Below, piece after piece: positions 1 to 64,000 of a DNA stretch of 64,000 nucleotides. The translations under genes were made by a program, and so were the position numbers. The notes under the pieces are model-generated. The model was not told the origin of the DNA. It was given only the letters and a program-made list of their open reading frames with translations, and made no database searches. How positions within the stretch are numbered: the first letter of the stretch is position 1; the number at the start of each line of letters is the position of its first letter. Origin of the DNA: Escherichia phage vB_EcoM_ASO2A; the sequence record MZ726793.1; one strand, written 5' to 3'.

Positions 1-169
1 CTCCTTACTATGCAACGAGTGGGGTTCGAAGGATCAAAAACATGATCGAAATCGACACACACAGGTAAGTTAACAACTTTAAACTTTTTGCTAAGAATGC
101 TTACTGCTGTAAAAATCAAACCAGCATTTATTTTGCCAGTGAAAGTTGAACGCATAACTACTCCTCGGA

Positions 170-364
170 TCATTCTACCAAAGAGAATTCCGCCTCTTCC
201 AGGTAGATTACAGACCTTGTTGCATGATATTTAACGCTCCAGAAATTACCTTCGCGCCGTAAAAGTATCTCATTCACATCAAGATTGCTTAGAAAAACCA
301 TATAACTTAAAGCTTGTTGACGCGTTGAGAATTGTTTCTCTAAAAGTTCTTCTCCGCTCTGCAT
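170..364 (-). CDS. hypothetical protein (64 aa)
   Basis: ORF in leftward early block; no recognisable motif. Confidence 0.3.
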   Translation of the reverse strand: MQSGEELLEKQFSTRQQALSYMVFLSNLDVNEILLRREGNFWSVKYHATRSVIYLEEAEFSLVE

Positions 365-409
365 AATCCCTCCTTAAAATACTCCCTCCGAAAAGGGAGT
401 ATAAGTATA

Positions 410-613
410 TCACGTAGTTGTTATGTTGTCTTCTTGGATTCTAGAATCCACTTCTGCAAACATATCTTCTGCACTGTAATTATTTCCAGTCCAGCGTGAT
501 AAAAGGATAGCACCAATCTCTTTTGCATGAGATTCGGACTCCGCATAAACGTTAGTCCCAGTGTCACCTTTTTTCTTTTCATGTGCATAAATGCAGTAAT
601 AATTGTAAGCCAT
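410..613 (-). CDS. hypothetical protein (67 aa)
   Basis: ORF in leftward block; no motif recognised. Confidence 0.3.
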   Translation of the reverse strand: MAYNYYCIYAHEKKKGDTGTNVYAESESHAKEIGAILLSRWTGNNYSAEDMFAEVDSRIQEDNITTT

Positions 614-849
614 TAGTCTTCCCAGTCATTGCCCTCGGTAGAGTGAACCAAAGCTCGCACGATACCGCCGTAATCTACTGCCTGATTTGCAGCATGTTCG
701 GCATAAACTTCAATGGCTTTTTTGAAGAAAAGAGCAGTAGCTGCTTCAATATTATCCATTTCGCCATCTACGTCAGTAGAAAGTGAAAGGTTGAGGCTTT
801 CATCTACTTCATCAAAATCAATAGCCACTGTCATAATTAGTTTACCCAT
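613..849 (-). CDS. hypothetical acidic protein (78 aa)
   Basis: ORF, abuts next gene; no motif recognised. Confidence 0.35.
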   Translation of the reverse strand: MGKLIMTVAIDFDEVDESLNLSLSTDVDGEMDNIEAATALFFKKAIEVYAEHAANQAVDYGGIVRALVHSTEGNDWED

Positions 850-861
850 AGTTCACACTCC

Positions 862-1371
862 TTAAACAAAATAAAATGGTTGAGAGAGGCCCAAACGATT
901 CTTTGGGTCGTATACATACCAAGCGTATGCTGTCTTATCTGTTCCACCTGCAACAAACGAAGGCCGTTCTGAAAGGACTATAAGGTTTGTTGGTGGATTC
1001 TTTTGATGGAACTCTCGTCGTTTCTTTGACTCCAAGAAGCCCAACCGAAGAAGATAAATACAAACATCCGCCTCTTTTAAGCTCTTTTCCAAGAACTCCA
1101 TTGCTAACTTAAATGGAGGATTTGTGATTATAATATCGGGACGATTTTCCCATTTATGACTAAAATAATCTTTACCTTCTTCAAGTTCGCAATATTCTGA
1201 ACCTTCAGGAAAATGGCGATAAATCGCTTCAGCTTCACCTCTACAAGGTTCTGCAAAAACCCAACCTTCTTCCTTTAGATTTTTGAAATCTATAACACTA
1301 AACAAACTATTGATTGCTTTTTGCGGTGTCGGATAATAATCGCTCGTTGGGCGATCATAATCTAATGCCAT
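862..1371 (-). CDS. N6-adenine DNA methyltransferase (orphan, no cognate nuclease seen)
   Basis: Catalytic motif IV IIITNPPF (N/D-PP-F/Y) in a 169-aa protein; fits phage Dam-like methyltransferases. Confidence 0.55.
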   Translation of the reverse strand: MALDYDRPTSDYYPTPQKAINSLFSVIDFKNLKEEGWVFAEPCRGEAEAIYRHFPEGSEYCELEEGKDYFSHKWENRPDIIITNPPFKLAMEFLEKSLKEADVCIYLLRLGFLESKKRREFHQKNPPTNLIVLSERPSFVAGGTDKTAYAWYVYDPKNRLGLSQPFYFV

Positions 1372-1789
1372 CTAAAATCTCCTCTTTTGTAATATTATCC
1401 AACTCTTTAAAGGATGAAATCTCGTTTAATAATCCTATTTGATCAGCCTCTAGAGGATAAGTGTTTTTATCTGTTTTTCTAGACAGAATATCTTCAACAA
1501 ACTTATCAATAGCCAAAGAAGAATCATAAAATTTTAAAAGTTGGTAATCCATAGGAGATATTTTGTCATCTCTTAGAAATATTTCTAACATGTTTTCAGT
1601 AGTATCGTGGTTTAGTGTATGTTCACCAAAAATATTAACTTCGTAAACATCTTTGCCAAACCAACGTTTCTTCTTTTCAACAGTATAGGTTTTTGCCACC
1701 AGACCATCTAAACAGTTTCTTGCCCTCTTACATGTTTGACGGTAAGAGTGGATAGCGCCTTCAACAAACTTAGCAGGAACTTGTAACAT
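1355..1789 (-). CDS. hypothetical protein (144 aa)
   Basis: ORF overlapping methyltransferase start by 17 nt; no motif. Confidence 0.4.
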   Translation of the reverse strand: MLQVPAKFVEGAIHSYRQTCKRARNCLDGLVAKTYTVEKKKRWFGKDVYEVNIFGEHTLNHDTTENMLEIFLRDDKISPMDYQLLKFYDSSLAIDKFVEDILSRKTDKNTYPLEADQIGLLNEISSFKELDNITKEEILDGIRL

Positions 1790-1804
1790 TATTAATCTCC
1801 TATG

Positions 1805-1830
1805 TTTAAGAAATGCCCCCGAAGGGGCAG
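1805..1830 (-). terminator. possible terminator hairpin (minus strand)
   Basis: GCCCC-TTCG-GGGGC hairpin followed by a U-rich stretch. Confidence 0.4.
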
Positions 1831-1834
1831 TTTG

Positions 1835-2527
1835 TTAAATAGCGGTTCCTTCGAAATCCGCCACATTTACGAGATTAATATTTTCAGATTTAGAAGTCAA
1901 GTTGTTTTCTGCAACAGATTTTTCTTCAGTATCCGCCTCGTTACCTGCCACGTTACGAGGTTCTTCTTCACCGTAGGGATTACCGAATTTCAAAAGATTG
2001 ATCAATTCTTCTTTGGAGAAGTTTTCTAAATCATCGTCTGTTAATTCAATAATCTCGTCTTGTTCTTCAATAAATGTTTCACCACCAGAAAAAGCATCTC
2101 GCTTTTTAGCTACTTCCATAGCTTGTTCTGGTGTTGCCCCTGCGTCAAGAGCAGCTAAAGCAAAGTCTGACCCACTTCCTACTGCATAATATTCTTCATC
2201 AATCGGATATGCACGTGTTGGGTTGTTACCTTCGTGCAAGAAAATACGTCCGTCTGGATGAACAACAAGTGCAATAAACTCTTCATCTTCTTTATCTGGA
2301 TCAGAGTGAATCATCAAACCAGGGACAGCATCACGTGCTGCTTCGCACTGTAGATTTTGTTCAAACCATTGAAAGAAAGAAAGCACGGAGGTCAGACGAC
2401 CAGCACCACCTACAAGGTAATCTCCAATTTTTCGGACCTTTTTGAAATTAATAGAATCTACACGTCCACCAAAAGTTACCTTACCGTCACTCAAAATCTT
2501 ATTTTTGGTTGCAATAATTGTCGTCAC
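1835..2527 (-). CDS. HslV/proteasome-beta-like Ntn-hydrolase peptidase
   Basis: N-terminus MTTIIATKN (Thr directly after Met, as in HslV TTIVSV); GSGSDFALAALDAG resembles HslV GSGGPYAQAAARA; acidic C-terminal tail. Confidence 0.55.
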   Translation of the reverse strand: MTTIIATKNKILSDGKVTFGGRVDSINFKKVRKIGDYLVGGAGRLTSVLSFFQWFEQNLQCEAARDAVPGLMIHSDPDKEDEEFIALVVHPDGRIFLHEGNNPTRAYPIDEEYYAVGSGSDFALAALDAGATPEQAMEVAKKRDAFSGGETFIEEQDEIIELTDDDLENFSKEELINLLKFGNPYGEEEPRNVAGNEADTEEKSVAENNLTSKSENINLVNVADFEGTAI

Positions 2528-3030
2528 TATTCTTCCTCCTCTGTTAATGTTTTAAGAACCGCTTTCCCGCCATTCACATATTTGCAGATGTATTCTATCG
2601 CACGTAGTGTCTCTTTGTCAACAAAAATTTGATCAGACGTTGCGAGCGGGTTATTAAGAAGATCACTGCAATCACGAACAAGCAGTGCTTTCTTATTAAA
2701 CAAATTACTTAAGAACAGTAACTTCGCCTCTTCTTCTGTTATGTGCAGAAGGCTAGGATCGGAGCCAGCTATTCCTATTATACAATCAAACAAGCTTTCT
2801 TTACTATCAGAAAGTTCTTGAAAATGGTTTAAAAGCCAATCTTCTCCTAGACACCAACATTTAAACATTTCCAGTTTATCTCGGAGGGTCATATTCTCTA
2901 AAGTAAGAGCAATCTCTTTTTCAATATGGTTTACACAAATTTGACGAAATTCGTTAGGTTTTACGAGTCCCGTTTGATAGCACTCATCTATACCGCTTCT
3001 TCCGATAGCTATTGTTGCTACACCCATCAA
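2527..3030 (-). CDS. hypothetical protein (167 aa), translationally coupled to HslV-like gene
   Basis: Stop overlaps downstream start (ATGA); no motif recognised. Confidence 0.4.
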   Translation of the reverse strand: MMGVATIAIGRSGIDECYQTGLVKPNEFRQICVNHIEKEIALTLENMTLRDKLEMFKCWCLGEDWLLNHFQELSDSKESLFDCIIGIAGSDPSLLHITEEEAKLLFLSNLFNKKALLVRDCSDLLNNPLATSDQIFVDKETLRAIEYICKYVNGGKAVLKTLTEEEE

Positions 3031-3062
3031 TCCTCCTTATAAATGGCTTCCCTGCCATGTCA

Positions 3063-3872
3063 TTAAATAAACACTTCAGTAATCAGTTTAGACAAACGTC
3101 CACGTTTATTATCGTCCGTTGTCAGTTCAACGTATCCAATAAAATCTACAATTGGCTCACGAACACCTTCTTCATTTTCTGGATATAAAAGTTCCAAAAT
3201 TTGATGCAGACCATTGCTACGTTTTTTAATTGCATATGTCTGGCGAACATCGCCTAATACAATAACATGCGTATTAATACCTGCACGTTCAATAAGAAGT
3301 TTAAGTGTTTCTGTTGACATAAGTTGTGCTTCGTCAATAATGACGATTGTATTATCCAGGGTGGCCCCCAACAAATAGTTAGGAATATTCAATTCGATCT
3401 TACCTGATCCAATATCGTTTTCCAATTTGTTGGCTGTCATGAATTGCTGGAAAATACGTTTTGTAGATTCATAGTGTGCTGCTAGTTTATCTGTTTTATC
3501 TCCAGACAAGAAACCAATCTGGTCATCTCCGACTTCAGTAGGGTTCTTGATAAAAAGTAGTTTACGGAAGTCTCCTGAACGAAGCATCTGCAAAGCTTTC
3601 CATAAAGCAACAGAGGTTTTACCAGTCCCTGCCGGAGCATTTACAACAGTCAGATCATTCCAAATCATGCTTTGAACAATCTTATTTTGGTCCCCTTCAG
3701 GCATAAATTCATCTAAACGGTAATCGTCATTACCTACCGCTTTTGCTGCATAACGGCTTTCAATCTTTGCTGAATTAGCCAGTTTCTGCCGTTGTGTTTT
3801 AGCTGCGGTTTTATTTCCCATAGTAGCACTCCTTTTAGAAGGGGCCGAAGCCCCTTTATTAGTTGTAAGCAT
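3063..3872 (-). CDS. phoH: PhoH-like ATPase
   Basis: Walker A VNAPAGTGKTSVAL and overall PhoH-like sequence (LENDIGSGKIELNIPNYLLGATLDNTIVIIDEAQ). Confidence 0.8.
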   Translation of the reverse strand: MLTTNKGASAPSKRSATMGNKTAAKTQRQKLANSAKIESRYAAKAVGNDDYRLDEFMPEGDQNKIVQSMIWNDLTVVNAPAGTGKTSVALWKALQMLRSGDFRKLLFIKNPTEVGDDQIGFLSGDKTDKLAAHYESTKRIFQQFMTANKLENDIGSGKIELNIPNYLLGATLDNTIVIIDEAQLMSTETLKLLIERAGINTHVIVLGDVRQTYAIKKRSNGLHQILELLYPENEEGVREPIVDFIGYVELTTDDNKRGRLSKLITEVFI

Positions 3873-4359
3873 CTAAAGTTCCAGAAGTCAGAACTTTAAT
3901 TACTCGTTCAGCACGGTTTGGCGTCTGGCTATACCATCGGCTTTTACGCATGTTTTTACCTGCTTGAGTATAATATGCATTGCTGATTAAAGTCAAGCTA
4001 TTTTGAAACCCTTCAGCACCTTTTAACCCCAACTGGAAAACCATGTTGATTATTCCCAATTTACGAGTATCACTAACCTTATCATAGATTGGTGATAAGA
4101 TAGCACTGTTTTTTATGTCTCTCTTCACTTTTGCAACATCGTCAGCAAAGATTTGACGGGCTTCTTTTTCTGTGATAACTCCATTAGTCTTACGACCAAG
4201 AAGATTATCTAAGATTTGAATAGCCTTTGCTTTATCTTTTATTTTAGTCAGAAGGTGTCCTATGCCGACTGTCCAATAACCAAGATGGTCTTGATAAACA
4301 GTAAGCTTCAGTCCTTCATCGACTCGTAGCATATCAAACTCATCTACTACTTTAGCCAT
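3859..4359 (-). CDS. T4-type lysozyme (endolysin)
   Basis: Aligns along its length to T4 lysozyme: MLRVDEGLKLTVYQDHLGYWTVGIGHLL, INMVFQLG, KSRWYSQTPNRAERVI. Confidence 0.85.
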   Translation of the reverse strand: MAKVVDEFDMLRVDEGLKLTVYQDHLGYWTVGIGHLLTKIKDKAKAIQILDNLLGRKTNGVITEKEARQIFADDVAKVKRDIKNSAILSPIYDKVSDTRKLGIINMVFQLGLKGAEGFQNSLTLISNAYYTQAGKNMRKSRWYSQTPNRAERVIKVLTSGTLDAYN

Positions 4360-4521
4360 TTACTTCCTATTCGTCGTCTCCTACTCCGTGATCCAACTCG
4401 TTAAACAACAGATGTTCTGGAGAAGTTTCACGTTTTGGTTTCGTTTTCTTTATGTTGGACTTCAGCTCATTTGCCAAAGCACGAGAAAAGATCTTACGTT
4501 TCTGTTTACTTTTCATAATTG

Positions 4522-4782
4522 TTACTCCGCAATTTGAGCCATGAGATCACGCAGTTCGGTAAAACCGCCTACGTATGTTACCTCCCCGTTCACTTCGGAC
4601 AGAATTTGTGGAAATGTGCGTGGAGGAACTCCGGTAAGATCAACAACTGTTTTAGTCATTGATTCTAAATCATAGTCTTGATCAAGACTTAAATATTCAA
4701 ACTGTTTATTGCGCATGGTTAATAGTTGTTTTGACATTTCACAAAATTGACAGTTAGGTTTACCAAAAATTACAAATTCCAT
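4522..4782 (-). CDS. glutaredoxin/NrdH-like thiol-disulfide oxidoreductase
   Basis: CQFC active-site motif near N-terminus of an 86-aa protein. Confidence 0.6.
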   Translation of the reverse strand: MEFVIFGKPNCQFCEMSKQLLTMRNKQFEYLSLDQDYDLESMTKTVVDLTGVPPRTFPQILSEVNGEVTYVGGFTELRDLMAQIAE

Positions 4783-5624
4783 TACCTCTCCTTATTAAGT
4801 AATACTGCTAAAGACTGTTCAATACCTTTATTTAAATCTGATTTTGTAAGATAGTGACTGGTTACTAGTTGTGACTTCACCGGACGTGCTGCTGGAGCAT
4901 TATAGGTTGAAGCTGATACCGCCGATATCTTAACAGGTTCTGGCATCTGTGTCAAGATCTTTTCCGCAAACTCCGCCCAAGAAATAAGATGGCTTCCTGC
5001 AAAATGGTAAGTCTTAACAGACCTTGACCAACCTGTTTTTAATACTTCAAAAATAGCTTCTGCTAAATCTGGAGCATATGTTGGACAAGAGAACTGATCA
5101 GCAACAATAATAAAATCACGTTGTCCATCATTATAGCGAGACAACATGGTTTTTAGAAAGTTATTTCCAAATTCGCTATATACCGAGGCTGTTCGAATAA
5201 TATATGCATTTGGGTTAACTCCTCGCACCATTTTTTCACCAAGTTCTTTCGTATACCCATAATTGTTTATTGGGTTAGGTGTAGTATCTTCAAAAATAGG
5301 ATGAGAATAATTAAAAATATAGTCTGTAGAAATATGCACAAAATCAATTTTAAGTTTGCTGCACACTGCCGCAATATTTGCAGGTCCATACGCATTAACA
5401 GCCAAAGCAGTAGCAAAATCATGTTCTGCTTTATCTACAGCCGTATAAGCGGCGCAATTAATAACACCATCTACATAATCTTCAATAATAGCGTTTCGCA
5501 CAGCTTCAAAATTTGTAATATCTACACGTTCTTTAGGATAAATTAAAGATACATTTGAAGGAGCCACTTTACGTAAAGCTTGTCCCAGTTGTCCATTACC
5601 GCCCAATACCAGATATGTTAGCAT
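4782..5624 (-). CDS. rmlD: dTDP-4-dehydrorhamnose reductase
   Basis: N-terminal Rossmann motif LVLGGNGQLGQAL, ~280 aa, last gene of rml operon. Confidence 0.8.
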   Translation of the reverse strand: MLTYLVLGGNGQLGQALRKVAPSNVSLIYPKERVDITNFEAVRNAIIEDYVDGVINCAAYTAVDKAEHDFATALAVNAYGPANIAAVCSKLKIDFVHISTDYIFNYSHPIFEDTTPNPINNYGYTKELGEKMVRGVNPNAYIIRTASVYSEFGNNFLKTMLSRYNDGQRDFIIVADQFSCPTYAPDLAEAIFEVLKTGWSRSVKTYHFAGSHLISWAEFAEKILTQMPEPVKISAVSASTYNAPAARPVKSQLVTSHYLTKSDLNKGIEQSLAVLLNKER

Positions 5625-6184
5625 ACACCCTCGCTACGTAACTGTTGAAAAGATTTAGCCATTGCATCTTTTGTTGATAGAATAGGTTTAAAACCTTCGT
5701 CAAAAATCATATCGAAGCCCCAATCGATCCCTATATCAGGATCATCCCAACGTAAACTTTGTTCACTAGAAGGGTCGTATGGAGTTGTGCATTTGTATTC
5801 AAAGATAGCATCCATACTCAAAACTATAAAACCATGAGCCAAACCAGGCGGAAGCCAAAACTGCGTATGGTGTCGTGCACGAAGAACAACACCGTCCCAA
5901 GCACCGTAAGTTGGACTATCTTTACGTAAATCTACAGCGAAATCCAATACTTCCCCACTTACACAACGAACTAGCTTACCTTGCGGGTTATTTGTTTGAA
6001 AGTGCATTCCTCGCAAAACACCGAAGTTTGATTTAGACATGTTATCTTGAACGAAAGTTTGTCTACCAATAATATCTTCGTATTTTTGTTCATTATATGT
6101 TTCTAGAAAGAAACCACGATCATCTTTATAAACGTCTGGTTTGATAATTACCGCACCTTCAATTTTTGTTTTTTCTACTTTCAT
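5618..6184 (-). CDS. rmlC: dTDP-4-dehydrorhamnose 3,5-epimerase
   Basis: Cupin-type RmlC sequence ([19 protein letters not shown]); start trimmed to Met41 of the listed ORF so that rmlA stop and rmlC start overlap as ATGA. Confidence 0.8.
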
Positions 6185-7059
6185 TTTCTCTCCGCTAATT
6201 TGAGTAGGTATTGCCCGTACTCTGTTTTCTTCAGTGAGTTTCCATGATACACCAAAGTCTCTAAAGAAATCCACCCTTTTTTGAAAGCAATTTCTTCCAG
6301 GCACGCAATCTTCAATCCTTGACAGTTCTCAATAGTCTGCACGAATTGACCAGCTTCCATCAGACTGGCGTGTGTTCCTGTGTCAAGCCAAGTAAATCCT
6401 CGTCCGAGAACTTCCACTTGTAACTTCCTGTCTTCTAGGTAGCTGCGATTGATATCAGTGATCTCCAGTTCTCCACGCGCGGAAGGGGTTACTTCTAATG
6501 CACGTTGAATAACAGAGTTATCATAGAAATACAAACCTGTGACAGCATAATCTGATTTAGGATTTTCAGGTTTCTCTTCAATAGAAATAGCTTGACGATT
6601 ACTCCCAAATTCAACCACACCGAATCGTTCAGGATCTTTCACCAAATACCCGAAAATACAAGCTCCGCCCCAAACATCTACCATCTCACTGGCGTTAATC
6701 AGTAGTTTACCAAAGCTTTGTCCGAAGAATAGGTTGTCACCTAAAATAAGAGCAACAGAGTCTTCTCCGATAAAATCTTTACCTATGATGAAAGCTTCCG
6801 CAAGACCTCGTGGCTCGGATTGGATTGCGTAAGTGAGTTTTATCCCAAACATAGACCCATCTCCGAGAAGATACTCAAAGTCTTCCTGATCACCTGGTGT
6901 GGTGATGATTAAAATATCCTTAATGTCAGCCAACATCAATACCGATAAAGGGTAGTAGATCATGGGTTTGTCATACACAGGGAGCAATTGCTTGCTCACA
7001 CTGCGTGTTACCGGATGAAGGCGGGTTCCGCTTCCTCCCGCCAAAATAATACCTTTCAT
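6181..7059 (-). CDS. rmlA: glucose-1-phosphate thymidylyltransferase
   Basis: [39 protein letters not shown] closely matches bacterial RmlA. Confidence 0.9.
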
Positions 7060-7067
7060 AACCCTCC

Positions 7068-8060
7068 TTAAATTTTCTCACTCCACCATTGAGGGTTGTT
7101 TAAGTACCATTCAATCGTTGAGTAGAGATCTTGTTCAAATGTAGAGTTTGCACTCCAGCCCAGTTCAGACTCTATCTTAGAAGGATTGATTTCATAACGC
7201 AAGTCATGTCCTTTACGATCTTCAACAAAAGTTATCAAGTTGGAAGAAGGGTAGGTTACTGCTTCTGGATGTACAGTATCCATATAGTCACAAACCATAT
7301 AGATGATCTCCATATTGGTTTTGGGATTACGTGTTCCAACATTATACGTTTGACCTGGTTCTCCACCTGTTGCCACTTGAAGAATAGCTCGCGCATGATC
7401 CTCAACAAAAAGCCAGTCTCGCACCTGGTCGCCTTTACCATACACCGGAATCTCTTTATTCGTCAAGATACTTGTGATGATTTTTGGGATCAGCTTTTCT
7501 GGATGTTGATAAGGCCCAAAGTTATTGGAGCAGTTGGTTATCACAACAGGCAAATCGTAGGTGCGGTGCCAAGCTTTCACAAGATGGTCAGATGCCGCCT
7601 TAGACGCACTGTATGGGCTTGAAGGGGCATAAGCTGTCTCTTCGGTAAAAGGAACGCCAGAGTCTGCCATATCGCCGTACACTTCGTCTGTGGAGACGTG
7701 TACGAACATCTTCAGTTTATTTTTTGGGAGGAGCCTTGCAGCTTCCAATAAATTGTATGTACCAATAATATTGGAGTCAATGAAAACTCGTGGATTCTTG
7801 ATAGAATTATCCACATGACTCTCTGCCGCTAAGTGAATGATGAAATCGGGATTGCACTCTACTACTAAACTTTTGACCTGGGTTTCGTTTGCCAAATCTG
7901 TCATGCTTAGTTTAATGTGAGTGATATCGCCTACATTCTCAATATCTGCTGCATAGCCCATCTTATCAACGACAAAAACTTCGTTATTAGGATCTTGACA
8001 AAGAGAGCGCACCACGGCACTCCCAATAAAACCAAGACCACCTGTTACCAGATAGCGCAT
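7068..8060 (-). CDS. rmlB: dTDP-glucose 4,6-dehydratase
   Basis: N-terminal Rossmann motif [13 protein letters not shown] and catalytic YSASK motif; 330 aa. Confidence 0.9.
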
Positions 8061-8069
8061 CAGTTCTCC

Positions 8070-8396
8070 TTACCAGACATGTTGAGAAATAATAGTTTCC
8101 GTTTTAATGTTATATTTTTCAAGTAGTTTTGCATAGGCTTCTTTTGCATTCTCATTCAATTGCTCAAGATCTACAGCTATGCTTCCCTCTCCGCCTTCTA
8201 AATCAAGGCCATATATGCAATAAGACTCATCCGCATCGTAGAAAGGAGAGATGCGGCTTAAGTCCAGACCTTCTTGTAAGAACCAGTTAAAATCTCCATC
8301 AAATTCTTCTTCAATTCTAGGATCTTCTCCTACAGCCTCTTCCCATTTATTAAAAGGTGCACCCTGTAACATACGCCATGCAATATCAACTCCCAC
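8070..8396 (-). CDS. hypothetical acidic protein (108 aa), GTG start
   Basis: ORF; start overlaps upstream small gene. Confidence 0.35.
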   Translation of the reverse strand: MGVDIAWRMLQGAPFNKWEEAVGEDPRIEEEFDGDFNWFLQEGLDLSRISPFYDADESYCIYGLDLEGGEGSIAVDLEQLNENAKEAYAKLLEKYNIKTETIISQHVW

Positions 8397-8532
8397 TATC
8401 TTCCTCCTCTTCTTTTTCTTCTGTATGAACGAAACCTAAGCCGTTACAATTCCAACAAGGAATAAATTGTTCCATACTAACAATAAAATTCCCAGTGCCG
8501 CCGCAGATAGGACAAATACTTACATCATCCAT
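8386..8532 (-). CDS. small Zn-ribbon protein (48 aa)
   Basis: Manual translation MDDVSICPICGGTGNFIVSMEQFIPCWNCNG with CPxC...CWNC; below the 60-aa cutoff of the ORF track. Confidence 0.3.
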   Translation of the reverse strand: MDDVSICPICGGTGNFIVSMEQFIPCWNCNGLGFVHTEEKEEEEDSGS

Positions 8533-8534
8533 TA

Positions 8535-8741
8535 TTAAAGCTCCTCAATCTTTTCTAACATCTGTTTTAACTCATTCTCTGTTAACAGAATTTCTGTGAT
8601 ACCATCATAAGTTTCTACCATCAGAGTAAAACATTTTTCCCCATCTGAACACACAAAAGCGCCACCTTCATCTTCTGTTAAGTCAGAATTAATATCTACA
8701 TCACCAAAATCAATCATCTTTTTCTCCTTTGATAATTTCAA
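8535..8741 (-). CDS. hypothetical protein (68 aa)
   Basis: ORF in operon context. Confidence 0.3.
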   Translation of the reverse strand: MKLSKEKKMIDFGDVDINSDLTEDEGGAFVCSDGEKCFTLMVETYDGITEILLTENELKQMLEKIEEL

Positions 8742-8928
8742 ACTTGGCTACACCATTAACTATAATGTGACCACAAGACATAACTCCTAGCCAAGGATCG
8801 CCGTTTTTCTTCAGGCGTTTACCGAATACATCACAAAAACCATTCTTCATTTCGGAGGCTTCATAAGAAGCCCCTTTATCAAAAACGTCTTTGAATGTGT
8901 CGATTATACCAACACATCTCAAAATCAT
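8710..8928 (-). CDS. hypothetical protein (72 aa)
   Basis: ORF abutting nrdB stop. Confidence 0.3.
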   Translation of the reverse strand: MILRCVGIIDTFKDVFDKGASYEASEMKNGFCDVFGKRLKKNGDPWLGVMSCGHIIVNGVAKFEIIKGEKDD

Positions 8929-10013
8929 TAGAAGTCAAGCTCCTCATCATCAGAGAGATCTTTGTTAGCTGAATTCAATTTGTAATTAGTTAACTGAATC
9001 TCTTGGGCTGCTGACTGAATCAAATCAGGATTCAACCATTTTTCCATCCAAGCTAAAGGACTATGTTTAGGTGCTTTAAACTTGGCTTTCATTTTCAATC
9101 GACGATAAATAGGAGCAGCATTGAAATAAACCCACTGTTTAGACAATTCGGCGTTAAGACCTACAATAAAACGACCTTCACTAAACAGGTAGTCACACCA
9201 CTGTTCCTCTTGTTCAACAACAGTGTCGAGGATCAAAGTCAACTCTTCAATATTGTCTTCGTAAATTTTACGCCAAATTGGGTCATGCATCAATGCATCA
9301 ATTACAGCATAATCCATCTTAACATGCAAGATTTCATCTAGCATAATTTTCTGGATCAGTTTACAAGCCCCAACAAACAGTTGTTGTTCTGCCATAGCAA
9401 AAGTAGCAGAGAAGGAAGATATAAACTGAATACCTTCTAATCCAATCAGGGCTACCATCCCTTTAAGAATCAGCAGTCGAAGTTCATCGTTAGCTTCAAT
9501 CAATCCTAGAGCATACTTATGACCAGCTTCTTCCAACTGACCCATGATATCAGCAATGATACCCATACGATTGAAAATTTTATCATTAATCATAATCTGA
9601 TTGATGACTTCAATTGGATCTGGAGTACATTGACGGATTATTTCAGAATACGTTAACGCATGGAGAACTTCCATTTCACTCTGCTTCATCATCATAGCAC
9701 AGGCTTCATTGTTACTCAAGAATGGAGAGAACAAAGTGATGATTGATTTTGCAAGAGAATCATTTTCCCATTGGAACGATAAGTTTTTAATCATAACATC
9801 ATAGTTGTTTTTAGAACAAGCTACGAAATCTTTACGTGTCTGATCCAGATTAACTTCGTTTTCATCCCAATCTTGTGCTTTTTGAAGTTTGTAGAGTTTG
9901 TGCATTTCAGGGTAAGTCACGTTGATAGAATCAAAAATCCCCAACTGTTCCCCCATGAAAACTGGATATTTACCTGTTTTGTAAGTCTCGTTATGTAAAT
10001 TAATTGCTGCCAT
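8928..10013 (-). CDS. nrdB: ribonucleotide reductase class Ia beta subunit
   Basis: 361-aa ferritin-like R2-type protein adjacent to nrdA. Confidence 0.85.
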   Translation of the reverse strand: MAAINLHNETYKTGKYPVFMGEQLGIFDSINVTYPEMHKLYKLQKAQDWDENEVNLDQTRKDFVACSKNNYDVMIKNLSFQWENDSLAKSIITLFSPFLSNNEACAMMMKQSEMEVLHALTYSEIIRQCTPDPIEVINQIMINDKIFNRMGIIADIMGQLEEAGHKYALGLIEANDELRLLILKGMVALIGLEGIQFISSFSATFAMAEQQLFVGACKLIQKIMLDEILHVKMDYAVIDALMHDPIWRKIYEDNIEELTLILDTVVEQEEQWCDYLFSEGRFIVGLNAELSKQWVYFNAAPIYRRLKMKAKFKAPKHSPLAWMEKWLNPDLIQSAAQEIQLTNYKLNSANKDLSDDEELDF

Positions 10014-10338
10014 TTAAATCCTCCACTATTTCACAAAAACCTCTTAAGCTTAAAATATCTTCTTCCTCAAAATCATTGCTCCGGTAGAAAGCTTCCAGTG
10101 CTTCCCATACGCTTCTACCAAGTATAACAGTCACTGTTTCTTCACTTCTTGCCCTTGTTATTGCGTAAGCCGTGGCTTCTGGATAAAAAGATTCCCAAAT
10201 CTGCATGTTAGCTATTTCAAGACCGCCAAGATAATGGTGACACCAAGTAGGGGTAAAATCTTCAGGGCGAATCAACAGAGGCTTAAACCCAGGTCGGTAG
10301 ATTGGGGTTACTCCAGGTAAAACTATAATTGTGCTCAT
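10000..10338 (-). CDS. hypothetical protein between nrdA and nrdB
   Basis: Start trimmed to the internal Met preceded by GAGGAGG; the upstream part of the listed ORF overlaps a terminator hairpin. Confidence 0.4.
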   Translation of the reverse strand: MSTIIVLPGVTPIYRPGFKPLLIRPEDFTPTWCHHYLGGLEIANMQIWESFYPEATAYAITRARSEETVTVILGRSVWEALEAFYRSNDFEEEDILSLRGFCEIVEDLNGSN

Positions 10339-10346
10339 AATCCTCC

Positions 10347-10371
10347 TCAATAAAAAGGGGCTGAAGCCCCT
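10347..10371 (-). terminator. intrinsic terminator (minus strand) after nrdA
   Basis: GGGGC-TGAA-GCCCC hairpin followed on the minus strand by TTTTTATT. Confidence 0.6.
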
Positions 10372-10378
10372 AGTTTCA

Positions 10379-12619
10379 TCACATTTTGCAAGCTTCACAA
10401 CCACCATCAGAATCTTCTTGTGCTAAAGAGTCTGCTGATTTTGTTCTACTGTTAAGGTAATACAATGACTTGCCACCCAGTCTAGCAAAATTCAGAATAA
10501 ACTGCATCTCAGCTTTCACTGATAAACGTCCACCTACCAATTTAGAATAATCTAGCCAAGAATCACAAGAAATTCCTTGGTCCGTAAACTTGGTAAAGAT
10601 ACCATACATTTCTGCAAGATCTTTAGCCGGAGTGTCCCAGGCAGACTGGTAGAACATTTTCAGTTTTTCATAGTCTGGAACAATAAATAATACACTACCT
10701 TTCTGACTTTGTTTATACATAATAGTATCACGAACAGGATACAGAGAGTTAGTAGTATTGCTTACCAAACTGCTGGACTCATTAGGTGCAATAGCAGCCA
10801 AGACACTGTTACGGATACCACCTTGTTCAATGATTTCAGCACGTAAGCCTTCCCAGTCCATTTTAAGATCAAAATTACCGATACTATCTACTGTTTTAGC
10901 ATAAGTGTCAATTGGTAGCCAACCTTGAGGCCATTTGGTCTTATCGATCCATTCTGCATTACCTTTTTCCTTAGCCAGACGCAGAGAGGCTTTTGCCAAC
11001 CAAAAGTAATGACGTTCTGCAAGTTCATGCATTAATTTTTTAGCATAAGCGTCTGAATAATTTACAAAATTACTTGCCAAATAATGCGCTAAGTTTGTAA
11101 TGCCTACACCAATAGATCTACGTGCTTTAGCAGTTATTTCGTTATGTTTAAATGGATAATCCATTGTTTCAATAACGTTGTCAATTGTCAATACAGTGTA
11201 GTATGCAACATCCTCATATTCTTCAGGTAAGACACGACCAGCAACAATAGAAGATAAGAAGCATAAAGCCAATTCTTGATTTTCTGTATTCTCACCAGTA
11301 AAGAGATCCGGCATACTGTGGAAAGCTTTAGTTGGTAAGAAGATCTCTTGACACAGGTTTGATTGATACACCGTATCCAGGAAAGGTGTATGGTTGTTAA
11401 CGTTGTCAGCAAAGAACATGTAAATACGTCCTGTTTCTGCACGTTGAACAATAATCTCTGTCAGAAGATCACGAGCCTTAACAAATTTTTTCTTAATGCG
11501 ACGACGGCTTACTTTGTCATAAACTGCATCAAACTCTTCTTCACTTTTATACAAAGCTTCATAAAGTTCAGGAGCATCATCACAACTAACTAACATCCAA
11601 TCTTCGTTTTTTGCTGCTCGACGCAAGAACGAACGGTTAACAACAATAGAATAATCCAGTTTGTCTACTCGTTTATCTATAGGTGTTGTTGGATTCTTCA
11701 GTCGAATCAGATCGTCGAAGTCTGGTTCAAGTATGGTAAAGGTAACTGTAGCACTACCTCCACGGCTTGCTTGCTTCGAAGCTCCAACACTATCTTCCAT
11801 CCATTTCAGATACGGAAGAAGACCACCATGAATAATACGATTATTCTTAACACCTTGACCTGTGGCACGAGTTTGAAGATTAACACCAATACCTGCGTTA
11901 TTCAACGTATACTCATGAGCTAAGTAATTAGCAATGGCTAAAGACTCTGCCGTATCGTCTGCACGGAACAAACAACAAGACGCACTTCCTTTGATTGGAG
12001 TTCGTAGAGTTGTCAGATACGGCGATGGCAGATTAATCTTAAGATCGCTAACATAAGTATAAAGTTTTTTAATATCTTCTATACGGCGTTCTTTTGGTTG
12101 GATCTCCATAACCTTCATTGCGATACCAATGAAAAGAAACTGTGGAGACTCATGCACCACATCGTTTACTGCATCTCGAATAAGATATTTATCTACCATC
12201 TGACGTAAAACAGAATAACCATAAGTTAGATTTTTATTATGCTTTACAATCTTACCGATTTCTTTGATCTCTTCATCAGTATAATCCATTTTAGCCCAAT
12301 GTCCACGTTCTACCATATCATGATAAAAGGTATTCAGTGAAGGGATACTGTGGTATCCCCCATGAGCCTGTTTGTAAATCATACCCAGAAGAAGTCTTCC
12401 TGCCATATCACTGTAAGCTTGTGTTTTCTTGTCAATACACGCTGCAATCATTGCTTTATGCAGATCACGTGTAGACACACCGTCATAACACCGCTTCACA
12501 GCTTCTAATTCAATTTCAGACCAGTTTAGTTTACCTGCTGCAAATTCAGACCACTTGCGAAGTTTTTCTGGATTAAACTCCTCTGTCTTACCGTTAGATT
12601 TAGTTACAAAACGAATCAA
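10379..12619 (-). CDS. nrdA: ribonucleotide reductase class Ia alpha subunit
   Basis: Active-site NLCQEIFLPT and C-terminal CEACKM redox tail as in class Ia NrdA; 746 aa, no insertion. Confidence 0.9.
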   Translation of the reverse strand: MIRFVTKSNGKTEEFNPEKLRKWSEFAAGKLNWSEIELEAVKRCYDGVSTRDLHKAMIAACIDKKTQAYSDMAGRLLLGMIYKQAHGGYHSIPSLNTFYHDMVERGHWAKMDYTDEEIKEIGKIVKHNKNLTYGYSVLRQMVDKYLIRDAVNDVVHESPQFLFIGIAMKVMEIQPKERRIEDIKKLYTYVSDLKINLPSPYLTTLRTPIKGSASCCLFRADDTAESLAIANYLAHEYTLNNAGIGVNLQTRATGQGVKNNRIIHGGLLPYLKWMEDSVGASKQASRGGSATVTFTILEPDFDDLIRLKNPTTPIDKRVDKLDYSIVVNRSFLRRAAKNEDWMLVSCDDAPELYEALYKSEEEFDAVYDKVSRRRIKKKFVKARDLLTEIIVQRAETGRIYMFFADNVNNHTPFLDTVYQSNLCQEIFLPTKAFHSMPDLFTGENTENQELALCFLSSIVAGRVLPEEYEDVAYYTVLTIDNVIETMDYPFKHNEITAKARRSIGVGITNLAHYLASNFVNYSDAYAKKLMHELAERHYFWLAKASLRLAKEKGNAEWIDKTKWPQGWLPIDTYAKTVDSIGNFDLKMDWEGLRAEIIEQGGIRNSVLAAIAPNESSSLVSNTTNSLYPVRDTIMYKQSQKGSVLFIVPDYEKLKMFYQSAWDTPAKDLAEMYGIFTKFTDQGISCDSWLDYSKLVGGRLSVKAEMQFILNFARLGGKSLYYLNSRTKSADSLAQEDSDGGCEACKM

Positions 12620-12635
12620 CTTCTCCTCCCTATTA

Positions 12636-12890
12636 TTAATGCATATTCAAAACATCTACATCATAACCGAACTTCATTTCATTAAAAAGTCCATTAGCAT
12701 ATAGAAAACCTTCAAAATGAGTTATGTCATCAAACCCTTTTGCTTTTGCTCGACGGTCTGCTTCTTGTCTTTTAGGAGATAAACGTTTTGAAGTGTCTAG
12801 AATTACAGTTACATTACAACCAACAGTTTCATCAAAATAGACTTCGATTTCACAGCCTTCATATTTATTATCAGTCATTGTCCCTCTCAT
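12636..12890 (-). CDS. hypothetical protein (84 aa)
   Basis: ORF with ATGA coupling to upstream gene. Confidence 0.35.
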   Translation of the reverse strand: MRGTMTDNKYEGCEIEVYFDETVGCNVTVILDTSKRLSPKRQEADRRAKAKGFDDITHFEGFLYANGLFNEMKFGYDVDVLNMH

Positions 12891-13330
12891 TGATTAGTAT
12901 CATCTGCTTTCGCAGGATCATAAGAGTTACCGAAATCATCCATCTTAATATGTGACGCACCCCAACCTGTAAATTCTTCATCACCAAAATGAAAAATATC
13001 ATTTTCTTGATAGATTCGTTTAAAACCACAATTAGGTGAAACAGGGAAAGTGAAAAGCGTTGTATTTGAAAACACTACTCGCTTATCGTTATTGCTTCGG
13101 ATATTCACATTACGCTCAACAGAATAGTGTGAATCTTCAGCCATACCCAGCATTACAAGCGACGCTCTAATAACAGCATTTTGTTTCTCGTGTGGGATAT
13201 TGCCATTGTGTTTATTTGATTCTAGTTTCCAGATAGGGGTAGACATTACAGTAGACATGCTTACGGTAGCCCAAGTTGTAGTATTTACTAATGACATATT
13301 TTCTCCTTCATTTTGAATGGGAGGACTCAC
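12887..13330 (-). CDS. hypothetical protein (147 aa), GTG start
   Basis: ORF downstream of a consensus promoter; start codon lies inside a hairpin. Confidence 0.45.
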   Translation of the reverse strand: MSPPIQNEGENMSLVNTTTWATVSMSTVMSTPIWKLESNKHNGNIPHEKQNAVIRASLVMLGMAEDSHYSVERNVNIRSNNDKRVVFSNTTLFTFPVSPNCGFKRIYQENDIFHFGDEEFTGWGASHIKMDDFGNSYDPAKADDTNQ

Positions 13331-13351
13331 CTCCTCCCAGTATTGTGCTAT

Positions 13352-13380
13352 ATTATACTAAAACTAATACTAAAGTCAAT
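13352..13380 (-). promoter_or_regulatory. consensus sigma70 promoter (minus strand)
   Basis: Minus strand reads TTGACT-N17-TATAAT upstream of the 12887..13330 gene. Confidence 0.6.
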
Positions 13381-13395
13381 AACTATTTAAACAGA

Positions 13396-14394
13396 TCACC
13401 ATTTAGTATGATTTGTTAAAAGTTGACGATGTTGAATCCAGCCTTTGAAATTGCCAGACCAAAACTTACCATTACGATCTACATGGGTAATACCTGGTTC
13501 CCAAGAGTTAAAATCCCAAGGAGCATTGATAAACAAATCTTCAAAACAGTTCTCTCCATATTGTTCGCATGTTTCTTGAATTGGAGTGGCTTGATGTTCA
13601 AACGGAGAAGCATGAACCTTGCGCCCAGTCAGCAAACGACCATAGATATCTAAAGCTTTATCTTTAGTTGCATTTAAACGACGATAGCTAACCTGTGCAC
13701 AACATGAAGCTGAAATAGCTTTGGCTTCTTCCAAGGTAAGCACAACAACTTCTCCAGATTCATCTTGAACGTAGTATCCACCAAAAACAAAATGATCGTC
13801 ACCTTCTGTGCCAATATTATCGTAGAAATGGTCTACATAAGGTGTGTGCCATTGCCCTGGTTTCAGCACTTCTGGTGTAGATCCTTCATACTCTTTGTGC
13901 ATCTCTTTAGCCAAAGCTTCGATAGTAGGATCGGCTTCTTTGTCATCACGTAGCCACCAGAAATTTTCATATTCTGTTGCTGTCAGAACTGTTTTAATTC
14001 GTTGGAAAGGTTCCAGAAGACGGTTTGCAACTTGTTTGTGGTACCCTGCCAAAGAGAATTCTTCTGCAAAACGTGCTGCACTAAGCGCGGCAAGATCCCA
14101 CCACTCTTGAGCAGTATAACCTGCATCAATAAGAGCGTCATGATCAACACCTTTATCCTGCATACCAGGTTGGTTAGCCCCAAAACGATAAGGACGAGCA
14201 GGTTGATTTCGCACCATTTCAATCAGTGTTTTAACAGGTATAGCACGGCTAGAAGCAGCATTACGACTGAACAGGCGGTGAGTCATCAATTCTGAATGAA
14301 TAATACGTGGATATTCTAGTTCAAAAGTTACAATCTCTTTTCCGTCTTCAGTGATGGAATGCGCAATAATACTAGCCGAAATCTGTTTTGTCAT
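13396..14394 (-). CDS. thyX: flavin-dependent thymidylate synthase ThyX-like
   Basis: ThyX signature region THRLFSRNAASSRAIP (RHR-x7-S pattern with Thr for first Arg); 332 aa, longer than typical. Confidence 0.7.
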   Translation of the reverse strand: MTKQISASIIAHSITEDGKEIVTFELEYPRIIHSELMTHRLFSRNAASSRAIPVKTLIEMVRNQPARPYRFGANQPGMQDKGVDHDALIDAGYTAQEWWDLAALSAARFAEEFSLAGYHKQVANRLLEPFQRIKTVLTATEYENFWWLRDDKEADPTIEALAKEMHKEYEGSTPEVLKPGQWHTPYVDHFYDNIGTEGDDHFVFGGYYVQDESGEVVVLTLEEAKAISASCCAQVSYRRLNATKDKALDIYGRLLTGRKVHASPFEHQATPIQETCEQYGENCFEDLFINAPWDFNSWEPGITHVDRNGKFWSGNFKGWIQHRQLLTNHTKW

Positions 14395-14403
14395 TTTTTC
14401 TCC

Positions 14404-15012
14404 TTAGTTTTTAAAATTGTTCAAAGTGTTAAAAACATCCAAACATGTTAGCCACTGATCTTCTAAACCTGTGATCACAACATTTGGTTTTTTCTTTAGT
14501 TCTTCTAGATGGTTATCTTTATAAGGCGTATTAAAATATATTTTAACCACTTCATCTGGAAAATATAGTAGGTTATCAGCCCTGTCATCTATTGCTATAT
14601 CACAAGGCAATAAGTATTTTTCTTTCGTAGCAAAAAAGCCGTTACCAGATCCTTTGCTAAAATCAATCGTATCTAACGTTCTTAAAACATGCTTATGTTT
14701 AGAACTTAAGTGACCACCTTTTGTCACACTTGCGATCAAAAGATTGCTACCTTTCCTTGAAACATACTTTAAGAAATCTGGCATACCTGGAACAAAACCC
14801 ATTGTATCATAGAGATGAGGATTATCCAGAAATCCGTAAGGATCTATATTGAACTCCTCCCTGAAACCAGGAAAGTAGTTGGTAAGATCATAGTCTGCAT
14901 TTTTTGTGAATGTGTCTATCTTAACACCAAGTCCACTAATCTTATTCAACCATTCTAACCAAGCAACATCTAATGGAGCCACAACTAAATCCCAATCACA
15001 TACTATCTGCAT
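14404..15012 (-). CDS. HAD-superfamily phosphatase, probable (deoxy)nucleotidase
   Basis: HAD motif I VCDWDLVV (DxDxV), SVT motif and IAIDDRADN motif. Confidence 0.5.
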   Translation of the reverse strand: MQIVCDWDLVVAPLDVAWLEWLNKISGLGVKIDTFTKNADYDLTNYFPGFREEFNIDPYGFLDNPHLYDTMGFVPGMPDFLKYVSRKGSNLLIASVTKGGHLSSKHKHVLRTLDTIDFSKGSGNGFFATKEKYLLPCDIAIDDRADNLLYFPDEVVKIYFNTPYKDNHLEELKKKPNVVITGLEDQWLTCLDVFNTLNNFKN

Positions 15013-15031
15013 AAAACCTCCTCTCTCTTTT

Positions 15032-15059
15032 AGTATAGTTATCTTATACTAACTTTCAA
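15032..15059 (-). promoter_or_regulatory. sigma70-like promoter (minus strand)
   Basis: Minus strand reads TTGAAA-N16-TATACT upstream of the HAD phosphatase gene. Confidence 0.45.
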
Positions 15060-15624
15060 TTTCCTGCAATAGGATTTTGACTATTTGTTTGCGGCGTTTC
15101 GCTACTGTGCTTTCAGGTTCTATTTTACGCTTCTTCAACCAAGCTTTATCTTTCTTAGCTCTACACAAAGCTATTGCTTCTTTTTCAGCTTTCGCTTCTT
15201 CAAAAGATATACCTTGTTTATCTGCATAAGCAAGAATAGAGTTGCACAATTTACAAACCATTCGCAAATCTTCTTCTTTCACATAGATCAAACGGAAAAC
15301 AAAAAGGGGAATATCCTCAAAACATTGAAGTTGTTTTGCTGCGTGAATATGATCCACTTGGAAGTCTTTCATTCCTCCTCTGTGTCCACATATTTCGCAC
15401 TCACAATTCCAAACTTGTTTTGGTTTTCCAGTTTTCTTGTCTATCATCACATTGCCGTCTTTATCTACACGATCAACTTTAAAACGCCTTGCATTGATAA
15501 CCTTAATTTTATTAGGGTGTCTCATCCATGCTTTTCTAAAACATCCCCTAAGATAAGTATAAAATTCAGCTTGTGTTTTCCAGGGTGTTCCTTCACCCCA
15601 CATTATTTTTGGTTCACCTGCCAA
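15049..15624 (-). CDS. HNH endonuclease (free-standing, homing-type)
   Basis: CECEICGH ... QVDHIHAA and C-terminal CKLC Zn-binding arrangement. Confidence 0.55.
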   Translation of the reverse strand: MAGEPKIMWGEGTPWKTQAEFYTYLRGCFRKAWMRHPNKIKVINARRFKVDRVDKDGNVMIDKKTGKPKQVWNCECEICGHRGGMKDFQVDHIHAAKQLQCFEDIPLFVFRLIYVKEEDLRMVCKLCNSILAYADKQGISFEEAKAEKEAIALCRAKKDKAWLKKRKIEPESTVAKRRKQIVKILLQEIES

Positions 15625-15847
15625 TATTGCTCACCTTTTTAGCTGTATATTCCCCTGGTGGGATATTGTGTTTAAAAAACAAAAGGCGGTCTAACCCCGC
15701 CTTGCACATTGTTTCTGGAATAGTCAAAGTTAGTAAAAGTTTATCACCTTTTCGGTTGAATATTTTATAAACTTCTCCTGCTCCATATTGTTTAGTATTG
15801 CTCGCCACTAATACGTTCCTTAAGTTGTTTAATAGCTTCGATTGCAT
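15614..15847 (-). CDS. hypothetical protein (77 aa)
   Basis: ORF only. Confidence 0.3.
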   Translation of the reverse strand: MQSKLLNNLRNVLVASNTKQYGAGEVYKIFNRKGDKLLLTLTIPETMCKAGLDRLLFFKHNIPPGEYTAKKVSNIGR

Positions 15848-16193
15848 CTAAATAAGAAGAGTTATACATGTGTTTCAGTGCTACTCGTACTAAAGGATCT
15901 TTTGTGAAGAAATCAATAAGAAGCATAGCTTGATCATGTTTAGCTGCATTTGTCATAGATGGATAATTTTCACGAACCATATACGTGCTATTTTGCATAA
16001 GGGTTCTTTCTAGTTCAATACAATGAATAGCTTTATCTAGGTTAATCTGACGTTCACCTTTAATACGTGTTGCGTATTTTGCCAATTTGCAAAAACAAGG
16101 TGTGCCACCAACCAAATAAGCTAGTTCAATAGGTTGCATTGCCATTTTTGTGTAGTGATCACCGTCAACCTGATTATCAAAAGCATTAGACAT
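15792..16193 (-). CDS. phage protein with DUF3310-like N-terminus
   Basis: NQVDGDHYTK motif common in a family of small phage proteins. Confidence 0.4.
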   Translation of the reverse strand: MSNAFDNQVDGDHYTKMAMQPIELAYLVGGTPCFCKLAKYATRIKGERQINLDKAIHCIELERTLMQNSTYMVRENYPSMTNAAKHDQAMLLIDFFTKDPLVRVALKHMYNSSYLDAIEAIKQLKERISGEQY

Positions 16194-16449
16194 AATTTTC
16201 CTCCTGAATTCCTACTGCACCTTCTTCTGGGTAGTCTGCATAATAAGCTACCCTACCTTGATAGATAACATCACCATCATTATTGTAGATTGCTGTATCT
16301 TCTTGAATTGTTATTTCAACATCAAGTAAATCTGGGTCTTTCTCGATGGTATAGTTCAAACCTAACATTTCAAACAGTTCGAAAATTTCGTTACCTGTTA
16401 ATGTAATGCTCATATTTCCTCCTTTTATTGTGGTTAGCAGAGTATACAC
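16186..16449 (-). CDS. hypothetical protein (87 aa)
   Basis: ORF directly downstream of a minus-strand promoter. Confidence 0.4.
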   Translation of the reverse strand: MYTLLTTIKGGNMSITLTGNEIFELFEMLGLNYTIEKDPDLLDVEITIQEDTAIYNNDGDVIYQGRVAYYADYPEEGAVGIQEENYV

Positions 16450-16469
16450 TAATATAAAATTTTTGTCAA
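16441..16469 (-). promoter_or_regulatory. sigma70-like promoter (minus strand)
   Basis: Minus strand reads TTGACA-N17-TATACT; sits immediately downstream of a terminator. Confidence 0.55.
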
Positions 16470-16499
16470 TAAAAAAGGGAGCAATAAGCTCCCTGATTA
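16470..16499 (-). terminator. intrinsic terminator (minus strand) after exonuclease gene
   Basis: GGGAGC-AATAA-GCTCCC hairpin followed on the minus strand by a T-run. Confidence 0.6.
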
Positions 16500-17459
16500 T
16501 TAGATTCCAATAATAGTTGCTGCTCGTTTATCCTTGGATCTGGTGTTTGCTCTACTACGTGACAAACCGCCGCAAGATTCACAACGAATGATATCGAAAG
16601 AACTTACCGCAGTGTGGTATTGTTTACCAGTAACAACGTGAACGTGATCACTGCCACAACGAGAACAACGGACCTTCTCATCTGGGTAATAAGCGGATAA
16701 GTTAGGATGCTGTGGAATCCACGGAAGGATTTTCATATACAAATCACGGAGTGAAACAACATCACCATCATTGTAAATCTGCATACGTTCAAAAGCATCA
16801 CGATCACCTTCACAACATGCTTTCCATAAAGGGAATCCCTCGTTATCCAGTTTTTCACTTTCTGTTTCGAAATATGCTCCCATTTCTTTAAGGGAGTTGG
16901 AAGGAAGTGCAAATTGTTTCTTAGCTGCCTTCAATGTATCAACAACTACATAATTAGAAGGAGGAGCCATATCGTGATATGCAAATCGTTGGTTAATGTA
17001 TGCACGGTCAAACTTATACCCGTTGTGTGCCACAACTACATCTGCCTCATTCAGAAGGTTCCAAAGATCTTGGCAAAGCTCCCAATCATCTGTATGATCA
17101 ATATCAAAAAGAGGATAAGAAGACAAGTTCTTACCTTCCACTTCACCAGTATACAGGTCAGCAGAAGAGTAAGATAACAAATAACCCCTACGAATTACTT
17201 GATCTGGAGAAATGAAGGCTTTGAATCGACGGAAAGTATATGCAATCTCTGGTGCAGTTTCAACATCAATAATTTTAATAACGGGTTGTTTCTTTTTAAC
17301 TGGCTCTTGTTTACTTGCTCCAAATCGTGCAAGGAAATCGTTCACTGTGCTTTTTCTTGTTGGACTACCTAAAACAATTGCTGCAATATTACGAGAAGAC
17401 ATACCCTCTGCACTCATACTAAGGATATCTGCTTTCTGCTCTTCTGTTAATCTGCTCAC
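16500..17459 (-). CDS. DEDD-type 3'-5' exonuclease with N-terminal HTH and C-terminal Zn ribbon
   Basis: Exo I IIDVETAP, Exo II VVAHNGYKFD, N-terminal HTH-like segment, C-terminal CSRCGS...CESCGG. Confidence 0.55.
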   Translation of the reverse strand: MSRLTEEQKADILSMSAEGMSSRNIAAIVLGSPTRKSTVNDFLARFGASKQEPVKKKQPVIKIIDVETAPEIAYTFRRFKAFISPDQVIRRGYLLSYSSADLYTGEVEGKNLSSYPLFDIDHTDDWELCQDLWNLLNEADVVVAHNGYKFDRAYINQRFAYHDMAPPSNYVVVDTLKAAKKQFALPSNSLKEMGAYFETESEKLDNEGFPLWKACCEGDRDAFERMQIYNDGDVVSLRDLYMKILPWIPQHPNLSAYYPDEKVRCSRCGSDHVHVVTGKQYHTAVSSFDIIRCESCGGLSRSRANTRSKDKRAATIIGI

Positions 17460-18145
17460 TCTGCCTCCTGTTGTGAGATGTATGACTGAAGCATACTCTC
17501 AAATGTTGTATCGTCATTATCCCAGCGTTTCATGTATACCAACTGGAAAATTGTTTCTATCCATTCATCTGTTGTCATATGGACTTCTTCTCCATCCCAA
17601 GAAGTAAAATTAACACCATCTGGGAACCATGAGTAGTAAGTATCTTTAACTGTTTGGAAAAGTTCTGCTTGAGTTTTACAAGCTGAAAGAAGATTAAAAC
17701 AAGTAATATCTCCGAACTTAATATCAAAATCTTGATAAGGTCGGATACTATCTGTTTTATCTCCCATTAGCATCTGATATGCTAACCAGTAACTGCCCCA
17801 ACCTTTAACTTCTTTCTTTTTACCTTTATCTACGATCCATATATCGCCAATAGACTCGTCAATAAGAATTATATCTGGATTTTTAAATACTCCATCCTCT
17901 TTGTAGAAATTAAAAAGGATACTAGGAGTATGTAAACTATCTTTATCTATAGATACTACGATATAAGAAAATTTACCCGTCCTTTTATAATCTTTATAAC
18001 CTTGGAAACCATACTTCTCTAACTCATCATCAGCTTCTATTACAGTAACAACATCACCATTGTGGAACTCCACAAGATAATCTTTGGTTTCTGAAAGCTG
18101 AAGTGGTTTGATATCTAATCGTTCAGATTTATATTCTACAGGCAT
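17456..18145 (-). CDS. hypothetical protein; reading frame stays open about 147 codons upstream of the ATG
   Basis: ORF from first ATG; upstream in-frame region has no stop and no ATG/GTG/TTG and looks protein-like (see findings). Confidence 0.5.
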   Translation of the reverse strand: MPVEYKSERLDIKPLQLSETKDYLVEFHNGDVVTVIEADDELEKYGFQGYKDYKRTGKFSYIVVSIDKDSLHTPSILFNFYKEDGVFKNPDIILIDESIGDIWIVDKGKKKEVKGWGSYWLAYQMLMGDKTDSIRPYQDFDIKFGDITCFNLLSACKTQAELFQTVKDTYYSWFPDGVNFTSWDGEEVHMTTDEWIETIFQLVYMKRWDNDDTTFESMLQSYISQQEAE

Positions 18146-18586
18146 TTTGAAGGCGTGTCTGAAAGTTTTTCCTACGCCAATAACTCCGCAATATTTTTCT
18201 AAACGTAGATGTTTTAGAATACCTAAGACTTTTGTTTTAGCTGCTTGGAAGGTGTGTCCGATATCTTCTGGCGGGTATTGCTTATCAATGATTTCGAACT
18301 CTTCCTTTGTGAAGGGACGTTTGTTTTTGGAGGATCTTTCTGCATTTGTATCTCCTAGCCAACCTCCAATTTTAGTCTTGCTTTTACCCCAAAACTCTGT
18401 CTTATTTTTAAATTCCTTTTGAGCACCTGAAGGGATGTGCTTCGCAATGATTGTTCTTTTCTCTAATGCAGACGCTGCTTGGAAAGCGATCTGATCATAA
18501 TCAATTGCAGCTATTGTTTCTTCATTGACATATAAATGAAGATCTTCAGGTTTAATTAAAATATAACCGCTAATATTTCCCCCTAG

Positions 18587-18796
18587 TTATTCATCGTCAT
18601 CCTCTGTTGAGAATGTTTTAGTATACGGACATTGACGACTTTTCGGGATTGCTATAACTTCATCTTGGTTAGCGTTAGAATAGTAGCAATATTTTGTATT
18701 GCCATTAACTTCAGAATCAGACAAGATTAAAGTAATTTGACCTGCTGCTACTGTGAAACTAAAAGCTAAAAGAACGACTGTCAGAATCTTTTTCAT
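18587..18796 (-). CDS. small secreted/signal-peptide protein (69 aa)
   Basis: N-terminal hydrophobic signal MKKILTVVLLAFSFTVAAG; same frame as downstream ORF. Confidence 0.4.
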   Translation of the reverse strand: MKKILTVVLLAFSFTVAAGQITLILSDSEVNGNTKYCYYSNANQDEVIAIPKSRQCPYTKTFSTEDDDE

Positions 18797-18868
18797 AACG
18801 CCTCCTAAAAAGCCTACCTCATTAAGTAGGTAGGCATAATATCATAACTAATCCCGCAAGTCAAGAAC

Positions 18869-19747
18869 TTATTTAAGGATTGTTGCTTTGGTTAAATCTT
18901 CCATCAGACCTCGAATCTCATTGAAGCACAGAAGGACTGAAGCTTCAATACTGCCTTCTTCGTCTGCAAAATATTTCGGAAAACGTAGTTTAGAAAGTTT
19001 AAACTCTTTATCCACTACGAAATCTACAACACCGTCATATTCAAGACCGATTGCAACAACATCTTTACCATCTTCTTTTAGTTCGACAGCTTTAGACTCG
19101 TATAGGGATTCTTTACTCCAAACAACAACGCCCTCGCTATCCTCCATTTTGATATAATTTCCGAGAGTAATACGATCTGCTTCGTGATTCTCCAGCAATT
19201 CACCAAAACCTTTTACAATAGCTTCTTCATGCACACTAAAACCTACCGAAGGGAAAGTCCCCAGAACGGAACGGAGGAAAGAAGTAATCTCTTCTGCAAC
19301 CTTTTTACTTCCATTAAGAACATAAAGAAGATTCGTAGTTTTATCCAAGACAACATAGTTAAAGAAATCTTCAGGTTCTGTTTCAGGCAATAGTGCAAAT
19401 TCAATATCTTCCTTCATTGCTTTTACTACTTCTTTATCGACATAAAACTCTTTACCTTCGCTCTCCATGTCCTGACGCATTTCTTCTAGACGTTCATTCA
19501 GAATACGTTTAACTTTCTTTTTATCTACCTTCTTCACAGATTGACCTACATTAAGCAGTTCAAGATCTGAAAACTCTTTTACAAATTTAGAGTCATCTTC
19601 GAAACGAACAAGACCGATAGTGTGTGACTGGGAGCCTTCTGCTGTTACAAATTCCAGAGGAATATCTGTAATGTTGTTAAGGGATGCTACAGAAGCATTG
19701 TCACCAACAACCATAGGCAGAGCGGATTTAAAAGATTTTACAAACAT
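18869..19747 (-). CDS. hypothetical protein (292 aa)
   Basis: ORF; no motif recognised. Confidence 0.45.
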   Translation of the reverse strand: MFVKSFKSALPMVVGDNASVASLNNITDIPLEFVTAEGSQSHTIGLVRFEDDSKFVKEFSDLELLNVGQSVKKVDKKKVKRILNERLEEMRQDMESEGKEFYVDKEVVKAMKEDIEFALLPETEPEDFFNYVVLDKTTNLLYVLNGSKKVAEEITSFLRSVLGTFPSVGFSVHEEAIVKGFGELLENHEADRITLGNYIKMEDSEGVVVWSKESLYESKAVELKEDGKDVVAIGLEYDGVVDFVVDKEFKLSKLRFPKYFADEEGSIEASVLLCFNEIRGLMEDLTKATILK

Positions 19748-19803
19748 GTTTCCTCCTATTTAATACATCTCACATTACCGCCCGTAAAGGGCGGCTTACA
19801 ACA

Positions 19804-20529
19804 TTACTTGTTAATAATACCTGCAATATTAGGTTTGACAAAGGTCGATGGTTTCATGATCTTACCTTTATCATCAAAGAACACATACACTTTCTGTTTT
19901 TCATTATAAACAGCATGAACACCAGTGTATGCCCCTTCTGGACGATTGGCATTTCGTTCTTCAATTGCAGCGCATTCTTGTGCAATGGCTGAATCGATAT
20001 CCGAAGTTTTCCAAGTTTTCAGCAACTGTTGTTTAGTTGGATACTTGGAATCATTACTTTTCAATACCTCTTTAATAACTTTCTTTTCTGGATATTTTGA
20101 ACGGATTAGAGTGTCACGAGACATACGCATAATACCAGCAGCCATTAGTGCCATTTGAACTGGCTCTGTAAATGTTTGTTCCAAAGCATCAAAATCAGTA
20201 TACACAGTTGGAGTAAAAACATCGCCTACAGCATAGTCCAAGAAATTCATCGTATGTTCTTCACCAAAGAACATGTAAGTCAGATAACTGGATACTACAA
20301 AAATATCCGCTGCTGCATCCAAGAGTTCTACATGATCGTTTACTTTCGCGGCTGTTTCATACTCTTTAAGCTCTTCACGAACGAACCCGATTTGGGACAT
20401 AAATAACTCTTGAGTGAATTCAGGTTGTTCACCACCTCGTGCTTTGGCATTCCAATCAATTACGTGCTTTGCTGCATTTTTGAAAAATTCAGTATCGAAT
20501 TTAATATCTTTAAAAAAATTCTCGATCAT
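19804..20529 (-). CDS. MazG-like nucleoside triphosphate pyrophosphohydrolase
   Basis: REELKEYETAAKVNDHVELLDAAADIFV (EExxE ... ExxD pattern). Confidence 0.5.
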   Translation of the reverse strand: MIENFFKDIKFDTEFFKNAAKHVIDWNAKARGGEQPEFTQELFMSQIGFVREELKEYETAAKVNDHVELLDAAADIFVVSSYLTYMFFGEEHTMNFLDYAVGDVFTPTVYTDFDALEQTFTEPVQMALMAAGIMRMSRDTLIRSKYPEKKVIKEVLKSNDSKYPTKQQLLKTWKTSDIDSAIAQECAAIEERNANRPEGAYTGVHAVYNEKQKVYVFFDDKGKIMKPSTFVKPNIAGIINK

Positions 20530-20538
20530 TATAACTCC

Positions 20539-20721
20539 TTATTTAAAATAGCTTTCTAGAAAGTTGCTAATATTTACTACAGACTCACCCATGTAAATCC
20601 CTGCGAAACCGAAAACAAGCATACGTGGAATATTGAAATACCATTTATCTGCCGGAAAAGATGCCAGAATTACAATAGCAATTGCTATCAACATCATAAG
20701 AATTGTTGCTAAAATTATCAT
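20539..20721 (-). CDS. small membrane protein (60 aa)
   Basis: Two hydrophobic segments. Confidence 0.3.
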   Translation of the reverse strand: MIILATILMMLIAIAIVILASFPADKWYFNIPRMLVFGFAGIYMGESVVNISNFLESYFK

Positions 20722-20774
20722 AAAAATGCCTCCAGGTATTTTTCACAATGATAAGCTAAGAACATTTTTCCTCC

Positions 20775-21902
20775 TTATTCTGCTGGTTCCCAAGTGCCTG
20801 GGATCATTTCTCGAATACGAACACCAACAGGTTTTGTTGGAATACCTTCATCTGAAAATTCTTCATACTCTATTTCAACGAACTGATTAATCAAGGTAGA
20901 AGCATTCTCTGCTTTACGATAATTGATAGTCTCATGAGCATCTTTACGCATTAAGAATTCGACTACTTTACCATTTTCCATCTCGCCTGTCAACACTCCA
21001 TCACCATTTTTATCACTTTTTGAATTTATTACTTTAACTTCAAGCGTATGACGAGGCTTACGTTTAATAACATCATAAGAACGTTTATCAAATTCGTAAA
21101 CTCCGTGAGCATTACGATATACTACACCTTCAGCTTTCTCAAGTAAAGCTTTTTCATAGAAAGCATCAAACTGTTCTTGGTTTTCAATATACTCTGTATG
21201 AACTACACAAATAAGCTCATCAAGACCATAATCCTCCACTACTGCCTTAAGAGCAGTAAGAACATCAACACGTTTTTCAAACGGTAGATCTGGAACTGGA
21301 ATATCGTATACGTAATAGTTCAGCAAAGGTGTATTTGCATTATGCTTCTTCCAGGCACTGTTAATTTGTTGTAGACTAAGGACACCTAACCCAGCAAACA
21401 CTTCACCATCAAGAGGATGACCAACAACTTCACTAATAAAGTTTGGAATACCTTTCCAATGAGGTGGCAGGTTATACACTTCCCCAGCTTTTGATAAACA
21501 CTCCCCTTTCATGTTAATCATAGAACGTAACCCGTTCAGTTTGTATTGTGCATAACCAGGGAACACAACCCTTTCAGGATAATCTTTATAATCCTGGCAT
21601 TTCATTGGTGTGGAAGGAACATGGTTTTCAGCTTCTTCTTTTGTTTTATAATAGCCATTCTTTAACTGTTTTGTCCATTTGGCAAAAGCTTCAAGTTCAG
21701 CTTGTTCTTCCGGTGTTGTTTCATTGGAACGACCAATGTTTTTTGCTTCTGCTGTATAAGATTTTTCTGTGATTTTTCCACCTACCCTTCCATGAGCTAC
21801 AGTAACAACTGCACCATCTGTATACACTGTCCACTGTTTAAGTTTTCCTTTTGAATCTTTACCATACAGCGTTTGATTTGTTTGTTGCATTAGTCCTCCC
21901 AT
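20775..21902 (-). CDS. ATP-dependent DNA ligase (T7-like)
   Basis: Motif I YKLNGLR (KxDGxR-like with Asn), motif V EGVVYRN...KRKP and C-terminal OB-like region; 375 aa. Confidence 0.65.
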   Translation of the reverse strand: MGGLMQQTNQTLYGKDSKGKLKQWTVYTDGAVVTVAHGRVGGKITEKSYTAEAKNIGRSNETTPEEQAELEAFAKWTKQLKNGYYKTKEEAENHVPSTPMKCQDYKDYPERVVFPGYAQYKLNGLRSMINMKGECLSKAGEVYNLPPHWKGIPNFISEVVGHPLDGEVFAGLGVLSLQQINSAWKKHNANTPLLNYYVYDIPVPDLPFEKRVDVLTALKAVVEDYGLDELICVVHTEYIENQEQFDAFYEKALLEKAEGVVYRNAHGVYEFDKRSYDVIKRKPRHTLEVKVINSKSDKNGDGVLTGEMENGKVVEFLMRKDAHETINYRKAENASTLINQFVEIEYEEFSDEGIPTKPVGVRIREMIPGTWEPAE

Positions 21903-22111
21903 TTAAAAACTGAAATTTTCAATCTGTTACACACTTCATCCAAATCTGCGTCGAGTAACGTTGTAGATGTTGCCAACATATAATCAATGCTTGTGAAACC
22001 TTGCCCTTTGGCATAGTCAAACATATCTTCATACATATCTTCAAGATCACCGTCATCAAAAGTAGCTAGAAAATCCTCGTCCCCACTACGAACATAAAAT
22101 GCAGTACTCAT
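21890..22111 (-). CDS. hypothetical acidic protein (73 aa)
   Basis: ORF only. Confidence 0.3.
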   Translation of the reverse strand: MSTAFYVRSGDEDFLATFDDGDLEDMYEDMFDYAKGQGFTSIDYMLATSTTLLDADLDEVCNRLKISVFKWED

Positions 22112-22296
22112 TCATCTTCATCCCAAGATTCAAAAACGCAGCAATCATCGGTTTCTATAATACCAACACGTCCGCAGGTATTGCAAGTGATTTTATCACC
22201 GTAGAATAAATAATTTTTATCACCCTCTGTGTTTACAGAGATTTCATGACTGCCACAAGGACAAGTCAGCCAATCAACAACGATATCTTTTTTCAT
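22108..22296 (-). CDS. Zn-ribbon protein (62 aa)
   Basis: CPCG ... CNTCGR. Confidence 0.35.
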   Translation of the reverse strand: MKKDIVVDWLTCPCGSHEISVNTEGDKNYLFYGDKITCNTCGRVGIIETDDCCVFESWDEDE

Positions 22297-22305
22297 AATC
22301 CCTCC

Positions 22306-22632
22306 TTAAGCGTTCAGTTCGTTGTTGAGTTCGTAAATCTCTTCTTGAAGAGCATCAATCTCTTCCTCCAAACGGGAGATCTCTTCTTTTAGATATACCA
22401 TTTCTGATTCTTTCTCTTCTAACTCATTTTCAAATTTTACTTTATTCGCCTCATTTTCATAATGGAGTTCAGCGTAATCATCGCGCATTTGTTCAATAAG
22501 ATGAATCAGAGACAAGATGTAATTATCTCCCGTTTCATCACGCCATTCTTCACCGTGGCGGAGAACGGTAATTCGTCCAGTATCTTCATCTAAAATTGTC
22601 TCATATTTACGATCATCTGTATAAATCTGCAT
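22306..22632 (-). CDS. coiled-coil protein (108 aa)
   Basis: Glu/Leu-rich heptad-like C-terminus. Confidence 0.35.
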   Translation of the reverse strand: MQIYTDDRKYETILDEDTGRITVLRHGEEWRDETGDNYILSLIHLIEQMRDDYAELHYENEANKVKFENELEEKESEMVYLKEEISRLEEEIDALQEEIYELNNELNA

Positions 22633-22641
22633 TATTACTCC

Positions 22642-23046
22642 TTATTGAAGTTTAAGTGAACCACGAAGACGTTTCTCTTGCTGATCACGAATATATTGTG
22701 GAACCTCGTGAATTGAATCATTACCGTGCCTATTTTCAACAACTAAAGAGATAACTTGATAACCAAACTCTTCAGCAAGAGTTAGATAAGGTTTAAGTTC
22801 TTTCTCTGTGGTTGAAGTGTTAGAAACAATAATCTTGTTAAGATTAGATGCCATAGCATCACGAACAATACTCTGACACCATGCGTGTGCTTTACCTACG
22901 TTTTCTGGCTTCCAATCGTAAACACCACTTTCTGTGTAATGATATTGATCTGCCTCACAGATAGGCCAATAACCTTCAGAAATAATTTCTGCTACTGTAG
23001 ATTTACCAGCACCTGAAACGCCACGTAAAATGATAAGTTGTTTCAT
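22642..23046 (-). CDS. P-loop kinase, polynucleotide-kinase-like
   Basis: Walker A ILRGVSGAGKST in a 134-aa protein; last gene of a three-gene set. Confidence 0.5.
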   Translation of the reverse strand: MKQLIILRGVSGAGKSTVAEIISEGYWPICEADQYHYTESGVYDWKPENVGKAHAWCQSIVRDAMASNLNKIIVSNTSTTEKELKPYLTLAEEFGYQVISLVVENRHGNDSIHEVPQYIRDQQEKRLRGSLKLQ

Positions 23047-23979
23047 TTATCCTCCAAAGAAGTTTTCGATTTTTTCACGTCGCTCCTGCTGATTTAAAGC
23101 AGCCCATTGAGTCTTCGTAAAATTATTTCGAATCCATTCTAACAAAGCGTAATATTCTTCGTCAACAATTTGTTTGGCATTTTTTGGATTATCCCAAATC
23201 AGATCCCACTTTTTATCTCCACCACGCATAAGAAACTTCTTAGTAAGATAGTGTGGTGATTTAATTTTTAAAAGTAAGTTGAACGGATAGTTTGTTTCAC
23301 GAACTACAAATCCTTCGTGTTTACAATGTTTAGACATTTCAACAACATCTGAAAACTTAACCATTGGATGAACTTCAGGACGCTTAAATTTGGTGACAGA
23401 AGCAATTCCATCAAGAGCACCTTCAGGTAACATAAAACTTGTCCCATCAGGATTTTGAATTCTGGCACCAATTAAGTATGCACCTGGTTCTTCTTCGACA
23501 ATATGCGGATCAGAAGGATCACAGATTTCAAAAAGGAAAGTTGCTTTTGCACTCTCTATCCATTTGATGAAATGTTCTATGTCATCACACTCTGAAATAA
23601 TATGATTCTTTGCAATACTTGCAAAATCTGATTCAAGGCTTCCTGTTGTCGATACAATAAGTTGACCTTTATATACACCTACAGAGGCCATAAAACCATT
23701 TACTTTACGAACCACATCTACAAATTCATCCGCTGGTAGATCTGTGCCATTCTCAAAACGATTAAAAATCTTAGTGAAAGGCCAAATAACAACATTGTCA
23801 TCATCGTCAACAACGATTCCGCGACATTCTAGAAGACGAGAATCAATGTTCCACAGGTTATCCCAGAAAACTTTGTTCTTATACTTAAGAACAGATAGAC
23901 CAGAATACTCTCCTTCTTTATATGTTTTCTTATGAACTAAACCTTTTTCAACCAAATCGTCGCAATTAAATTTAGCCAC
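23047..23979 (-). CDS. RNA ligase-like nucleotidyltransferase
   Basis: Motif I RKVNGF (KxNG), EGFVVRE and LLKIK motifs; flanked by phosphoesterase and kinase genes. Confidence 0.5.
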   Translation of the reverse strand: MAKFNCDDLVEKGLVHKKTYKEGEYSGLSVLKYKNKVFWDNLWNIDSRLLECRGIVVDDDDNVVIWPFTKIFNRFENGTDLPADEFVDVVRKVNGFMASVGVYKGQLIVSTTGSLESDFASIAKNHIISECDDIEHFIKWIESAKATFLFEICDPSDPHIVEEEPGAYLIGARIQNPDGTSFMLPEGALDGIASVTKFKRPEVHPMVKFSDVVEMSKHCKHEGFVVRETNYPFNLLLKIKSPHYLTKKFLMRGGDKKWDLIWDNPKNAKQIVDEEYYALLEWIRNNFTKTQWAALNQQERREKIENFFGG

Positions 23980-23980
23980 A

Positions 23981-24532
23981 TTACTCTCCTTTGATTATTT
24001 TGTGATGGTCTACAGTTACGATATCTCGTTTACTCATCATAGAAATTATCTCATCAAAATGTAAGATTTTTCCGTGTGCATCCCAACCCACATCTAACAT
24101 TTTACCATAAGCTTCATCAGGGAAAGATCCGTGGGAATGCCCGTGTAGCATGATTGATCCACGACCTTGCTTATTCCAGGAGGCCATAGGGTAATGGCTT
24201 AAGACGAAGAACAGCTTCTGATATTTCACTTCGTCATAATACACCACTTCTCCATACTCTGCAAGCACTTCTCGGTGTTTGCTGTAATCATGGTTCCCAA
24301 CACAATAAGTGATATCCCCTTGGAGGCGGGAAGCAATCTTACGGGTATCTTCTTCAGTCCCGAAACAGAAGTCACCCAAATGCCACATCTTGACACCTGG
24401 ACTCGTAGCGCATTTATTCCATGCTTCGATCAGTGCTTCTGTCATGTGGTCCATATCTTCCCACGGTCGATATTCAGGAGCAAACTCTCGTATACGTTTG
24501 TGCATAAAATGCAAATCACTTGTAATAAACAT
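23981..24532 (-). CDS. calcineurin-like metallophosphoesterase
   Basis: Signature DLHFMH ... GDFCFG ... GNHD ... GHSH. Confidence 0.7.
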   Translation of the reverse strand: MFITSDLHFMHKRIREFAPEYRPWEDMDHMTEALIEAWNKCATSPGVKMWHLGDFCFGTEEDTRKIASRLQGDITYCVGNHDYSKHREVLAEYGEVVYYDEVKYQKLFFVLSHYPMASWNKQGRGSIMLHGHSHGSFPDEAYGKMLDVGWDAHGKILHFDEIISMMSKRDIVTVDHHKIIKGE

Positions 24533-24888
24533 TAGTATAATCCCTCGCTAAATAGGTCACGATCATGACCATTACGTTCGTAGTCAATCTGGTCTGCGTG
24601 TTTTGCAATAATGTATGCATCTTCACGACTCCACCAATTGTAGTATTGATCAATAAAACCTTGATTGTTTGGAAGACAATGCACTTTATCAAGCACACCT
24701 GCTTCTTTCAATACATTCAATTGTGCTGATAATATAGGATTTGCATGTCGAACACAAGGAATAATTAACTCTTCACCATTTTTCAGAATATATTTATTCG
24801 CAGCACAGACGATAACACGTTGCGCATAATGACCCTCACCAATCCAGGTAAGAGGTTGGTAACAAATATTGTTTTCAATACCACTCAT
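24532..24888 (-). CDS. hypothetical protein (118 aa)
   Basis: ORF, ATGA coupling. Confidence 0.4.
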   Translation of the reverse strand: MSGIENNICYQPLTWIGEGHYAQRVIVCAANKYILKNGEELIIPCVRHANPILSAQLNVLKEAGVLDKVHCLPNNQGFIDQYYNWWSREDAYIIAKHADQIDYERNGHDRDLFSEGLY

Positions 24889-25047
24889 TGTTTCCTAATC
24901 CTCCTCTCTTAAGTTATCCTCGATAAAACTAGTATCTGGAAGTAAAAGATCATTACTTGTGTCGGGCCAATCCTCTTCTTCTCGGTAGATAAAATAACCT
25001 TCGTCCTCTTCTTGTTCCGACCAAACCGAATGATGCATGTTCTCTCC

Positions 25048-25404
25048 TTAATAGTGCACACGAATCATTTTAATACCATAACGCAGCATGGATTCTTTTG
25101 CAAGCATGAATTTATCCCCAGCGGCTGGATTAGAAGTATGCACGAAAATGGTAGGTGAACCAAAGCAAGGTTTACCAAACGCCAGAAGTTCTTCCAGGCA
25201 CAGGAAAACATCATACCCATCTTGGTCAGAATCTTCACCCAAATCGTTGTCAAAATGCCACTCGTCTACAAAACGATAACCCTTCTGCACCTCATTCATG
25301 TAGCGAGAGGCAAGAAGTTCCTGTGATGTTTTAAACCAGATTGCATCTGGACAACCATAATCTTTTGGATCACGTAAATCATCAAGCCAAATAATAGTAC
25401 CCAT
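25048..25404 (-). CDS. hypothetical protein (118 aa)
   Basis: ORF; no confident motif. Confidence 0.4.
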   Translation of the reverse strand: MGTIIWLDDLRDPKDYGCPDAIWFKTSQELLASRYMNEVQKGYRFVDEWHFDNDLGEDSDQDGYDVFLCLEELLAFGKPCFGSPTIFVHTSNPAAGDKFMLAKESMLRYGIKMIRVHY

Positions 25405-25414
25405 ATAACCTCCT

Positions 25415-25885
25415 CTAAGCTGGCATGATTAAAAAAGAACTCTCCACTTCAAAATGCCAATCATCTACAAGCCCTGATTCCCAATCCTTCTCTTCATGGA
25501 AAGAGCAAATCCAACGGTACATACCTGGCGGTGTATTCTCAACATCTTCTGGCAACCCGTAATCCAAAGCTGTCAAACCGTTCTCTGTAAAACTAGAATG
25601 GAGATTAGGAGCTTTCAATACAGAAACCCTGCCTCCAACATCTACAGCCACAATCCACTCTGTCATGTATGGGCTGTCATATTGAGGCTCATCAGAACCT
25701 ACCTCAACAGCCTCTGTGCGTAAGATGATAAGAGGCTGCTCTGTGATTGGGGCTTTGACAATATACCCGTGATCCTCAAAAAGATCGATAACCTCGAACT
25801 CATCGCCGTTTTCGACACCATAACTCTTATTCAAAGAGATAAACTTCGGGTTATCATCGTAAGCTTTAGTTACTTTAATTCTCAT
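25415..25885 (-). CDS. hypothetical protein (156 aa)
   Basis: ORF. Confidence 0.4.
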   Translation of the reverse strand: MRIKVTKAYDDNPKFISLNKSYGVENGDEFEVIDLFEDHGYIVKAPITEQPLIILRTEAVEVGSDEPQYDSPYMTEWIVAVDVGGRVSVLKAPNLHSSFTENGLTALDYGLPEDVENTPPGMYRWICSFHEEKDWESGLVDDWHFEVESSFLIMPA

Positions 25886-26106
25886 TTTTCCTCCTTCACT
25901 TTAACCTCAAATTCTACAGGCTTACCCTCAATGTAAAAACACTGATACTCTGCCTTATCATCCTCATCACGAGGCCAAGTTACCAAGGAGTTATAGCAAT
26001 CTTCTGGTGTTTTGAAGATGTTTTTAGTCTCCACAGTAACATTCCCATTAAGTGTTGCCAATACCACCCACCCAGCTACAGGGATCATAGTGCCTCCACT
26101 TTCCAC
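25882..26106 (-). CDS. hypothetical protein (74 aa)
   Basis: ORF, 4-nt overlap coupling. Confidence 0.3.
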   Translation of the reverse strand: MESGGTMIPVAGWVVLATLNGNVTVETKNIFKTPEDCYNSLVTWPRDEDDKAEYQCFYIEGKPVEFEVKVKEEK

Positions 26107-26267
26107 GTTTTACCCTTATCAACCAAGGTCTTTGCTACAGCATACTCCTTCCCATTAACAAGGAAATAATAAACGATAAAAGATTTCCCGATTGTTACTG
26201 TCTTAGTAACCTCTACACGTTTAACACCTTGCATGTATTTTGCCTTACCGGAATAGAGTAAAATCAT
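26085..26267 (-). CDS. hypothetical protein (60 aa)
   Basis: ORF. Confidence 0.3.
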   Translation of the reverse strand: MILLYSGKAKYMQGVKRVEVTKTVTIGKSFIVYYFLVNGKEYAVAKTLVDKGKTWKVEAL

Positions 26268-26545
26268 TTTGCATTCCTCTTGTTGTTGATAACATCCATA
26301 GCAGTATATGGTTTATTAGTGCCATGATACTCCAGAATCATTGGAGAGCCTTCTTGCACTACTTCAAAGATACCATAAACAGAACTTTCAGCAAATACCA
26401 TTTGCTTCGTGCCTTCATCGTTTACAACGAGAGAAAACTTCTTGCCTGTCCCGTTGAGGATCTCGTATTTCTTGCCAGCAGTGAATAATCCAGAGTACCA
26501 CTCATTATCTGTTGCTTTTACACACTTCAGGAAAGTCTTGATCAT
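26264..26545 (-). CDS. hypothetical protein (93 aa)
   Basis: ORF, coupled. Confidence 0.35.
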   Translation of the reverse strand: MIKTFLKCVKATDNEWYSGLFTAGKKYEILNGTGKKFSLVVNDEGTKQMVFAESSVYGIFEVVQEGSPMILEYHGTNKPYTAMDVINNKRNAK

Positions 26546-26895
26546 TTCTTTTTGCTCCTCTTTTTAGATTTCTCATACAAACCTAACACAGCCGCTTCTT
26601 TTGCACAAGTAGGAACTGAAGTCATCCCTCTTCTTTTTGCTTCTGGTAGTTGCAAAGTCCATATTCCCCACCAATAAATTTGGTCTGCCGTGAGTGGTTC
26701 AGCCATTGGATCTGCCTCCTGCTCCTCAAGACGTTGCAACGCTTCTTCAATCTTCTCGATTGGTGTGTCAAAGACGAATGCCTCCGTATCAAATTTATCT
26801 TTCTTAGGAACTGATTTGGCTACTTTGAGAACCTCGTTTTTCGGTTTCTTAGTAACGTTCTTTGGCTTTGATAACTTCTTCGGTGTTTTCGCCAC
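26542..26895 (-). CDS. lysine-rich protein, possible DNA-binding
   Basis: N-terminal MAKTPKKLSKPKNVTKKPK and C-terminal KKRSKKK. Confidence 0.35.
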   Translation of the reverse strand: MAKTPKKLSKPKNVTKKPKNEVLKVAKSVPKKDKFDTEAFVFDTPIEKIEEALQRLEEQEADPMAEPLTADQIYWWGIWTLQLPEAKRRGMTSVPTCAKEAAVLGLYEKSKKRSKKK

Positions 26896-27088
26896 TTACT
26901 ACCTCCATACGATCTAAAAAGTCATTCACAAATCTCCAGTAACGTTGACCTGTTCTAAGATCTTCATAGATAACCACAGGATCAAACACTTTAGATATTC
27001 CGGCAGGTTTTGGAAATTCCACTACTGTATATAAACCACCTTTTGCTACACAAGAATAGGTTACGCCTGTAATTGGATAGTTGCTCAT
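26849..27088 (-). CDS. hypothetical protein (79 aa)
   Basis: ORF. Confidence 0.3.
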   Translation of the reverse strand: MSNYPITGVTYSCVAKGGLYTVVEFPKPAGISKVFDPVVIYEDLRTGQRYWRFVNDFLDRMEVVSGENTEEVIKAKERY

Positions 27089-27279
27089 TTCTTTACGTAC
27101 TCCATGATTGGGGTATGGTCGCCAGTAAGCGTAACACGGCTGTAGGACACATCTTGTGTCTTCAACGTATCAATCCACTCTAAGAAGTGTTCTTTAGCTT
27201 CTGTGTAGTTCTGTGTGCCTTTAACAACGTGTATACCATCTAGCGTTACACGGAATACCATTTGAATAACGTCTTTCAT
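27085..27279 (-). CDS. hypothetical protein (64 aa)
   Basis: ORF. Confidence 0.3.
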   Translation of the reverse strand: MKDVIQMVFRVTLDGIHVVKGTQNYTEAKEHFLEWIDTLKTQDVSYSRVTLTGDHTPIMEYVKK

Positions 27280-27392
27280 TTCTTACCTCCTTTGTTGTCA
27301 AAGTAGCTTACCAGAACATCGTGAACCACACACATGGCAAAAATCAGAACAATTGTTGCCAGGATTGGGTTCTCACTAATTAGTGCTATCAT
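27276..27392 (-). CDS. small hydrophobic peptide (38 aa)
   Basis: Manual translation MIALISENPILATIVLIFAMCVVHDVLVSYFDNKGGKK; stop overlaps next start. Confidence 0.25.
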   Translation of the reverse strand: MIALISENPILATIVLIFAMCVVHDVLVSYFDNKGGKK

Positions 27393-27699
27393 CTTTAACC
27401 ACCTCCAATTGCCTTTCTAGTTTGACTCTGTTTGAGAACTGATAATGACACAACTTACATTGCATGTCAACAATCTGATCGTGATTTAACCCTACAATTT
27501 TAACTTCCTTTGCACCATCCCACTCCAAATACTCAAAGCCATCCAAATGATTACTCTTGTACAACAGGAATGCTATCTGCTTCCATTCAATCTGAATATC
27601 ATTTAAATGATATGCTGCACAGAAGATATCCTCATAGTAAAAGACGATCATTGTCATTGCTTCGTCAAGTACAACTACCTCTTGTCTTGTAAATCTCAT
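27376..27699 (-). CDS. hypothetical protein (107 aa), first gene of leftward block
   Basis: ORF adjacent to divergent intergenic region. Confidence 0.4.
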   Translation of the reverse strand: MRFTRQEVVVLDEAMTMIVFYYEDIFCAAYHLNDIQIEWKQIAFLLYKSNHLDGFEYLEWDGAKEVKIVGLNHDQIVDMQCKLCHYQFSNRVKLERQLEVVKDDSTN

Positions 27700-27940
27700 T
27701 CTAGCCTCCTAAACGCGTCTCTGACGCACTTTTATATATAAGATGATAAATCACCTTACCTAGTAAGTAAACTTGCTCTACAGCCTCTTATGAAGCTTAT
27801 GTTATAGGCTATACTATTGCTACCTGTTTAAGCAAGGTTTTTGCACACAGAAAATAATTTTTAATAAAACTCTTGACTTTTGTGTTCGAAGTATGCTACC
27901 CTAGAAATCTATTAACGAGCGCAGCGAGTTAAGGTTTTAG

Positions 27941-28160
27941 GTTGGTGATGTAGTACTCTGTACTCAAGTACTGTACTCCGTACTAGATTAATAATTATTA
28001 AATATTAATAATAAATAATTATTAGATCTAACAAACAGGTACAGTGTATCAGAACTGGTACGTACAGATCAACTTCTATCAATTAAAAATAAAATAATAA
28101 ATTATTATAAATAATACTTGATCTATAGATTAGTATGAAGTACAGTACGAAACATCTTAA
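27941..28160. repeat. AT-rich region with clustered GTAC(T) repeats and AT palindromes
   Basis: GTACT five times in 27951-27985, further GTAC copies around 28040-28150, palindromic AT-only core about 27988-28030. Confidence 0.6.
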
Positions 28161-28178
28161 CAAGAATGGAGGTGTGCA

Positions 28179-28364
28179 ATGATTAGTGAGAATCCGTGCA
28201 AATGGCATCATGTGCCTATTAAAGATTGTATGTCTTGTAATCCACGTTCTATTTATAACATTGCATCTTATGATGATGACAATGTGTTAGACGATGATGA
28301 AGGCTGGGAGGATTTAGATTGGACTGGTTATGAAACCAAAAAGGATAAAATTATTCCTAGTTGA
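28179..28364 (+). CDS. small Cys-rich protein (61 aa)
   Basis: CKWHH ... CMSC; RBS GGAGG upstream. Confidence 0.35.
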   Translation: MISENPCKWHHVPIKDCMSCNPRSIYNIASYDDDNVLDDDEGWEDLDWTGYETKKDKIIPS

Positions 28365-28401
28365 CTTAAGATATCCTTCGTGCTAAACTAGAAGTGAGGA
28401 G

Positions 28402-28653
28402 ATGCCGATCACTCCCCATTTGGGGTTCGAAGGATATATGCAAAATAGCTTTTATTTTAGGTGCCGTGCTTGTAATAGGCATTTGACAAACCACTCCAGA
28501 CGTGATAAAAATGGAGTCATCAAGGAATCAGACCTCTGTTCTATTTGCACAGGTTTGGCTTTTGATGATAGTCCCGAAAGGGTTTATCAGCATCAATGTA
28601 TAACAGACGTTCTCGTGTCAAACTTGGTAGAGGACGAACAACTAACAGATTAG
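28402..28653 (+). CDS. Zn-ribbon protein (83 aa)
   Basis: CRAC ... CSIC. Confidence 0.4.
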   Translation: MPITPHLGFEGYMQNSFYFRCRACNRHLTNHSRRDKNGVIKESDLCSICTGLAFDDSPERVYQHQCITDVLVSNLVEDEQLTD

Positions 28654-28661
28654 GAGGAACA

Positions 28662-28910
28662 ATGTCTCTATTAGAAAAACACGTGTTTGAAGATGGTAAC
28701 GGCAATGCAGTTTTTCTTTTCCATCCAGAAAAATACACATCTGAAAACAATGGTACAACTTCTATTGTAATCACTAAAGATGTTAAAGTTATTGATTTCT
28801 TGGCTCTGATGCGAGAGATGGATCTTGAAATTAATACTTTTAACGCAGAAGCTTTGGTTGTTGCTCTTCTGGAAAAGAAAGATAGTGAAGAAGTAGCAGA
28901 ATATGCTTAA
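28662..28910 (+). CDS. hypothetical protein (start at MSLLEK)
   Basis: AGGAGG RBS precedes this internal ATG of the listed ORF. Confidence 0.35.
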   Translation: MSLLEKHVFEDGNGNAVFLFHPEKYTSENNGTTSIVITKDVKVIDFLALMREMDLEINTFNAEALVVALLEKKDSEEVAEYA

Positions 28911-28912
28911 AT

Positions 28913-28950
28913 AACTATTGACAAACGTATCCTTCATATGTTAGGATACG
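28913..28950 (+). promoter_or_regulatory. sigma70-like promoter, conserved AACTATTGACAA element (copy 1)
   Basis: AACTATTGACAA then about 17 nt then TGTTAGGAT; upstream of tRNA cluster. Confidence 0.5.
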
Positions 28951-29156
28951 TTCATCAAGTGTGGTAACAGGGTCGTTGACTTTTGTTAAGAGGGGCTTGC
29001 ACTGCGGTAGTGTTAGAGACTACTTCTTCAGAGGTTAGCTACCAAAGAGGAAAAGGAATAGTCTCGGCTCAAGAACTTTTACGCTGAAAGTTGGGCTTGG
29101 TCTTAGAGAATGTAGCGGTTCTCTACAATCGTCAGCGTCTCTGTTACCACATTTAT

Positions 29157-29231
29157 GGCCCTGTAGCTCAATGGGAGAGCTGTCGGCTCATAACCGATAG
29201 GTAGCTGGATCGAAACCAGCCAGGGCCACCA
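29157..29231 (+). tRNA. tRNA anticodon CAU (Met or Ile2 if lysidine-modified)
   Basis: Manual cloverleaf: acceptor GGCCCTG/CAGGGCC, anticodon loop CTCATAA, T-arm GCTGG-ATCGAAA-CCAGC, encoded CCA. Confidence 0.8.
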
Positions 29232-29233
29232 AC

Positions 29234-29308
29234 GTCTTTATGGTGTAATGGATAGCACAGGAGTCTTCTAAACTCTTAGTCAAGGTTCGATTCCTTGTAA
29301 AGACACCA
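29234..29308 (+). tRNA. tRNA-Arg (UCU)
   Basis: Acceptor GTCTTTA/TAAAGAC, anticodon loop CTTCTAA, T-arm CAAGG-TTCGATT-CCTTG, CCA. Confidence 0.8.
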
Positions 29309-29501
29309 GAACATTTTAACATGAATTAGCTCAAGTGATTTGAACCCACTACTGATCATGGTGGCAGAGAATGAGGCAAGTATGTCAGACATTATAAACA
29401 AAGGCCACGGTTATATTAGAAGACATAAATGCTCGAAGAGCACCGTTCGTGGAGAACGGGGTTGGTGGAGTCACCATTCATGGTAAAATGTTTTAAAAAA
29501 C

Positions 29502-29541
29502 TATTGACAACTAACATTATTTTATGTTAGATTATAAGTAT
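29502..29541 (+). promoter_or_regulatory. sigma70-like promoter, conserved AACTATTGACAA element (copy 2)
   Basis: AACTATTGACAA-N17-TAGATT immediately before tRNA-Ser. Confidence 0.5.
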
Positions 29542-29632
29542 GGAAGGGCAAATCGACGTGGCGACGAAAACGGTCTTGAAAACCGCCGAGCTTGAAAGAG
29601 CCTTGGGAGTTCGACTCTCCCTCCTTCCGCCA
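29542..29632 (+). tRNA. tRNA-Ser (UGA), class II
   Basis: Acceptor GGAAGGG/TCCTTCC, anticodon arm CGGT-CTTGAAA-ACCG, long variable arm, T-arm GGGAG-TTCGACT-CTCCC, G73, CCA. Confidence 0.75.
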
Positions 29633-29637
29633 GATTA

Positions 29638-29723
29638 GGTAGATTGGTGAAATGGTAGCCACGACAGTTTGCTAAACTGTAGTCGGAAACGGCGTGTAGG
29701 TTCGAGTCCTACATCTACCGCCA
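29638..29723 (+). tRNA. tRNA-Ser (GCU), class II
   Basis: Acceptor GGTAGAT/ATCTACC, anticodon arm ACAGT-TTGCTAA-ACTGT, long variable arm, G73, CCA. Confidence 0.8.
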
Positions 29724-29853
29724 AGTTCTTTTTAATATAGCTTACTTTAGCAGAGTAAATCTTCGGCAAGTGGCGGTAACCACTTTACCGATAACTCATA
29801 GTTAGTGGTGTGAACACTGGCTATTTTAAAAAGAATTTAAATATTAGTATTTA

Positions 29854-29941
29854 GGTGAGTTAATTCCGTAGGGGTAGCGGGGCAGACTGTAAATCTGTTA
29901 TCATTGCGATTCGGGTGGTTCGACTCCATCACTCACCACCA
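29854..29941 (+). tRNA. tRNA-Tyr (GUA), class II
   Basis: Acceptor GGTGAGT/ACTCACC, anticodon arm CAGACTGTAAATCTG as in bacterial tRNA-Tyr, long variable arm, A73, CCA. Confidence 0.8.
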
Positions 29942-29946
29942 AATTA

Positions 29947-30032
29947 AGATGAGTTGGCTGAATGGTTTAAGCGGCGGACTGTTAATCCGTGTTCGAAAGA
30001 ACGATATAGGTTCAAATCCTATACTCATCGCC
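29947..30032 (+). tRNA. tRNA-Asn (GUU), atypical with long variable arm
   Basis: Acceptor GATGAGT/ACTCATC, anticodon arm GCGGA-CTGTTAA-TCCGT, extra hairpin GTTC-GAAA-GAAC in variable region, G73, CCA. Confidence 0.6.
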
Positions 30033-30039
30033 AGAATTA

Positions 30040-30116
30040 TGGACTTGTAGAGTTAAGGTAAACCCCCAGTCGCCAAGAGGCTTCTGGAATTGCAGGTATC
30101 GAATCCTGCCGAGTCC
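30040..30116 (+). ncRNA. tRNA-like element without canonical anticodon arm
   Basis: Acceptor GGACTTG/CGAGTCC and T-arm GCAGG-TATCGAAT-CCTGC (8-nt loop); central region folds as a CCAG...CTGG hairpin. Confidence 0.35.
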
Positions 30117-30123
30117 CAGCTTT

Positions 30124-30198
30124 GCTCCTATAGTATAATGGCTATTACAACGGTTTTGTAATCCGTGGATCTCTGTTCGATTCAGAGTGGGAGCACCA
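30124..30198 (+). tRNA. tRNA-Thr (UGU)
   Basis: Acceptor GCTCCTA/TGGGAGC, anticodon loop TTTGTAA, T-arm CTCTG-TTCGATT-CAGAG, CCA. Confidence 0.7.
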
Positions 30199-30471
30199 AC
30201 ACAACATTAAGGGCACTGTGATTGATCGTCGTATCCTGTGCACAAGGTCTGTTCGAAAGACAGTGTTCTTAGTATTGTGTTGATCACACAAAAAGAGTTA
30301 CCTGAAACTTGACCGGAGTAGGGTTGGATGGGGCAAAAGAAGAAGCGGCTCTCCCATCGACAGCAACGAAGAATAATATTTGACTTTGGTTTTGTATTAT
30401 TTTAAGTTAGCTTACCGAACGTAGGGCTAGTCACCCAACGGGATACTCGTCACTGTCCCACTCAATAAAAC

Positions 30472-30512
30472 TATTGACAACCAATAGTAAAATGTAGTAT
30501 AGTAAAGATGTA
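30472..30512 (+). promoter_or_regulatory. sigma70-like promoter, conserved AACTATTGACAA element (copy 3)
   Basis: AACTATTGACAA-N15-17-TAGTAT/TATAGT immediately before tRNA-Gly. Confidence 0.5.
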
Positions 30513-30514
30513 GG

Positions 30515-30588
30515 GCGTTCTTGGTGTAGCGGTAGCATTCCGTCCTTCCAAGTCGGCGGCACGAGTTCGATCCTCGTAGAACGCTCCA
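30515..30588 (+). tRNA. tRNA-Gly (UCC)
   Basis: Acceptor GCGTTCT/AGAACGC, anticodon loop CTTCCAA, T-arm ACGAG-TTCGATC-CTCGT, CCA. Confidence 0.75.
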
Positions 30589-30686
30589 AATTATTTAATA
30601 AAGGGTTGCCAGAAAACTTTCTCTTTTACTCATGGTTTTCTCCTTCTCTCACACCTCTTCTGGTTGCCCTTCATTAAATGATTTAT

Positions 30687-30762
30687 TGGTTTGTAGTGTA
30701 GTCCGGTAGCACACGACACTTTGACTGTCGTAGGTTTGGTTCAAATCCAGACAGACCAGCCA
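30687..30762 (+). tRNA. tRNA-Gln (UUG)
   Basis: Acceptor TGGTTTG/CAGACCA, anticodon arm CGACA-CTTTGAC-TGTCG, T-arm TTTGG-TTCAAAT-CCAGA, CCA. Confidence 0.75.
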
Positions 30763-30855
30763 TATAACAAAGGTGAGTCACTACCTCAAGTGTGAAGTTA
30801 AAAACGAGGAGCCGCCGAACACTTTCTTTTGCGGTGTACCTTTAGAATGTTATGA

Positions 30856-30932
30856 CGGAATTTAGCTCAGTTTGGTAGAGTGTACGCTTTGGGAGCGTAT
30901 TGTCGCAGGTTCGAATCCTGCAATTCCGACCA
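30856..30932 (+). tRNA. tRNA-Pro (UGG)
   Basis: Acceptor CGGAATT/AATTCCG (C1-G72), anticodon arm TACGC-TTTGGGA-GCGTA, T-arm GCAGG-TTCGAAT-CCTGC, CCA. Confidence 0.85.
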
Positions 30933-30938
30933 ATTAAA

Positions 30939-31012
30939 TGTTTCGTAGTTCAATGGTAGAACCCACGACTGATAATCGTGAGATACAAGTTCGATTCTTG
31001 TCGAAACAACCA
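30939..31012 (+). tRNA. tRNA-Ile (GAU)
   Basis: Acceptor TGTTTCG/CGAAACA, anticodon arm CACGA-CTGATAA-TCGTG, T-arm ACAAG-TTCGATT-CTTGT, CCA. Confidence 0.8.
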
Positions 31013-31014
31013 GT

Positions 31015-31084
31015 TTCCCGTTAGACTTACAGGATAAGAGTTCCACAATTTATTGTGACGCTGGTTCGAATCCAGCACGGGATA
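31015..31084 (+). ncRNA. atypical tRNA-like element with shortened anticodon arm
   Basis: Acceptor TTCCCGT/ACGGGAT (1:72 mismatch), D-arm, T-arm GCTGG-TTCGAAT-CCAGC; anticodon region CACAA-TTTA-TTGTG has a 4-6 nt loop; no encoded CCA. Confidence 0.35.
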
Positions 31085-31090
31085 CATAAT

Positions 31091-31169
31091 AGCGGGATAG
31101 AGGAGTCTGGTCGTCCTCGCCAGTTTCATATGCTGGAGATCATTGGTTCAAATCCAATTCCCGCCTCCA
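31091..31169 (+). tRNA. tRNA anticodon CAU (Met), 1:72 unpaired
   Basis: Acceptor AGCGGGA/TCCCGCC with A1xC72 mismatch, D-stem GAGG/CCTC, anticodon loop TTCATAT, T-arm ATTGG-TTCAAAT-CCAAT, CCA. Confidence 0.7.
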
Positions 31170-31284
31170 AATATCGCTTGCCAGCGGTATCTTTGAAGAC
31201 CTTGCCTGGTTCCTTCTAAGATGGAGGGGTGCGACTCCTTAACGCACAATTATAATAAAGCATTTCAAATTAACAGTATTTATT

Positions 31285-31309
31285 AGCCTCCTTATTGGAG
31301 GCTTTTTGC
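31285..31309 (+). terminator. intrinsic terminator after tRNA cluster
   Basis: Hairpin AGCCTCC-TTATT-GGAGGCT followed by TTTTTG. Confidence 0.6.
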
Positions 31310-31318
31310 TATCTATTG

Positions 31319-31355
31319 AATAAAACTTGACTTATTATTTTTTATATGTTAAGAT
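31319..31355 (+). promoter_or_regulatory. sigma70-like promoter
   Basis: CTTGACT then 16-17 nt then ATGTTAAGAT, upstream of the 31377 gene. Confidence 0.4.
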
Positions 31356-31376
31356 AAAGTTTAGGAGGATTTTATT

Positions 31377-31673
31377 ATGCCTAAACTAAAACGTGGTCGT
31401 GGAAGACCAACAGCCGAAATGCAACAGATTTACGCAATGGATGCGGCGCAAGCAAGTGTAAAAGAATTATTTGCAGAGCATTATTTAGAAGCTATGCGGT
31501 ATATTGTTGAACTTGTTAATGATAAGGATGCAGCAAAACCTCTCCGCTTCCAAGCAGCTAAAGCTATTAAAGAGCAAGTAGAAGAATGGTTAGAAGAACA
31601 TTATGAAGCTATGGAAGAAGAAACCCCTGCCGTGCAGAATACAGATGACGTTCCTAAAAAGATCGTAATCTAA
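31377..31673 (+). CDS. AT-hook DNA-binding protein (98 aa), possible small terminase-like
   Basis: N-terminal KRGRGRP AT-hook; positioned upstream of packaging genes. Confidence 0.35.
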   Translation: MPKLKRGRGRPTAEMQQIYAMDAAQASVKELFAEHYLEAMRYIVELVNDKDAAKPLRFQAAKAIKEQVEEWLEEHYEAMEEETPAVQNTDDVPKKIVI

Positions 31674-31722
31674 TCCCTCTCCTCTCTTGGGGCTTTGCCC
31701 CTCCTCCTTGTTATTTTTAACA

Positions 31723-31757
31723 CCCCTCTCCGAAAGGTTAGGGGCTTTTTTATTTTT
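31723..31757 (+). terminator. intrinsic terminator
   Basis: CCCCT...AGGGG stem followed by CTTTTTTATTTTT; a second GGGGC-TTT-GCCCC hairpin lies about 30 nt upstream. Confidence 0.55.
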
Positions 31758-31812
31758 AATGCTTGCAATTATATATCATTTTGTGATAAGATCAGATATG
31801 AGGAGGATAAAA

Positions 31813-31983
31813 TATGCGCAATTTTGTAGTTAAAAATGATTTTAACCGTTCTTCTTATCATAAAGATAAAAAGAATGATTACACACGGGCTTGGAACTTG
31901 GAGGAAGAACTTTATGATGACAGAGAAGACTTGGGAAGAGATCCTAGCGGAGGCTCAACCAATGGAAGTGAAGAAGATAGTTA
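31813..31983 (+). CDS. small ORF with strong RBS (56 aa)
   Basis: GAGGAGGA 7 nt upstream of ATG; manual translation MRNFVVKNDFNRSS...; competes with the overlapping listed ORF 31836..32051. Confidence 0.3.
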
Positions 31984-32034
31984 ACAACGCCCCTTCTCTT
32001 CCTAAAATAAAATTTTATGAGGAAGTAGAAGATA

Positions 32035-32427
32035 ATGAATCTAAAGACTAAAACTGTATTAAGTTTTGTTTTAATTGTTGTTCTTATTCTTGCCGGAATG
32101 TTTGCTTATAACAAGATACGTGAGTCTGGCTACAAAGATGGTGTTGCCTATCAAACGCAAGTATATCAAGCAGCCCAAGCAAAAGCAAAACAAGATTTTG
32201 ATGTTCTTCAAAAAAGAGCAGATGAAGAAAGAGCATTATTAAATACTCAAATAAACAACTTGTCTAAAAACAATGCACAATTAAAAGCAGATTTAGAGAA
32301 GAAGAAACAAACGATCAATGAGGATACAACGAATTATGCAAAAACTAATTCTGGCAGTATGTCTTGCTTTGCCCCTAATGATGACGGGTTGTTCATCATC
32401 AACAAAAGTTTCCCCAGTTCTTATTGA
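32035..32427 (+). CDS. i-spanin (Rz-like)
   Basis: N-terminal transmembrane helix TVLSFVLIVVLILAGMFAY followed by coiled-coil; the next gene is embedded in its 3' end. Confidence 0.5.
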   Translation: MNLKTKTVLSFVLIVVLILAGMFAYNKIRESGYKDGVAYQTQVYQAAQAKAKQDFDVLQKRADEERALLNTQINNLSKNNAQLKADLEKKKQTINEDTTNYAKTNSGSMSCFAPNDDGLFIINKSFPSSY

Positions 32428-32662
32428 TGAGTGTAAGGCTGTAGCCATAGAAAAGGTTAAAGGTCCAGATTCGGACTTGATGGATAAAGTATCGACACCT
32501 GTGCCATACACTAAAAATCAAATTGCAAAAGGGGTTAGTAGATCTGAAGTTGTTAACAACCAAACTCAAAACAATGCTCTTTGGGAGCAAGATAGACGAA
32601 AGGTTCTAGGTTTACAAACATATATTAAAACACTGCAAGAAAAAGGTATTATTGCTGAATAA
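32336..32662 (+). CDS. o-spanin lipoprotein (Rz1-like), overlapping i-spanin in another frame
   Basis: Signal with lipobox-like LMMTGC; start trimmed to the second Met of the listed ORF. Confidence 0.45.
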   Translation: MQKLILAVCLALPLMMTGCSSSTKVSPVLIDECKAVAIEKVKGPDSDLMDKVSTPVPYTKNQIAKGVSRSEVVNNQTQNNALWEQDRRKVLGLQTYIKTLQEKGIIAE

Positions 32663-32671
32663 GGAGGGAAT

Positions 32672-34747
32672 GTGGCAAAGAAAAAGGCAGCAGGTAGTTT
32701 AGCTGGAGTAGATATTGAAGTAAAGGCTCAACCAGGTAAACAGACTCTTGCAATGGATTTAATGCCAGAAGTTATGATTTATGGTGGTGCCGCTGGATGT
32801 GTTTCTGCTGAAACGGAATATCTTACAAAAGATGGTTGGAGGCAGATTAGTGAATATTCGGGAGAGGATATTTACCAATACAATCCTAAGAATAAGCGTT
32901 TAGAATTGGTAACACCTTATTTTGTAGAATATGATTTAAATGGAGATAACCTATACAGAATAACAAATGGTGTAGGATTGTTCCAAGAACTTAGTATGGA
33001 ACACCGTTTTGTATTCTATAAGAAAAAGAAATCAAAGAAACATTTCGAGATTCTTGTAGGAGATCTTATTGCATTACAGCAAATAGGAAAACCCCTGCAA
33101 GGTTATGTAGAAAATCCATTCGGTAAACGTGTTCCTTTTAACATACCTGGTAAAAAGAGCACTTACTTAAAAATACACGAGGTTATTTCAACAGATGATA
33201 AGAAATATTGTTTTGAGACTCCAAGCAGCTATATTGTCTTTAGACGTGGCGATCACTGCTTCGTTACTGGGAATAGCGGCAAGTCTCGTCTGCTATTGCT
33301 GAAAGCTTTAAAATACGCCTACAAAGACCCTTTGTTTGGTGGAATACTTTTCCGTAAGAACACCACTGCTCACCGTAAACCAGGTGGTCTGTTTACAGAA
33401 GCAAAACGTTTGTATCTTCCTTTACAACCGCACGTAAAAGAAAGTACAATGGATATCATTTTTGAAGCCACTGGTGGTGGAACCCTCAAATTTGACCATT
33501 TGGAAAATGATAACGTAACCGCAGAAACAAACCATCAGGGTACACAGTATTCAATGGTAGGTTTTGACGAGTTAACCCACTTCACACAATATGAAATGCT
33601 CTATCTTCTGGGACGTATGCGTTCAGAGTCAGAAACAAGTTTCATGTTGTGCACATGTAACCCTGACGCAGATAGTTGGGTTTTGAATTGGGTGTTACCT
33701 TATCTTGATGAGGGTGGTTATCCTAGAGAAGATATGTGTGGTAAACAAAAATATTTCATCATTGTTAACGATGAACCTGTTTTTGCTGACACACCTGAAG
33801 AACTGAAAGAAAAATATCCAGAAAACTGTTTCATGGAAAACCCTAATACAGGGGAGACAGTTGTTATTGAACCACAAACTTTCGTATTTATTGGTGGGAC
33901 AATATTTGATAACCCAGAACTCATTAGGCTTAACCCTAATTACTTAGCACAGCTTAAATCACAAACAGCGATCAAAAGAGCACAGCTTCTGGACGGTTGT
34001 TGGTTTGCACGTATCCAGAAAGAATCTTTCTTTCAACGTGAATGGTTACATAAAATATCTTATAAAGATGTTCCTAACAATCTTAAACTAATGCGAGCAT
34101 GGGATAAAGCTGTTTCAGTTCCTACAGAAACTTACCGTTATCCAGACTATACAACATCTGTCAAAATGGGTAAAGACCAAGATGGTAATATCTACATCTT
34201 TGGCGACTATGATTATGATGCTGTGGATGAGAAAAGTAAAATTTTCGGAAGGTTTCGAAGACTACCTGGGGAAAGGGATAACCTGATTCTAAATCAATGT
34301 AAGATTGATGGACCAGAAGTTACAGTAGTGCTTCCTAAAGACCCATCTGGTGCTGGGACAATAGAATACACAGAGTCTGCAAAGAAACTTATTCTAGAGG
34401 GTTTTGTTGTTAAACCAGATGCTATGCCAGGTAACAAGAAAAAGCTTCAGCGTTTTATGCCTTTTAGTAGTGCGTGTCAAAACGGCTTTGTTTATATTGT
34501 TGAAGATTCTTTCCCTAATGTTGAAACTTTAACCCACTTTTATAAAGAATTGGAATCTTTCAATGGTGAAAGATCTACAGCCACTATTAAAGATGACATT
34601 CCCGATGCTGCTGCCTCTTGTTTTAATACTCTGTCAAAAGAGAATACTTTCAAAGCAGTAGCTATCCCTACAACAACAAATGCTCCTACAGGATACAGTA
34701 GAATGAACAGCGGATTTCACCAACCGTATAGTGTCCGTAAAAGATAA
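32672..34747 (+). CDS. terminase large subunit with intein insertion (GTG start)
   Basis: Walker A split as GGAAG / SGKS, Walker B MVGFDELTHF, C-terminal nuclease region; 691 aa including a 159-aa insert. Confidence 0.85.
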   Translation: MAKKKAAGSLAGVDIEVKAQPGKQTLAMDLMPEVMIYGGAAGCVSAETEYLTKDGWRQISEYSGEDIYQYNPKNKRLELVTPYFVEYDLNGDNLYRITNGVGLFQELSMEHRFVFYKKKKSKKHFEILVGDLIALQQIGKPLQGYVENPFGKRVPFNIPGKKSTYLKIHEVISTDDKKYCFETPSSYIVFRRGDHCFVTGNSGKSRLLLLKALKYAYKDPLFGGILFRKNTTAHRKPGGLFTEAKRLYLPLQPHVKESTMDIIFEATGGGTLKFDHLENDNVTAETNHQGTQYSMVGFDELTHFTQYEMLYLLGRMRSESETSFMLCTCNPDADSWVLNWVLPYLDEGGYPREDMCGKQKYFIIVNDEPVFADTPEELKEKYPENCFMENPNTGETVVIEPQTFVFIGGTIFDNPELIRLNPNYLAQLKSQTAIKRAQLLDGCWFARIQKESFFQREWLHKISYKDVPNNLKLMRAWDKAVSVPTETYRYPDYTTSVKMGKDQDGNIYIFGDYDYDAVDEKSKIFGRFRRLPGERDNLILNQCKIDGPEVTVVLPKDPSGAGTIEYTESAKKLILEGFVVKPDAMPGNKKKLQRFMPFSSACQNGFVYIVEDSFPNVETLTHFYKELESFNGERSTATIKDDIPDAAASCFNTLSKENTFKAVAIPTTTNAPTGYSRMNSGFHQPYSVRKR
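32798..33274 (+). other. mini-intein in the terminase P-loop
   Basis: Begins CVSAETEYLTKDGW (Cys1), contains SMEH (TxxH-like), ends FVTGN followed by Ser+1; excision would give GGAAGSGKS. Confidence 0.65.
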
Positions 34748-34750
34748 TTG

Positions 34751-34779
34751 TTGACAAAAGTCACTTTAAAGTGTATTAT
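34751..34779 (+). promoter_or_regulatory. sigma70-like promoter upstream of portal gene
   Basis: TTGACA-N17-TATTAT. Confidence 0.5.
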
Positions 34780-34848
34780 AACTAGATAGGTGAGGTTGTA
34801 TATAATACAGCCTTGCCTTAACGATTTTATACCTGACTGGAGGAACAA

Positions 34849-36414
34849 GTGTCAACAGGAAAAAGAACGTACACTAAAAAGTCAGAATACTGGGACAAAG
34901 GTGCTGCAAATAAAGCTGCTCTCTCTCCAACAAAAGAGGCAGAGAAAGAGAAAACGTTACTCCTGTCACCTGAAATAGGAACGATCGGATTAAACTCAAT
35001 CAAAGCATTTACGAATTTCATGCAACCTTATGAGACTCGTTTCCCAGAATGTATTCGCACTTTTAAAGAGATGGGTGAAGACCCTGATGTAGCTACTGCT
35101 CTTGACGCTACATATATCTTTGTAGATAGAGCATTCTTTGATTTCAAGATAAAATACAATGTAAACTCGGCAAAGTCAAGAAAAGCTGCTAAGTTTATTG
35201 ATTACATGTTACGCAATATGCAAGCCCCTCTACGTCAATATGTTAGATCACTTTTGACATATAAGCAATATGGTTTTGCATTTGCAGAGAAAGTTTATGA
35301 GTTGGATGAAGATCCTAAAAGTCCTTACTTTGGGTATTGGCGATTAACCAAACTGGCTTTTAGACCACAAGACACTCTTCACATGGCTCAACCTTTTACA
35401 TATTCGGCAGACGGACGTTCTATTCTATCTGTTAACCAGAATATCACCAATACGATGTTAGCTCCAGGCAATACAACTTTAGAAACTGGTATTAAAGAAA
35501 TTCCTTTCAGTAAAGTTTTATTTGTTGGTAGCAACATTACAGAGAATAACCCACTAGGAGTTAGTCCGCTTTTAGCTGTATATCGTAGCTGGCGTGAAAA
35601 ATCTCTTATTCAGGAATTTGAGGTTATTGGGGTATCTAAAGATTTAGGTGGTATGCCAGTTCTTAAGGTTCCAAGTGACATTCTAAACAGGGCATCTTTA
35701 GATCCTGCTGGGGATGAAGCACAATCTCTTCGAGTTCTCCAAGCCAACATCGCTAACCTGCACTCTGGTGAGCAAGCCTACATGGTATTGCCTTCAGACG
35801 TTTATGAAGGCACAGTGATGCGTCAATACGATCTTGTATTCCAAGGTGTTGATGGCACGGGTAAACAGTTTGACACTCAAGCACTAATCAAACAACGCAA
35901 GCTAGATATTTATAACCGCTTTGGTGCGGGTGTGTTGATTATGGGTGATGGTGATGCAGGAAGTTTTGCGCTTTCTGACAACAAACAAACACTATTGTCT
36001 CATTTTATTGAGCGAGATGTAGATATTGTTGTAGAAGCTATAAACTCTCAACTGATCCCTCAAACACTACGACTAAACAATATCTTCCTTTCTGATGAAG
36101 ATATGCCTAAGTTTGTCAGTGGTGAAATGGGTGATCCTGATATTGAAGTAAATGCTAAAGCTATTCAGCAGTTGGTAGCCTCTGGTGCAATACCTTTAAC
36201 CCCAGAAGTTATTAACGAGTTCCTTGAAAAAATTGGTTTTGAATATCGCATCCCTGACGATATTGTTGCCAATAAAGAGAAATTCTTTGAATTCATGGAT
36301 AACTATATGCCTGACAAAACTTCACGATCAGGAGATGGTTTAGCTACAGCGGGAACTGGAACATCTGATACTGTTTCTGCTTTAGATCCTTCAGCACAAA
36401 ACCTGTCGAATTAA
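34849..36414 (+). CDS. portal protein (GTG start)
   Basis: 521-aa protein immediately after the terminase gene; GGAGG RBS; assignment by position and size. Confidence 0.6.
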   Translation: MSTGKRTYTKKSEYWDKGAANKAALSPTKEAEKEKTLLLSPEIGTIGLNSIKAFTNFMQPYETRFPECIRTFKEMGEDPDVATALDATYIFVDRAFFDFKIKYNVNSAKSRKAAKFIDYMLRNMQAPLRQYVRSLLTYKQYGFAFAEKVYELDEDPKSPYFGYWRLTKLAFRPQDTLHMAQPFTYSADGRSILSVNQNITNTMLAPGNTTLETGIKEIPFSKVLFVGSNITENNPLGVSPLLAVYRSWREKSLIQEFEVIGVSKDLGGMPVLKVPSDILNRASLDPAGDEAQSLRVLQANIANLHSGEQAYMVLPSDVYEGTVMRQYDLVFQGVDGTGKQFDTQALIKQRKLDIYNRFGAGVLIMGDGDAGSFALSDNKQTLLSHFIERDVDIVVEAINSQLIPQTLRLNNIFLSDEDMPKFVSGEMGDPDIEVNAKAIQQLVASGAIPLTPEVINEFLEKIGFEYRIPDDIVANKEKFFEFMDNYMPDKTSRSGDGLATAGTGTSDTVSALDPSAQNLSN

Positions 36415-36442
36415 AAATATTTAATATTTTTTAATTTTTCTA

Positions 36443-36471
36443 TTGACAAAACAACAAATATCCTGTAGACT
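36443..36471 (+). promoter_or_regulatory. sigma70-like promoter
   Basis: CTATTGACAA-N17-TAGACT. Confidence 0.4.
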
Positions 36472-36507
36472 AAGATTTATGGGATATCTGTTTTTAAGAG
36501 GTTTCAA

Positions 36508-36987
36508 ATGGAACTCAATAAAGATACACTGTGGGAACTCTTCAAAACCTTCGCTGGTTTTAAAGAGAATTCTGAATCCCAACAAGATTCTATACCATCT
36601 CAAAAACCTGAAACTCTAGTCAAACAAAATAAATTTGATGAAGAAAAGATGCAGGTTATTGAGGTCTTGTATTGTCCACCTGAAGAAGACGATCTCCACG
36701 GAGAGCGCATGTCTGATTTGGAAATCAGGAAGATGGTTGACAACTTCAATGAGAATATTACCAACATTAGTGGTAATCTTGGTCACATGAAGAACACCGA
36801 TAAGTTTTCTCCAATTAAAGCTTGGGTAAATGAAGTCGATTGTTACATTGGTGACGAACTCGTTGTGGAAGGAACTCCCCTCGTTAAAATCCAATTCAAC
36901 GACCCTGAATTATATCAAGCTCGTAAAGACGGCGTTCTTAAAGGTTTGAGTATAGGCGCAATGGGCGTTAAAGTCAAGAAGGACTAA
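36508..36987 (+). CDS. head morphogenesis protein (possible prohead protease or core protein)
   Basis: Position between portal and scaffold genes; no catalytic motif confirmed. Confidence 0.35.
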   Translation: MELNKDTLWELFKTFAGFKENSESQQDSIPSQKPETLVKQNKFDEEKMQVIEVLYCPPEEDDLHGERMSDLEIRKMVDNFNENITNISGNLGHMKNTDKFSPIKAWVNEVDCYIGDELVVEGTPLVKIQFNDPELYQARKDGVLKGLSIGAMGVKVKKD

Positions 36988-36989
36988 TC

Positions 36990-38105
36990 GTGGCAAATAC
37001 ATATTTAACTAACGTAGACTTTTCTGGAAAAGCTACGGAAGAGTCACTAGGTGCTCATATTGCTTACACTTTTGATTTTCAAGGTGGAGCGGCATCTGGT
37101 TACAATACCCCCCTTTTATTTAAGTCAGACGGATCTCCAGACATAACTTTTGAAAAGTTAGAAGCTCTCACTAAAATGGGAGAAGATGTTACAGAGTTAC
37201 GTAAAAGCTATATTCAACAAGTGATGGATCGCATTTCTGAAAAAGTGCGTGAAAAATTTGAAGCTGGTTGGGATTGGGTTTACGTTATTGATGCTGACTT
37301 CGATGCGAACGTTGCAATTTTCTGTTCAGATAACGGTATGTTCTCTGTTGGCTTTAAAGTTGACGGACTGAATGTTGAAGTTGAAGAGGTTGCTAAACCT
37401 GTTGTTCGTGTTACTGATTATCAAGTTGTTGATGGTGATGTAATGATCTCCATTGATTTCTTTGAGGACGTTTTAGACGATGCTTTGAGTAATCTCGTTA
37501 AGAGTTCCTTGAAACAAAGTCAAGTTAAAGATTATTTAGTGAAAGCTCACGCTAAAGCTAATACAAACTCTGTGGATGCAGAGGCTAACCCCGCAGGTGA
37601 TAAATCTGCAAACACAACTGGAATCAATAAAGGAGAAACCCCTTTGGAAAATATCAACAAAGAAGAATTCCTGAAATCTGCTGAATTCCAAGAACTGATG
37701 AAAGCACAGATCGCTGAAGCTGTAGAAAAAGCAGCCGCAGATGCACGTGCAGCCGCAGAACTTGAAGCACAGGAAAAAATCGCTAAGGCAGAACAGGAAG
37801 CAGAAGAACTTCGTAAAGCTGAACAAGCTCGTATCGAAGAAGAATATACAACTGTTGTTAAATCCTATTCTTTCGTAGAAGAAGACAAAGTTGAAGCTCT
37901 CGTTAAATATCTGGTAGACAATAAAGATATCGCTGAAACTATCGTCAAAGCATTCGAAAAAGCACGTGCAGAAGTGGACGCAGTTAAGAAAGAATTTGGA
38001 ACAGAACGTGGTGTTGACGTGATCAATACTCAACCTGTAGCTAAATCTTCTTCTGAACTGATTAGTCAGAAAGCTGCTGAACTTAAAAAAGCCCAGAAAC
38101 AATAA
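36990..38105 (+). CDS. scaffolding-like protein
   Basis: C-terminal Ala/Glu/Lys-rich coiled coil (AELEAQEKIAKAEQEAEELRKAEQARIEEE); position before capsid gene. Confidence 0.45.
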   Translation: MANTYLTNVDFSGKATEESLGAHIAYTFDFQGGAASGYNTPLLFKSDGSPDITFEKLEALTKMGEDVTELRKSYIQQVMDRISEKVREKFEAGWDWVYVIDADFDANVAIFCSDNGMFSVGFKVDGLNVEVEEVAKPVVRVTDYQVVDGDVMISIDFFEDVLDDALSNLVKSSLKQSQVKDYLVKAHAKANTNSVDAEANPAGDKSANTTGINKGETPLENINKEEFLKSAEFQELMKAQIAEAVEKAAADARAAAELEAQEKIAKAEQEAEELRKAEQARIEEEYTTVVKSYSFVEEDKVEALVKYLVDNKDIAETIVKAFEKARAEVDAVKKEFGTERGVDVINTQPVAKSSSELISQKAAELKKAQKQ

Positions 38106-38124
38106 TCTTAGGAGATTAAATTAA

Positions 38125-38523
38125 ATGGCTAAAGGAATTACTTTATCTAACTCTCGCCAGGAATTCGGACACCTGGTTCTGGGTGGAGTGTTTAGCTCTG
38201 ACCTTGGACACTGTGTACGTGAAGTTAACCTGGTTAAAACAGCAACCATGAAAATTGGTTCTATCCTGAAAGCTGACAACACTGAAGCTGCTAAAGCTGA
38301 AGCTGCCGATGCTGCTAAAGTTCTGCTTTGGACTGATGCTCTGTTCGGTATTGACGATGTAGCAGTAGGTGACACTTTCACCGCAGTTGTTGGCGTACGT
38401 GATCTTACTCTGAACCGCTTTGCAGTATACTACAAAGATGGCTCCCTGGTAGATGACGCTGGCGTAGCAGCACTGGAAACACATGATCTGAAACTGACCG
38501 AAAAAGTCGTTTTCACTTCTTAA
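38125..38523 (+). CDS. head decoration-like protein
   Basis: 132 aa immediately upstream of capsid gene; host-like codon usage (CTG, CGT, GGT). Confidence 0.4.
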   Translation: MAKGITLSNSRQEFGHLVLGGVFSSDLGHCVREVNLVKTATMKIGSILKADNTEAAKAEAADAAKVLLWTDALFGIDDVAVGDTFTAVVGVRDLTLNRFAVYYKDGSLVDDAGVAALETHDLKLTEKVVFTS

Positions 38524-38544
38524 TTTTAATAGGAGATTAATATA

Positions 38545-39546
38545 ATGCCAGCAGTAATTTTAGATCAGGTTGTAGATTTCAGCCCTATGATCGAACTTCA
38601 GGATTCCCCTGATACACTGATTGCCAGCCTGAATCTGTTCAGTGTTGACTATCATTCAACTACCGCTATTGAAATCGGTAAAGAAAAAGCTGAAGATGCT
38701 CTGATCTCCGCTCGTGAGCGTGGTGGTGAGCGTAACTTCCTGACCATGAAAAATCCAGAACTGAAAGCGTTCCGCATTCCGTTCTTCCCTCTGGATAAAA
38801 ACATCAAAGCTCAAGATATTCAATCTTTCCGTAGCTTTGCAATGGCAGGAATCAATGACTCTCTGCGCACAGACGCTGAAGTTGTTAACCGCTATATGTC
38901 CCAGATTCTGCGTGACGTAGCAAAAACCAAAGAGAAAATCTTTGCAGAAGCAGTTATGGGTCGTGCCTATAACGGTGTAGGCGGTGCAGCTAACTCTGCA
39001 TACAACTGGTATACCGAATGGGGTGCTACCCAGAAATCTGTTGCTGTAGACTTTGCTTCTACCACTGTTTCTCCAGCAGCCACTATCGAACAAGAAGCTC
39101 GTGCTTACATCATCGATACTAAACAAGATGGCTCTACCGCTACCCGTATCGTAGCTCTGTGTTCTCGTGAGTTTTTCGCATCTCTGGTTAACTCTCCATT
39201 TGTTCGCCAGGCATATCAGTATTTCCAGGGAACTCCTAACCTTCTGCGTGACCGCCTTAGCGGTAACATGGATGTTCAGGTGTTCGAATGGAACGGTGTA
39301 ACTTACATTGAAGATATCCACGGTAACATCCCTGCTGGTGAAGCATATGTTCTGCCTATGGGTATCGAAGGTATGTTCCAGGCGCACTACGCTCCTGCGG
39401 ATACCCCAGAACTGGCTAACACCCAGGCTCGTGAACTGTATACCTTCATGATCAGCCAGCACCGCACTATTCAGCTTCAGTCTGAATTCTCGCTGCTCGC
39501 AGTTAACACCCGTCCAGAACTGGTAGTTAAACTGACTACGGCTTAA
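38545..39546 (+). CDS. major capsid protein
   Basis: 333 aa, strongly host-adapted codon usage, terminator directly downstream; assignment by position. Confidence 0.65.
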   Translation: MPAVILDQVVDFSPMIELQDSPDTLIASLNLFSVDYHSTTAIEIGKEKAEDALISARERGGERNFLTMKNPELKAFRIPFFPLDKNIKAQDIQSFRSFAMAGINDSLRTDAEVVNRYMSQILRDVAKTKEKIFAEAVMGRAYNGVGGAANSAYNWYTEWGATQKSVAVDFASTTVSPAATIEQEARAYIIDTKQDGSTATRIVALCSREFFASLVNSPFVRQAYQYFQGTPNLLRDRLSGNMDVQVFEWNGVTYIEDIHGNIPAGEAYVLPMGIEGMFQAHYAPADTPELANTQARELYTFMISQHRTIQLQSEFSLLAVNTRPELVVKLTTA

Positions 39547-39566
39547 TAGAACTCTGTTAAGATTAG

Positions 39567-39598
39567 AGGCTCGTCCGTGATGGGCGAGCCTTTTCTGT
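39567..39598 (+). terminator. intrinsic terminator after capsid gene
   Basis: GGCTCGTCC-GTGAT-GGGCGAGCC stem followed by TTTTCTGTTT. Confidence 0.65.
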
Positions 39599-39630
39599 TT
39601 ACAATAAGAGTTTACAACGAGGAGATTGAT

Positions 39631-39975
39631 ATGTCAAACCCAGAATTGAAACGTTACTTTAGTTATCACGAAATGATTCGTGATTTCGAATCGCTTTCAC
39701 CACTGATCGATGCTGATAAAACATTAGTATCTGCGCCACCAATGTCTTTCTATCTGAAAGATGGTCGTATTGCATTAGGTGGAAACTTCATTCACTTCCT
39801 CACGCGTTTGAGAGAAGAAACAGGTATTCTTGTGCATCCTTTTGCAAGTGAAGAACATATGGGTTACTATCTTGTAAGTTACGAAGACTATGCACCTGTA
39901 AAAATCAAAGAAGAAGTTTTAAAAGTAGAAGCGGTAGACACTCCAGCTAAAAAACGTTCCCTTCGTAAAAAATAA
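39631..39975 (+). CDS. hypothetical head/neck protein
   Basis: Start trimmed to Met19 of the listed ORF, preceded by GAGGAG; upstream part overlaps the terminator. Confidence 0.4.
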   Translation: MSNPELKRYFSYHEMIRDFESLSPLIDADKTLVSAPPMSFYLKDGRIALGGNFIHFLTRLREETGILVHPFASEEHMGYYLVSYEDYAPVKIKEEVLKVEAVDTPAKKRSLRKK

Positions 39976-39984
39976 GGTGGGCTT

Positions 39985-40533
39985 ATGCTGAATGCGGTAG
40001 AGTTGGCACCACTGATCCGAATTCTTGTTTATAACCCTTCTCAAGAAGTATTGCCAGATGCAATGCTGATTCAGATCATCCAAACTTGGATTGATATTAT
40101 AGGGGATGAAGATAAGGATAAGTGTGCAGTATTGTGGAACAGCTTGATTTCTGTTTTAGAGTATCTATGGAACAACGATGTTCTTAACAACAGTACTCAA
40201 ACAGGAGGAGCTATGTCCCGCAGAGAAAAGATGGGTGAAGTCGAAGTTGAAGTTAAATTTAACAACGGTCAAGTAACTTATAAGTCTCCGTGGGAAGATA
40301 TCTATCATAACTATTTAAATGGTCTTATGGTGATCCCTGGGTGCACGGCAGGACGAGGAGCAACCAGTAAAGTTCTTATTGGCGGTGTGGATGCTCGTGA
40401 GATTGATCGAGTAAACAGTGATCCTAACTCTGTGAATGGTCTTGGTAATGTTGCAAGTGTTGATCGTAATACACGCAACGTTAACTATTTGCGAAATTAC
40501 GGACCTGTTTCTTTTTATCGTAGGGACAAATAA
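39985..40533 (+). CDS. head-tail connector region protein (182 aa)
   Basis: Position in late module. Confidence 0.35.
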   Translation: MLNAVELAPLIRILVYNPSQEVLPDAMLIQIIQTWIDIIGDEDKDKCAVLWNSLISVLEYLWNNDVLNNSTQTGGAMSRREKMGEVEVEVKFNNGQVTYKSPWEDIYHNYLNGLMVIPGCTAGRGATSKVLIGGVDAREIDRVNSDPNSVNGLGNVASVDRNTRNVNYLRNYGPVSFYRRDK

Positions 40534-41021
40534 TGGAAAGTGAGATCTTACCAGGTGACGATACAGATTGGGAAACCATTATCAAAAAGATGATGGACCT
40601 TGAACAAGTTCAAATCGAAGCTGGTTTTTTAACAAACAAAAGGCATCCTGAATCAGATCTCACTATTCCTGCAATAGCAGCTATTCAACAATATGGTAAT
40701 GAAACAAATAACATACCTGCTCGCCCTTTTATAACAGATGGTGCTGTTATCTCACAGAACAATATTGCTAAAAAGATGAAGCAGGTGTTTGCAAATTACT
40801 TAATGAATAATGTCGGGTTAGCTGTTTTTGAGCCTATAGCGAGAGCCTCTAGAGAAGGAATAGCTCAAGCGATTGCAATGCAACGTTATCGTCCTTTATC
40901 TCCTGTGACAATTAAGATACGACAAGATAAAGGCAACTATTCTAATCATATCTTAATAGATACGGCACACATGATAAATGCAATCGAAACAAAAATCACA
41001 AAAAGCAAGTCTAAAAAATAA
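40533..41021 (+). CDS. head-tail connector region protein (162 aa)
   Basis: Position; ATGA coupling. Confidence 0.35.
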   Translation: MESEILPGDDTDWETIIKKMMDLEQVQIEAGFLTNKRHPESDLTIPAIAAIQQYGNETNNIPARPFITDGAVISQNNIAKKMKQVFANYLMNNVGLAVFEPIARASREGIAQAIAMQRYRPLSPVTIKIRQDKGNYSNHILIDTAHMINAIETKITKSKSKK

Positions 41022-41066
41022 CTTGCATAAACTTTGTTTTTGATGTATACTAAAAAGGAGATACAA

Positions 41067-41483
41067 GTGTTACTAGATCAATTTACTCTCCTTGATCTAA
41101 CTGAATACCAAGGTCGTAGACGAGTCTACAAAGAGGCTGTTGGTTCAGTTATTGCTAACTTAGAAAGTAGTGTAGAATATGAACCATTTACTATTGAAGC
41201 TGCAAGCTTACAACCGATATCTGGTAAAACACTGAATGCACTACCTGAAGGTTACAGATCTAAGGCTCAATATAGTTTCTGGACTAAAACAGAAATGAAG
41301 GGGTTACAACAAGGAACAGAACAGTTATCAGATCAGATATTGATAGATGGTAAATGGTATTCTGTTTATTCCCTTAAAGATTGGACCAGAACATCTTTCT
41401 TAGTCCATCATCACTGTGTTGCAATATTAGACGATCAAAACAACTCCTGGTCTTATGGAACAGAAGGAGGAAATTTTGGCTAA
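41067..41483 (+). CDS. neck/tail completion protein (GTG start)
   Basis: AAAGGAG RBS before GTG; start trimmed relative to listed ORF. Confidence 0.35.
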   Translation: MLLDQFTLLDLTEYQGRRRVYKEAVGSVIANLESSVEYEPFTIEAASLQPISGKTLNALPEGYRSKAQYSFWTKTEMKGLQQGTEQLSDQILIDGKWYSVYSLKDWTRTSFLVHHHCVAILDDQNNSWSYGTEGGNFG

Positions 41484-42114
41484 TATTTACCAACAAATAG
41501 AAGCATACGAAAATGCCATCTACTTAAATATAGGTGGCTTCCTTCAAGAATTAGTGGGGTTGCCAGTCTATGTTATGGATAAGCCATTCATTAAACCGGA
41601 TACTCCTTACCTAGCACTACGTATTATCACTTCCAGCGATTCTGGAGGTTGGTCTTACCGAAGCTCTATTCAAAATGATATGTATTCCTACGAGATGGAT
41701 AATACCTACGAGATTGAACTTGTAGCCTATCGTGGAAGACCTACCACTTTGATGAGCTATGTTCTGGCTGCTCTCCGTGGTGCAGAGGAATTAAAATACA
41801 AACATCTCTATTCTAAAGGTCTTGGTTTTTTAGGAGCCTCCAATATAGCTCAAGCCAATACAATTGTAGACGGAGATAAGACTGAATTAAGAGCGCGTAT
41901 GGTTATGACGTTCAACACTCGTATGAGTATTGAAGATATTGCTACTACACCAATAGAAGCAATCAACATGCACATCCGTTCATTCAGAGATAGTTACAAT
42001 GATCCTATCCCTTTAGATTTAATTCTAAACAGGGTTTATGCAATTACTTTGGTTCCAGGCGAATACTCGTCAGTCAATCAAAATGGATCATTATTTAACA
42101 ACCCTACCGAATAA
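41455..42114 (+). CDS. neck/tail completion protein (219 aa)
   Basis: Position upstream of sheath gene. Confidence 0.35.
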   Translation: MEQKEEILANIYQQIEAYENAIYLNIGGFLQELVGLPVYVMDKPFIKPDTPYLALRIITSSDSGGWSYRSSIQNDMYSYEMDNTYEIELVAYRGRPTTLMSYVLAALRGAEELKYKHLYSKGLGFLGASNIAQANTIVDGDKTELRARMVMTFNTRMSIEDIATTPIEAINMHIRSFRDSYNDPIPLDLILNRVYAITLVPGEYSSVNQNGSLFNNPTE

Positions 42115-42148
42115 ACTCATTGGAATTAAGTTTCTAACAGGAGCATAA

Positions 42149-43522
42149 ATGGCAACTTTTCGTGAAAAGGTAGCAACCGTAACTTTACTGTATGGTGCTA
42201 CATCAATTCGTGAAACCCAGTTCGATATTCCCCTGATCCTTACAGGTCAGAACGTAACTGGCGAAGCGATTCAATACTACTCTTCTTCCGATGCACTTTT
42301 GGAAGCAGGTTATGGATTAAATGATCCAGCGTATATTATGGCAGTCAAACTGTTTAACGGTTTGTTCCCACCAGATCAAGTTATGGTTGGTAAGCGTGAA
42401 GTTACAAACTTTACTCTAACTCCAATCGTAGAAGATAGTGCAACTTACACAATTACCATCAAAAATGGTACCAAGAAAAAAGAATTTAAATTCATTGCTG
42501 ATGATACTGCAACTGCACAAGAGATTGTAGTTGGTCTGACTGAAATGATCAATGCAGATCTTGTTTATGGCCCACTGTTTACAGTAGCTAACAACGGCGC
42601 TGCAATGACTTTCACTCCAGTAGAAGGTAAGTTTGGTTCTATTGACAGCACAGGTTTCACTCAAGAAACTGTCTATGCTAATGCTATTACGGAAGATATT
42701 GCTGCTCTGCATGATATTGATAGTAGCTGGTTCTGGACCCTTTCAGATTCCCATGAAACAGAAGATGTTCTAGCTTTGGCTGCATGGGTAGAAGAGAATG
42801 ATAAAGTTTACTTCTTCTCTAGTTCTGAACCTGGAATTAAAACGAAAGCAGAAGATAACGTTCTGGAACGACTGAATGACCTCGGTTATAATAACACTTG
42901 CTTTGCTTTGTGGATGACCGATGCAGATTCTGTATTCCCAGAAGCAGCAGTTGTTGGTGCAATCTGTTCTCGTCAACCTGGTTTAACTACTCTTCACGGT
43001 AAAACACTGGTAGGTGTAGAGATCGAGAAACTGGATCAGACTTCGGAAAACAATATTGTTCAACAGAACGGTAACATCTATCGTAAAGAGCATGGAACTC
43101 TGTTCTATCGTGACGGATTGATGGTTAGCGGTTTCTTTGTTGACTATGTTGTTCATGCTTTGTGGTTTAAAGCTCGCACAGAAGAATCACTGTTTACACT
43201 GTTTAAACAACAGTCTATGCTGGGTGGTGGTGTTCGTGCTACTTCAAACGGTCTGGCTTTGATTCGACAAGCTGTTCTGGCTAACCCGATCCAAGTAGGT
43301 ATCCTCAACGGTTCCATCGCTAATGAAGTTGTTACTTCTGAAGAGACTGGTTTGCGTGTCGATCTGAAACCTATTGTTTATATTCCTTCTCGTGCCGATA
43401 TGACTGATGCGCAAATCAATGCTCGTCTGGTTGATGGGATGAAGATTGAATATGTTTACGCTGGCTTCTTCCATTACGTTAAAGTTCAGGTCAACGTCCT
43501 GACTAACCGTACTGCAAACTAA
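42149..43522 (+). CDS. tail sheath protein
   Basis: 457 aa directly followed by a 159-aa tube-size protein, chaperone pair and tape measure (contractile-tail gene order). Confidence 0.6.
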   Translation: MATFREKVATVTLLYGATSIRETQFDIPLILTGQNVTGEAIQYYSSSDALLEAGYGLNDPAYIMAVKLFNGLFPPDQVMVGKREVTNFTLTPIVEDSATYTITIKNGTKKKEFKFIADDTATAQEIVVGLTEMINADLVYGPLFTVANNGAAMTFTPVEGKFGSIDSTGFTQETVYANAITEDIAALHDIDSSWFWTLSDSHETEDVLALAAWVEENDKVYFFSSSEPGIKTKAEDNVLERLNDLGYNNTCFALWMTDADSVFPEAAVVGAICSRQPGLTTLHGKTLVGVEIEKLDQTSENNIVQQNGNIYRKEHGTLFYRDGLMVSGFFVDYVVHALWFKARTEESLFTLFKQQSMLGGGVRATSNGLALIRQAVLANPIQVGILNGSIANEVVTSEETGLRVDLKPIVYIPSRADMTDAQINARLVDGMKIEYVYAGFFHYVKVQVNVLTNRTAN

Positions 43523-43568
43523 TACGGCGGGGGTTAAGCCCCCGTTATCAAAATAAAGAGGATCTATA

Positions 43569-44048
43569 ATGGATAAAATGCTTACTGGCGTAATGGCCTA
43601 CGACCCATCTCAAGTTATCCTTTCATTAGGTGGTTGGGAACCGTGGGGTTTTGCGGCTGATACTAAAATCGTTATTGCTAAATCTAACGATATTATCAAC
43701 CCTTATTCAGGGACTGATGGCGACGTTTCACTAGCTTTGAGTCGTAACCGTTTGGGAACACTCACAATGTCTTTGCAACGCACATCTCCAGCTAACGAAG
43801 TACTTGCAACATATGCACAAACAATGTATTCTACTCGTCAAGTAGCATTCAGTGTTTACTTGGAAGACCCACGTGGCTATTACATTAGCACGATTGGATG
43901 GATTCAAAGTCAGCCTGAAGATACTATTGGCGAAATGATTACAGAGAACCAATGGGTTATTGGTCTTAAAGATGCAAGCCTTCTGCGTAATGAAGTTGGT
44001 GTAGGTTTGAGCACCCTTAACTCAATCTCTGCTCTGACAATTCAATAA
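43569..44048 (+). CDS. tail tube protein
   Basis: 159 aa between sheath and chaperone genes. Confidence 0.55.
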   Translation: MDKMLTGVMAYDPSQVILSLGGWEPWGFAADTKIVIAKSNDIINPYSGTDGDVSLALSRNRLGTLTMSLQRTSPANEVLATYAQTMYSTRQVAFSVYLEDPRGYYISTIGWIQSQPEDTIGEMITENQWVIGLKDASLLRNEVGVGLSTLNSISALTIQ

Positions 44049-44054
44049 TAAATA

Positions 44055-44076
44055 AAGGGCAGAAATGCCCTTTTTA
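44055..44076 (+). terminator. intrinsic terminator after tube gene
   Basis: GGGCA-GAAA-TGCCC followed by TTTTT. Confidence 0.6.
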
Positions 44077-44093
44077 TCATTAGAGAGGAAAAT

Positions 44094-44576
44094 ATGTCAC
44101 AAGAACAAGATAACACAATTCAAAAATATGCTCGACCAGAAGAAGTAGTTGAGATTCCGTTAGATGGAAACAGATCTGTTACTTTCCGTATTATGAAGTG
44201 GAGTCCATCTAAAGTGTTTGACAGGATTCCAGAATTGGGTAGTGTTCTGGTTGTTCCTATGACTATGTATAGCACAGCAACAATGTCCGCAGACGAAGAC
44301 CTTGAGTCACGTATTGCTATGGCACTGATCCAACTTTTTGCAGGTTTGGAAGAAAAGAATTTAACTGTCTTTTTGCGTAAAATTTTAGATGAGGTTTATA
44401 CTCAAGACGGTTATAACGTTGCAGAAAATTTTGATGAATTATTTATGGCTCACCCAGAACTAGTGTTAGATCTTACGGCTAAAGTTCTGGAGGTAAACTA
44501 CGGCCCTTTTTTCAAACGAGGTTTCGGAAAACTGTTCACACAGCTTCAGGCGATGACGAGTTTAGCAGCAAATTAA
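44094..44576 (+). CDS. tail assembly chaperone, short (G-like) form
   Basis: Position between tube and tape measure genes; contains slippery site near its 3' end. Confidence 0.55.
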   Translation: MSQEQDNTIQKYARPEEVVEIPLDGNRSVTFRIMKWSPSKVFDRIPELGSVLVVPMTMYSTATMSADEDLESRIAMALIQLFAGLEEKNLTVFLRKILDEVYTQDGYNVAENFDELFMAHPELVLDLTAKVLEVNYGPFFKRGFGKLFTQLQAMTSLAAN

Positions 44577-44842
44577 CACCTGCGATTGAACATGCTATCG
44601 ACACAGCAACGAAAACCCTTACTTTGAAGTGGTATGAGGTTATTCTTTGCAAAGTCGTTAAAGATACCTCGGAAACACTGAAAACATTGGATAACTACGG
44701 TGTAGATTATCTTTTAAAACTATATGAGTATTTAACATACGAAGAGTATGTTGAAGCCATGTATGTTAAAGACACTTCAATAAAGAGAAAACATCAAAAC
44801 CAGACAAATAAAATGTCAGATTTGTTTAAGAAACTTGTTTAA
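44094..44842 (+). CDS. tail assembly chaperone, long (GT-like) form via programmed -1 frameshift at 44504-44513
   Basis: Slippery CCCTTTTTTC; the -1 frame is open from 44483 to 44842 and has only a TTG start at 44624. Confidence 0.5.
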
Positions 44843-44862
44843 TCCAACACGAGGAACATACT

Positions 44863-46851
44863 TTGTTAGAAATTAACGCCTCCAAAATTAGTAACGTGGT
44901 TACGTTTAAGGTGGACAAGAACAGTCTCAAGGAAGCAAAAGATGCCGTGTTGAGTGTTCAGAAGTTTGCAAATAAAATGCAACCCACTATGAACATGACC
45001 AAGTTTAGACAACAAATGAAAGAGATTGAGCGTGAACTTAAGAAAGCTCAAACTCAAAGTCAAAAACCTATGCGAGCACCTACTCCCGCTGGAGCGGGTG
45101 CTCCTGTAGGCGGATCTGGTAGACCTAGAACTCCTAAAACCCCGCAAGGAAGAGAAGAAGAAAAAGCTCGTAAAGCTGCTGAACGCGAAGCTAAAGCAGC
45201 AGCACGTAGGGAAGATTTAGGTAATCTTCGTTTGCAGAACTTTAACTACAGAGCAAGAGCATTTAGTAAAGCCAGTCCTGGCGCTATGCAAGAAGCTAGA
45301 GACGTTATGGGTAAAGCTGTAGAGCAATACAAAAAGGGTGAAATAACTCTTCAACGTATGAACCAAGCTCTTGCTCACCAGTTAGATGCCTTACGCAGAT
45401 CTCATCGTGAAAAGAATGCTGAAATAGAAGACGAGGTTCGCGGTCGTCGCCGTATTCGTAGAGAGCTAGAAGCAGAAGCTAAAATGCGTATACGTATGCG
45501 AAATCGTGAACTTAGAGATATAGAACGCAACCGTAAGCGTGAATTAGCTCAACAAAAACGTGATCGTGATCGTCGATATGGACAATTAAAAGAAGGTGCA
45601 GCAGGTCTTAATCCACGCATGATTGCATCCTCTTTAATAGGTGCTGGGCTGTTTGCAGGTGGTTCTGTAGTTGGTAACACGTTGATGAATACTAACGAAA
45701 GAATTAAACTTGTAAGTCGTGGTGCTGAAAACGTTCAGACAAACGCCAACGCTATTTTGGCAATGACAGCTTGGGGTGAACAGAACGGTGTAGACTCTGC
45801 AAATATTATTAAGTCAATAGATAATATTAAAGACGTTCGTGAACGTCTTGGTAATACAGTTTTAGCCTCAAAATGGAATGAGAAAGAAGGGAAGTGGAAA
45901 GGCGGTGATAATGGCATAAATGACATTATGAACTTGTTTGGATGGAATCCAGAACAGCTTAAACCTTTACAGAACGATCCTTTAGCTTTTATTCAGGCTA
46001 CTGTTAATGAAGGTGAGCGTCGAGGTATGAACTCTGCTCAAATCGGGCGACTTCTTGAAAACCTTGGTGATGACCTTATGCACTACCAACGTATGTTTAG
46101 TAAAAACGGCGAAGGGTATAATGAAGTATTGAAAATGCTTCAAAGAACAGGTGCAACATTAACTCAAGAACAAATAGATGCTTCTAAAGAGTTTACTCGT
46201 TTTGCTGCAACAGTTCAGCTTGTAGGTCAAGGTATGCAGAACCACTTCTTAGAGGGTTTTGTGAAAGCCTTACCTAAAGATGATTCTTGGTTGGATAATG
46301 TTAAAGTGCTAGATCAGTTTGCCAAAGATTTAGGTGAAGAACTCGGTAAGACAACAGTTCAATTAGGAGGTTTTGCTAAAGAATTGGGAGATGGTTTCGG
46401 ATCTTTTACCAATTGGCTTAAAGAAACATTCCCAGATACATTCGGAGATAACACAGATCCTAATAAATCTATGGCACAAAAAGCATACGAGGCAACGCAA
46501 AGTGGAGATAGCAATCCTGTAGCAGATTGGTTGTACAATTTAACAGGTATTGATACACAAGATATTGGTCGTATGTGGAGAGGAGAACAAACAAGGACAC
46601 GTGCTTTTGGATTTGGTAATCCTCTTGAAGATTTACGTGAATCAGCCTATACACCTAACGTAAGTTTGGCTCGTAATCAACCTGTTGTTGAGAATACGGT
46701 AGCAATACCAAGTGATCTTATCAAAGTTACGATCAGCCCTTCTTCAGAGTTTGGAAATATTCTTGATGCAAGAATTCAAAATAGCGGAAATAGCATTTTC
46801 CAACGTTTGTCTCTTTCAACTCTAAGTGGACAATCTAACACTGGTGGTTAA
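44863..46851 (+). CDS. tail tape measure protein (TTG start)
   Basis: 662 aa, Arg/Lys/Glu-rich coiled-coil N-terminal third, follows chaperone genes. Confidence 0.65.
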   Translation: MLEINASKISNVVTFKVDKNSLKEAKDAVLSVQKFANKMQPTMNMTKFRQQMKEIERELKKAQTQSQKPMRAPTPAGAGAPVGGSGRPRTPKTPQGREEEKARKAAEREAKAAARREDLGNLRLQNFNYRARAFSKASPGAMQEARDVMGKAVEQYKKGEITLQRMNQALAHQLDALRRSHREKNAEIEDEVRGRRRIRRELEAEAKMRIRMRNRELRDIERNRKRELAQQKRDRDRRYGQLKEGAAGLNPRMIASSLIGAGLFAGGSVVGNTLMNTNERIKLVSRGAENVQTNANAILAMTAWGEQNGVDSANIIKSIDNIKDVRERLGNTVLASKWNEKEGKWKGGDNGINDIMNLFGWNPEQLKPLQNDPLAFIQATVNEGERRGMNSAQIGRLLENLGDDLMHYQRMFSKNGEGYNEVLKMLQRTGATLTQEQIDASKEFTRFAATVQLVGQGMQNHFLEGFVKALPKDDSWLDNVKVLDQFAKDLGEELGKTTVQLGGFAKELGDGFGSFTNWLKETFPDTFGDNTDPNKSMAQKAYEATQSGDSNPVADWLYNLTGIDTQDIGRMWRGEQTRTRAFGFGNPLEDLRESAYTPNVSLARNQPVVENTVAIPSDLIKVTISPSSEFGNILDARIQNSGNSIFQRLSLSTLSGQSNTGG

Positions 46852-46858
46852 TAAAATA

Positions 46859-46882
46859 CCTCGCTTCGGCGGGGTTTTTTCG
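46859..46882 (+). terminator. intrinsic terminator after tape measure gene
   Basis: CCTCGC-TTCG-GCGGGG followed by TTTTTT. Confidence 0.65.
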
Positions 46883-46888
46883 TTTCCC

Positions 46889-46918
46889 TTGACACGAAGT
46901 TTCTATATGTGTTACAAT
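46889..46918 (+). promoter_or_regulatory. sigma70-like promoter for baseplate operon
   Basis: TTGACA-N17/18-TACAAT. Confidence 0.5.
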
Positions 46919-46977
46919 AATCAATATGGGAAGATCTTGCATCTTCCTTTTGGCATTATCATTACTACGAGGTTATC

Positions 46978-47679
46978 ATGGCAGCAATGACTCCACAACA
47001 GTCGGTGAGAGCCGTCTATAAGGCAGAACAGGAAATCAACTCTACCGAGAATAAAAATACCTCGGCATCTACTGTAAAGGGTGATAATGGTTTCTGCATT
47101 TTAGCAAGTGTTTATAATAGTTCAAGTGATCAATACATTCAAAACTTTAAAGCAATTACTTTCGATTCGGTCCCTGAAGTAGGTGTAACTCGTGAGGCAG
47201 ATGTTACAAGTTTTCCAGTAGAATCAGGATCGGATGTAAGTGACCACGTTCAAATAAAAAACAACAGATTTAAACTTTCAGGTATAATTACCGAAACACC
47301 AATTCGGCTTATGCGAGATCAATTATACAGTGCAGGTGTAAATGGGGCAAGGATTTCTCAAGCAATAGAATATCTAGATCAAATATTTGAGTCAAGACAA
47401 CCAATAGTTCTTTTGACAGAACACAGGACTTTTGAAAATGTTATTCTCAAAGGCTACTCTTATGATTATAAATCTGAATTTGCTATGCAATTTGATTTAG
47501 AGTTTGAACAAATCCGTCTCGTTTCTAAGGCCACTACTAATGCTATTGCTGTAAAAACAGCACCAAATAAATCGACTGGTGGTGATGTGAAAGGTCAAGT
47601 TGCTTCGAATGGTCCTAAGTCAGATATTACAGTAAGAACTGCTGAAGCTACTAATACCCCAACAAACAACGGAGGTTAA
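46978..47679 (+). CDS. tail/baseplate protein (233 aa)
   Basis: Position. Confidence 0.35.
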   Translation: MAAMTPQQSVRAVYKAEQEINSTENKNTSASTVKGDNGFCILASVYNSSSDQYIQNFKAITFDSVPEVGVTREADVTSFPVESGSDVSDHVQIKNNRFKLSGIITETPIRLMRDQLYSAGVNGARISQAIEYLDQIFESRQPIVLLTEHRTFENVILKGYSYDYKSEFAMQFDLEFEQIRLVSKATTNAIAVKTAPNKSTGGDVKGQVASNGPKSDITVRTAEATNTPTNNGG

Positions 47680-47681
47680 TA

Positions 47682-48095
47682 GTGACAACTTATTCTAAAA
47701 CAACAAGGTCTACAAGTAATACAGGCTACAGTGCAGTTTATCTAGAGGACCATTCTACTTATTTTGCATGGTATCTGAAAACTGAAGAGTATCCTGATCA
47801 AACATATACAGTTACATTGGATGGAGTTGATTATGACATTCGTTTAAGGTGGAACACTAGGGACGAGTCTTGGCAATGTCAGATTGGATTATCTGGAGAT
47901 GATCCAAGTATAAGTTTCAAAGTTACAAATGGTTTAGATCTTCTTAAACCTTATAAATATCTTGAAAGTGTGCCAGATGGTCAATTGTATATAGTAGATA
48001 CAGTTAAGATTAATGGTCGTCCTGGGTATACAACTACAGGTCGAGATAAACGTTTTGTATTGGTTTATATTGATAACAAACCTAATCAGGCGTAA
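47682..48095 (+). CDS. tail/baseplate protein (137 aa)
   Basis: Position. Confidence 0.35.
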   Translation: MTTYSKTTRSTSNTGYSAVYLEDHSTYFAWYLKTEEYPDQTYTVTLDGVDYDIRLRWNTRDESWQCQIGLSGDDPSISFKVTNGLDLLKPYKYLESVPDGQLYIVDTVKINGRPGYTTTGRDKRFVLVYIDNKPNQA

Positions 48096-48104
48096 GGAGA
48101 TAAT

Positions 48105-49115
48105 ATGGCAGAAAGAGAGTATACAAAAGCTCCTGCCCCTAATTTAAACAGGGCATACAAATTATTAATTGGTTCTGCCACAAACACAATACAGAAGAGA
48201 ACTAAGAACTCGGCATTTAAATCTACAGTAGATTTGGATACCAAGTTAGGAACAACAGAAAAATCCTCTTCTAATTTGTATTTGTTGCAAGACCATCAAA
48301 TAACCTTCAGTATTAAGAAAGATAATAACAAAGATCCTAACCAAGCAGAGATTGTAGTTTATAACCTTTCGGATGATACTGTTAACTATATAAACCGTGG
48401 TATCCGAAATAACTTGGCTGTTGCTTTAGCGGTAGGATACGAAGGTGAAGAGTTGGTTATGGTCTTCAAAGGAACTATCCAGTGGGTTAGTGATACTTTT
48501 GACTCGGTAGACAGGAAAACCACTTTACACTGTTTAGATGGCGGTATTAACATTGCAGAAGCAAGAACAAGCCGCAGTTATCCAAAAGGAACTAAAATCA
48601 AACGTGTTGTGACAGATTTGGTAAAGGATTTAGGAACTACAGAAGGTAATATACACGTAGATAATGATCAAACCTTATCCTCAGCAACAGCTATGTGTGG
48701 AAACACTTCACATTACCTAGAACATATTTGTAAAAGTATTGATCACAATGTGTCAATACAAGATGGATCTGTTTATGTCACTCCTCGTTCACAAATGTCT
48801 AGTGCACGTAGCGCCTACATTAGCCCTGAAACTGGTCTGATAGGAAGTCCAGAACCATTCCACAACGATATAAAACCTACTAAAAAAGTTACCAAGTCAT
48901 CTAAGAAGGCAAAGAAACCTACAGATGGTGTTAAATTCAAATGCCAAATGAATGGTGCAATATTACCAGAAAAAACAATCTGGTTAAAAAGCCGAGATTA
49001 TGATGGTCCATTTAAAGTTGTTTCTGTTTCTCACAATGGTGATAAAGAGGGTAAAGAGTGGGTTACTGAAGTGGAGTGTGTATCCGTGTCTGAAATAATG
49101 ACTAAGGAGAAATAA
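48105..49115 (+). CDS. baseplate hub-like protein (336 aa)
   Basis: Position upstream of spike gene. Confidence 0.35.
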   Translation: MAEREYTKAPAPNLNRAYKLLIGSATNTIQKRTKNSAFKSTVDLDTKLGTTEKSSSNLYLLQDHQITFSIKKDNNKDPNQAEIVVYNLSDDTVNYINRGIRNNLAVALAVGYEGEELVMVFKGTIQWVSDTFDSVDRKTTLHCLDGGINIAEARTSRSYPKGTKIKRVVTDLVKDLGTTEGNIHVDNDQTLSSATAMCGNTSHYLEHICKSIDHNVSIQDGSVYVTPRSQMSSARSAYISPETGLIGSPEPFHNDIKPTKKVTKSSKKAKKPTDGVKFKCQMNGAILPEKTIWLKSRDYDGPFKVVSVSHNGDKEGKEWVTEVECVSVSEIMTKEK

Positions 49116-49849
49116 TGGATGCATTAAATTTTGTCACAGCAATGCGTGGCTTAATGACAGAACAATTAGCAGAAGTCCATACAGCCCTGCCAGTCCGTGT
49201 GACTGGCGTTAATTATGGTGCTAAAACTGTCACTTTAGAATCTATTGTTAAAAACACACGATCTAGTGAAGATGAAATAGATTACCCTACTTTTGAAGAT
49301 GTTCCTTTTATGGTTAATGGGGGTGGGACAGGAAGAATCTCATTCCCTATTAAAGCTGGCGATTTAGGAACTGTTATATTTTCTGAAAGAGATCCTTCTA
49401 ATGCACTGCAAACTAGTGGAGAAACCTCTTCATCATCCACTTTTATGCAGCCTTGTGGATTATACCCTATTTGTTTTATTCCCAAAATAGCTACAGGAAC
49501 AGATTCAACAGAAGCTGTAGATTCTGAAAAGGTAGTTATTTCTAATAACAAAAACACGTACGCTTCTTTCGACCCTACAGGTAATATTTCAATATGGAAT
49601 AGTCAAGGGATGAAAATAGATATTACTACCTCCGGTATTACTATTACAGATGGCACAGGGACTTTGGATCTAAAAGGTGGTAATTTAACTTTCAAAGGCG
49701 GCGTGGCAGATATCAATGGTCTTAAAATAGATCAGAACGGTTTGATGACAGATGGTAATGGCATCGGATTCCATACTCACACGCACACGGTTCGTAACAT
49801 TCAGAGCGGTAGCTCAAGTGCCGAGTCCTTAAAACCAACAGGAGCCTAA
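49115..49849 (+). CDS. baseplate central spike protein
   Basis: C-terminal Gly/Thr-rich repeat region ending in GIGFHTHTHTV, an HxH-type motif of the kind reported at spike tips. Confidence 0.5.
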   Translation: MDALNFVTAMRGLMTEQLAEVHTALPVRVTGVNYGAKTVTLESIVKNTRSSEDEIDYPTFEDVPFMVNGGGTGRISFPIKAGDLGTVIFSERDPSNALQTSGETSSSSTFMQPCGLYPICFIPKIATGTDSTEAVDSEKVVISNNKNTYASFDPTGNISIWNSQGMKIDITTSGITITDGTGTLDLKGGNLTFKGGVADINGLKIDQNGLMTDGNGIGFHTHTHTVRNIQSGSSSAESLKPTGA

Positions 49850-49850
49850 C

Positions 49851-50477
49851 ATGGGAATCCCTTTTGACTTAAAGCTTGGACCAAACAACGACCTCATCAT
49901 GGATGATGGGGATTTGGTCCTCACTACAACCAGAACAGAAATTGCAGCACAAACTCTTGGGATAACTCTGAACACGTATCGTGGGGAGTGGTTTTTAAAT
50001 ACTAACTTCGGTGTTCCTTACTTACAAGAGATTATTGGTGTTGCCAGAAAGAAAGATATTGTAGACAGAATATTTTTAGCAGAGATTGCCAAAAACGTTT
50101 ACATAGATACAATAAACAGTTATAAATCTGCTTATGATATGGATCAACGTTATTACTCAATGACAGTTATGGTCACAGTTGGAGCAGATACAGTAACATC
50201 TATATTCAATACTCAACCTTCTGAAGAGTTTATTTACCCTGAAGCTGGTGAAGACAATGCAGCGATCATTTGTGAAGCTTACAGTATTGTTGAGAATTCG
50301 AATAGACTTTATCGCTTTATCAACTTTGTTGGTTTGCCACGTGATACCTACTCTACTTGGTGGAATGAATGGTCTACAGAGTCAGCAGTGGAAAGAATCA
50401 TGGTTAACGAAAAAGGTGATGCATTAACTACAAACAATAATTTCGGTATAACAGCTATGACAGGAGTAGAAGAGTAA
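49851..50477 (+). CDS. baseplate protein (208 aa)
   Basis: Position. Confidence 0.35.
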   Translation: MGIPFDLKLGPNNDLIMDDGDLVLTTTRTEIAAQTLGITLNTYRGEWFLNTNFGVPYLQEIIGVARKKDIVDRIFLAEIAKNVYIDTINSYKSAYDMDQRYYSMTVMVTVGADTVTSIFNTQPSEEFIYPEAGEDNAAIICEAYSIVENSNRLYRFINFVGLPRDTYSTWWNEWSTESAVERIMVNEKGDALTTNNNFGITAMTGVEE

Positions 50478-50950
50478 TGGCAGATTTAACTACGATCAAA
50501 ATTTCTGATCTTACACAAACAACCTCTGTGTCTGATACAGATTTCTTTGTAACAGATCAGGCTGGAATAACAAAGAAAACTTCTTTGAAAGTGTTGTTGA
50601 GTGGTGCAGGGGTAACTAGAAACCGTCTGAATGCACGGGGAACAGTAACTAGCACCCTGGCATTAGATATTAGTTCGGCAGAATATTTTTCAGCAACTTT
50701 ATCTTCTGCAACGTGCACAATTAGTTTTACTAATATTCCAGTAGCAACAAATGCAGTTTTAAACTTTACTTTAGCTTTGCGTCAAGGAAGTGGTGCAAAT
50801 AAAGTCGTATGGCCTTCTTCTGTAAAATGGAGTTTTGGTCGTTCCCCAGTTTTGAGTTATCGTCAAGGTGCAACAGACACTTTTGAGTTTATCAGTTATG
50901 ATAATGGAGCAACTTGGACAGGTAGCTTAGTTTTAGCAGGAGTTATTTAA
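50477..50950 (+). CDS. baseplate/tail protein (157 aa)
   Basis: Position. Confidence 0.35.
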   Translation: MADLTTIKISDLTQTTSVSDTDFFVTDQAGITKKTSLKVLLSGAGVTRNRLNARGTVTSTLALDISSAEYFSATLSSATCTISFTNIPVATNAVLNFTLALRQGSGANKVVWPSSVKWSFGRSPVLSYRQGATDTFEFISYDNGATWTGSLVLAGVI

Positions 50951-53826
50951 TGTCAAGAGTTAAGCACAATATTGACAACACGTTTCAGTTGATTGAAGGG
51001 TTGGTTCAGTTTTTGGAAAGAAATACTGGGCTTACCATAGATCCTACGGTTCAGCATTACATTATCAACCCACAAAACGTATTGGCGAACAACAGACACT
51101 TTATTAACTGGACAGCGCAGGAAGGGCAACCAAACGGTGACGCTACTACCGAAGGTCAATCTGTGCTTATCACTGGTTTTGCTTATGCATATTTGGCTAC
51201 AGGGGATAAAAAATATCTTGAATCTGCCGAGAAGTATTGGCAAGCCTATATAGATCACTTCTTCGGGGGCCAACCTATTCCTGATCCTCCGGCTAAATAT
51301 CGTCCCAACTGGATCATCAATGGTAAAGAACCACGTTTAGCACATTACCCTCTCACAGATGATGGGTATCCTACGCACGGTGGGTTCAAAGGTAGCATGA
51401 TGACTTGGATTAACGGAAGGACTGTTATTCCTAAAGGTGCGCCACACTGGGGAGAATACTTAGATAAAGCTTGGTTTGCTTTCAATGGTAATCTTGGTTG
51501 GAACTCTGTTAACGCAACAGTGTATGCAACTAACCCAGATGGTTCAACCAACTGGAAAGAATATGGAGATCAGTGGGACGTTGAATGGATTATAGACCGT
51601 CTAGGACGTAAAGTTGATTGGGATGGTAACATTTTATCTACTGGTCATAGCTTTGCAGAATATGGAACAGTGCAACTTAAAAATGCTTCTGTGAACGGGG
51701 ACTATAAATTCAACTACGCTACATGCAATCCTGTAGAACACGGTGGATATCTGCTTAAGCGTAATGAGATGTGGCATAACCGTCCTGTAAACGTTCCGGT
51801 AGAGTTAGGCTATCAAGATAATGCTTCCGATGCTGAAACGTGGTGGTGTGATGCAAACTACTTGATGTATCAGATCACAGGAGAGAGAAAATACTGGCTT
51901 TGCTGGCAATCTTCTTTATTGTTGTGTCAAGACTACTCAAACATCGATATGTTTGATAAATTCTTCCGTAGATCTACGACAGCAATAATTCCTTTTACAG
52001 ATGGTATCTCGTATGATTACTCATACCCATCTACAGCAATACCTAAATATTCTCGTGACGAATTAGGATACACAGTAATTCGCCAAGATGTTTCAGCACA
52101 AACAACTCTAGAACAACAGGCAGTTTGGTTCAGAGTGGATCAGAATTCAAAACTTCGTATTGAGTTTCAAGGTGTAGATGATGCAGGGGAAGGTGTTCTT
52201 TTCCGTCCAGAGTTAGAATTAAGCAAAACTAAGAGTGAAACAGATACAGTTACATATCGTTGTGGCTTACCTCTTGGTGCAGCTAATATGACTAAGATGG
52301 ATATACCTTTATCCAGTTTTATGCGCACTGAACCTCCTGGAGGCGGTGTATATATTATTGCTGAACCTAGAATCATTGTTGACTGGGGAAGCAATACTGT
52401 GATACAATATAAATATGCAACTGGTATTGCTGGGACAAATAGTGATCAGATAGTTTCTGCTAATATGGATTCAGATGGTGGTTTTACTGTTGGGTTTTGG
52501 TTAACACCAACTAAAACAGCCAATTTAAAATCTATTACATATCGTTCATACGCAGATGATTTTAACATCACTATTACGGATTCCGCAGGTTGGAGATGGT
52601 GGGCCATGTTAGAAAAAACAAATTCTACATGGGTTACTAAAGCTTTAAGTCCTGCTGATTTCAAATTAAGCACTTGGCAACCCAATCATAACGACACAGA
52701 GACAAAACCTTCGTCAATAAACCTGACTGCTGTTGATCAGATCAACATTGCATTGGATTCTGAACCTGCAAATGGCTTGACAGGGGCAATCGATTTTTAT
52801 TGTGTTAACGATATCCCATCTTTGTATTCTTCAGCCGCTGGTGATGATTACACAATGTATTTCAGGGTTACAGTTTCATCTGAAAATCCTTATACAGCAA
52901 AACTTGGAGATTGTACAATACTGGACTACAAACTTGACAGTTTGAATTATACTCCAGGAATCATTCCATTTTCCAATATTAGTGATCCTAACACAGCATT
53001 ATATGACGGTTGGCGTGGTATTCCTTACCCAGGTTATCAATACCCATCCTTATATTGTTTTAAAGGGAGAGATATTGACTGGGTTCGTATGAACAACAGT
53101 ATAGACTTTTTATATGATTCACAAATGTGGTTTTATAATAAGTTTGCCCCTGTAATGCCTGGGCCAATGGCACAAGCTTATGTTTGGGATCGTTGGGATG
53201 CTCATAAATATGGAAACAAAAATGAGTTCACAATGTATCATTGGAACGATAAAGCTTGGGATGGTTATGAAGCACGAGCATTCTTCTGTGCGTGTCATAC
53301 GGTATACGAACTAAAGCGACAAGGAGCCGAAGTTCCTGAAAAACTTTTAACAGTTTGTAAAAACTGGATCAACTACCTGAAGTGGTTCCAAGATAACAAC
53401 GAAGGAAGAACACCAACAATATTTTATCCCAACGGAGAAGTGGCTGCGCCTGTAGATGACTTTACAAGTCACATGTCTGCGCTCTTTATGGCGGGATGTG
53501 CTATAATGGGGATGGCTGGATATGATTCAGAAATCCCTAACATTAAAATAGTAGCAGACCGCTGTTTTGAACTTATTCAGGAAAACTATATTGTTCTTGG
53601 TCCTAATCACGTTATGAATGGTTGTTGGAGTGCTGCTCCTAGACCAGACAGTGATAACGGAGTCTTCTTTGGCTTCCACGCTGGAGAGTTGTTACGTGGT
53701 TTTGGGTTGTATGCTTTATACAAAAAACTTAGTCCCCAAAATGCATTACCTGTTTTGGATTCGAGCAATATTCCTGCACTTACTGTTTTGACAATGGCAA
53801 ACATTAGTGTGGACGTTACCGAGTAA
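50950..53826 (+). CDS. large tail-associated protein (958 aa), possible polysaccharide-degrading tailspike
   Basis: Size, Trp/Tyr-rich, first of three consecutive large genes in the tail module. Confidence 0.4.
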   Translation: MSRVKHNIDNTFQLIEGLVQFLERNTGLTIDPTVQHYIINPQNVLANNRHFINWTAQEGQPNGDATTEGQSVLITGFAYAYLATGDKKYLESAEKYWQAYIDHFFGGQPIPDPPAKYRPNWIINGKEPRLAHYPLTDDGYPTHGGFKGSMMTWINGRTVIPKGAPHWGEYLDKAWFAFNGNLGWNSVNATVYATNPDGSTNWKEYGDQWDVEWIIDRLGRKVDWDGNILSTGHSFAEYGTVQLKNASVNGDYKFNYATCNPVEHGGYLLKRNEMWHNRPVNVPVELGYQDNASDAETWWCDANYLMYQITGERKYWLCWQSSLLLCQDYSNIDMFDKFFRRSTTAIIPFTDGISYDYSYPSTAIPKYSRDELGYTVIRQDVSAQTTLEQQAVWFRVDQNSKLRIEFQGVDDAGEGVLFRPELELSKTKSETDTVTYRCGLPLGAANMTKMDIPLSSFMRTEPPGGGVYIIAEPRIIVDWGSNTVIQYKYATGIAGTNSDQIVSANMDSDGGFTVGFWLTPTKTANLKSITYRSYADDFNITITDSAGWRWWAMLEKTNSTWVTKALSPADFKLSTWQPNHNDTETKPSSINLTAVDQINIALDSEPANGLTGAIDFYCVNDIPSLYSSAAGDDYTMYFRVTVSSENPYTAKLGDCTILDYKLDSLNYTPGIIPFSNISDPNTALYDGWRGIPYPGYQYPSLYCFKGRDIDWVRMNNSIDFLYDSQMWFYNKFAPVMPGPMAQAYVWDRWDAHKYGNKNEFTMYHWNDKAWDGYEARAFFCACHTVYELKRQGAEVPEKLLTVCKNWINYLKWFQDNNEGRTPTIFYPNGEVAAPVDDFTSHMSALFMAGCAIMGMAGYDSEIPNIKIVADRCFELIQENYIVLGPNHVMNGCWSAAPRPDSDNGVFFGFHAGELLRGFGLYALYKKLSPQNALPVLDSSNIPALTVLTMANISVDVTE

Positions 53827-53834
53827 GGGGTAAA

Positions 53835-55988
53835 ATGAAACAAGCTATATTTACTGTCACGCGAGACAAGAGAGTAAATGCGAGTTCATTTAACTACACG
53901 ACTGTTGACGGAACAGCAGTCGCTGGTAGAGATTATATTGCAAAATCGGGAACACTTGTGTTCCCTGATGATGCTGATTCTGCTACTATTGTGGTTGAAG
54001 TATTTGAACGACCAAAGAACTCAATAGATCTTAACTTCTCCCTCCAAGTTTCAGGGATTAGTCAAAATAACATGATGGTTGAAACAACCATCAATTGTAT
54101 TATAACTACTATCCAAGAAAATACTACTCCAATAACTTGGACTACAAAAGACGTTAAAATGTTCTCTCCTATGTATTGGACAATAGATTCTCAAGCAACG
54201 GAAAGTTGTTCTATTGTATCTCATGGAGACTCTTTTACTGCAAGATTTGTAAACAGAACAACAGCAGGTTTGGCAGGGGTTATCTGGAGTACAGTTGACA
54301 AATATGACCATAAAGGTGTTGGGTATTTGCCTCACACAGATTTAAGTTCAGAGAAACTTTGGTTTAAAATGGAAATTAGTCAAAACATGCCAGGTTTTAA
54401 AGAAGAACCTTTGGTGCCGACTTTGACTGTAACTCTCCTGGATAAAAGTGTTCATTATGTCAGTTTAGGATTCTACGCTTCAGATATTTCAGAAGATGGT
54501 AAAACAGCAACAATAAAGTTAGATTTTGGTAATATCTTTTCTGGCCCTAATAATGATATTCCTTTGGATATGAGTGCTGTAGATAATATTTTCTTCTCTT
54601 TGATTACAGCAAGGTATGAAGAAATAGAAGAGGTTGTACCTATTGGCAGTCAAGAGGCTTGGTTTACTTTCACTCTTCTTGAACCTACCTCTGGTTATAG
54701 TATGATGAAAGTCAGCAACCTTGTCCAGCCTGAACATGATATTCGCATGTGCACATCTTATGATGATATGTATAACCTGACTCCAGAGAGAGTTATTTAT
54801 AATACATATGCACTAGGTTATCGTGGAATGATTAACCATTACAACGGAATGTCTCACTATTATGAGTTCTCATGGAACGGAACATCTTGGGCTTTAAATA
54901 GATCTGTCTTCCTGAATCCAGCTACAGAAGCTTGGCTAAATAGTTTCCATTCTATAGCGAACGAGAAGGGTTACACAATAATGAACTCTTTAAGTTTTGA
55001 GTTGATGAGCACAGTTTGTCCTGTTGAATGGGTCCAGCATGATTGGAACGATGCTCTTGCAGCAACAGGGTATAAGCCTCCTAGTTACGTGTTGTCTCCA
55101 ACTATTGACGAAGGCATGGAATATTTGCAAAATGTTATTAACAAAATAGCATCTATTTCTCAAGCTAACAATATTCCAGTCGTCATTCAAATTGGTGAAC
55201 CTTGGTGGTGGTATAATACAGCAAGTAAAATGCCTTGCATATACGATTACACTACCAAACTGGCATTCAACACAGAAACTGGCTTATTTGCACAAGATGC
55301 AGGAACAATAGATAATTATAAAACAGGAACGCCGTTTGACGAATATTATGCGTTTTTGTCTCGTAAACTAGGATTAAGAGTTACAAAGTTTGCAACAGAT
55401 ACTAGAGCATCTTACCCAGGAGCTAAAGTAACATTGCTTCCGTTCTTACCATCGATTATCGGCAACGGTTTGATGGAGAAAGTTAACTTTCCGTCTGATT
55501 ACTACATTCCTGAAGCTTTTGATTTTTACTGTTCAGAGTGTTACGACTGGCTTCTGGAAGGTAAGATGATGAAAGCATTTGATGCAATTACCATACCACA
55601 TGAAAAATTAGGTTTTGAATATTCTGATATTCACTATCTTTCAGGTTTTGTTCCAGATGCTACTCTTGCGCCTTTGTATGGCTTCGATCCTGAATCAAAC
55701 TACCGCACGTATCTTTGGAAAATGATTATAGGTAATATAGTGTTGAACGCCAACAAGTTTAACGGACTTACACAATATATATGGGCCTATCCTCAAATAA
55801 TGCACGATTCCATTACGGTAGTTAACTCTCAATCCCAAGTTTTCTATATGGGTAATGTGCCTTTGAATTGTTATTTGCAAGATATCAATCTTAAACAAGC
55901 AAATGTTGAGATTGCTACCATAAGTGGAATTACATTAGCTACTAAATCTGGAGAAGATTTAGTAACAACACAAAAATTTTATATATAG
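53835..55988 (+). CDS. tail protein with N-terminal Calx-beta-like domain (717 aa)
   Basis: NYTTVDGTAVAGRDYIAKSGTLVFPDDADSATIVVEV resembles a Calx-beta motif. Confidence 0.4.
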   Translation: MKQAIFTVTRDKRVNASSFNYTTVDGTAVAGRDYIAKSGTLVFPDDADSATIVVEVFERPKNSIDLNFSLQVSGISQNNMMVETTINCIITTIQENTTPITWTTKDVKMFSPMYWTIDSQATESCSIVSHGDSFTARFVNRTTAGLAGVIWSTVDKYDHKGVGYLPHTDLSSEKLWFKMEISQNMPGFKEEPLVPTLTVTLLDKSVHYVSLGFYASDISEDGKTATIKLDFGNIFSGPNNDIPLDMSAVDNIFFSLITARYEEIEEVVPIGSQEAWFTFTLLEPTSGYSMMKVSNLVQPEHDIRMCTSYDDMYNLTPERVIYNTYALGYRGMINHYNGMSHYYEFSWNGTSWALNRSVFLNPATEAWLNSFHSIANEKGYTIMNSLSFELMSTVCPVEWVQHDWNDALAATGYKPPSYVLSPTIDEGMEYLQNVINKIASISQANNIPVVIQIGEPWWWYNTASKMPCIYDYTTKLAFNTETGLFAQDAGTIDNYKTGTPFDEYYAFLSRKLGLRVTKFATDTRASYPGAKVTLLPFLPSIIGNGLMEKVNFPSDYYIPEAFDFYCSECYDWLLEGKMMKAFDAITIPHEKLGFEYSDIHYLSGFVPDATLAPLYGFDPESNYRTYLWKMIIGNIVLNANKFNGLTQYIWAYPQIMHDSITVVNSQSQVFYMGNVPLNCYLQDINLKQANVEIATISGITLATKSGEDLVTTQKFYI

Positions 55989-55996
55989 GAGTAAAA

Positions 55997-58762
55997 ATGT
56001 CAACTACAATTACTAATTTACCCGAAACATCAAAAGTTAATGATTCTGATTACCTGGTTTTAGACCAACCTGATAAGACTGTTAAAAGCACAGTTTCCAA
56101 CTTTCTTACTGACACTGGGGTGGTTTTAGCCACCCAGTTGAAAGATACAGATGGTGCTACCAAGTATCCAGAACTTCAAATGTCACGTTGGAGAGATGAA
56201 GGTGATCCTAGAGGATGGGGAGCAGTAGGTGACGGAGCAACAGACGATACTAATGCCATAACACAGCTTCTTGCTGCTATGCCTGATGGATGGATTGTTG
56301 ATGGGCGTAATCTCACTTTCAAGGTTACAACACTACCAGATATAAGCAAGTTTAAAAACGCCGCTTTTGTTTACGAGCGTATTGTTGGACAACCCCTTAC
56401 TTACGTATCTGCGGGTTTCTTCGATGGAAATCTGACAAAAATTACGGATACACCATTTTACAATGCTTGGACGCAAGATAAGACGTTTGTTTATGACAAT
56501 GTTATATATGCACCATTTATGGCTGGCGAACGTCATGGTGTACAAAACCTCCATGTAGCGTGGGTTAAATCAGGAGATGATGGACAAACTTGGTCTATGC
56601 CAGAATGGTTAACTCCAATTCATCCTGGTTATAATGCCTCTTCAGCAAACAAAGTTAACTATCATTGTATGAGTATGGGTGTATGTGGTAATCGCTTATA
56701 TGCAGTGATCGAAACCCGTTACTTATCTAACATGCGATTGAAGAAAGCAGAACTTTGGTCACGTCCAATGCCTTATTATAGAAGGCCAACTGGAGGCATA
56801 ACAATTAGTTCTGGGTCTACTACAGCGACAATTGTTTTAGAAAAGCATGGTCTTAAAGTTGGAGATGCTGTTAACTTTTCCAATTCAGGTGCAACTGGCG
56901 TATCTGGAAATATGACTGTTGCATCTGTAATTAACAAGGATACATTTACTGTTACATTAGCGAGTGCTGCCACATCTAATATAGATAATACAGGAACTAC
57001 TTGGCATTTTGGAACACGTTTCTGGGATAGCCCTTGGGAAATTACAGAATTACCAGATGTTGCCTATTCTACTAATGCAGATTTATGTGTTACAGAAACC
57101 CATAGTTTTACAGTTATAGATGATGATAATTACACTTTTGCTGTTGGTTATCACAATGGTGATGTTTCCCCAAGAAGATTAGGTATTTTGTATTTCAATA
57201 ATGCTTACTCTGACCCAAGTTCTTTTACTCGTAGAACAATTAGTCAAGAATATGCTGACAATGCAGCAGAACCCTGCATTAAATATTATGATGGAATTTT
57301 ATATTTAACTACTAGGGGTACTTCAACTTCTGCTGCTGGTTCTACATTAGCAATGAGTACCGACCTTGGAGAAAACTGGAATTACTTAAGATTCCCTAAC
57401 AACGTTCATCATACAAACTTACCATTTGCAAAAGTTGGTAACTACCTTTATATCTTTGGTACAGAACGTTCATTCGGAGAATGGGAAGGAGAAGAACTAG
57501 ATAATAGATATAAAGGCACGTATCCTCGAACGTTTATGTGCAAGATTAATGTATCTTCATGGCCTACATCTTTATCCGATGTTCAATGGTTTAATATCAC
57601 TGATCAGATGTATCAAGGGCATATTGTTAATTCTGCATGTGGTGTTGGTTCGGTATGTGTTAAAGATGGTTGGTTATATTATATCTTTGGAGGCGAAGAT
57701 TTCTTATCTCCTTGGTCTATTGGAGATAATAGTAAAAAATTATGGTACAAGCATGATGGTCATCCAGCCGATTTATATAGTTATAGACTAAAGATTACCG
57801 AACATGATTTTGTATCACGTGATTTCAAATATGGAGCTACGCCAAACCGTACGTTGCCTGTATCTATGGGTACAGATGGGGTAAGGCATGTCTCAGCCCC
57901 TGTAACTTTTGATAATGATGTACAAGTATACTCTTTAACAGTTACTGGCCTTGAGCATGATGGGACGCAACAATCTGCCGTTAGAATAAAATTAGACGGT
58001 GATTATGGGGTTGTTGCAAAAAATGTCCCAATAAAAAATCCTTCTGAACAGCGACTAATCCTATGCGGAGGAGAAACTCCTTACGTTACGGATGGATCGC
58101 TATTACAACTATATGGTTCAAACCATACGTATCCAAACAGAGCAGTTTTATATGCCCCAGGAGGAGCATATACCCAAAATAATTTCATGCCGTATTTAGA
58201 TGGACAAGTTGCATTAGGCGGTGCGTCTAACAGATGGTCAGAAGTGTACGCATCTACAGGAACCATTAATACTTCGGATGGAACATTAAAAACTAAACCT
58301 ACAGAGATTGAAGATATTTTACTGAAAGCATGGGAAGATATTCATGTAATCTCTTACCAATGGCTTAGTGCTGTCGCGGAGAAAGGAGATTCTGCGCGTA
58401 TTCATTTTGGTGTTATAGCTCAAGATGTAAGAGATATTCTGATTAATTATGGTTTAATGGATGAAAATAGCACTGATTGTAAGTATGCTTTTCTGTGTTA
58501 TGATGAATACCCTGCTATGTACGATAGTGTTGTTACGGGACAAAAAGAAATCCCTTTATTTGATGATGAAGGGAATGTTGTAATTGATGAAGAAGGTAAT
58601 CCAGTAACAATCGTAGAAGATGTTGTAGAAACTATCGAAATAATTCCAGCAGGATCGCGATGGGGTATCCGCGCTGACCAAATGTTTTTTATTGAGATGG
58701 CTTATCAACGTAAAAAGTTAAAAGCTCTTGAAGAAAGACTTGCAACCCTGGAAAGTAAATAA
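55997..58762 (+). CDS. tailspike with sialidase-like beta-propeller and C-terminal self-cleaving chaperone domain
   Basis: Tail-fibre-like N-terminus, two Asp-boxes (SGDDGQTWS, STDLGENWN), C-terminal domain with NTSDGTLKTK ... HFGVIAQDV resembling S74-type intramolecular chaperones. Confidence 0.65.
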   Translation: MSTTITNLPETSKVNDSDYLVLDQPDKTVKSTVSNFLTDTGVVLATQLKDTDGATKYPELQMSRWRDEGDPRGWGAVGDGATDDTNAITQLLAAMPDGWIVDGRNLTFKVTTLPDISKFKNAAFVYERIVGQPLTYVSAGFFDGNLTKITDTPFYNAWTQDKTFVYDNVIYAPFMAGERHGVQNLHVAWVKSGDDGQTWSMPEWLTPIHPGYNASSANKVNYHCMSMGVCGNRLYAVIETRYLSNMRLKKAELWSRPMPYYRRPTGGITISSGSTTATIVLEKHGLKVGDAVNFSNSGATGVSGNMTVASVINKDTFTVTLASAATSNIDNTGTTWHFGTRFWDSPWEITELPDVAYSTNADLCVTETHSFTVIDDDNYTFAVGYHNGDVSPRRLGILYFNNAYSDPSSFTRRTISQEYADNAAEPCIKYYDGILYLTTRGTSTSAAGSTLAMSTDLGENWNYLRFPNNVHHTNLPFAKVGNYLYIFGTERSFGEWEGEELDNRYKGTYPRTFMCKINVSSWPTSLSDVQWFNITDQMYQGHIVNSACGVGSVCVKDGWLYYIFGGEDFLSPWSIGDNSKKLWYKHDGHPADLYSYRLKITEHDFVSRDFKYGATPNRTLPVSMGTDGVRHVSAPVTFDNDVQVYSLTVTGLEHDGTQQSAVRIKLDGDYGVVAKNVPIKNPSEQRLILCGGETPYVTDGSLLQLYGSNHTYPNRAVLYAPGGAYTQNNFMPYLDGQVALGGASNRWSEVYASTGTINTSDGTLKTKPTEIEDILLKAWEDIHVISYQWLSAVAEKGDSARIHFGVIAQDVRDILINYGLMDENSTDCKYAFLCYDEYPAMYDSVVTGQKEIPLFDDEGNVVIDEEGNPVTIVEDVVETIEIIPAGSRWGIRADQMFFIEMAYQRKKLKALEERLATLESK

Positions 58763-58810
58763 TACAGCTTAGGTGGTATTTCAATCTTTATATCTCACTT
58801 AGAGGTACTC

Positions 58811-59074
58811 ATGGCTAAAGAGAAAAACGGTTTTAAAAAATTTATTCGCGGAATGTTCTGCACTTACCCCGGCAACGGGGTAAGCTCTACGAAAGTCTGG
58901 AACGCTGTAGGCATGTCTGTTATGACAGGCATGTTTATCTTTTTAGGAATAGAAAAAGAAATTCCTGAATGGATGGGTTGGGCTTTTGTTTTCATGATAA
59001 CCCCTTCTCGCCTCATGAAAAATCTTATTGATTTACGTTGGGGCAGATCACAATCTACTAAAGAGGATGACTAA
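58811..59074 (+). CDS. small membrane protein (87 aa)
   Basis: Two hydrophobic segments. Confidence 0.3.
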   Translation: MAKEKNGFKKFIRGMFCTYPGNGVSSTKVWNAVGMSVMTGMFIFLGIEKEIPEWMGWAFVFMITPSRLMKNLIDLRWGRSQSTKEDD

Positions 59075-60561
59075 TGGACGAATATGGTTTGACAGATGCG
59101 GGATTTGTAATCCCGACTTTTGACGATGTTTTAAACAACTACATGACAGCAGTAAAAAACACATTTGGTGCAGATGCAGCCACTTCGGAAGATACTGTGA
59201 TCGGGCAACTGTTTAGAATAATTGCATACACAGATTACACATTGTGGGAAGGTATGCAAGGTGTTTATAATACTCAAACACTGGATGGTGCAGAAGGTAT
59301 TTATCTTGACGAAATCTTTTCTAAACGCGGTTTCTATCGAGCAGGGGCAGCAGCAAGTACAGGTTATGCATATGTTAAGAGCAATAACAAAGCAGCTTGG
59401 ACTTATGAGCTAGGCACGGATATTTACTTCAACTCTGATAGTGATATGAACTACTATGTTAGCACACCAACTATGTTGAATGCTAAGATTGCAGCTTATC
59501 AAATCTCTCGTGCTAATGCAACTGCTACAGGTGTTCCAAATATTACTTTTTATGCACAAAGTGCGGTAGATGGAGGACTAAACAGTAAAACACTTGCACC
59601 TGGTTCTTCTACATTTATAACCGATCTTGAAACTTTTATCAAGGCAAATTTAACAGAAGCTGATCGTAGTCTTGTATTTTCTGATTCAGGTAACTTATCA
59701 ATTGGTTTTACTTCTTTAACTAGTGATACTCCAGTGGGACTGGTAACTCCTATTAAATTTTATGCTAGTGTTCCGGTTGGAACCAAGTGGAGTGAGATTC
59801 CGGTAGTTGCAGCAGAGAAAGGATACAACCCTGTTGGCGTGGAGTCTATTACAGGGATATCTTCTACCTTTACAGGTTATCTTGACAGTGGTAACTTTTA
59901 TTCATTTTCTCCTGGTCGGGATGTTGAGACAGACGCAGAATTCCGCTCTCGTTTCAATGACAACGTTGATGAAGCTAACGCAGGGACACGAGCAGCTATT
60001 GTGAAAGCTCTGCTACTTACAGATGGTGTTACTAAGGTGAAGATTTATGATAACCCCACATTACATGATCAAGAACATGCTCCGGCTATGACTTTCCAGA
60101 CTATAGTTTATGGAGGAAGTGCTGAAGAAGTTGCTGAAGTTATTTACAAAACTAAACCAATCAACAGTTTGACACATGGAACAACCAACATAACTGTTAC
60201 AACGGAAGACGGAGGACAAGAAATTATTCGTTTTTCTCCTGGTGCTTCTGCTACGTATTCCGTAAAACTTGTTTATCAAACTGTCAACGGAACAACTTTA
60301 AGTGGAACAGAAAAACAAAACATTGTAGAAGCTTTACAAAACCTGCAAGCTTACTTTGAATTAGGTTCTTCAGTAACGAACGATCAAATCAAAGGTGTTA
60401 TTTATGCAGCACTTGCTTTTGGACGCTTGACTTCTCTTCGTGTTTATGTTAAACTTAATACTGAGGATGACAGTAAATATACAGAGAATAATATAGTTCC
60501 TGCTTATAATGTTGTCCCTTCTTTTGACCTTGATAACATTTCTTACGAGTATGGAGTGTAA
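59074..60561 (+). CDS. baseplate wedge (J-like) or tail fibre-associated protein (495 aa)
   Basis: Position and size. Confidence 0.35.
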   Translation: MDEYGLTDAGFVIPTFDDVLNNYMTAVKNTFGADAATSEDTVIGQLFRIIAYTDYTLWEGMQGVYNTQTLDGAEGIYLDEIFSKRGFYRAGAAASTGYAYVKSNNKAAWTYELGTDIYFNSDSDMNYYVSTPTMLNAKIAAYQISRANATATGVPNITFYAQSAVDGGLNSKTLAPGSSTFITDLETFIKANLTEADRSLVFSDSGNLSIGFTSLTSDTPVGLVTPIKFYASVPVGTKWSEIPVVAAEKGYNPVGVESITGISSTFTGYLDSGNFYSFSPGRDVETDAEFRSRFNDNVDEANAGTRAAIVKALLLTDGVTKVKIYDNPTLHDQEHAPAMTFQTIVYGGSAEEVAEVIYKTKPINSLTHGTTNITVTTEDGGQEIIRFSPGASATYSVKLVYQTVNGTTLSGTEKQNIVEALQNLQAYFELGSSVTNDQIKGVIYAALAFGRLTSLRVYVKLNTEDDSKYTENNIVPAYNVVPSFDLDNISYEYGV

Positions 60562-60563
60562 AA

Positions 60564-61193
60564 ATGGCAGTGAGTGTTGACCATGTAACAACTTGGGCCA
60601 GTATCAATGAAGACGTTAAAAACCTTCTGATTGAAGATTTTAAATCTTCTCCTAACATTGTCAAGCTCCTCTACATCGTATCCAGTGAAAAGCAAAAGAT
60701 AGATCAGGCAATGATCTATCTTGCTAAACACCGCTTGATCTCCACAGCCACAGGCAAATACCTAGATATCTTAGGAGAAGAAATGGGGATCGAACGTAAT
60801 GGCTCTGATGATGAAGAGTATAGAACAATATTAAAAATCAGGGCTTACCGCGTAGCCTCATCGGGGACTCGTGGTGACATAATTGATATCTTCGCCCGTT
60901 TCACAGGAACAGAGCGTGAAACGCTTAATACTTACGTAGGTTTGAATAAAACCTTTGATGTGTTTTTCTACAACCTGTGTCTTCAATCTGATCAAGCTTT
61001 AGAGCAGTTGCTAAGTGTTTTCCCTATTATTAGTAGCTACCGTCTTGGAGCAAAAGCAGGATCAGCTTTTGGTTTTAGTTCTTATTATGCTACCAAACCG
61101 CCTCATGGTATTGGTGGTTTAGGTTCCCTGTACATGGAATCTACTGGGGATGAAACAGGACGCATGTGTACGCTTCTCAAGCAAATAGATTAA
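60564..61193 (+). CDS. baseplate/tail protein (209 aa)
   Basis: Position. Confidence 0.35.
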   Translation: MAVSVDHVTTWASINEDVKNLLIEDFKSSPNIVKLLYIVSSEKQKIDQAMIYLAKHRLISTATGKYLDILGEEMGIERNGSDDEEYRTILKIRAYRVASSGTRGDIIDIFARFTGTERETLNTYVGLNKTFDVFFYNLCLQSDQALEQLLSVFPIISSYRLGAKAGSAFGFSSYYATKPPHGIGGLGSLYMESTGDETGRMCTLLKQID

Positions 61194-61202
61194 GGAGTTT
61201 AA

Positions 61203-62264
61203 ATGGCGAAGCCAATATATTATCCTGACTGGGCTACACAAACTGTAACGCTCCCAGGAACTTTAAACACAAACAAAATTAGACCTAAAGAAACCATCCG
61301 CACAGTTGGTATGGATTATGGTCAAATCATGACTTGCGAAGAAATGAACTGGATTCTTAATAATATCGGTTTATGGATTCGCTATTTGGTGGATGACTTT
61401 CTTCCAACTTTACCTGATACTTACTTGCCTTTAGTTGGAACTAAGATTACAATGGCAGGTGATGCTACTGGTGAGGCTACTTGGAATGGTAATAAAGAAG
61501 TTACTTTATCTATCCAAGTTCAAGATAACAGTCATAATCACTTGTCGGCAAACATTACAGATGCTACTAGTTCAACAGTAACACCAAACGTGTTGGTAAA
61601 ACGTGATGCGGGTGGTGCTATTTATGGTGGTGATGTTTATGTTAACGGTACTTCCACAACAGATCCTGCGACACTGTTTTTCAAAAACTTTGCAGGACAA
61701 ACTAATGGTGAGATTTCTGCCGAATACCAAAGTGGAGGTCAGCTTTATATTTATCGTAGAAATCCTAGCACAGGTAGTGTATCAGCAGGTGTTCGTTTAT
61801 ATGATGCAGGTTATGTTCTAATAGACAGTCCAAGATCAAACAGTGGACAAGATACTTCTAACGGAAATGCTTTAGTTCGCTTAGATTATCTGAATTCTCG
61901 TTTGACTTCTCTTCAGAACACATTGCAGACGAATATTAACACTGTTCAAAACAACCTGAATAGTGTTAACAGCAACCTCTCTTCCCGTATAAACAATGTA
62001 GAAAGTAATCATCAAAGTCAGATTACAAACAACTACAACTATGCTAACGGAACCTTTGTAAGAGATATTCGTTACACTAGCCAAGGCGTGTATTATCCAC
62101 CAGGGAACGAAGTTTCTTGGACTTATATCTGTTCTTCTGGTTATGTTCTTTCTGGTATTATTGTCCAGGAAACAGGACGTAGTTCTGCGGATAACATCGG
62201 TGGGGTTTATTTCAAACGCCTCCAGCGCAACGTTAACGGAAACTGGTACGATATCGGAGGCTAA
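61203..62264 (+). CDS. tail fibre protein (353 aa)
   Basis: Asn/Ser/Thr/Gly-rich repetitive central region. Confidence 0.4.
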   Translation: MAKPIYYPDWATQTVTLPGTLNTNKIRPKETIRTVGMDYGQIMTCEEMNWILNNIGLWIRYLVDDFLPTLPDTYLPLVGTKITMAGDATGEATWNGNKEVTLSIQVQDNSHNHLSANITDATSSTVTPNVLVKRDAGGAIYGGDVYVNGTSTTDPATLFFKNFAGQTNGEISAEYQSGGQLYIYRRNPSTGSVSAGVRLYDAGYVLIDSPRSNSGQDTSNGNALVRLDYLNSRLTSLQNTLQTNINTVQNNLNSVNSNLSSRINNVESNHQSQITNNYNYANGTFVRDIRYTSQGVYYPPGNEVSWTYICSSGYVLSGIIVQETGRSSADNIGGVYFKRLQRNVNGNWYDIGG

Positions 62265-62810
62265 ATGATATTTACAAATTTTAAAAGATATATTCCCGAA
62301 GATCCCGAACTAAAAGAATTGGTAGAAGTAGAGAACATTCTTTTTCTTCGTTGCGATCAAGGTTACGATTGGTATGATTTACGTAGCACAGAATTCAATA
62401 ACGATAAAATGAAAGTCGTTTTTGACGATCAAAATCGTATTGTGTTTTGGAACACTGATCCTACATTACTTTGCCCTGAAGATCTTTCTATAGCACAAGT
62501 GGACTTTAATATAGACACTTTTGAGGATATTAGAAACAAGGTTCTGGATTTAGAAACTTTGACTCTTAAGGATAAAGAGTATTCCCGTGAAGAGTTGATG
62601 ACACAAGCTAGTGCAAAAATTCGCTCTTTACAAGAAACAGCGGTAGCACTTATAACACCTTTACAGTATGCTAAAGATTTAGAAATGGCTACTGAAGATG
62701 AATTAGCTTATCTTAAAAATCTTCAAGTTTATGTGGTTAAACTAAACCGTGTTCCGCTTCAAAAAGACTATCCTTACACTATAGATTGGCCTACATTACC
62801 AACGGAATAA
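62265..62810 (+). CDS. possible tail fibre assembly protein (181 aa)
   Basis: Directly follows the fibre gene with 1-nt spacing. Confidence 0.3.
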   Translation: MIFTNFKRYIPEDPELKELVEVENILFLRCDQGYDWYDLRSTEFNNDKMKVVFDDQNRIVFWNTDPTLLCPEDLSIAQVDFNIDTFEDIRNKVLDLETLTLKDKEYSREELMTQASAKIRSLQETAVALITPLQYAKDLEMATEDELAYLKNLQVYVVKLNRVPLQKDYPYTIDWPTLPTE

Positions 62811-62819
62811 GGGATCATT

Positions 62820-63155
62820 ATGGAATTTCAAGAAGCATGGGGACTTGCAAAGGATGCAATAATCCCTTTAATCGGAGTCATCTGGTTCTTTTTCAAACAA
62901 AAAATGGATAAATTCGGCTCTGATCTTGAGGAAATGGAGGAGAAAAGTCGAGAGCTAGAGAAGAAGTTGGTCTTTGTTGAATCAACTTATGCAACTAAAG
63001 CCGAACTTACCCAGATGCTAAATCAAATTAACTCTACATTAATGGCAAATAATAACACTCTTGAGCAAAAAATTGAAAAGATTATGGACCTCAAGAATGC
63101 GACTATCCAAATGATGCTAGATGACATAGTTAAACGTACACAGAATAAGGGGTAA
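62820..63155 (+). CDS. membrane-anchored coiled-coil protein (111 aa)
   Basis: N-terminal hydrophobic segment then coiled coil. Confidence 0.3.
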   Translation: MEFQEAWGLAKDAIIPLIGVIWFFFKQKMDKFGSDLEEMEEKSRELEKKLVFVESTYATKAELTQMLNQINSTLMANNNTLEQKIEKIMDLKNATIQMMLDDIVKRTQNKG

Positions 63156-63158
63156 TTA

Positions 63159-64000
63159 ATGGCAACATTCCCAACGTATCCAGCAACGTCTCTTGAACAG
63201 GGCGTAGATCTGGTTATTTTCTCGTCCAATCAACTTCATGATGTTATTAATGGAAGTGCGACAGAAAGTATTGAGACAGAATCAGGATTGATACCAACCC
63301 TGAGAAAAGCCCTTGTTGATAACTTTTTCTTTAAAAGCCCATTGGATTGGGCGCAAGGCACAAATGAAACGGTTTTTAACCAACTTCGTTATTTCCAGAA
63401 TGGAGTATTGAGCGGTTATTACTATGCTCCTAACGCTACATTGGTTAACCCTATCCCTATGCAAGGGACTCCAGTAGGAGATAACAACTGGGTATTGTGG
63501 GGACTGAAGACAGAACAATTGGCAACAGAAGTCACCCCTTGGGTATATTCTGGTGCAACTGGTTATGAAACAGTAATTAGTCCTCCTTACATCTTTGATA
63601 GTGCTATTGTTACGATCAATGGTGTTATTCAGGTTCTGGGGGAAGCTTTCCGTATAGAAGATAGTAAGATCATCTTATCTGAACCTTTGGGACACGATCC
63701 TGCAACAGGACTGCCAAACAAGCTTTTTGCTTATATTGGTAAAATCGTAGCTTCAGCAGATACAGATCCTAATCTAGAGAACCGTCTTGTTAGTTTAGAA
63801 ACAAAAACGGAAGAACTAACAGAAAGCATGGATAAAGTCCCTCTGCAAACTATTGCTCGTAAATATGGTTTGTTAGATGATGAGGTGGCTTACGCAACAG
63901 CAGGTCAATCGTTAACAGGGATTAAAGCTGTGTATGATCCAGTAGCACAGTCTTCCTACACATTACCTCCTAACATCACAGGAACTTTAACATCCTTGTC
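63159..64000 (+). CDS. tail fibre-like protein, partial (runs off window end)
   Basis: Manual translation from ATG 63159 (MATFPTYPATSLEQGVDL...) is open to position 64000; not in the ORF track. Confidence 0.45.
   Translation, partial: MATFPTYPATSLEQGVDLVIFSSNQLHDVINGSATESIETESGLIPTLRKALVDNFFFKSPLDWAQGTNETVFNQLRYFQNGVLSGYYYAPNATLVNPIPMQGTPVGDNNWVLWGLKTEQLATEVTPWVYSGATGYETVISPPYIFDSAIVTINGVIQVLGEAFRIEDSKIILSEPLGHDPATGLPNKLFAYIGKIVASADTDPNLENRLVSLETKTEELTESMDKVPLQTIARKYGLLDDEVAYATAGQSLTGIKAVYDPVAQSSYTLPPNITGTLTSL

Follow-up and report, generated by a model that had tools for sequence, protein, structure and literature searches.

Chambered proteases, among them HslV, ClpP and the 20S proteasome, are generally regarded as relying on AAA+ motors of their own, each docking on surfaces specific to its core. 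What, then, is the role of an HslV-like peptidase encoded by Escherichia phage vB_EcoM_ASO2A (MZ726793.1), a phAPEC8-like Phapecoctavirus, in a 64,000-nucleotide stretch of DNA (here, the window) in which a sequence-only reading had remarked on the absence of an HslU-type ATPase nearby? An HslV-family identity without HslU was already known from the RefSeq name 'peptidase HslV family' and from PHROG 1040, and a literature search for functional work on accessory proteases of phages, whether HslV-like or ClpP-like, found annotation-level mentions only. What is new here is the context, namely swapped cores, a shared extension and constant neighbours, and on these comparisons the gene looks like part of an uncharacterised phage protease module with an exchangeable cutting core.

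The peptidase and its catalytic core

Both ORFs described in the sequence-only reading, the peptidase gene and an upstream partner, are present on the minus strand (Table 1). The 230-aa ORF, equivalent to gp175 of phAPEC8, begins at a GTG codon (2527-2525, read from the sequence), with a GGAGG 7 nt before it, inside the 3' end of the partner ORF. A profile search matched protein residues 1-229 to positions 14-247 of the 277 of PHROG 1040 (E=1.6e-63); the score against the Pfam family Proteasome (PF00227) is marginal (25.6 bits, gathering score 22.4), yet it is backed by the PHROG match, and the best PDB sequence match is T. maritima HslV (1m4y, E=4.9e-9). The AF2 model, with a pLDDT of 82 overall (mostly 84-98 in the core, 74 at residues 71-80), matched HslV, BPH and 20S beta structures in Foldseek with a probability of 1.00; of 854 PDB matches at E<=0.001, each of the top 50 listed is an HslV, BPH or 20S beta subunit. 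On this predicted structure the protein is assigned to the alpha-beta-beta-alpha Ntn fold, which bears out the earlier proposal of an HslV-like Ntn hydrolase, and the profile, PDB and fold matches together exclude a chance ORF: this is a genuine gene.

The protein begins MTTIIATKNK..., with a threonine directly after the initiator methionine and no propeptide, and its MTTI start is identical to that of E. coli HslV. Exposure of this threonine by removal of the methionine had been proposed and is still a prediction; the check set in advance for the HslV-like reading came out in favour of that reading, MTT being invariant in the 29 homologues. The invariant positions among these are M1, T2, T3, I4, D14, K30, G43, G117, S118 and G119, most of which hold after E. 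coli HslV joins the alignment. In that alignment Thr2, Asp14, Lys30, Gly43 and Ser118 pair with Thr1, Asp17, Lys33, Gly45 and Ser124 of E. coli HslV, and the GSG motif, rightly said to be common to the two, is G117-S118-G119 in the phage protein and G123-S124-G125 in HslV. From these residues we propose that the product, a member of the HslV/proteasome-beta superfamily, is competent for catalysis as a threonine peptidase.

The orphan bacterial proteasome homologues BPH and Anbu are likewise HslV-like cores without an AAA+ partner. The BPH structures 5ovt and 5ovs are among the top fold matches (E about 3e-10), but there is no significant sequence match (5ovs, E=1), and in Foldseek the structural similarity of BPH to the phage model is no better than that of HslV. 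The activity and activator of Anbu are unsettled, and its operon contains ATP-grasp, alphaE and transglutaminase-like genes (PMC6376114), all of which are missing around the phage gene. The phage protein differs from both BPH and Anbu in having its own extension and neighbours.

Table 1. Features of the protease locus (window coordinates)
Feature	Position	Strand	Basis or remark
HslV-like (proteasome-beta fold) peptidase gene, 230 aa	1835..2527	-	ORF list, PHROG, Pfam, PDB, AF2/Foldseek
Catalytic core, residues 1-155	2063..2527	-	alignment with E. coli K-12 HslV, pLDDT
Amphipathic helix of extension, residues 163-182 (TDDDLENFSKEELINLLKFG)	1982..2041	-	homologue alignments, AF2, hhalign
Acidic, predicted-disordered tail, residues 183-230	1838..1981	-	pLDDT, composition, homologue alignment
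Shine-Dalgarno GGAGG of HslV-like gene	2535..2539	-	read from sequence
Partner gene, 166 aa, PHROG 14834 (unknown function)	2527..3027	-	ATG 3027
PhoH-like P-loop ATPase gene, first of block	3063..3821	-	Pfam PF02562, E=1.2e-36; RBS and ATG read
GC-rich hairpin, UUCG loop (AAAGGGGCUUCGGCCCCUU)	3838..3857	-	between lysozyme stop and PhoH start
GC-rich hairpin, UUCG loop (UGCCCCUUCGGGGGCA, then UUUCUU)	1814..1829	-	5 nt past HslV-like stop

The block and the partner gene

The two UUCG hairpins mark the upstream and downstream limits of a block made of PhoH, partner and protease; the downstream one may be a terminator-like or RNA-stabilising element. For PhoH the start given is ATG 3821, as in RefSeq, the mechanical ORF running to 3872. 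Close to the protease gene lie those for PhoH, the 166-aa partner, a 144-aa protein of unknown function and a methyltransferase; the locus as a whole lies within a nucleotide-metabolism block (RNR, thymidylate synthase and dTDP-sugar genes), and overlapping or abutting genes are frequent all through the region. Neither the protease nor its partner nor the 144-aa protein encoded downstream matched any anti-phage defence model of PADLOC at E<=1.

A part in morphogenesis, which the sequence-only reading had allowed for, does not sit well with this location. Processing of head or other virion proteins during assembly would be in line with prohead maturation by ClpP-like and other chambered-type proteases, which is common in phages, and a ClpP-like query returned about 2,000 phage records, many of them probably of the prohead type. 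However, phAPEC8 gp117 is a Peptidase_S78_2 protein in the canonical spot between the portal and major head genes, and the HslV-like gene is on the opposite strand, amid the nucleotide and sugar genes listed above. As a separate prohead protease adjoins the portal gene, a head-maturation role is unlikely, and we hold a morphogenetic protease of any kind to be extremely improbable.

The partner ORF exists, but its length was probably overstated by one residue: the mechanical call gives 167 aa from TTG 3030, and ATG 3027 (166 aa) is the more likely start, being that of the RefSeq annotation and having an AGGAGG 4 nt upstream. The overlap of the protease start with the upstream stop is as had been claimed, the partner TAG (2529-2527) and the protease GTG having base 2527 in common (TAGTG), and this 1-nt overlap is compatible with translational coupling. 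The identical overlap is found in a metagenomic relative (L020) and a 4-nt one in Klebsiella phage 05F01; in two other relatives, two (L021) and six (L017) small ORFs lie between partner and protease. The AF2 model of the partner is mainly helical, with a beta-alpha-alpha unit at each end (E5-9, H10-18, H24-44 ... E133-137, H138-149, H151-165), and profile comparison found no relation between the partner and protease families. The partner family was not found in the Aeromonas and Vibrio relatives that retain the protease and its extension, and the partner is thus not an obligatory cofactor. In Aeromonas phage 2L372D six genes separate PhoH from the protease, and four of them, compared with the partner profile by hhalign, gave a negative result; one gene in that interval is a second proteasome-like paralogue.

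It could be argued that the two genes are unlinked neighbours, the 166-aa protein having a function of its own, for instance as a nucleic-acid-binding regulator, beside a stand-alone peptidase, with the overlap reflecting compact gene packing. The predicted topology would suit this, since its two terminal beta-alpha-alpha units look like a fused ribbon-helix-helix pair, and so would the Aeromonas and Vibrio relatives without the partner family, the ORFs that separate the two genes in L021 and L017, and the overlaps and abutting genes common across the region. Moreover, members of the subfamily share the gene order of the entire region (glutaredoxin, lysozyme, PhoH etc.), and partner and protease could be adjacent through common inheritance of that order and not through functional coupling. 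We consider such an absence of any link between the two products distinctly unlikely.

Two kinds of core in one slot

Stephanstirmvirinae and the Aeromonas and Vibrio myophages, ICP1 among them, share a gene order of PhoH, then small gene(s), then protease, and the protease core in the slot downstream of PhoH is either HslV-like or ClpP-like. In KP13-16 the order is PhoH, partner, HslV-like gene, phosphatase. Two metagenomic relatives have a ClpP-like gene directly 3' of a partner homologue (hhalign probability 99.2%, E=1.8e-19), the order being lysozyme, PhoH, partner homologue, ClpP-like gene and Metallophos in L018, and PhoH, a 71-aa gene, partner homologue and ClpP-like gene in L016. As their ClpP-like proteins are 35% identical, and their partners likewise 35%, this arrangement is old and not a one-off. 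The Vibrio phages are divided in the same way, with an HslV-like gene after PhoH in 1.187.O and 501E54-1 and a ClpP-like gene there in 1.170.O and ICP1, and all four have a homologous gene of ~60 aa immediately upstream of the protease. These ClpP-like proteins, publicly named 'ClpP ATP-dependent protease subunit' or 'coil containing protein', have a serine protease core of the ClpP fold (PF00574), in contrast to the threonine Ntn hydrolase of the window; their cores look active, with the Ser and His invariant and an acidic residue at the Asp position.

What the two kinds of protein have in common, besides the slot and the small upstream gene(s), is the C-terminal extension. That of the window protein (residues 156-230) is acidic, as had been noted, with a pI of 4.05 and 20 D+E against 5 K+R. 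The helix of residues 163-182, modelled by AF2 as helices 164-168 and 172-181, is conserved in both homologue alignments and is also present in the ClpP-like phage protease extensions, against which hhalign gave a score of 24.7 (column shuffles: mean 7.5, maximum 14.3, 0/150 reaching 24.7). The tail beyond it, with a pLDDT <50 at residues 190-214, differs in length and sequence among relatives. The ClpP-like P0154 and the HslV-like protein of Vibrio phage 1.187.O are 56% identical over 77 aa of their extensions (E=5e-27), and the ClpP-like P0173 and the HslV-like protein of 501E54-1 are 38% identical over 165 aa (E=1e-22), a homologous stretch within which the SKEEL-type helix sits. It is these two pairs and the profile comparison that make the link clear; some other extension pairs were of weak significance in pairwise BLAST, and tblastn with one ClpP-like extension alone recovered itself only. 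At the level of sequence, these alignments show that the extensions on HslV-like and ClpP-like cores are homologous, and together with the gene orders above they show that the core has been exchanged in a slot whose extension is constant. The window protein retains just the proximal 'SKEELINLL' helix and acidic tail of this extension, which in longer relatives, among them the ClpP-like proteins, also includes a distal helical domain. The exchange is, in our opinion, more informative than the features listed in the sequence-only reading.

Core-only HslV-like genes of PHROG 1040 occur in unrelated phages (phiCbK-like, Rhizobium, N4-like Vibrio and Pseudomonas phages). Their products are likewise phage-encoded, with the MTT start, the GSG motif and no HslU, and are 25-35% identical to the window protein over the core, but they are of about 130-170 aa, without the extension and without PhoH or partner nearby; the extension is thus dispensable for some phage HslV-like proteins. 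An HslV-like protein has also been noted in the Salmonella jumbo phage pSal-SNUABM-04 (PMC7823757).

Candidate motors and the proposed module

No HslU/Clp-type unfoldase is encoded in the 64-kb window, in agreement with the sequence-only reading, and the Walker-A ORFs found there are only PhoH, a small AAA_33 kinase-like protein and one ORF without family. A search of the rest of the genome for an AAA+ partner had been advised; the full annotation of the related phAPEC8 contains no Clp/Hsl/Lon-type unfoldase. The sole AAA protein annotated there, gp014, about 105 kb from the protease, was rejected as the missing motor: its family is spread in phages of Enterococcus, Bacillus, Staphylococcus and Lactococcus, with clamp loaders and helicase loaders as its PHROG neighbours, and the Gram-positive-host phages that carry it are not among the HslV-like matches.

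A motor might instead be taken from the host. Phage rings would dock on host HslU hexamers, with the HslU tails between subunits, giving a phage-specified HslUV or titrating HslU from host HslV, while the acidic extension would bring in substrates or modulate HslU. E. coli, as the host, has hslVU, and the phage protein is like bacterial HslV (ClpQ, the HslUV peptidase) in its proteasome-beta Ntn fold, its MTT start, its conserved active site and its closest PDB sequence. Activation of HslV depends on the HslU tails, and the tail-pocket residues F54, F57 and Q114 (PMC6429459) are Leu, Phe and Tyr in the phage protein, with E61 conserved. Against this, identity to bacterial HslV is about 27%, and the scores of 31.4 and 32.2 bits against the NCBIfam equivalogs TIGR03692 and PRK05456 fall short of their cut-offs (157.75 and 137). 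Nine residues of the HslV helical region are deleted, the basic 83-91 region has become acidic and the apical region is altered; besides the Tyr at Gln114, the position of E. coli HslV Lys28, which we take to pair with the carboxy-terminus of HslU, is a variable Ser in the phage family. In addition, the phage gene has no adjacent hslU, and bacterial HslV does not have the 75-residue acidic extension. ClpP has no dock for HslU, yet ClpP-like cores with the same extension fill the slot, so that a host motor, if used, is not the constant feature of the module. We regard such a hijack of host HslU as unlikely.

The other motor to be considered is PhoH, which would form a ring feeding substrates to the protease, with the small protein(s) and the extension as couplers; such a machine, if real, would be an ATP-dependent protease of a new kind. 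Whichever core type fills the slot, PhoH is found upstream of it in all the long-form lineages examined (Stephanstirmvirinae, Aeromonas 2L372D, Vibrio 1.187.O, 501E54-1, 1.170.O and ICP1, together with contigs L011, L016, L017, L018, L020 and L021), and the hairpins of the window enclose exactly PhoH, partner and protease. However, the gene in the PhoH position of Vibrio phage 1.170.O is a PIN-PhoH fusion, which suggests that it acts on RNA and does not unfold proteins, and PhoH is very common in phages without such a protease. Core-only HslV-like genes have no PhoH nearby, 1-6 unrelated genes can lie between PhoH and protease, and the order is possibly just ancestral. A PhoH motor thus seems to us very unlikely.

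The reading that we favour, at a little below even confidence, is that of a chambered accessory protease of early/middle expression, with the extension and possibly the partner specifying it in place of a dedicated ATPase. PhoH, the 166-aa gene and the protease gene would be co-transcribed as a hairpin-bounded unit of the early/middle region; methionine aminopeptidase would remove Met1 to give the Thr nucleophile, as the invariant MTT and the precedent of HslV suggest; and the subunits, to judge from their fold, would assemble into a stacked-ring chamber. The module would be defined not by HslV chemistry but by its constant parts, the upstream small protein and the extension with its acidic linker, amphipathic 'SKEELIxxLL' helix and, in longer relatives, distal helical domain. 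The chamber would be a generic degradation compartment for which the extension provides docking, gating or substrate selection, and in Stephanstirmvirinae the 166-aa protein would serve as an adaptor or regulator particular to that lineage, so that a cognate phage AAA+ unfoldase would not be needed; at most, whichever host unfoldase suits the core would be borrowed. The chamber would act on peptides and on proteins that are unfolded or disordered, whether they come from the host or from the early phage genes. The oligomeric state, the activity, the roles of extension and partner and the substrates are all what we infer. That two unrelated chambers are swapped while extension and neighbours stay constant suggests regulation or substrate delivery independent of core-specific docking; the use by each core of its own host unfoldase is equally compatible with the exchange. 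HslV alone is slow and acts on some peptides and unfolded proteins only, requiring the HslU tails for activation (PMC6429459), and the related orphan proteasome homologue Anbu can show no detectable peptidase activity in vitro (PMC6376114).

One might speculate further that a portable C-terminal module (acidic linker, 'SKEELIxxILGE' helix and distal helical domain) and the small upstream partners, not the catalytic fold, define a new class of phage accessory protease, in which the module, through targeting or activation, drives an HslV- or ClpP-type chamber without a classical AAA+ unfoldase; we consider this quite improbable. Much as the HslU tail peptides do, the helix of the extension might activate or gate the chamber, here in cis. 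It might instead link the chamber to the PhoH ATPase encoded alongside, which, if true, would make PhoH-protease a new ATP-dependent protease architecture and give phage PhoH a function.

A protease of its own may serve the phage in host takeover, counter-defence, early-protein turnover or amino-acid recycling, and the module may offer a lead on the frequency of PhoH in phage genomes. It is directly testable, being present in therapeutic-candidate coliphages (phAPEC8/phi92 group) and in ICP1. The latter is a genetically tractable model phage of Vibrio cholerae.

The HslV-like peptidase and its locus

Over its first 6 kb the window matches Escherichia phage PNJ1809-36 at 100% identity and phAPEC8 (Phapecoctavirus, Stephanstirmvirinae) at 99.7%. 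In the latter, RefSeq annotates the counterpart of the protease, gp175, as 'peptidase HslV family' and that of its upstream partner, gp174, as 'hypothetical protein'. From the sequence-only reading, both ORFs stood, together with the MTTIIA start, the GSG motif (G117-S118-G119) and the acidic tail of the protease (residues 156-230, pI 4.05), but strand, start codon and partner length had to be corrected: every gene in the finding lies on the minus strand, the protease starts with GTG and the partner most likely has 166 aa. The overlap noted between the two ORFs was confirmed, base 2527 being common to the partner TAG and the protease GTG (TAGTG); it likewise amounts to 1 nt in the metagenomic relative L020, and to 4 nt in Klebsiella phage 05F01. 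Two hairpins enclose exactly the genes for PhoH (a P-loop ATPase), partner and protease, in a neighbourhood of glutaredoxin, lysozyme, dTDP-rhamnose, RNR and thymidylate synthase genes.

Features of the protease locus and of compared phages
Feature	Position	Strand	Remarks
HslV-like gene, 230 aa	2527 to 1835	-	GTG start, GGAGG 7 nt upstream
Partner gene, 166 aa	start most likely ATG 3027	-	TAG stop
PhoH gene	start probably ATG 3821	-	AAGGAG precedes; as in RefSeq
GC-rich hairpin, UUCG loop	3857-3838	-	just past lysozyme stop
GC-rich hairpin, UUCG loop	1829-1814	-	5 nt past HslV-like stop
~60-aa gene, four Vibrio phages	L012 3304-3498; L003 3810-3986; L023 3834-4013; L024 3794-3976		immediately upstream of protease; core HslV-like or ClpP-like
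gp117, phAPEC8	L006 16487-16966 (~window 34.1-34.6 kb)		between portal and scaffold/major head; Peptidase_S78_2 (XkdF-type), head-maturation protease PHROGs

The mechanically delimited PhoH ORF (ATG 3872; window 3821-3872) runs over the lysozyme stop and hairpin. The phAPEC8 annotation marks no terminators at these intergenic hairpins; a comparable stem-loop lies at window 10357-10370, and the tetraloops of these GC-rich elements are UUCG or UUCA. The two hairpins around the block may act as terminators or as RNA stabilisers. Just upstream of the block (window 4782-8060) is a complete dTDP-L-rhamnose pathway, rmlA/B/C/D-like (thymidylyltransferase, 4,6-dehydratase, 3,5-epimerase, reductase), which gives a lytic coliphage an auxiliary route to a sugar nucleotide.

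The proposal of an HslV-like peptidase was borne out by PHROG 1040 (E=1.6e-63), the Pfam Proteasome model (25.6 bits, gathering score 22.4), PDB matches to T. maritima HslV (1m4y, E=4.9e-9) and a dozen further HslV chains, and a fold search, in which an AlphaFold model built from 29 homologues (pLDDT 82 overall, core mostly 84-98) matched HslV, BPH and 20S beta subunits with Foldseek probability 1.00. Residues M1, T2, T3, I4, D14, K30, G43, G117, S118 and G119 are invariant across these homologues and align with Thr1, Asp17, Lys33, Gly45 and Gly-Ser124-Gly of E. coli K-12 HslV, drawn from the genome record; the N-terminal Thr, whose loss had been named beforehand as refuting the assignment, is kept in all 29. 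The protein is nevertheless not an orthologue of bacterial HslV, from which it differs by scoring 31-32 bits on equivalog models (cut-offs 137 and 157 bits), by lacking a 9-residue stretch of the helical region, by an acidic rather than basic segment at ~76-84, and by a 75-residue C-terminal extension. The HslV-like protein was found in 270 records, with phages of Aeromonas, Vibrio, Caulobacter and Rhizobium among them.

In Aeromonas phage 2L372D two proteasome-type subunits lie in tandem, a hint of a hetero-oligomeric particle: directly upstream of a long HslV-like gene (L002 4001-4885), a 183-aa gene (L002 3432-3983) encodes a divergent proteasome-like paralogue, with an (L/M)TCIIA start, GCG where GSG is expected, a Pfam Proteasome match over nearly its full length (E=0.013), and an hhalign E of 1.4e-4.

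Exchange of the protease core

Partner homologues were inspected in ten lineages, in eight of which a protease gene follows directly, overlapping or within 40 nt. The core is HslV-like in six (the window, phage alia, 05F01, KP13-16, L011, L020) and of the ClpP family in two divergent metagenomic phage contigs, L016 (187 aa; PF00574 33.9 bits, cut-off 20.2) and L018 (212 aa). Their partners are securely homologous to the window family (profile E=2.4e-17 and 6.5e-17; hhalign probability 99.2%). Gene order is lysozyme, PhoH, partner, ClpP-like, Metallophos in L018, and PhoH, partner, HslV-like, phosphatase in Klebsiella phage KP13-16, a positional replacement of the protease core. The ClpP-like arrangement is old, since the L016 and L018 ClpP-like proteins are 35% identical to each other, as are their partners.

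The same exchange of cores is seen in Vibrio phages. In 1.187.O and 501E54-1, PhoH and a ~60-aa gene precede an HslV-like protein of 267-288 aa, and in 1.170.O and ICP1 this slot is taken by a ClpP-like protein of 278-326 aa. The ~60-aa gene is homologous in all four (32-39% identity) and may be the counterpart of the 166-aa partner; its product carries the motif '...A.ELGF....I.ELS..EL...'. Aligned with E. coli ClpP, the ClpP-like proteins retain the Ser and His and have an acidic side chain in place of the Asp.

The extension, for which Pfam has no model, is also common to both cores. The ClpP-like P0154 is 56% identical to the HslV-like 1.187.O protein over their last 77 residues (E=5e-27); the ClpP-like P0173 and the HslV-like 501E54-1 protein are 38% identical over 165 residues (E=1e-22), a stretch that spans the whole extension, from the acidic linker through an '...SKEE(L/I)L...' helix and a middle segment to the terminal helical unit, '...LK.YA..LG(I/V).F.HNI....L...'. 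In the window protein, as in other Phapecoctavirus/Justusliebigvirus versions, all that is kept is the proximal helix (residues 163-182, TDDDLENFSKEELINLLKFG) and an acidic tail predicted to be disordered. The short-extension profile matches the ClpP-like extensions exactly at that helix (hhalign score 24.7, reached by 0 of 150 column-shuffled controls; mean 7.5, maximum 14.3).

The partner belongs to PHROG 14834 and matched nothing else among families, defence systems or PDB entries. When 1.84 billion representatives were searched exhaustively by profile, its tiny family numbered 14, and it occurs in 133 records of cultured phages, all Stephanstirmvirinae; as the Vibrio and Aeromonas relatives do without it, it is not universally required. 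The model (pLDDT 91) is confident and mostly helical; both ends form strand-helix-helix units (E5-9/H10-18/H24-44; E133-137/H138-149/H151-165), with a helical insert between them. This topology resembles a single-chain ribbon-helix-helix pair, for which sequence and fold searches gave no support.

The missing unfoldase and the role of the module

HslV and ClpP are self-compartmentalising peptidases, and ClpP alone is limited to peptides and unfolded chains, normally needing a core-specific AAA+ partner. HslV alone likewise cuts only these and normally needs a core-specific AAA+ partner (PMC6429459). No HslU-type ATPase had been noticed nearby, and this held: scanning every ORF of the window for Walker-A motifs turned up nothing beyond PhoH, a small kinase-like protein (AAA_33) and an ORF without family, and phAPEC8, across its complete annotation, lacks any ATPase of the Clp/Hsl/Lon type.

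Since cores are swapped while extension and neighbours are kept, the selected activity would be proteolysis in a chamber, which speaks against both an inactive decoy and an Ntn-hydrolase function other than proteolysis. The module's specific function would then be carried by the constant parts, not by a core-specific motor-docking surface, with the 166-aa protein as a plausible lineage-specific adaptor or regulator. As the leading reading, possible rather than probable, we infer an accessory, extension-specified chambered protease without dedicated motor, a mechanism directly testable in tractable phages. Hijack of host HslU is unlikely; pocket positions are partly kept and partly lost. That partner and protease are unlinked neighbours is improbable. 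PhoH as the motor is more doubtful still: the conserved gene order stands out, but in 1.170.O the PhoH slot holds a PIN-PhoH fusion (L023 2365-3765; PIN_4 E=3.6e-30, PhoH E=8.9e-29), which suggests that the module's phage PhoH acts on RNA.

Gene identity and lack of HslU are already known from public annotation and passing remarks, as for HslV genes without HslU in Salmonella phage pSal-SNUABM-04 (PMC7823757). Our literature searches found no functional study of phage HslV-like or ClpP-like accessory proteases, nor a description of the common extension, the core exchange or the conserved PhoH-linked context including ICP1.

The sole AAA protein of phAPEC8, gp014, lies ~105 kb off in another transcription unit. 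Its family spans 396 phage records, mainly of Enterococcus, Bacillus, Staphylococcus and Lactococcus phages, and its weaker PHROG matches are to clamp and helicase loaders; it was rejected as dedicated partner. The gp014-gp013 pair (L007 39005-41404, outside the window), an AAA ATPase (PF00004) followed by a CapR-domain/treble-clef zinc-finger protein annotated 'endonuclease', is not related to the HslV-like protease.

The morphogenesis role raised earlier was rejected as highly improbable: in phAPEC8 the separate gp117 probably fills the head-maturation place, and the HslV-like gene is on the other strand. The label 'DNA methyltransferase' of gp117 (RefSeq, PHROG) is probably wrong, its domain matches pointing to a prohead protease.

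Several records that carry the name 'Campylobacter phage' (e.g. MG065650 B15, MG065639 A150), together with one 'Acinetobacter phage', show 99% identity to this group's coliphages; they are probably contaminants or mislabelled host assignments.

Follow-up and report, generated by a model that had tools for sequence, protein, structure and literature searches.

The stretch of DNA analysed here, a window of 64,000 nucleotides from Escherichia phage vB_EcoM_ASO2A (MZ726793.1), apparently encodes a complete dTDP-L-rhamnose pathway, whose enzymes are predicted from their sequences to be functional. We infer, at a probability of roughly 80%, that this pathway is active and feeds glycosyltransferases of the phage itself. 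For the acceptor of the sugar, our tentative choice is a virion protein or another protein. An initial annotation had proposed that the phage-borne pathway implies a rhamnosylated acceptor, and the core of this reading is supported.

The window belongs to a Phapecoctavirus (phAPEC8-like E. coli phage). It shows 99.8% identity to phage PNJ1809-36 and 99.6% DNA identity to phAPEC8, and represents a further isolate of Escherichia virus phAPEC8. Phage-borne rml genes are already known: the block has been annotated in GenBank since 2012, carries such annotation in every related record and has been discussed by Olsen 2020, Maffei 2021 and Vitt 2024 (PMC7552041, PMC8594841, PMC10844046). Added here are the constant rmlCD core, the host rfbD statistics, the co-occurrence of rmlCD with a glycosyltransferase cluster and the presence of a glycosyltransferase pair in unrelated phages. 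As the pathway is ordinary for this phage group, the question of interest is the sugar acceptor. The group includes phAPEC8, phi92, BASEL Bas60-62 and several therapy candidates; these widely used broad-host-range coliphages spend at least six to eight genes on sugar making and transfer.

The genes rmlB-rmlA-rmlC-rmlD are four consecutive ORFs on the minus strand at 4782-8060, exactly where the initial annotation had placed them, and are tightly packed or overlapping (Table 1). Between the rmlB stop and the rmlA ATG lies an 8-nt spacer with a GGAGG Shine-Dalgarno sequence, the rmlC ATG overlaps the rmlA stop (ATGA), rmlC and rmlD overlap by 7 nt, and rmlD and the glutaredoxin gene by TAATG. 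For rmlC, the ATG at 6184 is preferred to a longer GTG-started ORF (to 6304), which overlaps rmlA and has no profile-alignment support. The glutaredoxin, RNR (8928-12619) and ThyX genes named as neighbours are present. The rml genes would be transcribed within the phage nucleotide-metabolism operon (nrdA-nrdB ... rmlBACD-grx-lysozyme). An NT5C-like nucleotidase is also encoded in this dNTP-metabolism operon. Scans for promoters and terminators within the rml block gave counts about as expected from shuffled sequence, and we therefore make no claim of internal ones.

Table 1. Rhamnose genes of the window and their neighbours.
Feature	Position	Strand	Remarks
Glutaredoxin gene (grx)	4522..4782	-	PF00462, 1.8e-9; same operon as rmlD
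rmlD, dTDP-4-dehydrorhamnose reductase	4782..5624	-	280 aa; TIGR01214
rmlC, dTDP-4-dehydrorhamnose 3,5-epimerase	5618..6184	-	188 aa; TIGR01221
rmlA, glucose-1-phosphate thymidylyltransferase	6181..7059	-	292 aa; TIGR01207
rmlB, dTDP-glucose 4,6-dehydratase	7068..8060	-	330 aa; TIGR01181
Small ORF, phrog_15453	8070..8396	-	108 aa; directly upstream of rmlB
NrdB	8928-10013		
NrdA	10379-12619		
ThyX-like protein	13396-14394		

The orthologues in phAPEC8 and in phi92 (gp064-gp067; both Stephanstirmvirinae) have the same order and context, comprising NrdB, small ORFs, RmlB-A-C-D, Grx, lysozyme and PhoH, without substantive difference. A glutaredoxin gene flanks the block also in phi92, KP13-26, ZCKP1 and others. 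The small ORF upstream has its stop 9 nt before rmlB here and before rmlC in phages with only two rml genes; in KP13-26 its homologue adjoins rfbC. It is hypervariable (dN 0.32 compared to phage ukendt, against less than 0.015 for the rml genes) and tied to the rml pathway by position only.

Enzyme identity was judged by the curated NCBIfam equivalog cut-offs, with which Pfam was concordant. All four assignments of the initial annotation hold: RmlB reached 431.7 bits (cut-off 365.1), RmlA 464.5 (360.65) and RmlC 225 (155.75), while RmlD passed marginally (237.6 bits, cut-off 224.05). RmlA aligned to 4ho0 (E 4.8e-125) keeps GGSGTRL, KQLLP, GDN, EEKP and DTGT. GGxGFIG, STDE and YSASK are kept in RmlB aligned to Salmonella RmlB 1g1a (E 1.5e-110), the His, Lys, Tyr and Asp positions in RmlC aligned to 1dzr (E 4.1e-56), and GxxGxxG (GGNGQLG), the Thr of STDY and YxxxK (YGYTK) in RmlD aligned to 3sc6 (E 6.9e-44). 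Neither these alignments nor the gene junctions revealed inactivating changes, and frameshifts or internal stops were not seen in the four ORFs. RmlA would convert glucose-1-phosphate and dTTP to dTDP-glucose, RmlB would form dTDP-4-keto-6-deoxyglucose from it, and RmlC and RmlD would yield dTDP-L-rhamnose. Since RmlD lies only marginally above its cut-off, the C4-epimeric product 6-deoxy-L-talose is possible; the choice between L-rhamno and 6-deoxytalose is a matter of C4 stereochemistry, which is beyond the reach of sequence. A published enzyme assay for these phage proteins was not found in the literature.

The enzyme families and catalytic residues are those of the E. coli and Salmonella rml (rfb) operon and of the ECA genes rffG and rffH, and phage RmlA and RmlB score close to RffH and RffG. 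Calling the products closely bacterial, as had been done, is overstated. RmlD forms a deep phage-only clade (50-99% identity within it), with cellular homologues at no more than about 45%; enzymes of Firmicutes and Bacteroidota resemble it more closely than Salmonella RmlD does. Moreover, the phage order is B-A-C-D, compared to B-D-A-C in one E. coli rfb locus inspected, and the phage block lacks adjacent O-antigen genes.

The general similarity to bacterial enzymes, and nothing further, would speak for an artefact, either host rfb DNA brought in by chimeric assembly or hitch-hiker genes in decay. This explanation is already refuted and its probability practically nil. Among 5,426 E. coli genomes, DNA identity to the block peaked at 63.6%, over at most 45% of its length, and in none did the match extend to 80%. 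The locus itself recurs in 126 phage records (more than 100 isolates, including phi92), its GC content is that of the phage, and its genes overlap phage genes. As for decay, the ORFs are intact and under purifying selection, with dN/dS values relative to phage ukendt of 0.15 (rmlB), 0.045 (rmlA), 0.016 (rmlC) and 0.024 (rmlD). In phi92, synteny is identical at an amino acid identity of only 54-71%. A second rmlA/rmlB copy, hinted at by ESCO5 locus tags (PMC10269720), was not found, as tblastn located one place per record; 'thymidylyltransferase 2' is a name only.

Across the related phages, rmlC-rmlD is the constant core of the block. RmlC was kept in every relative examined, whereas rmlB-rmlA are missing in about a quarter of the Phapecoctavirus records and also in Klebsiella relatives (tblastn record counts: 64 for RmlD at 95% identity or more, 47 each for RmlA and RmlB). 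ZCKP1, Mt1B1_P17, MirsaeidiM_Esher1 and KP13-26 have the rmlCD-only layout. The rmlA gene is deleted in the first three of these and in DIJ07P2, where an independent internal deletion took out rmlA together with ~25 codons at the 3' end of rmlB. The junction between two-gene and four-gene layouts holds only a GGAGA (Shine-Dalgarno) microhomology, and rmlBA may have been either lost or gained. On the host side, rmlA/B-like DNA is present in 5,423 of the 5,426 E. coli genomes and rfbD in 2,378 (about 44%). The rmlCD-only phages fit these hosts, because nearly all E. coli carry rmlA/B-like genes and only about 44% carry rfbD. Selection would thus act on rmlC-rmlD: every enterobacterial host would supply dTDP-4-keto-6-deoxyglucose via rffH/rffG, but fewer than half of the E. 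coli strains could complete the pathway. The optional rmlBA may maintain flux after host shut-off. Phage rmlCD, with or without rmlBA, would make the rhamnose supply independent of the O-antigen genotype of the host. The natural rmlCD-only variants and the rfbD statistics provide a ready genetic design for acceptor tests.

The initial annotation had recognised no glycosyltransferase in the window, in agreement with our Pfam scans of its 93 ORFs (46 + 10 + 37), which detected no glycosyltransferase family. The search of the rest of the genome suggested at that time led to a four-gene glycosyltransferase cluster about 70 kb from the rml block, adjoining primase/helicase genes and flagged already in the phi92 annotation. 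It comprises two GT-B paralogues, one GT-A protein and a small protein whose PHROG family label is its only glycosyltransferase evidence. Record counts across the subfamily are nearly identical for the cluster (64/6/57) and rmlD (64/6/about 57), although this co-occurrence lies within one clade and is thus phylogenetically non-independent. In one related contig, the cluster includes a gene resembling those for NDP-hexose 4,6-dehydratases. We propose that the cluster uses up the dTDP-L-rhamnose and may assemble a glycan that contains rhamnose, on an acceptor other than DNA.

Alternatively, the rml genes might manipulate metabolism without any transfer, by draining or buffering thymidine nucleotides or dTDP-4-keto-6-deoxyglucose, or by feedback inhibition. 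dTDP-rhamnose is an allosteric inhibitor of RmlA, and its build-up might inhibit host RmlA/RffH and halt ECA or O-antigen synthesis. That the genes share the dNTP-metabolism operon with those for RNR, ThyX and the nucleotidase would fit, as would Sphingomonas phage PAU, whose rml genes also lie near thymidylate synthase. (PAU carries rmlB-C-A, with neighbours without Pfam matches.) We regard this explanation as very unlikely: it leaves the strict retention of rmlCD together with the glycosyltransferase cluster unexplained, and consumption of dTTP would be costly during phage DNA replication. A version in which the phage diverts dTDP-4-keto-6-deoxyglucose from ECA as its receptor was discarded. 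The wecB dependence of these phages is now ascribed to the NGR glycan, their presumed receptor in place of ECA (PMC11990801), which removes the ECA rationale for a purely metabolic role.

Assuming transfer by the phage glycosyltransferases, a virion or other protein as the acceptor would resemble Che8-type mycobacteriophages and giant viruses; we hold it with somewhat less than even confidence. One argument for it is the likeness of the GT-A protein (GT3) to proteins of cluster-F mycobacteriophages. Outside the clade, tblastn with GT3 matched about 356 cluster-F Mycobacterium phage records and few others, although weakly (25-28% identity, 26% over ~130 aa, 52-73% of the query, E ~1e-8), and the matched genes need not be those acting in Che8. 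Cluster-F phages are reported to glycosylate their capsids (PMC11256854, citing Freeman 2023), and Che8-type phages encode their glycosyltransferases away from the structural genes, as is the case here. Che8-type phages draw on host sugar nucleotides, whereas the phage studied here also encodes the donor pathway. Giant viruses (the Mimivirus UDP-L-rhamnose pathway, chlorovirus capsid glycans) use UDP or GDP instead of dTDP chemistry, infect eukaryotic hosts and have unrelated enzymes (PMC9614988).

Further support for a protein acceptor comes from unrelated temperate phages, in which part of the cluster, a GT-A/GT-B pair, is found beside terminase, portal or lysis genes. The same pair is present in many phages without rml genes, so that dTDP-rhamnose need not be its donor. 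Ser/Thr-rich extensions hinting at O-glycosylation were not convincingly seen on the capsid and tail proteins of the window. A rhamnose-containing glycan on coliphage virions, which we put at a little under even odds, would be a less radical and likelier novelty than one on DNA; if present, it would matter for phage therapy through its effects on immune recognition, mucus binding and pharmacokinetics.

It might also be that the glycosyltransferases remodel the host envelope by adding a rhamnose-containing glycan to a lipid-linked or LPS-core acceptor. Host Wzx/WaaL would export it and an LPS-core receptor would be masked, so that superinfection is blocked or progeny are not lost on cell debris; as a way of excluding superinfection, this would be new. 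GT1 and GT3 had no meaningful sequence matches among PDB chains, but in the fold search the predicted folds matched PglH, PglA and PimA, with which lipid-linked glycan acceptors would fit equally well. We nevertheless consider envelope remodelling rather unlikely. These phages are strictly lytic, leaving a short time for it (no integrase or repressor appeared in the viewed stretches of the closest record's annotation), and the cluster is not accompanied by a flippase, a polymerase or any Gtr-type or membrane protein. The Pfam scans likewise detected none of the GtrABC/O-acetylase serotype conversion families (GtrA flippase, GtrB, GtrC), and the terminase/portal neighbourhood seen in several phages is at least as consistent with late expression linked to the virion.

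Transfer of rhamnose to phage DNA was proposed by Olsen et al. 2020 in analogy to the glucosyl-hmC of T4. Like T4 and the phages RB69, DLP3 and HY126 with arabinosyl-5-hydroxycytosine (PMC13326640), our phage combines an activated-sugar pathway among nucleotide genes with GT-B proteins. However, those systems need a ThyA-family enzyme for the acceptor hydroxyl, and here neither a ThyA-type hydroxymethylase/hydroxylase nor a TET/JBP dioxygenase was found. Base-activating Pfam families were absent from the 93 window ORFs and 36 larger unannotated ORFs elsewhere, a scan covering the reference genome MT944117.1 apart from 50,001-63,021 (~13 kb). Furthermore, those systems confer restriction resistance, while PMC8594841 describes phi92-like relatives as 'exceptionally susceptible' to restriction-modification systems, and matches to DNA glycosyltransferases stand lower than those to sugar and lipid glycosyltransferases. 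DNA rhamnosylation is thus unlikely. There is a slim chance of a sparse or chemically unusual DNA rhamnose, or rhamnose-containing oligosaccharide, formed without ThyA/TET-type activation and leaving the restriction enzymes tested so far unblocked. We know of no dTDP-sugar-dependent DNA glycosylation; if real, it would be the first and a new base modification. The sole thymidylate-synthase-like gene is of the ThyX type. It was rejected as a link to base hydroxymethylation, as its family occurs in more than 1,000 phages, including rV5-like, ICP1 and PB1-like ones, that carry neither rml genes nor this glycosyltransferase cluster.

The rml block of this phage, which is predicted to encode the dTDP-L-rhamnose pathway, consists of four consecutive minus-strand genes whose ORFs fill exactly 4782-8060, as the initial annotation had it (table). 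All four enzymes of the pathway were recovered: each product passes its NCBIfam equivalog cut-off, RmlD marginally, and Pfam agrees with these calls. RmlA contains the motifs GGSGTRL, KQLLP, GDN, EEKP and DTGT (aligned to 4ho0, E 4.8e-125), RmlB all catalytic and cofactor motifs (Salmonella 1g1a, E 1.5e-110), RmlC the His, Lys, Tyr and Asp positions (1dzr, E 4.1e-56) and RmlD GGNGQLG, STDY and YGYTK (3sc6, E 6.9e-44). On reading the sequence, rmlB is followed by its stop, an 8-nt spacer with GGAGG and the ATG of rmlA; rmlA and rmlC overlap in ATGA, rmlC and rmlD by 7 nt, and rmlD and the glutaredoxin gene in TAATG. The neighbours named in the initial annotation (glutaredoxin, RNR, ThyX) were found as Grx, NrdB, NrdA and a ThyX-like protein. 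Judged by sequence, the feature is real, looks functional and had been read correctly. It is new neither to annotation nor to the literature; the four genes are annotated in related GenBank records, the earliest (phAPEC8, phi92) among them.

Features of the window and of the glycosyltransferase (GT) cluster in the reference genome MT944117.1
Feature	Position	Strand	Evidence or remark
Early and nucleotide-metabolism genes	1-28,000	-	
rmlD, 280 aa	4782-5624	-	TIGR01214 237.6 bits (equivalog cut-off 224.05), marginal pass
rmlC, 188 aa	5618-6184	-	TIGR01221 225 bits (equivalog cut-off 155.75)
rmlA, 292 aa	6181-7059	-	TIGR01207 464.5 bits (equivalog cut-off 360.65)
rmlB, 330 aa	7068-8060	-	TIGR01181 431.7 bits (equivalog cut-off 365.1)
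AAA_33 kinase-like protein	22642-23046	-	
T4-type RNA ligase	~23047-23979	-	Pfam RNA_lig_T4_1; 'putative RNA ligase' in closest record
'Metallophosphatase'	~23981-24532	-	annotation of closest record
tRNA cluster, n=10 (Met, Arg, Ser, Asn, Thr, Gly, Gln, Pro, Ile, Met)	29157-31169	+	ARAGORN
Structural module	3' of tRNA cluster	+	
Two paralogous GT-B proteins, 314 and 315 aa, 41% identical	GT cluster		Glyco_trans_1_2 / 1_4
GT-A protein, 227 aa	GT cluster		
187-aa protein	GT cluster		PHROG label is the sole glycosyltransferase evidence

A megablast search of window 4500-8400 against 50,697 phage records gave 126 matching records, the best being Escherichia phage PNJ1809-36 (MT944117.1, 99.8% over 100% of the query; its position ~78,523 corresponds to window position 1), followed by tuntematon and phAPEC8 (99.5-99.6%). 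These matches place the phage in the species Escherichia virus phAPEC8 (genus Phapecoctavirus, subfamily Stephanstirmvirinae), whose members are lytic myoviruses of E. coli with ~150 kb of DNA. Host DNA joined by chimeric assembly was ruled out as the source of the block: in 5,426 complete E. coli genomes it matched only rfb and rff loci, where identity did not exceed 63.6% and no more than 45% of the block was aligned, no genome among them covered 80% or more of it, and it agrees with the phage in GC content. The gene order NrdA, NrdB, five small ORFs, RmlB-A-C-D, Grx, lysozyme, PhoH recurs in phage phi92 (Justusliebigvirus), where amino-acid identity to the window proteins is only 71% (RmlA), 62% (RmlB) and 54% (RmlD); the block is therefore older than the split of the two genera. 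In a database of 5.8 billion proteins, RmlD homologues form a phage clade ranging from 99% to ~50% identity on contigs of ~140-156 kb; cellular homologues (Bacteroidota, Erwinia, Halobacteriovorax, others) start below an identity gap, at 45% or less. The initial description of the products as closely bacterial thus holds in a loose sense only and does not fit RmlD. Nei-Gojobori dN/dS values, based on small counts from the single pair with phage ukendt, were 0.15 for RmlB, 0.045 for RmlA, 0.016 for RmlC and 0.024 for RmlD, and purifying selection on these genes is clearly indicated.

In the Phapecoctavirus-like records LC739539.1 (phiWec190) and OR584014.1, RmlA is ~97% but RmlD ~65% identical to the window, which indicates allelic replacement (mosaicism) within the block. 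OR584014.1 is named 'Pseudomonas' phage PsgM04F and has a phage-type rmlD (65.8% identity) as in phiWec190. Although they bear the names of Campylobacter, Acinetobacter or 'Dompiswa' phages, MG065650.1, MG065645.1, MG065689.1, OP562383.1 and MW175890.1 share at least 98% identity with Phapecoctavirus of E. coli, or else match Justusliebigvirus, at the rml locus or at GT1 of the GT cluster. The host labels of all these records except phiWec190 look doubtful. The unrelated jumbo phage PAU of Sphingomonas (NC_019521.1, 137.8-140.3 kb) carries rmlB-rmlC-rmlA at 44-57% identity a few genes away from thymidylate synthase; large ORFs that match no Pfam family surround these genes, among which an rmlD was not recognised.

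Only rmlC-rmlD is present at the rml locus of Klebsiella phage ZCKP1 (Phapecoctavirus), the E. coli phages Mt1B1_P17 and MirsaeidiM_Esher1, and Klebsiella phage KP13-26, a divergent member of Stephanstirmvirinae. The ZCKP1 junction (tggTAAGGAGAGAAAATGAAAGTAG) equals the left junction of the window plus the rmlA/rmlC junction, joined at a GGAGA microhomology. In DIJ07P2 a different deletion, internal to the block, takes away the 3'-terminal ~25 codons of rmlB together with ~240 codons of rmlA while rmlC and rmlD stay intact, and ESCO37 was reported to lack rmlA and rmlB (PMC10269720). By tblastn, Phapecoctavirus-type RmlD (at least 95% identity) was found in 64 records and RmlA and RmlB in 47 each, so about a quarter of the records are without rmlBA; none of the relatives examined lacks rmlCD. 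DNA similar to rmlA/B (rfb or rff) occurs in 5,423 of the 5,426 E. coli genomes, and rfbD in at least 2,378 (44%), a lower bound given the sensitivity of blastn. The enterobacterial genes rffH and rffG (ECA) lead to dTDP-4-keto-6-deoxyglucose. We infer that every host supplies this intermediate from its own rffH/rffG; rmlBA would then serve to boost flux and be dispensable, and what the phage cannot do without would be rmlCD. This structure of an rmlCD core and accessory rmlBA is new here, together with its rationale in the host genotype. Immediately upstream of rmlB lies a hypervariable ORF (8070-8396, minus strand, 108 aa, phrog_15453) with a dN of 0.32 against phage ukendt, compared with less than 0.015 for the adjoining rml genes; in KP13-26 and the phages with two rml genes its counterpart adjoins rmlC.

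The 93 window ORFs gave no match to a glycosyltransferase family, in line with the initial annotation. Searching the rest of the genome revealed four consecutive genes (MT944117.1 5796-8940, complement) adjoining the primase/helicase, all taken in by PHROG 'glycosyltransferase' families; the 187-aa product has no match in Pfam and NCBIfam. AlphaFold models, made for cluster proteins other than the 187-aa one, were confident. While gp163-gp166 of phi92 were already annotated as glycosyltransferases, the location and fold of these partner enzymes are new here. Across the subfamily, record counts per identity band are nearly identical for GT1, GT3 (the GT-A protein) and RmlD. The phi92 annotation notes PVP-SE1 homologues on both sides of the rml block and the GT cluster and none for the rml or glycosyltransferase genes, which suggests that the two were gained by this subfamily in particular. 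Furthermore, a related metagenomic contig carries an NDP-hexose 4,6-dehydratase-like gene within the cluster (TIGR01181 195 bits, below cut-off). These observations support, but do not prove, that the cluster consumes the phage-made sugar. Two further regions of MT944117.1 (~10-20 kb, 70-72 kb) encode a Ter-stress-like set (TerC, TerD, TelA, vWA-TerF-like, ComF-like PRTase, HAD hydrolase) as well as NADAR, Macro and Sir2-like proteins; a link of these proteins to the GT cluster is speculative.

The GT-A/GT-B pair is mobile and was met in several phages of other kinds, unrelated to this one. In a prophage of Serratia sp. M24T3, homologues of GT4, GT3 and a GT-B (41%, 37%, 39% identity) lie between lysis genes and HNH-terminase; the pair is flanked by a HicAB module and holin/lysozyme genes in lambdoid contigs and by terminase and portal in a P22-like contig, and lies 1.5 kb upstream of TerL-portal-MCP in an 89-kb contig. 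Portal, terminase, Q antiterminator and NinG led a Pfam census of its neighbours in 11 contigs. As no rml genes occur within 10 kb of the pair in those contigs, the enzymes can use host-supplied donors. Beyond its own clade, the only phage homologues of the GT-A protein were in ~356 Mycobacterium phage records (tblastn, ~26% identity; those listed as matches are ~52-68 kb). One of these phages, Maravista, belongs to cluster F1 (PMC11256854), and a passage of that paper citing Freeman 2023 reports capsid glycosylation for Che8 and Rita of the same cluster.

As acceptor of the rhamnose we favour the virion or a protein, with a probability of roughly 0.4, given the terminase-proximal late-operon position elsewhere, the link to mycobacteriophages and a strictly lytic life cycle. 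Structural proteins showed no Ser/Thr-rich extensions. Evidence separating this from envelope-glycan remodelling is thin; we regard the latter as unlikely. Other acceptors or none, taken jointly, are doubtful but have to be considered; within this group non-virion proteins, small molecules or RNA account for most of the probability, and manipulation of the pool without sugar transfer would be very improbable. An experimental study of the acceptor was not found in the literature. Olsen et al. 2020 (PMC7552041) found it 'peculiar' that the rml genes lie among those for DNA metabolism and proposed that DNA is glycosylated, and Vitt et al. 2024 (PMC10844046) took up a 'rhamnose modification' again. 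In known phage DNA glycosylation the acceptor is made by a ThyA-family or TET-type enzyme (PMC13326640). Because no such base-activating enzyme was found among the 93 window ORFs and the 36 larger unannotated ORFs elsewhere in the genome, the ThyX-like gene is common to more than 1,000 phages without rml genes and without this GT cluster, and the phages are restriction-sensitive ('exceptionally susceptible' to restriction-modification 'despite ... a putative dTDP glycosylation machinery'; Maffei et al. 2021, PMC8594841), DNA is very improbable as acceptor. This lower weight is a contribution of our analysis.

The ThyX-like protein (13396-14394, minus strand) is divergent (TIGR02170 31.1 bits, cut-off 87.9), has THR...S....SSR in place of RHR and belongs to phrog_85, a large family represented in more than 1,000 phage records, those of rV5-like, ICP1 and PB1-like phages among them; it is assumed to be a thymidylate synthase. 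An adjoining NT5C-like deoxypyrimidine 5'-nucleotidase (14404-15012) and a MazG/PRA-PH-like pyrophosphohydrolase (19804-20529; both minus strand, Pfam E ~1e-5 to 1e-6) would be further nucleotide-pool enzymes of the same strand block. Directly 3' of the nrdA stop lies a GC-rich hairpin with a T-run (10356-10371, minus strand, AGGGGCTTCAGCCCCT TTTTATT), and a sigma-70-like promoter close to the consensus (TTGACT-16-TATAAT, 13352-13379, minus strand) follows shortly downstream of the gene for the ThyX-like protein; overall, promoter and terminator site counts are close to shuffle expectation.

The three genes at 22642-24532 (minus strand) possibly form an RNA-repair set. One early-region ORF matches cREC_REC, a cyclic-phosphate-processing receiver domain. 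The closest record has 11 annotated tRNA genes, including a tRNA-Tyr without ARAGORN call in the window. One tail-spike ORF (~50950-58762, most likely 55997-58762, plus strand), named merely 'tail fiber protein' in the closest GenBank record, is a predicted endosialidase (End_beta_propel 2.2e-212, End_tail_spike, End_N_terminal, Peptidase_S74 chaperone), which implies targeting of polysialic-acid (K1/K92) capsules.

Follow-up and report, generated by a model that had tools for sequence, protein, structure and literature searches.

The start-less open leader of a phAPEC8-like phage exonuclease gene encodes its N-terminal third and is most probably read from an AUU codon

The exonuclease gene of Escherichia phage vB_EcoM_ASO2A occupies positions 17456–18574 of the minus strand as one gene, encoding a 372-residue 5′–3′ exonuclease with a flap-endonuclease fold that would be started at an AUU codon (18574–18572); we give this reading a probability of about 0.88. 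The window analysed here (64 000 nucleotides of sequence record MZ726793.1) belongs to a phAPEC8-like Phapecoctavirus, and the gene sits in the replication–recombination module of the phage. The 147 start-less codons that precede the first in-frame ATG are the genuine N-terminal third of this gene, and the 229-residue product predicted from that ATG (18145) arises artefactually because gene callers admit no start codon other than ATG, GTG and TTG. The features of the locus are collected in Table 1.

Six-frame recomputation agrees with the preliminary description of the locus as two co-framed ORFs separated by a single TAA and followed by ∼147 open codons lacking a standard start. On the minus strand, ORFs 18587–18796 and 17456–18145 share one frame, in which the only stops are the TAA at 18587–18589 and the TGA at 17456–17458; between 18586 and 18146 there is no in-frame stop, ATG, GTG or TTG, which excludes a misread stop within 18146–18586. 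Of the 53 open frames in the window that reach 150 codons or more, this one has the longest leader of the kind (147 codons, compared with 57 for the runner-up and a median of 4), and at the in-frame frequency of ATG, GTG and TTG in the long ORFs of the window (4.7%) the probability of 147 codons without any of them is ∼8 × 10−4. The same start-less arrangement was found in all 64 Phapecoctavirus records that match the segment at 95% identity or more, and the agreement of these 64 independent genomes disposes of sequencing error as an explanation. The second-longest start-less leader of the window (38656–39633, minus strand) looks like the antisense of plus-strand genes.

The leader had been noted to translate into ordinary-looking protein, and its coding status is now established. 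The phrog_107 family (‘exonuclease’) matches the whole extended ORF with an E value of 8 × 10−56 and the upstream 147 residues alone with an E value of 5 × 10−7, the latter match being contiguous with the downstream one. In tblastn searches, the extended ORF is covered to 80% or more in 900 out of 1207 phage records. Comparison of the N-terminal codons with 13 relatives gave a pS of 0.65–0.88, which is saturated, and a pN of 0.16–0.36 (pN/pS of ∼0.2–0.45), indicating purifying selection that extends down to relatives of 50% identity, and the frame is open in 16 of 16 related lineages. The family match, the coverage of at least 80% in 900 records and the low pN against a saturated pS identify the upstream stretch as coding.

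Table 1. Features of the exonuclease locus (window coordinates)
Feature	Position	Strand	Basis
Promoter-like TTGACT, 17 nt, TATTAT, then hairpin and T-run	18812–18864	−	Pattern scan, consensus match only
69-residue ORF with signal-peptide-like N-terminus, separate gene	18587–18796	−	phrog_4641 (E = 7 × 10−27); annotated in all records examined
Shine–Dalgarno AGGGGGA	18578–18584	−	Core spacing conserved; ribosome_binding_site feature in ESCO13
ATT, proposed initiation codon (AUU, decoded as fMet)	18572–18574	−	First near-cognate codon after stop and G-run
Full-length exonuclease CDS, ATT start, 372 codons + TGA	17456–18574	−	phrog_107, tblastn, AF2, Foldseek, ESCO13
N-terminal 142 codons	18146–18571	−	pN/pS, invariant columns, pLDDT; unannotated in Phapecoctavirus records sampled
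Internal Met144 codon ATG, start in phAPEC8 and most other records	18143–18145	−	Inside conserved motif, no Shine–Dalgarno sequence
Downstream 3′–5′ exonuclease gene, GTG start	16500–17459	−	Homologues in related loci: PF13482 RNase_H_2

The frame of the small upstream ORF relative to the exonuclease gene varies among relatives, and the co-framing that headed the preliminary description is incidental. The region ahead of this ORF is a probable transcription start region for both it and the exonuclease gene, as judged from a promoter-like site that fits the consensus at ten of 12 positions and carries a TG ahead of the −10 element; a hairpin with the arms GCCTACCT and AGGTAGGC directly follows the site and is itself followed by the T-run. 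At the other end, the TGA of the exonuclease gene is overlapped by the GTG start of the downstream gene (GTGA).

Sequence comparison indicates that translation most likely initiates at ATT 18574–18572. This is the first of three in-frame ATT codons in the leader (18574, 18562 and 18556); it lies 12 nt (four codons) downstream of the TAA of the small ORF and 4 nt behind the sequence AGGGGG, with the hexamer GGGGGA (18583–18578) 3 nt ahead of it. Sixteen related lineages, with identities as low as 50%, carry ATT, ATC, ATA or CTG at the aligned position, whereas ATG, GTG or TTG stands there in the sister clade, the Vequintavirinae, and in RP7; sister-clade proteins begin with M-G-Y-P at the aligned codon. 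In each of the 16 near-cognate lineages besides the window, the core of the Shine–Dalgarno (SD) sequence (GGAGG or GGGGG; GGAGA in L034) begins 9 or 10 nt before the start; the run of G residues that separates the stop from the ATT is five, six or seven long among near-identical genomes within the genus. Thus, a near-cognate codon at a functional SD distance is conserved and aligned with the starts of homologues. The CTG codon occurs in lineage L023, and the site is therefore not merely a conserved isoleucine codon. Together, the nearby in-frame stop, the G-run polymorphism, the fixed SD spacing and the sister-clade N-termini pin the position of the start.

The predicted starts of homologous proteins are in line with this assignment. 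The 36 protein clusters with 50% identity or more all start elsewhere than at the aligned position, and hence none has a canonical codon there; of the lower-identity clusters, P0037–P0070 do start at it, except for P0043 (truncated) and P0045 (longer). The preliminary description had named, as a result that would overturn it, homologues that all begin at the equivalent of ATG 18145 with nothing conserved upstream; instead, the sister-clade N-termini align to 18574 and the upstream sequence is conserved. ATT, ATC, ATA and CTG are exactly the near-cognate set that initiates at 1–2% of the AUG level in E. coli (10.1101/063800). Folding of the RNA in the start region has the stability expected of shuffled sequences (z = −0.06) and Rfam gave no match in 17000–19500 at E values of up to 1; therefore, neither a leader RNA element nor a readthrough-stimulating structure is indicated. 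A phage-encoded initiator tRNA that reads AUU was also considered, but an AUU-specific tRNA fits poorly with the CUG of L023. The window carries ten tRNA genes, including two for tRNA-Met(CAT) and one for tRNA-Ile(GAT), and by eye neither tRNA-Met has the three consecutive anticodon-stem G–C pairs that mark bacterial initiators.

The AF2 model of the 372-residue protein has a pLDDT of 95.9 and a pTM of 0.89, with pLDDT values of 91–98 over residues 11–140, and two of its long strands (residues 16–25 and 127–137) fall in the unannotated part. In a Foldseek search against the PDB, the best 12 matches were all to T5 FEN (T5 D15) or E. coli ExoIX (E values from 4 × 10−5, for T5 FEN, to 9 × 10−4; probability 0.99–1.0), and the next match was to M. 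smegmatis Pol1. The protein thus matches solved 5′ nuclease structures and retains conserved carboxylates and motifs. Residues D25, F55, R139, Y148, K149, E180, D182, D183, D210, K211, D212, D272 and D275 are invariant, and the motifs FRH...YK..R, EADD, DKD and GDxxDN align to Taq residues 39–207, although weakly (E = 0.067). We conclude that the protein adopts the T5 D15/Pol I-type 5′ nuclease fold, with a predicted nuclease activity. The fold is common to T5 D15, ExoIX and the Pol I 5′ nuclease domain (PF02739/PF01367 superfamily; Foldseek probability 1.0, E values of 4 × 10−5 to 1 × 10−3), but the phage protein is ∼100 residues longer and contains insertions, with TM-scores of only 0.3–0.6, and the position aligned to Asp67 of Taq is a glycine in most members. 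The family signal was obtained by profile and fold searches only: no significant Pfam match was obtained for the extended sequence or for its upstream and downstream pieces, and phmmer with the single protein found no match among PDB sequences. The window protein does not match PF02739 (gathering score 34.3 bits), for which distant homologues reach only 23.7–28.3 bits; membership is therefore assigned at the superfamily or fold level only.

The N-terminal part is needed for this fold, since the invariant D25 (18502–18500), F55 and R139 (18160–18158), the two long strands and part of the FRH...YK..R motif all lie upstream of Met144. D25 would be the first catalytic aspartate, as suggested by its position where the first long strand (16–25) of the model ends rather than by a residue-level superposition. 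The FRH...YK..R motif, alignable to the Taq 5′ nuclease, is cut in two by the annotated ATG, which falls within the conserved sequence TFRHAFK-M-PVEYKSER; the latter aligns to FRHEAYGGYKAGR of Taq.

Of the four explanations first offered for the open leader, initiation at the ATT behind GGGGGA has strong support from sequence comparison, structure and annotation, and the other three (readthrough or suppression, sequencing error and recent pseudogenisation) fall away. Readthrough or suppression of the TAA at 18587–18589 would fuse the 69-residue ORF to the exonuclease, and the co-framed ORFs with their single stop in the window, together with a 444-residue ‘fusion’ protein in a public catalogue (P0005), might seem to point to it. 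However, the upstream ORF is in another frame in lineages L004, L011, L012, L013, L018 and L019, L015 has two in-frame stops, one of them immediately before the start codon, and indels in the G-run alter the frame relation within the genus; a co-framed single leaky stop is thus not conserved among relatives, and a signal peptide fused to a replication nuclease would be functionally senseless. P0005 is a gene-caller artefact (the DNA has a TAG and the product does not translate to the query), and the 379-residue P0092 is presumably an artefact of the same kind. We regard readthrough as extremely improbable. The same holds for the reading in which the gene proper is the 229-residue ORF from ATG 18145, with the upstream stretch as a decaying remnant left by pseudogenisation or N-terminal truncation. 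This is the annotation in most public records, but the N-terminal codons are under purifying selection down to relatives of 50% identity, neither relaxed constraint nor any disruption of the frame was found among the relatives examined, the ATG lies within a catalytic motif without an SD sequence before it (cacgccttcaaaATG), and the invariant D25 and R139 would go missing with strands 16–25 and 127–137.

A start at another near-cognate codon of the leader is unlikely in the extreme, if somewhat less so than these two readings. ATT 18562, ATT 18556 and ATA 18514 are all in frame, and the codon aligned to Ile11 also encodes isoleucine in the other near-cognate lineages read there, but these codons lie 15, 21 and 63 nt past the SD sequence, whereas the SD centre of E. 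coli genes is rarely more than 15 nt before the start (PMC3592434). Moreover, L021 has AAA and L023 CAA opposite 18562, and the sister-clade N-termini align to 18574 instead. A variant of the preferred explanation, rather than another gene model, is that the AUU is used mainly by ribosomes coming directly from termination at the end of the upstream ORF (coupling or re-initiation) and not by free 30S subunits; we consider it possible but doubtful. An upstream ORF ends 1–21 nt before the start in every near-cognate lineage with upstream sequence, whatever its identity (the ORF for the small secreted protein or, in L022, L023 and L024, a methyltransferase, an HNH gene and an additional 34-residue ORF, respectively), and infC shows the same layout, UAA GGU AUU after thrS, with about half of its initiation attributed to re-initiation (PMC3592434). 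Against this, phage genes are normally tightly packed, so that proximity is weak evidence, and a strong SD sequence at a fixed distance argues that de novo 30S binding contributes too; re-initiation also falls with IF3 overexpression (PMC2268962) and hence offers no escape from IF3 discrimination.

Initiation at AUU has well known precedents. The E. coli genes infC (IF3) and pcnB [poly(A) polymerase I] are the only two confirmed chromosomal AUU-initiated genes (10.1101/063800), and as in the phage gene their AUU stands behind an SD sequence (10.1101/063800; PMC3592434; PMC9723500); infC further resembles it in the stop a few nucleotides before the AUU (UAA GGU AUU). Expression of both E. coli genes is limited or regulated by the weak start, a class of codon that IF3 discriminates against (10.1101/063800; PMC3592434; PMC9723500). 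The phage gene differs in encoding a replication nuclease and not an initiation factor, so that there is no obvious autoregulatory loop, and in that the codon drifts among AUU, AUC, AUA and CUG within the clade. The orthologous exonucleases of the Vequintavirinae (rV5, CR3, SSE121, Ro1 and similar phages) and of Pseudomonas PAK_P-like phages (25–47% identity) share the genomic module, the position of the N-terminus (M-G-Y-P...) and a similar SD distance, but start with ATG, GTG or TTG, whereas the clade of the window uses near-cognate codons only.

These comparisons suggest how the gene could be expressed. The AUU at 18574–18572 would be recognised through the strong SD sequence AGGGGG 4 nt upstream, 12 nt past the stop of the small ORF. 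As an AUU-class start disfavoured by IF3, it may yield a low or IF3-sensitive dose of nuclease, and the near-perfect SD sequence, possibly with the help of ribosomes that come from the upstream ORF, would maintain initiation above a negligible level. In E. coli reporters, the output of AUU-class starts relative to AUG ranges from ∼1–2% (Hecht) to ∼1/8–1/6 (Osterman). Throughout the clade, the near-cognate start always stands behind a near-perfect SD sequence at a fixed distance, shortly past an upstream stop. The analysis shows how far the gene extends, which fold it encodes, where it starts and that AUU, AUC, AUA or CUG is used there throughout the clade; that the exclusive use of these codons reflects selected translational control on the flap endonuclease is a tentative proposal that we hold to be less probable than its opposite. 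A count on the tree gave no change to ATG among ∼5–6 inferred changes at the start codon, for which we estimate a probability of roughly 0.2 under neutrality, and this absence of ATG is not statistically decisive as evidence for selection.

The public record of ESCO13 (KX552041.2) independently annotates the same gene with the same ATT start (CDS ESCO13_00118/AQM50955.1; 372 residues, MSGYILIK..., one residue differing) and includes a ribosome_binding_site feature at the SD sequence, which is annotation only; the genome announcement is silent on the ATT start (PMC5374246). None of the other Phapecoctavirus records examined annotates it: in these, including the RefSeq entry of the type phage phAPEC8, the gene appears as a ‘putative exonuclease’ of 229 residues, with residues 1–143 missing, and some records place a spurious 40-residue ORF in the gap. 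In the Justusliebigvirus records examined, the gene is begun at an arbitrary internal TTG or GTG. A search of the literature on phAPEC8, on phage ATT starts and on unusual exonuclease starts found no description of the ATT start of this exonuclease. The ATT start is a known kind of feature that is widely misannotated, and the retention of weak starts across the clade is the only, mildly, new point. The errors at this locus are systematic and arise both from callers restricted to three start codons and from callers that recode TAG as Gln.

For work on the enzyme, cloning or modelling from the 229-residue entries would yield a dead fragment without the invariant D25 and the core strands. The gene offers what appears, from comparative sequence evidence, to be a well supported natural case of AUU-class initiation in an E. 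coli phage, and the series formed by the AUU/AUC/AUA/CUG clade and its AUG/GUG/UUG sister could serve as a test of selection for weak starts as a means of limiting a potentially toxic nuclease. If translational control of this kind does operate, an IF3-sensing or coupling-dependent throttle could set the dose or timing of the nuclease during infection and would be a viral counterpart of the logic of infC and pcnB.

Retranslation of the minus strand between 17456 and 18796 gave a 69-aa ORF ending in TAA (18587–18589), followed by 376 open codons up to TGA (17456–17458). A codon-by-codon scan from 18586 to the ATG at 18145 found no further stop and no ATG, GTG or TTG, confirming the preliminary description of two co-framed ORFs separated by a single TAA with about 147 codons lacking a standard start; no in-frame stop between 18146 and 18586 had been misread. 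The window has 53 open frames of 150 codons or more, and this leader of 147 codons is the longest start-less one among them (runner-up 57, median 4); with ATG, GTG and TTG making up 4.7% of in-frame codons, such a run has a probability of ∼8e-4. The runner-up (38656–39633, minus strand), whose upstream part resembles a plus-strand gene start and terminator read in reverse complement, is probably not a gene. The junction reads taa CTA GGG GGA AAT ATT AGC GGT TAT; ATT occurs in frame at 18574, 18562 and 18556, the first of these 3 nt past the end of GGGGGA.

The upstream stretch is coding and part of the same protein as the downstream ORF. With PHROG 107 (exonuclease), the extended ORF gives an E-value of 8e-56 and the upstream 147 residues alone 5e-7, the latter on a stretch of the profile adjoining the downstream match, and in tblastn 900 of 1207 phage records covered 80% or more of the extended ORF. 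Against 13 relatives of 50–83% identity, the 142 N-terminal codons show saturated synonymous differences (pS 0.65–0.88) with a pN of only 0.16–0.36, and no relative compared has a disrupted frame. Asp25, Phe55 and Arg139, all upstream of the annotated Met144, are invariant in a 45-sequence alignment.

The annotated ATG falls within the motif TFRHAFK-M-PVEYKSER, which a profile search aligned with FRHEAYGGYKAGR of the Taq polymerase 5′ nuclease (E = 0.067); the EADD, DKD and GDxxDN motifs are aligned in the same match. The AlphaFold2 model built from the 45-sequence alignment (pLDDT 95.9) has a confidently folded N-terminal part, which supplies two long strands (residues 16–25 and 127–137). The PDB matches from Foldseek were T5 D15 flap endonuclease (E = 4e-5), E. 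coli ExoIX and M. smegmatis Pol1; structures of other folds did not reach significance. Because a Pfam scan did not detect the protein and its distant homologues match PF02739 only below the gathering score, it is a divergent 5′ nuclease member at the superfamily level.

The start codon was located by reading the N-terminal DNA of 16 related lineages drawn from GenBank, IMG/VR and metagenome assemblies. Position 18574–18572 corresponds to ATT in loci L004/L012/L013/L031, L017, L019, L020, L021/L026, L022 and L024, and likewise in the near-identical L010 and ESCO13 (L032); to ATC in L011/L025, L014, L015 and L016; to ATA in L018, L033 and L034; and to CTG in L023. In every near-cognate lineage a Shine–Dalgarno (SD) core, GGAGG or GGGGG (GGAGA in L034), begins 9 or 10 nt before this codon, and a stop lies in frame 0–19 codons upstream (directly before it in L015). 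A canonical ATG, GTG or TTG occupies the aligned codon in Pseudomonas phage RP7 and in the sister clade Vequintavirinae (CR3, ABPH49/Kashira, SSE121, pEa_SNUABM_55, Ro1 and the rV5-like A6-1 were read), where the N-terminus M-G-Y-P of most of those read matches the (M)-S-G-Y or (M)-G-Y of the window's clade. In a neighbour-joining tree the near-cognate lineages all fall in one clade, with the canonical Vequintavirinae as sister. Gene callers picked an ATG 10 codons downstream in L022, L033 and L034; this ATG has no SD, and the nine codons before it show protein-level conservation with synonymous differences. The window's ATG at 18145 also has no SD in front. Protein clusters numbered 84. The 36 that share 50% identity or more all begin elsewhere than at the aligned position; among those below 50%, P0037–P0070 begin there, with the exception of P0043, which is truncated, and P0045, which is longer.

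Initiation at the ATT of 18572–18574, as first proposed, is strongly supported by the aligned codons, the SD spacing, the sister-clade N-termini and the ESCO13 annotation. Homologues do not all begin at the equivalent of 18145 without upstream conservation: the sister-clade proteins start at the codon aligned to this ATT, and the 142 upstream codons are conserved. The G-run between TAA and ATT comprises 5, 6 or 7 G across the genus; therefore, nothing upstream of it can belong to the reading frame, and the first codon past it that is competent for initiation is ATT 18574. The later ATT codons at 18562 and 18556 are improbable starts: their distances from the SD are 15 and 21 nt, and relatives do not consistently keep a near-cognate at these positions. 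As judged from sequence comparison, 17456–18574 is shown to be a full-length FEN-type nuclease gene with an AUU start and a strong, correctly spaced SD.

The other explanations originally offered are excluded. Readthrough or suppression of the TAA would fuse the 69-aa ORF to the exonuclease, but six related loci have the upstream ORF in another frame, two in-frame stops are present in L015 and G-run indels alter the frame relation. P0005 (L016 1201–2535), a 'fusion' protein in a public metagenome catalogue, has Gln at the junction where the contig DNA reads TAG; P0092, another catalogued protein in which the small ORF is joined to the exonuclease, is likewise taken to be a TAG-as-Gln artefact. 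Both appear to result from gene callers trying recoded stop codons. A sequencing error at the junction is contradicted by 64 concordant genomes and recent pseudogenisation by the selection pattern on the N-terminal codons. No RNA structure or Rfam family was indicated at the junction.

The segment is 99.9–100% identical to phAPEC8 and MRostami-2023b, and 64 Phapecoctavirus records match it with at least 95% identity. In phAPEC8 (GenBank and RefSeq) and phAPEC8_ev052 a 229-aa 'putative exonuclease' starting at ATG 18145 is annotated, and the 441 nt upstream are left blank or given a 40-aa ORF of another frame, which is almost certainly spurious. A tblastn search with the 143 upstream residues found 'none' annotated under the match in the Phapecoctavirus records listed. 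GenBank KX552041.2 (phage ESCO13) has a CDS beginning at ATT with an RBS feature and a 372-aa product (MSGYILIK...), whose UniRef100 cluster has 12 Phapecoctavirus members. The ESCO13 genome announcement does not mention the ATT start, and literature searches found no paper describing it. An AUU-class start is a known kind of phenomenon, and the present case already has a partial precedent in databases; the clade-wide use of four near-cognate codons, where the sister clade uses three canonical ones, and the extent of the mis-annotation appear to be unreported in the sources searched.

Features of the exonuclease locus and elsewhere in the window
Feature	Position	Strand	Remarks
Predicted exonuclease gene	17456–18574	−	SD AGGGGGA, 18578–18584
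40-aa ORF (phAPEC8 gp266, AFU62842.1, hypothetical protein)	18223–18345	−	wholly within exonuclease CDS, other frame
69-aa ORF (phrog_4641, function unknown)	18587–18796	−	signal-peptide-like N-terminus MKKILTVVLLAFSFTVAAG, conserved cysteines
Strong sigma-70-like promoter candidate with hairpin and T-run	18812–18864	−	TTGACT, 17 nt, TATTAT, TG before −10; just upstream of 69-aa ORF
HNH endonuclease gene	15049–15624		near exonuclease locus
Cluster of 10 tRNA genes	29157–31169	+	Met(CAT) ×2, Arg, Ser, Asn, Thr, Gly, Gln, Pro, Ile(GAT)

The promoter is directly followed by an 8-bp hairpin and a T-run; the hairpin would lie at the 5′ end of the transcript or terminate the upstream rdgC transcript; L016 has TTGACT and a subsequent pairing-capable segment at the equivalent place. 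The predicted small secreted protein, amid a replication/recombination module, is conserved across the clade. In L024 an additional 34-aa hydrophobic ORF (997–1101; MFTDKPLTITLFLILLVLVGLIIKEAVYQHRHKD), whose GTG overlaps the upstream stop, lies between its gene and the exonuclease gene. HNH endonuclease genes stand directly upstream of the exonuclease gene in L023 (600–1133), L027, L028, L030 and L005, which suggests that homing endonucleases insert preferentially in this module. Neither tRNA-Met of the window has bacterial initiator hallmarks by eye, and one may be of the tRNA-Ile2 type.

In E. coli reporters, AUA, AUC, AUU and CUG form a group initiating at ∼1–2% of AUG, and infC and pcnB are the only confirmed AUU genes (Hecht et al., preprint 10.1101/063800); in another reporter system the output of AUU and UUG was 6–8-fold below that of AUG and GUG. 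Non-canonical starts are barred by IF3 (PMC9723500). infC follows thrS as UAA GGU AUU, and its translation is due in roughly equal parts to re-initiation and to de novo initiation (PMC3592434). The neighbour-joining tree implies ∼5–6 codon changes among near-cognates and none to ATG, a suggestive count that is not significant. Among Phapecoctavirus genomes that are otherwise 98–100% identical (the window, at 18579–18583, and L035, L036 and L037), the SD G-run varies between 5, 6 and 7 G, which may reflect true variation of the homopolymer that adjusts the strength or spacing of the SD, or else errors in sequencing it. The weak AUU would keep the nuclease dose low or IF3-sensitive, the near-consensus SD would prevent initiation from becoming negligible, and ribosomes terminating 1–21 nt upstream may possibly add to it.
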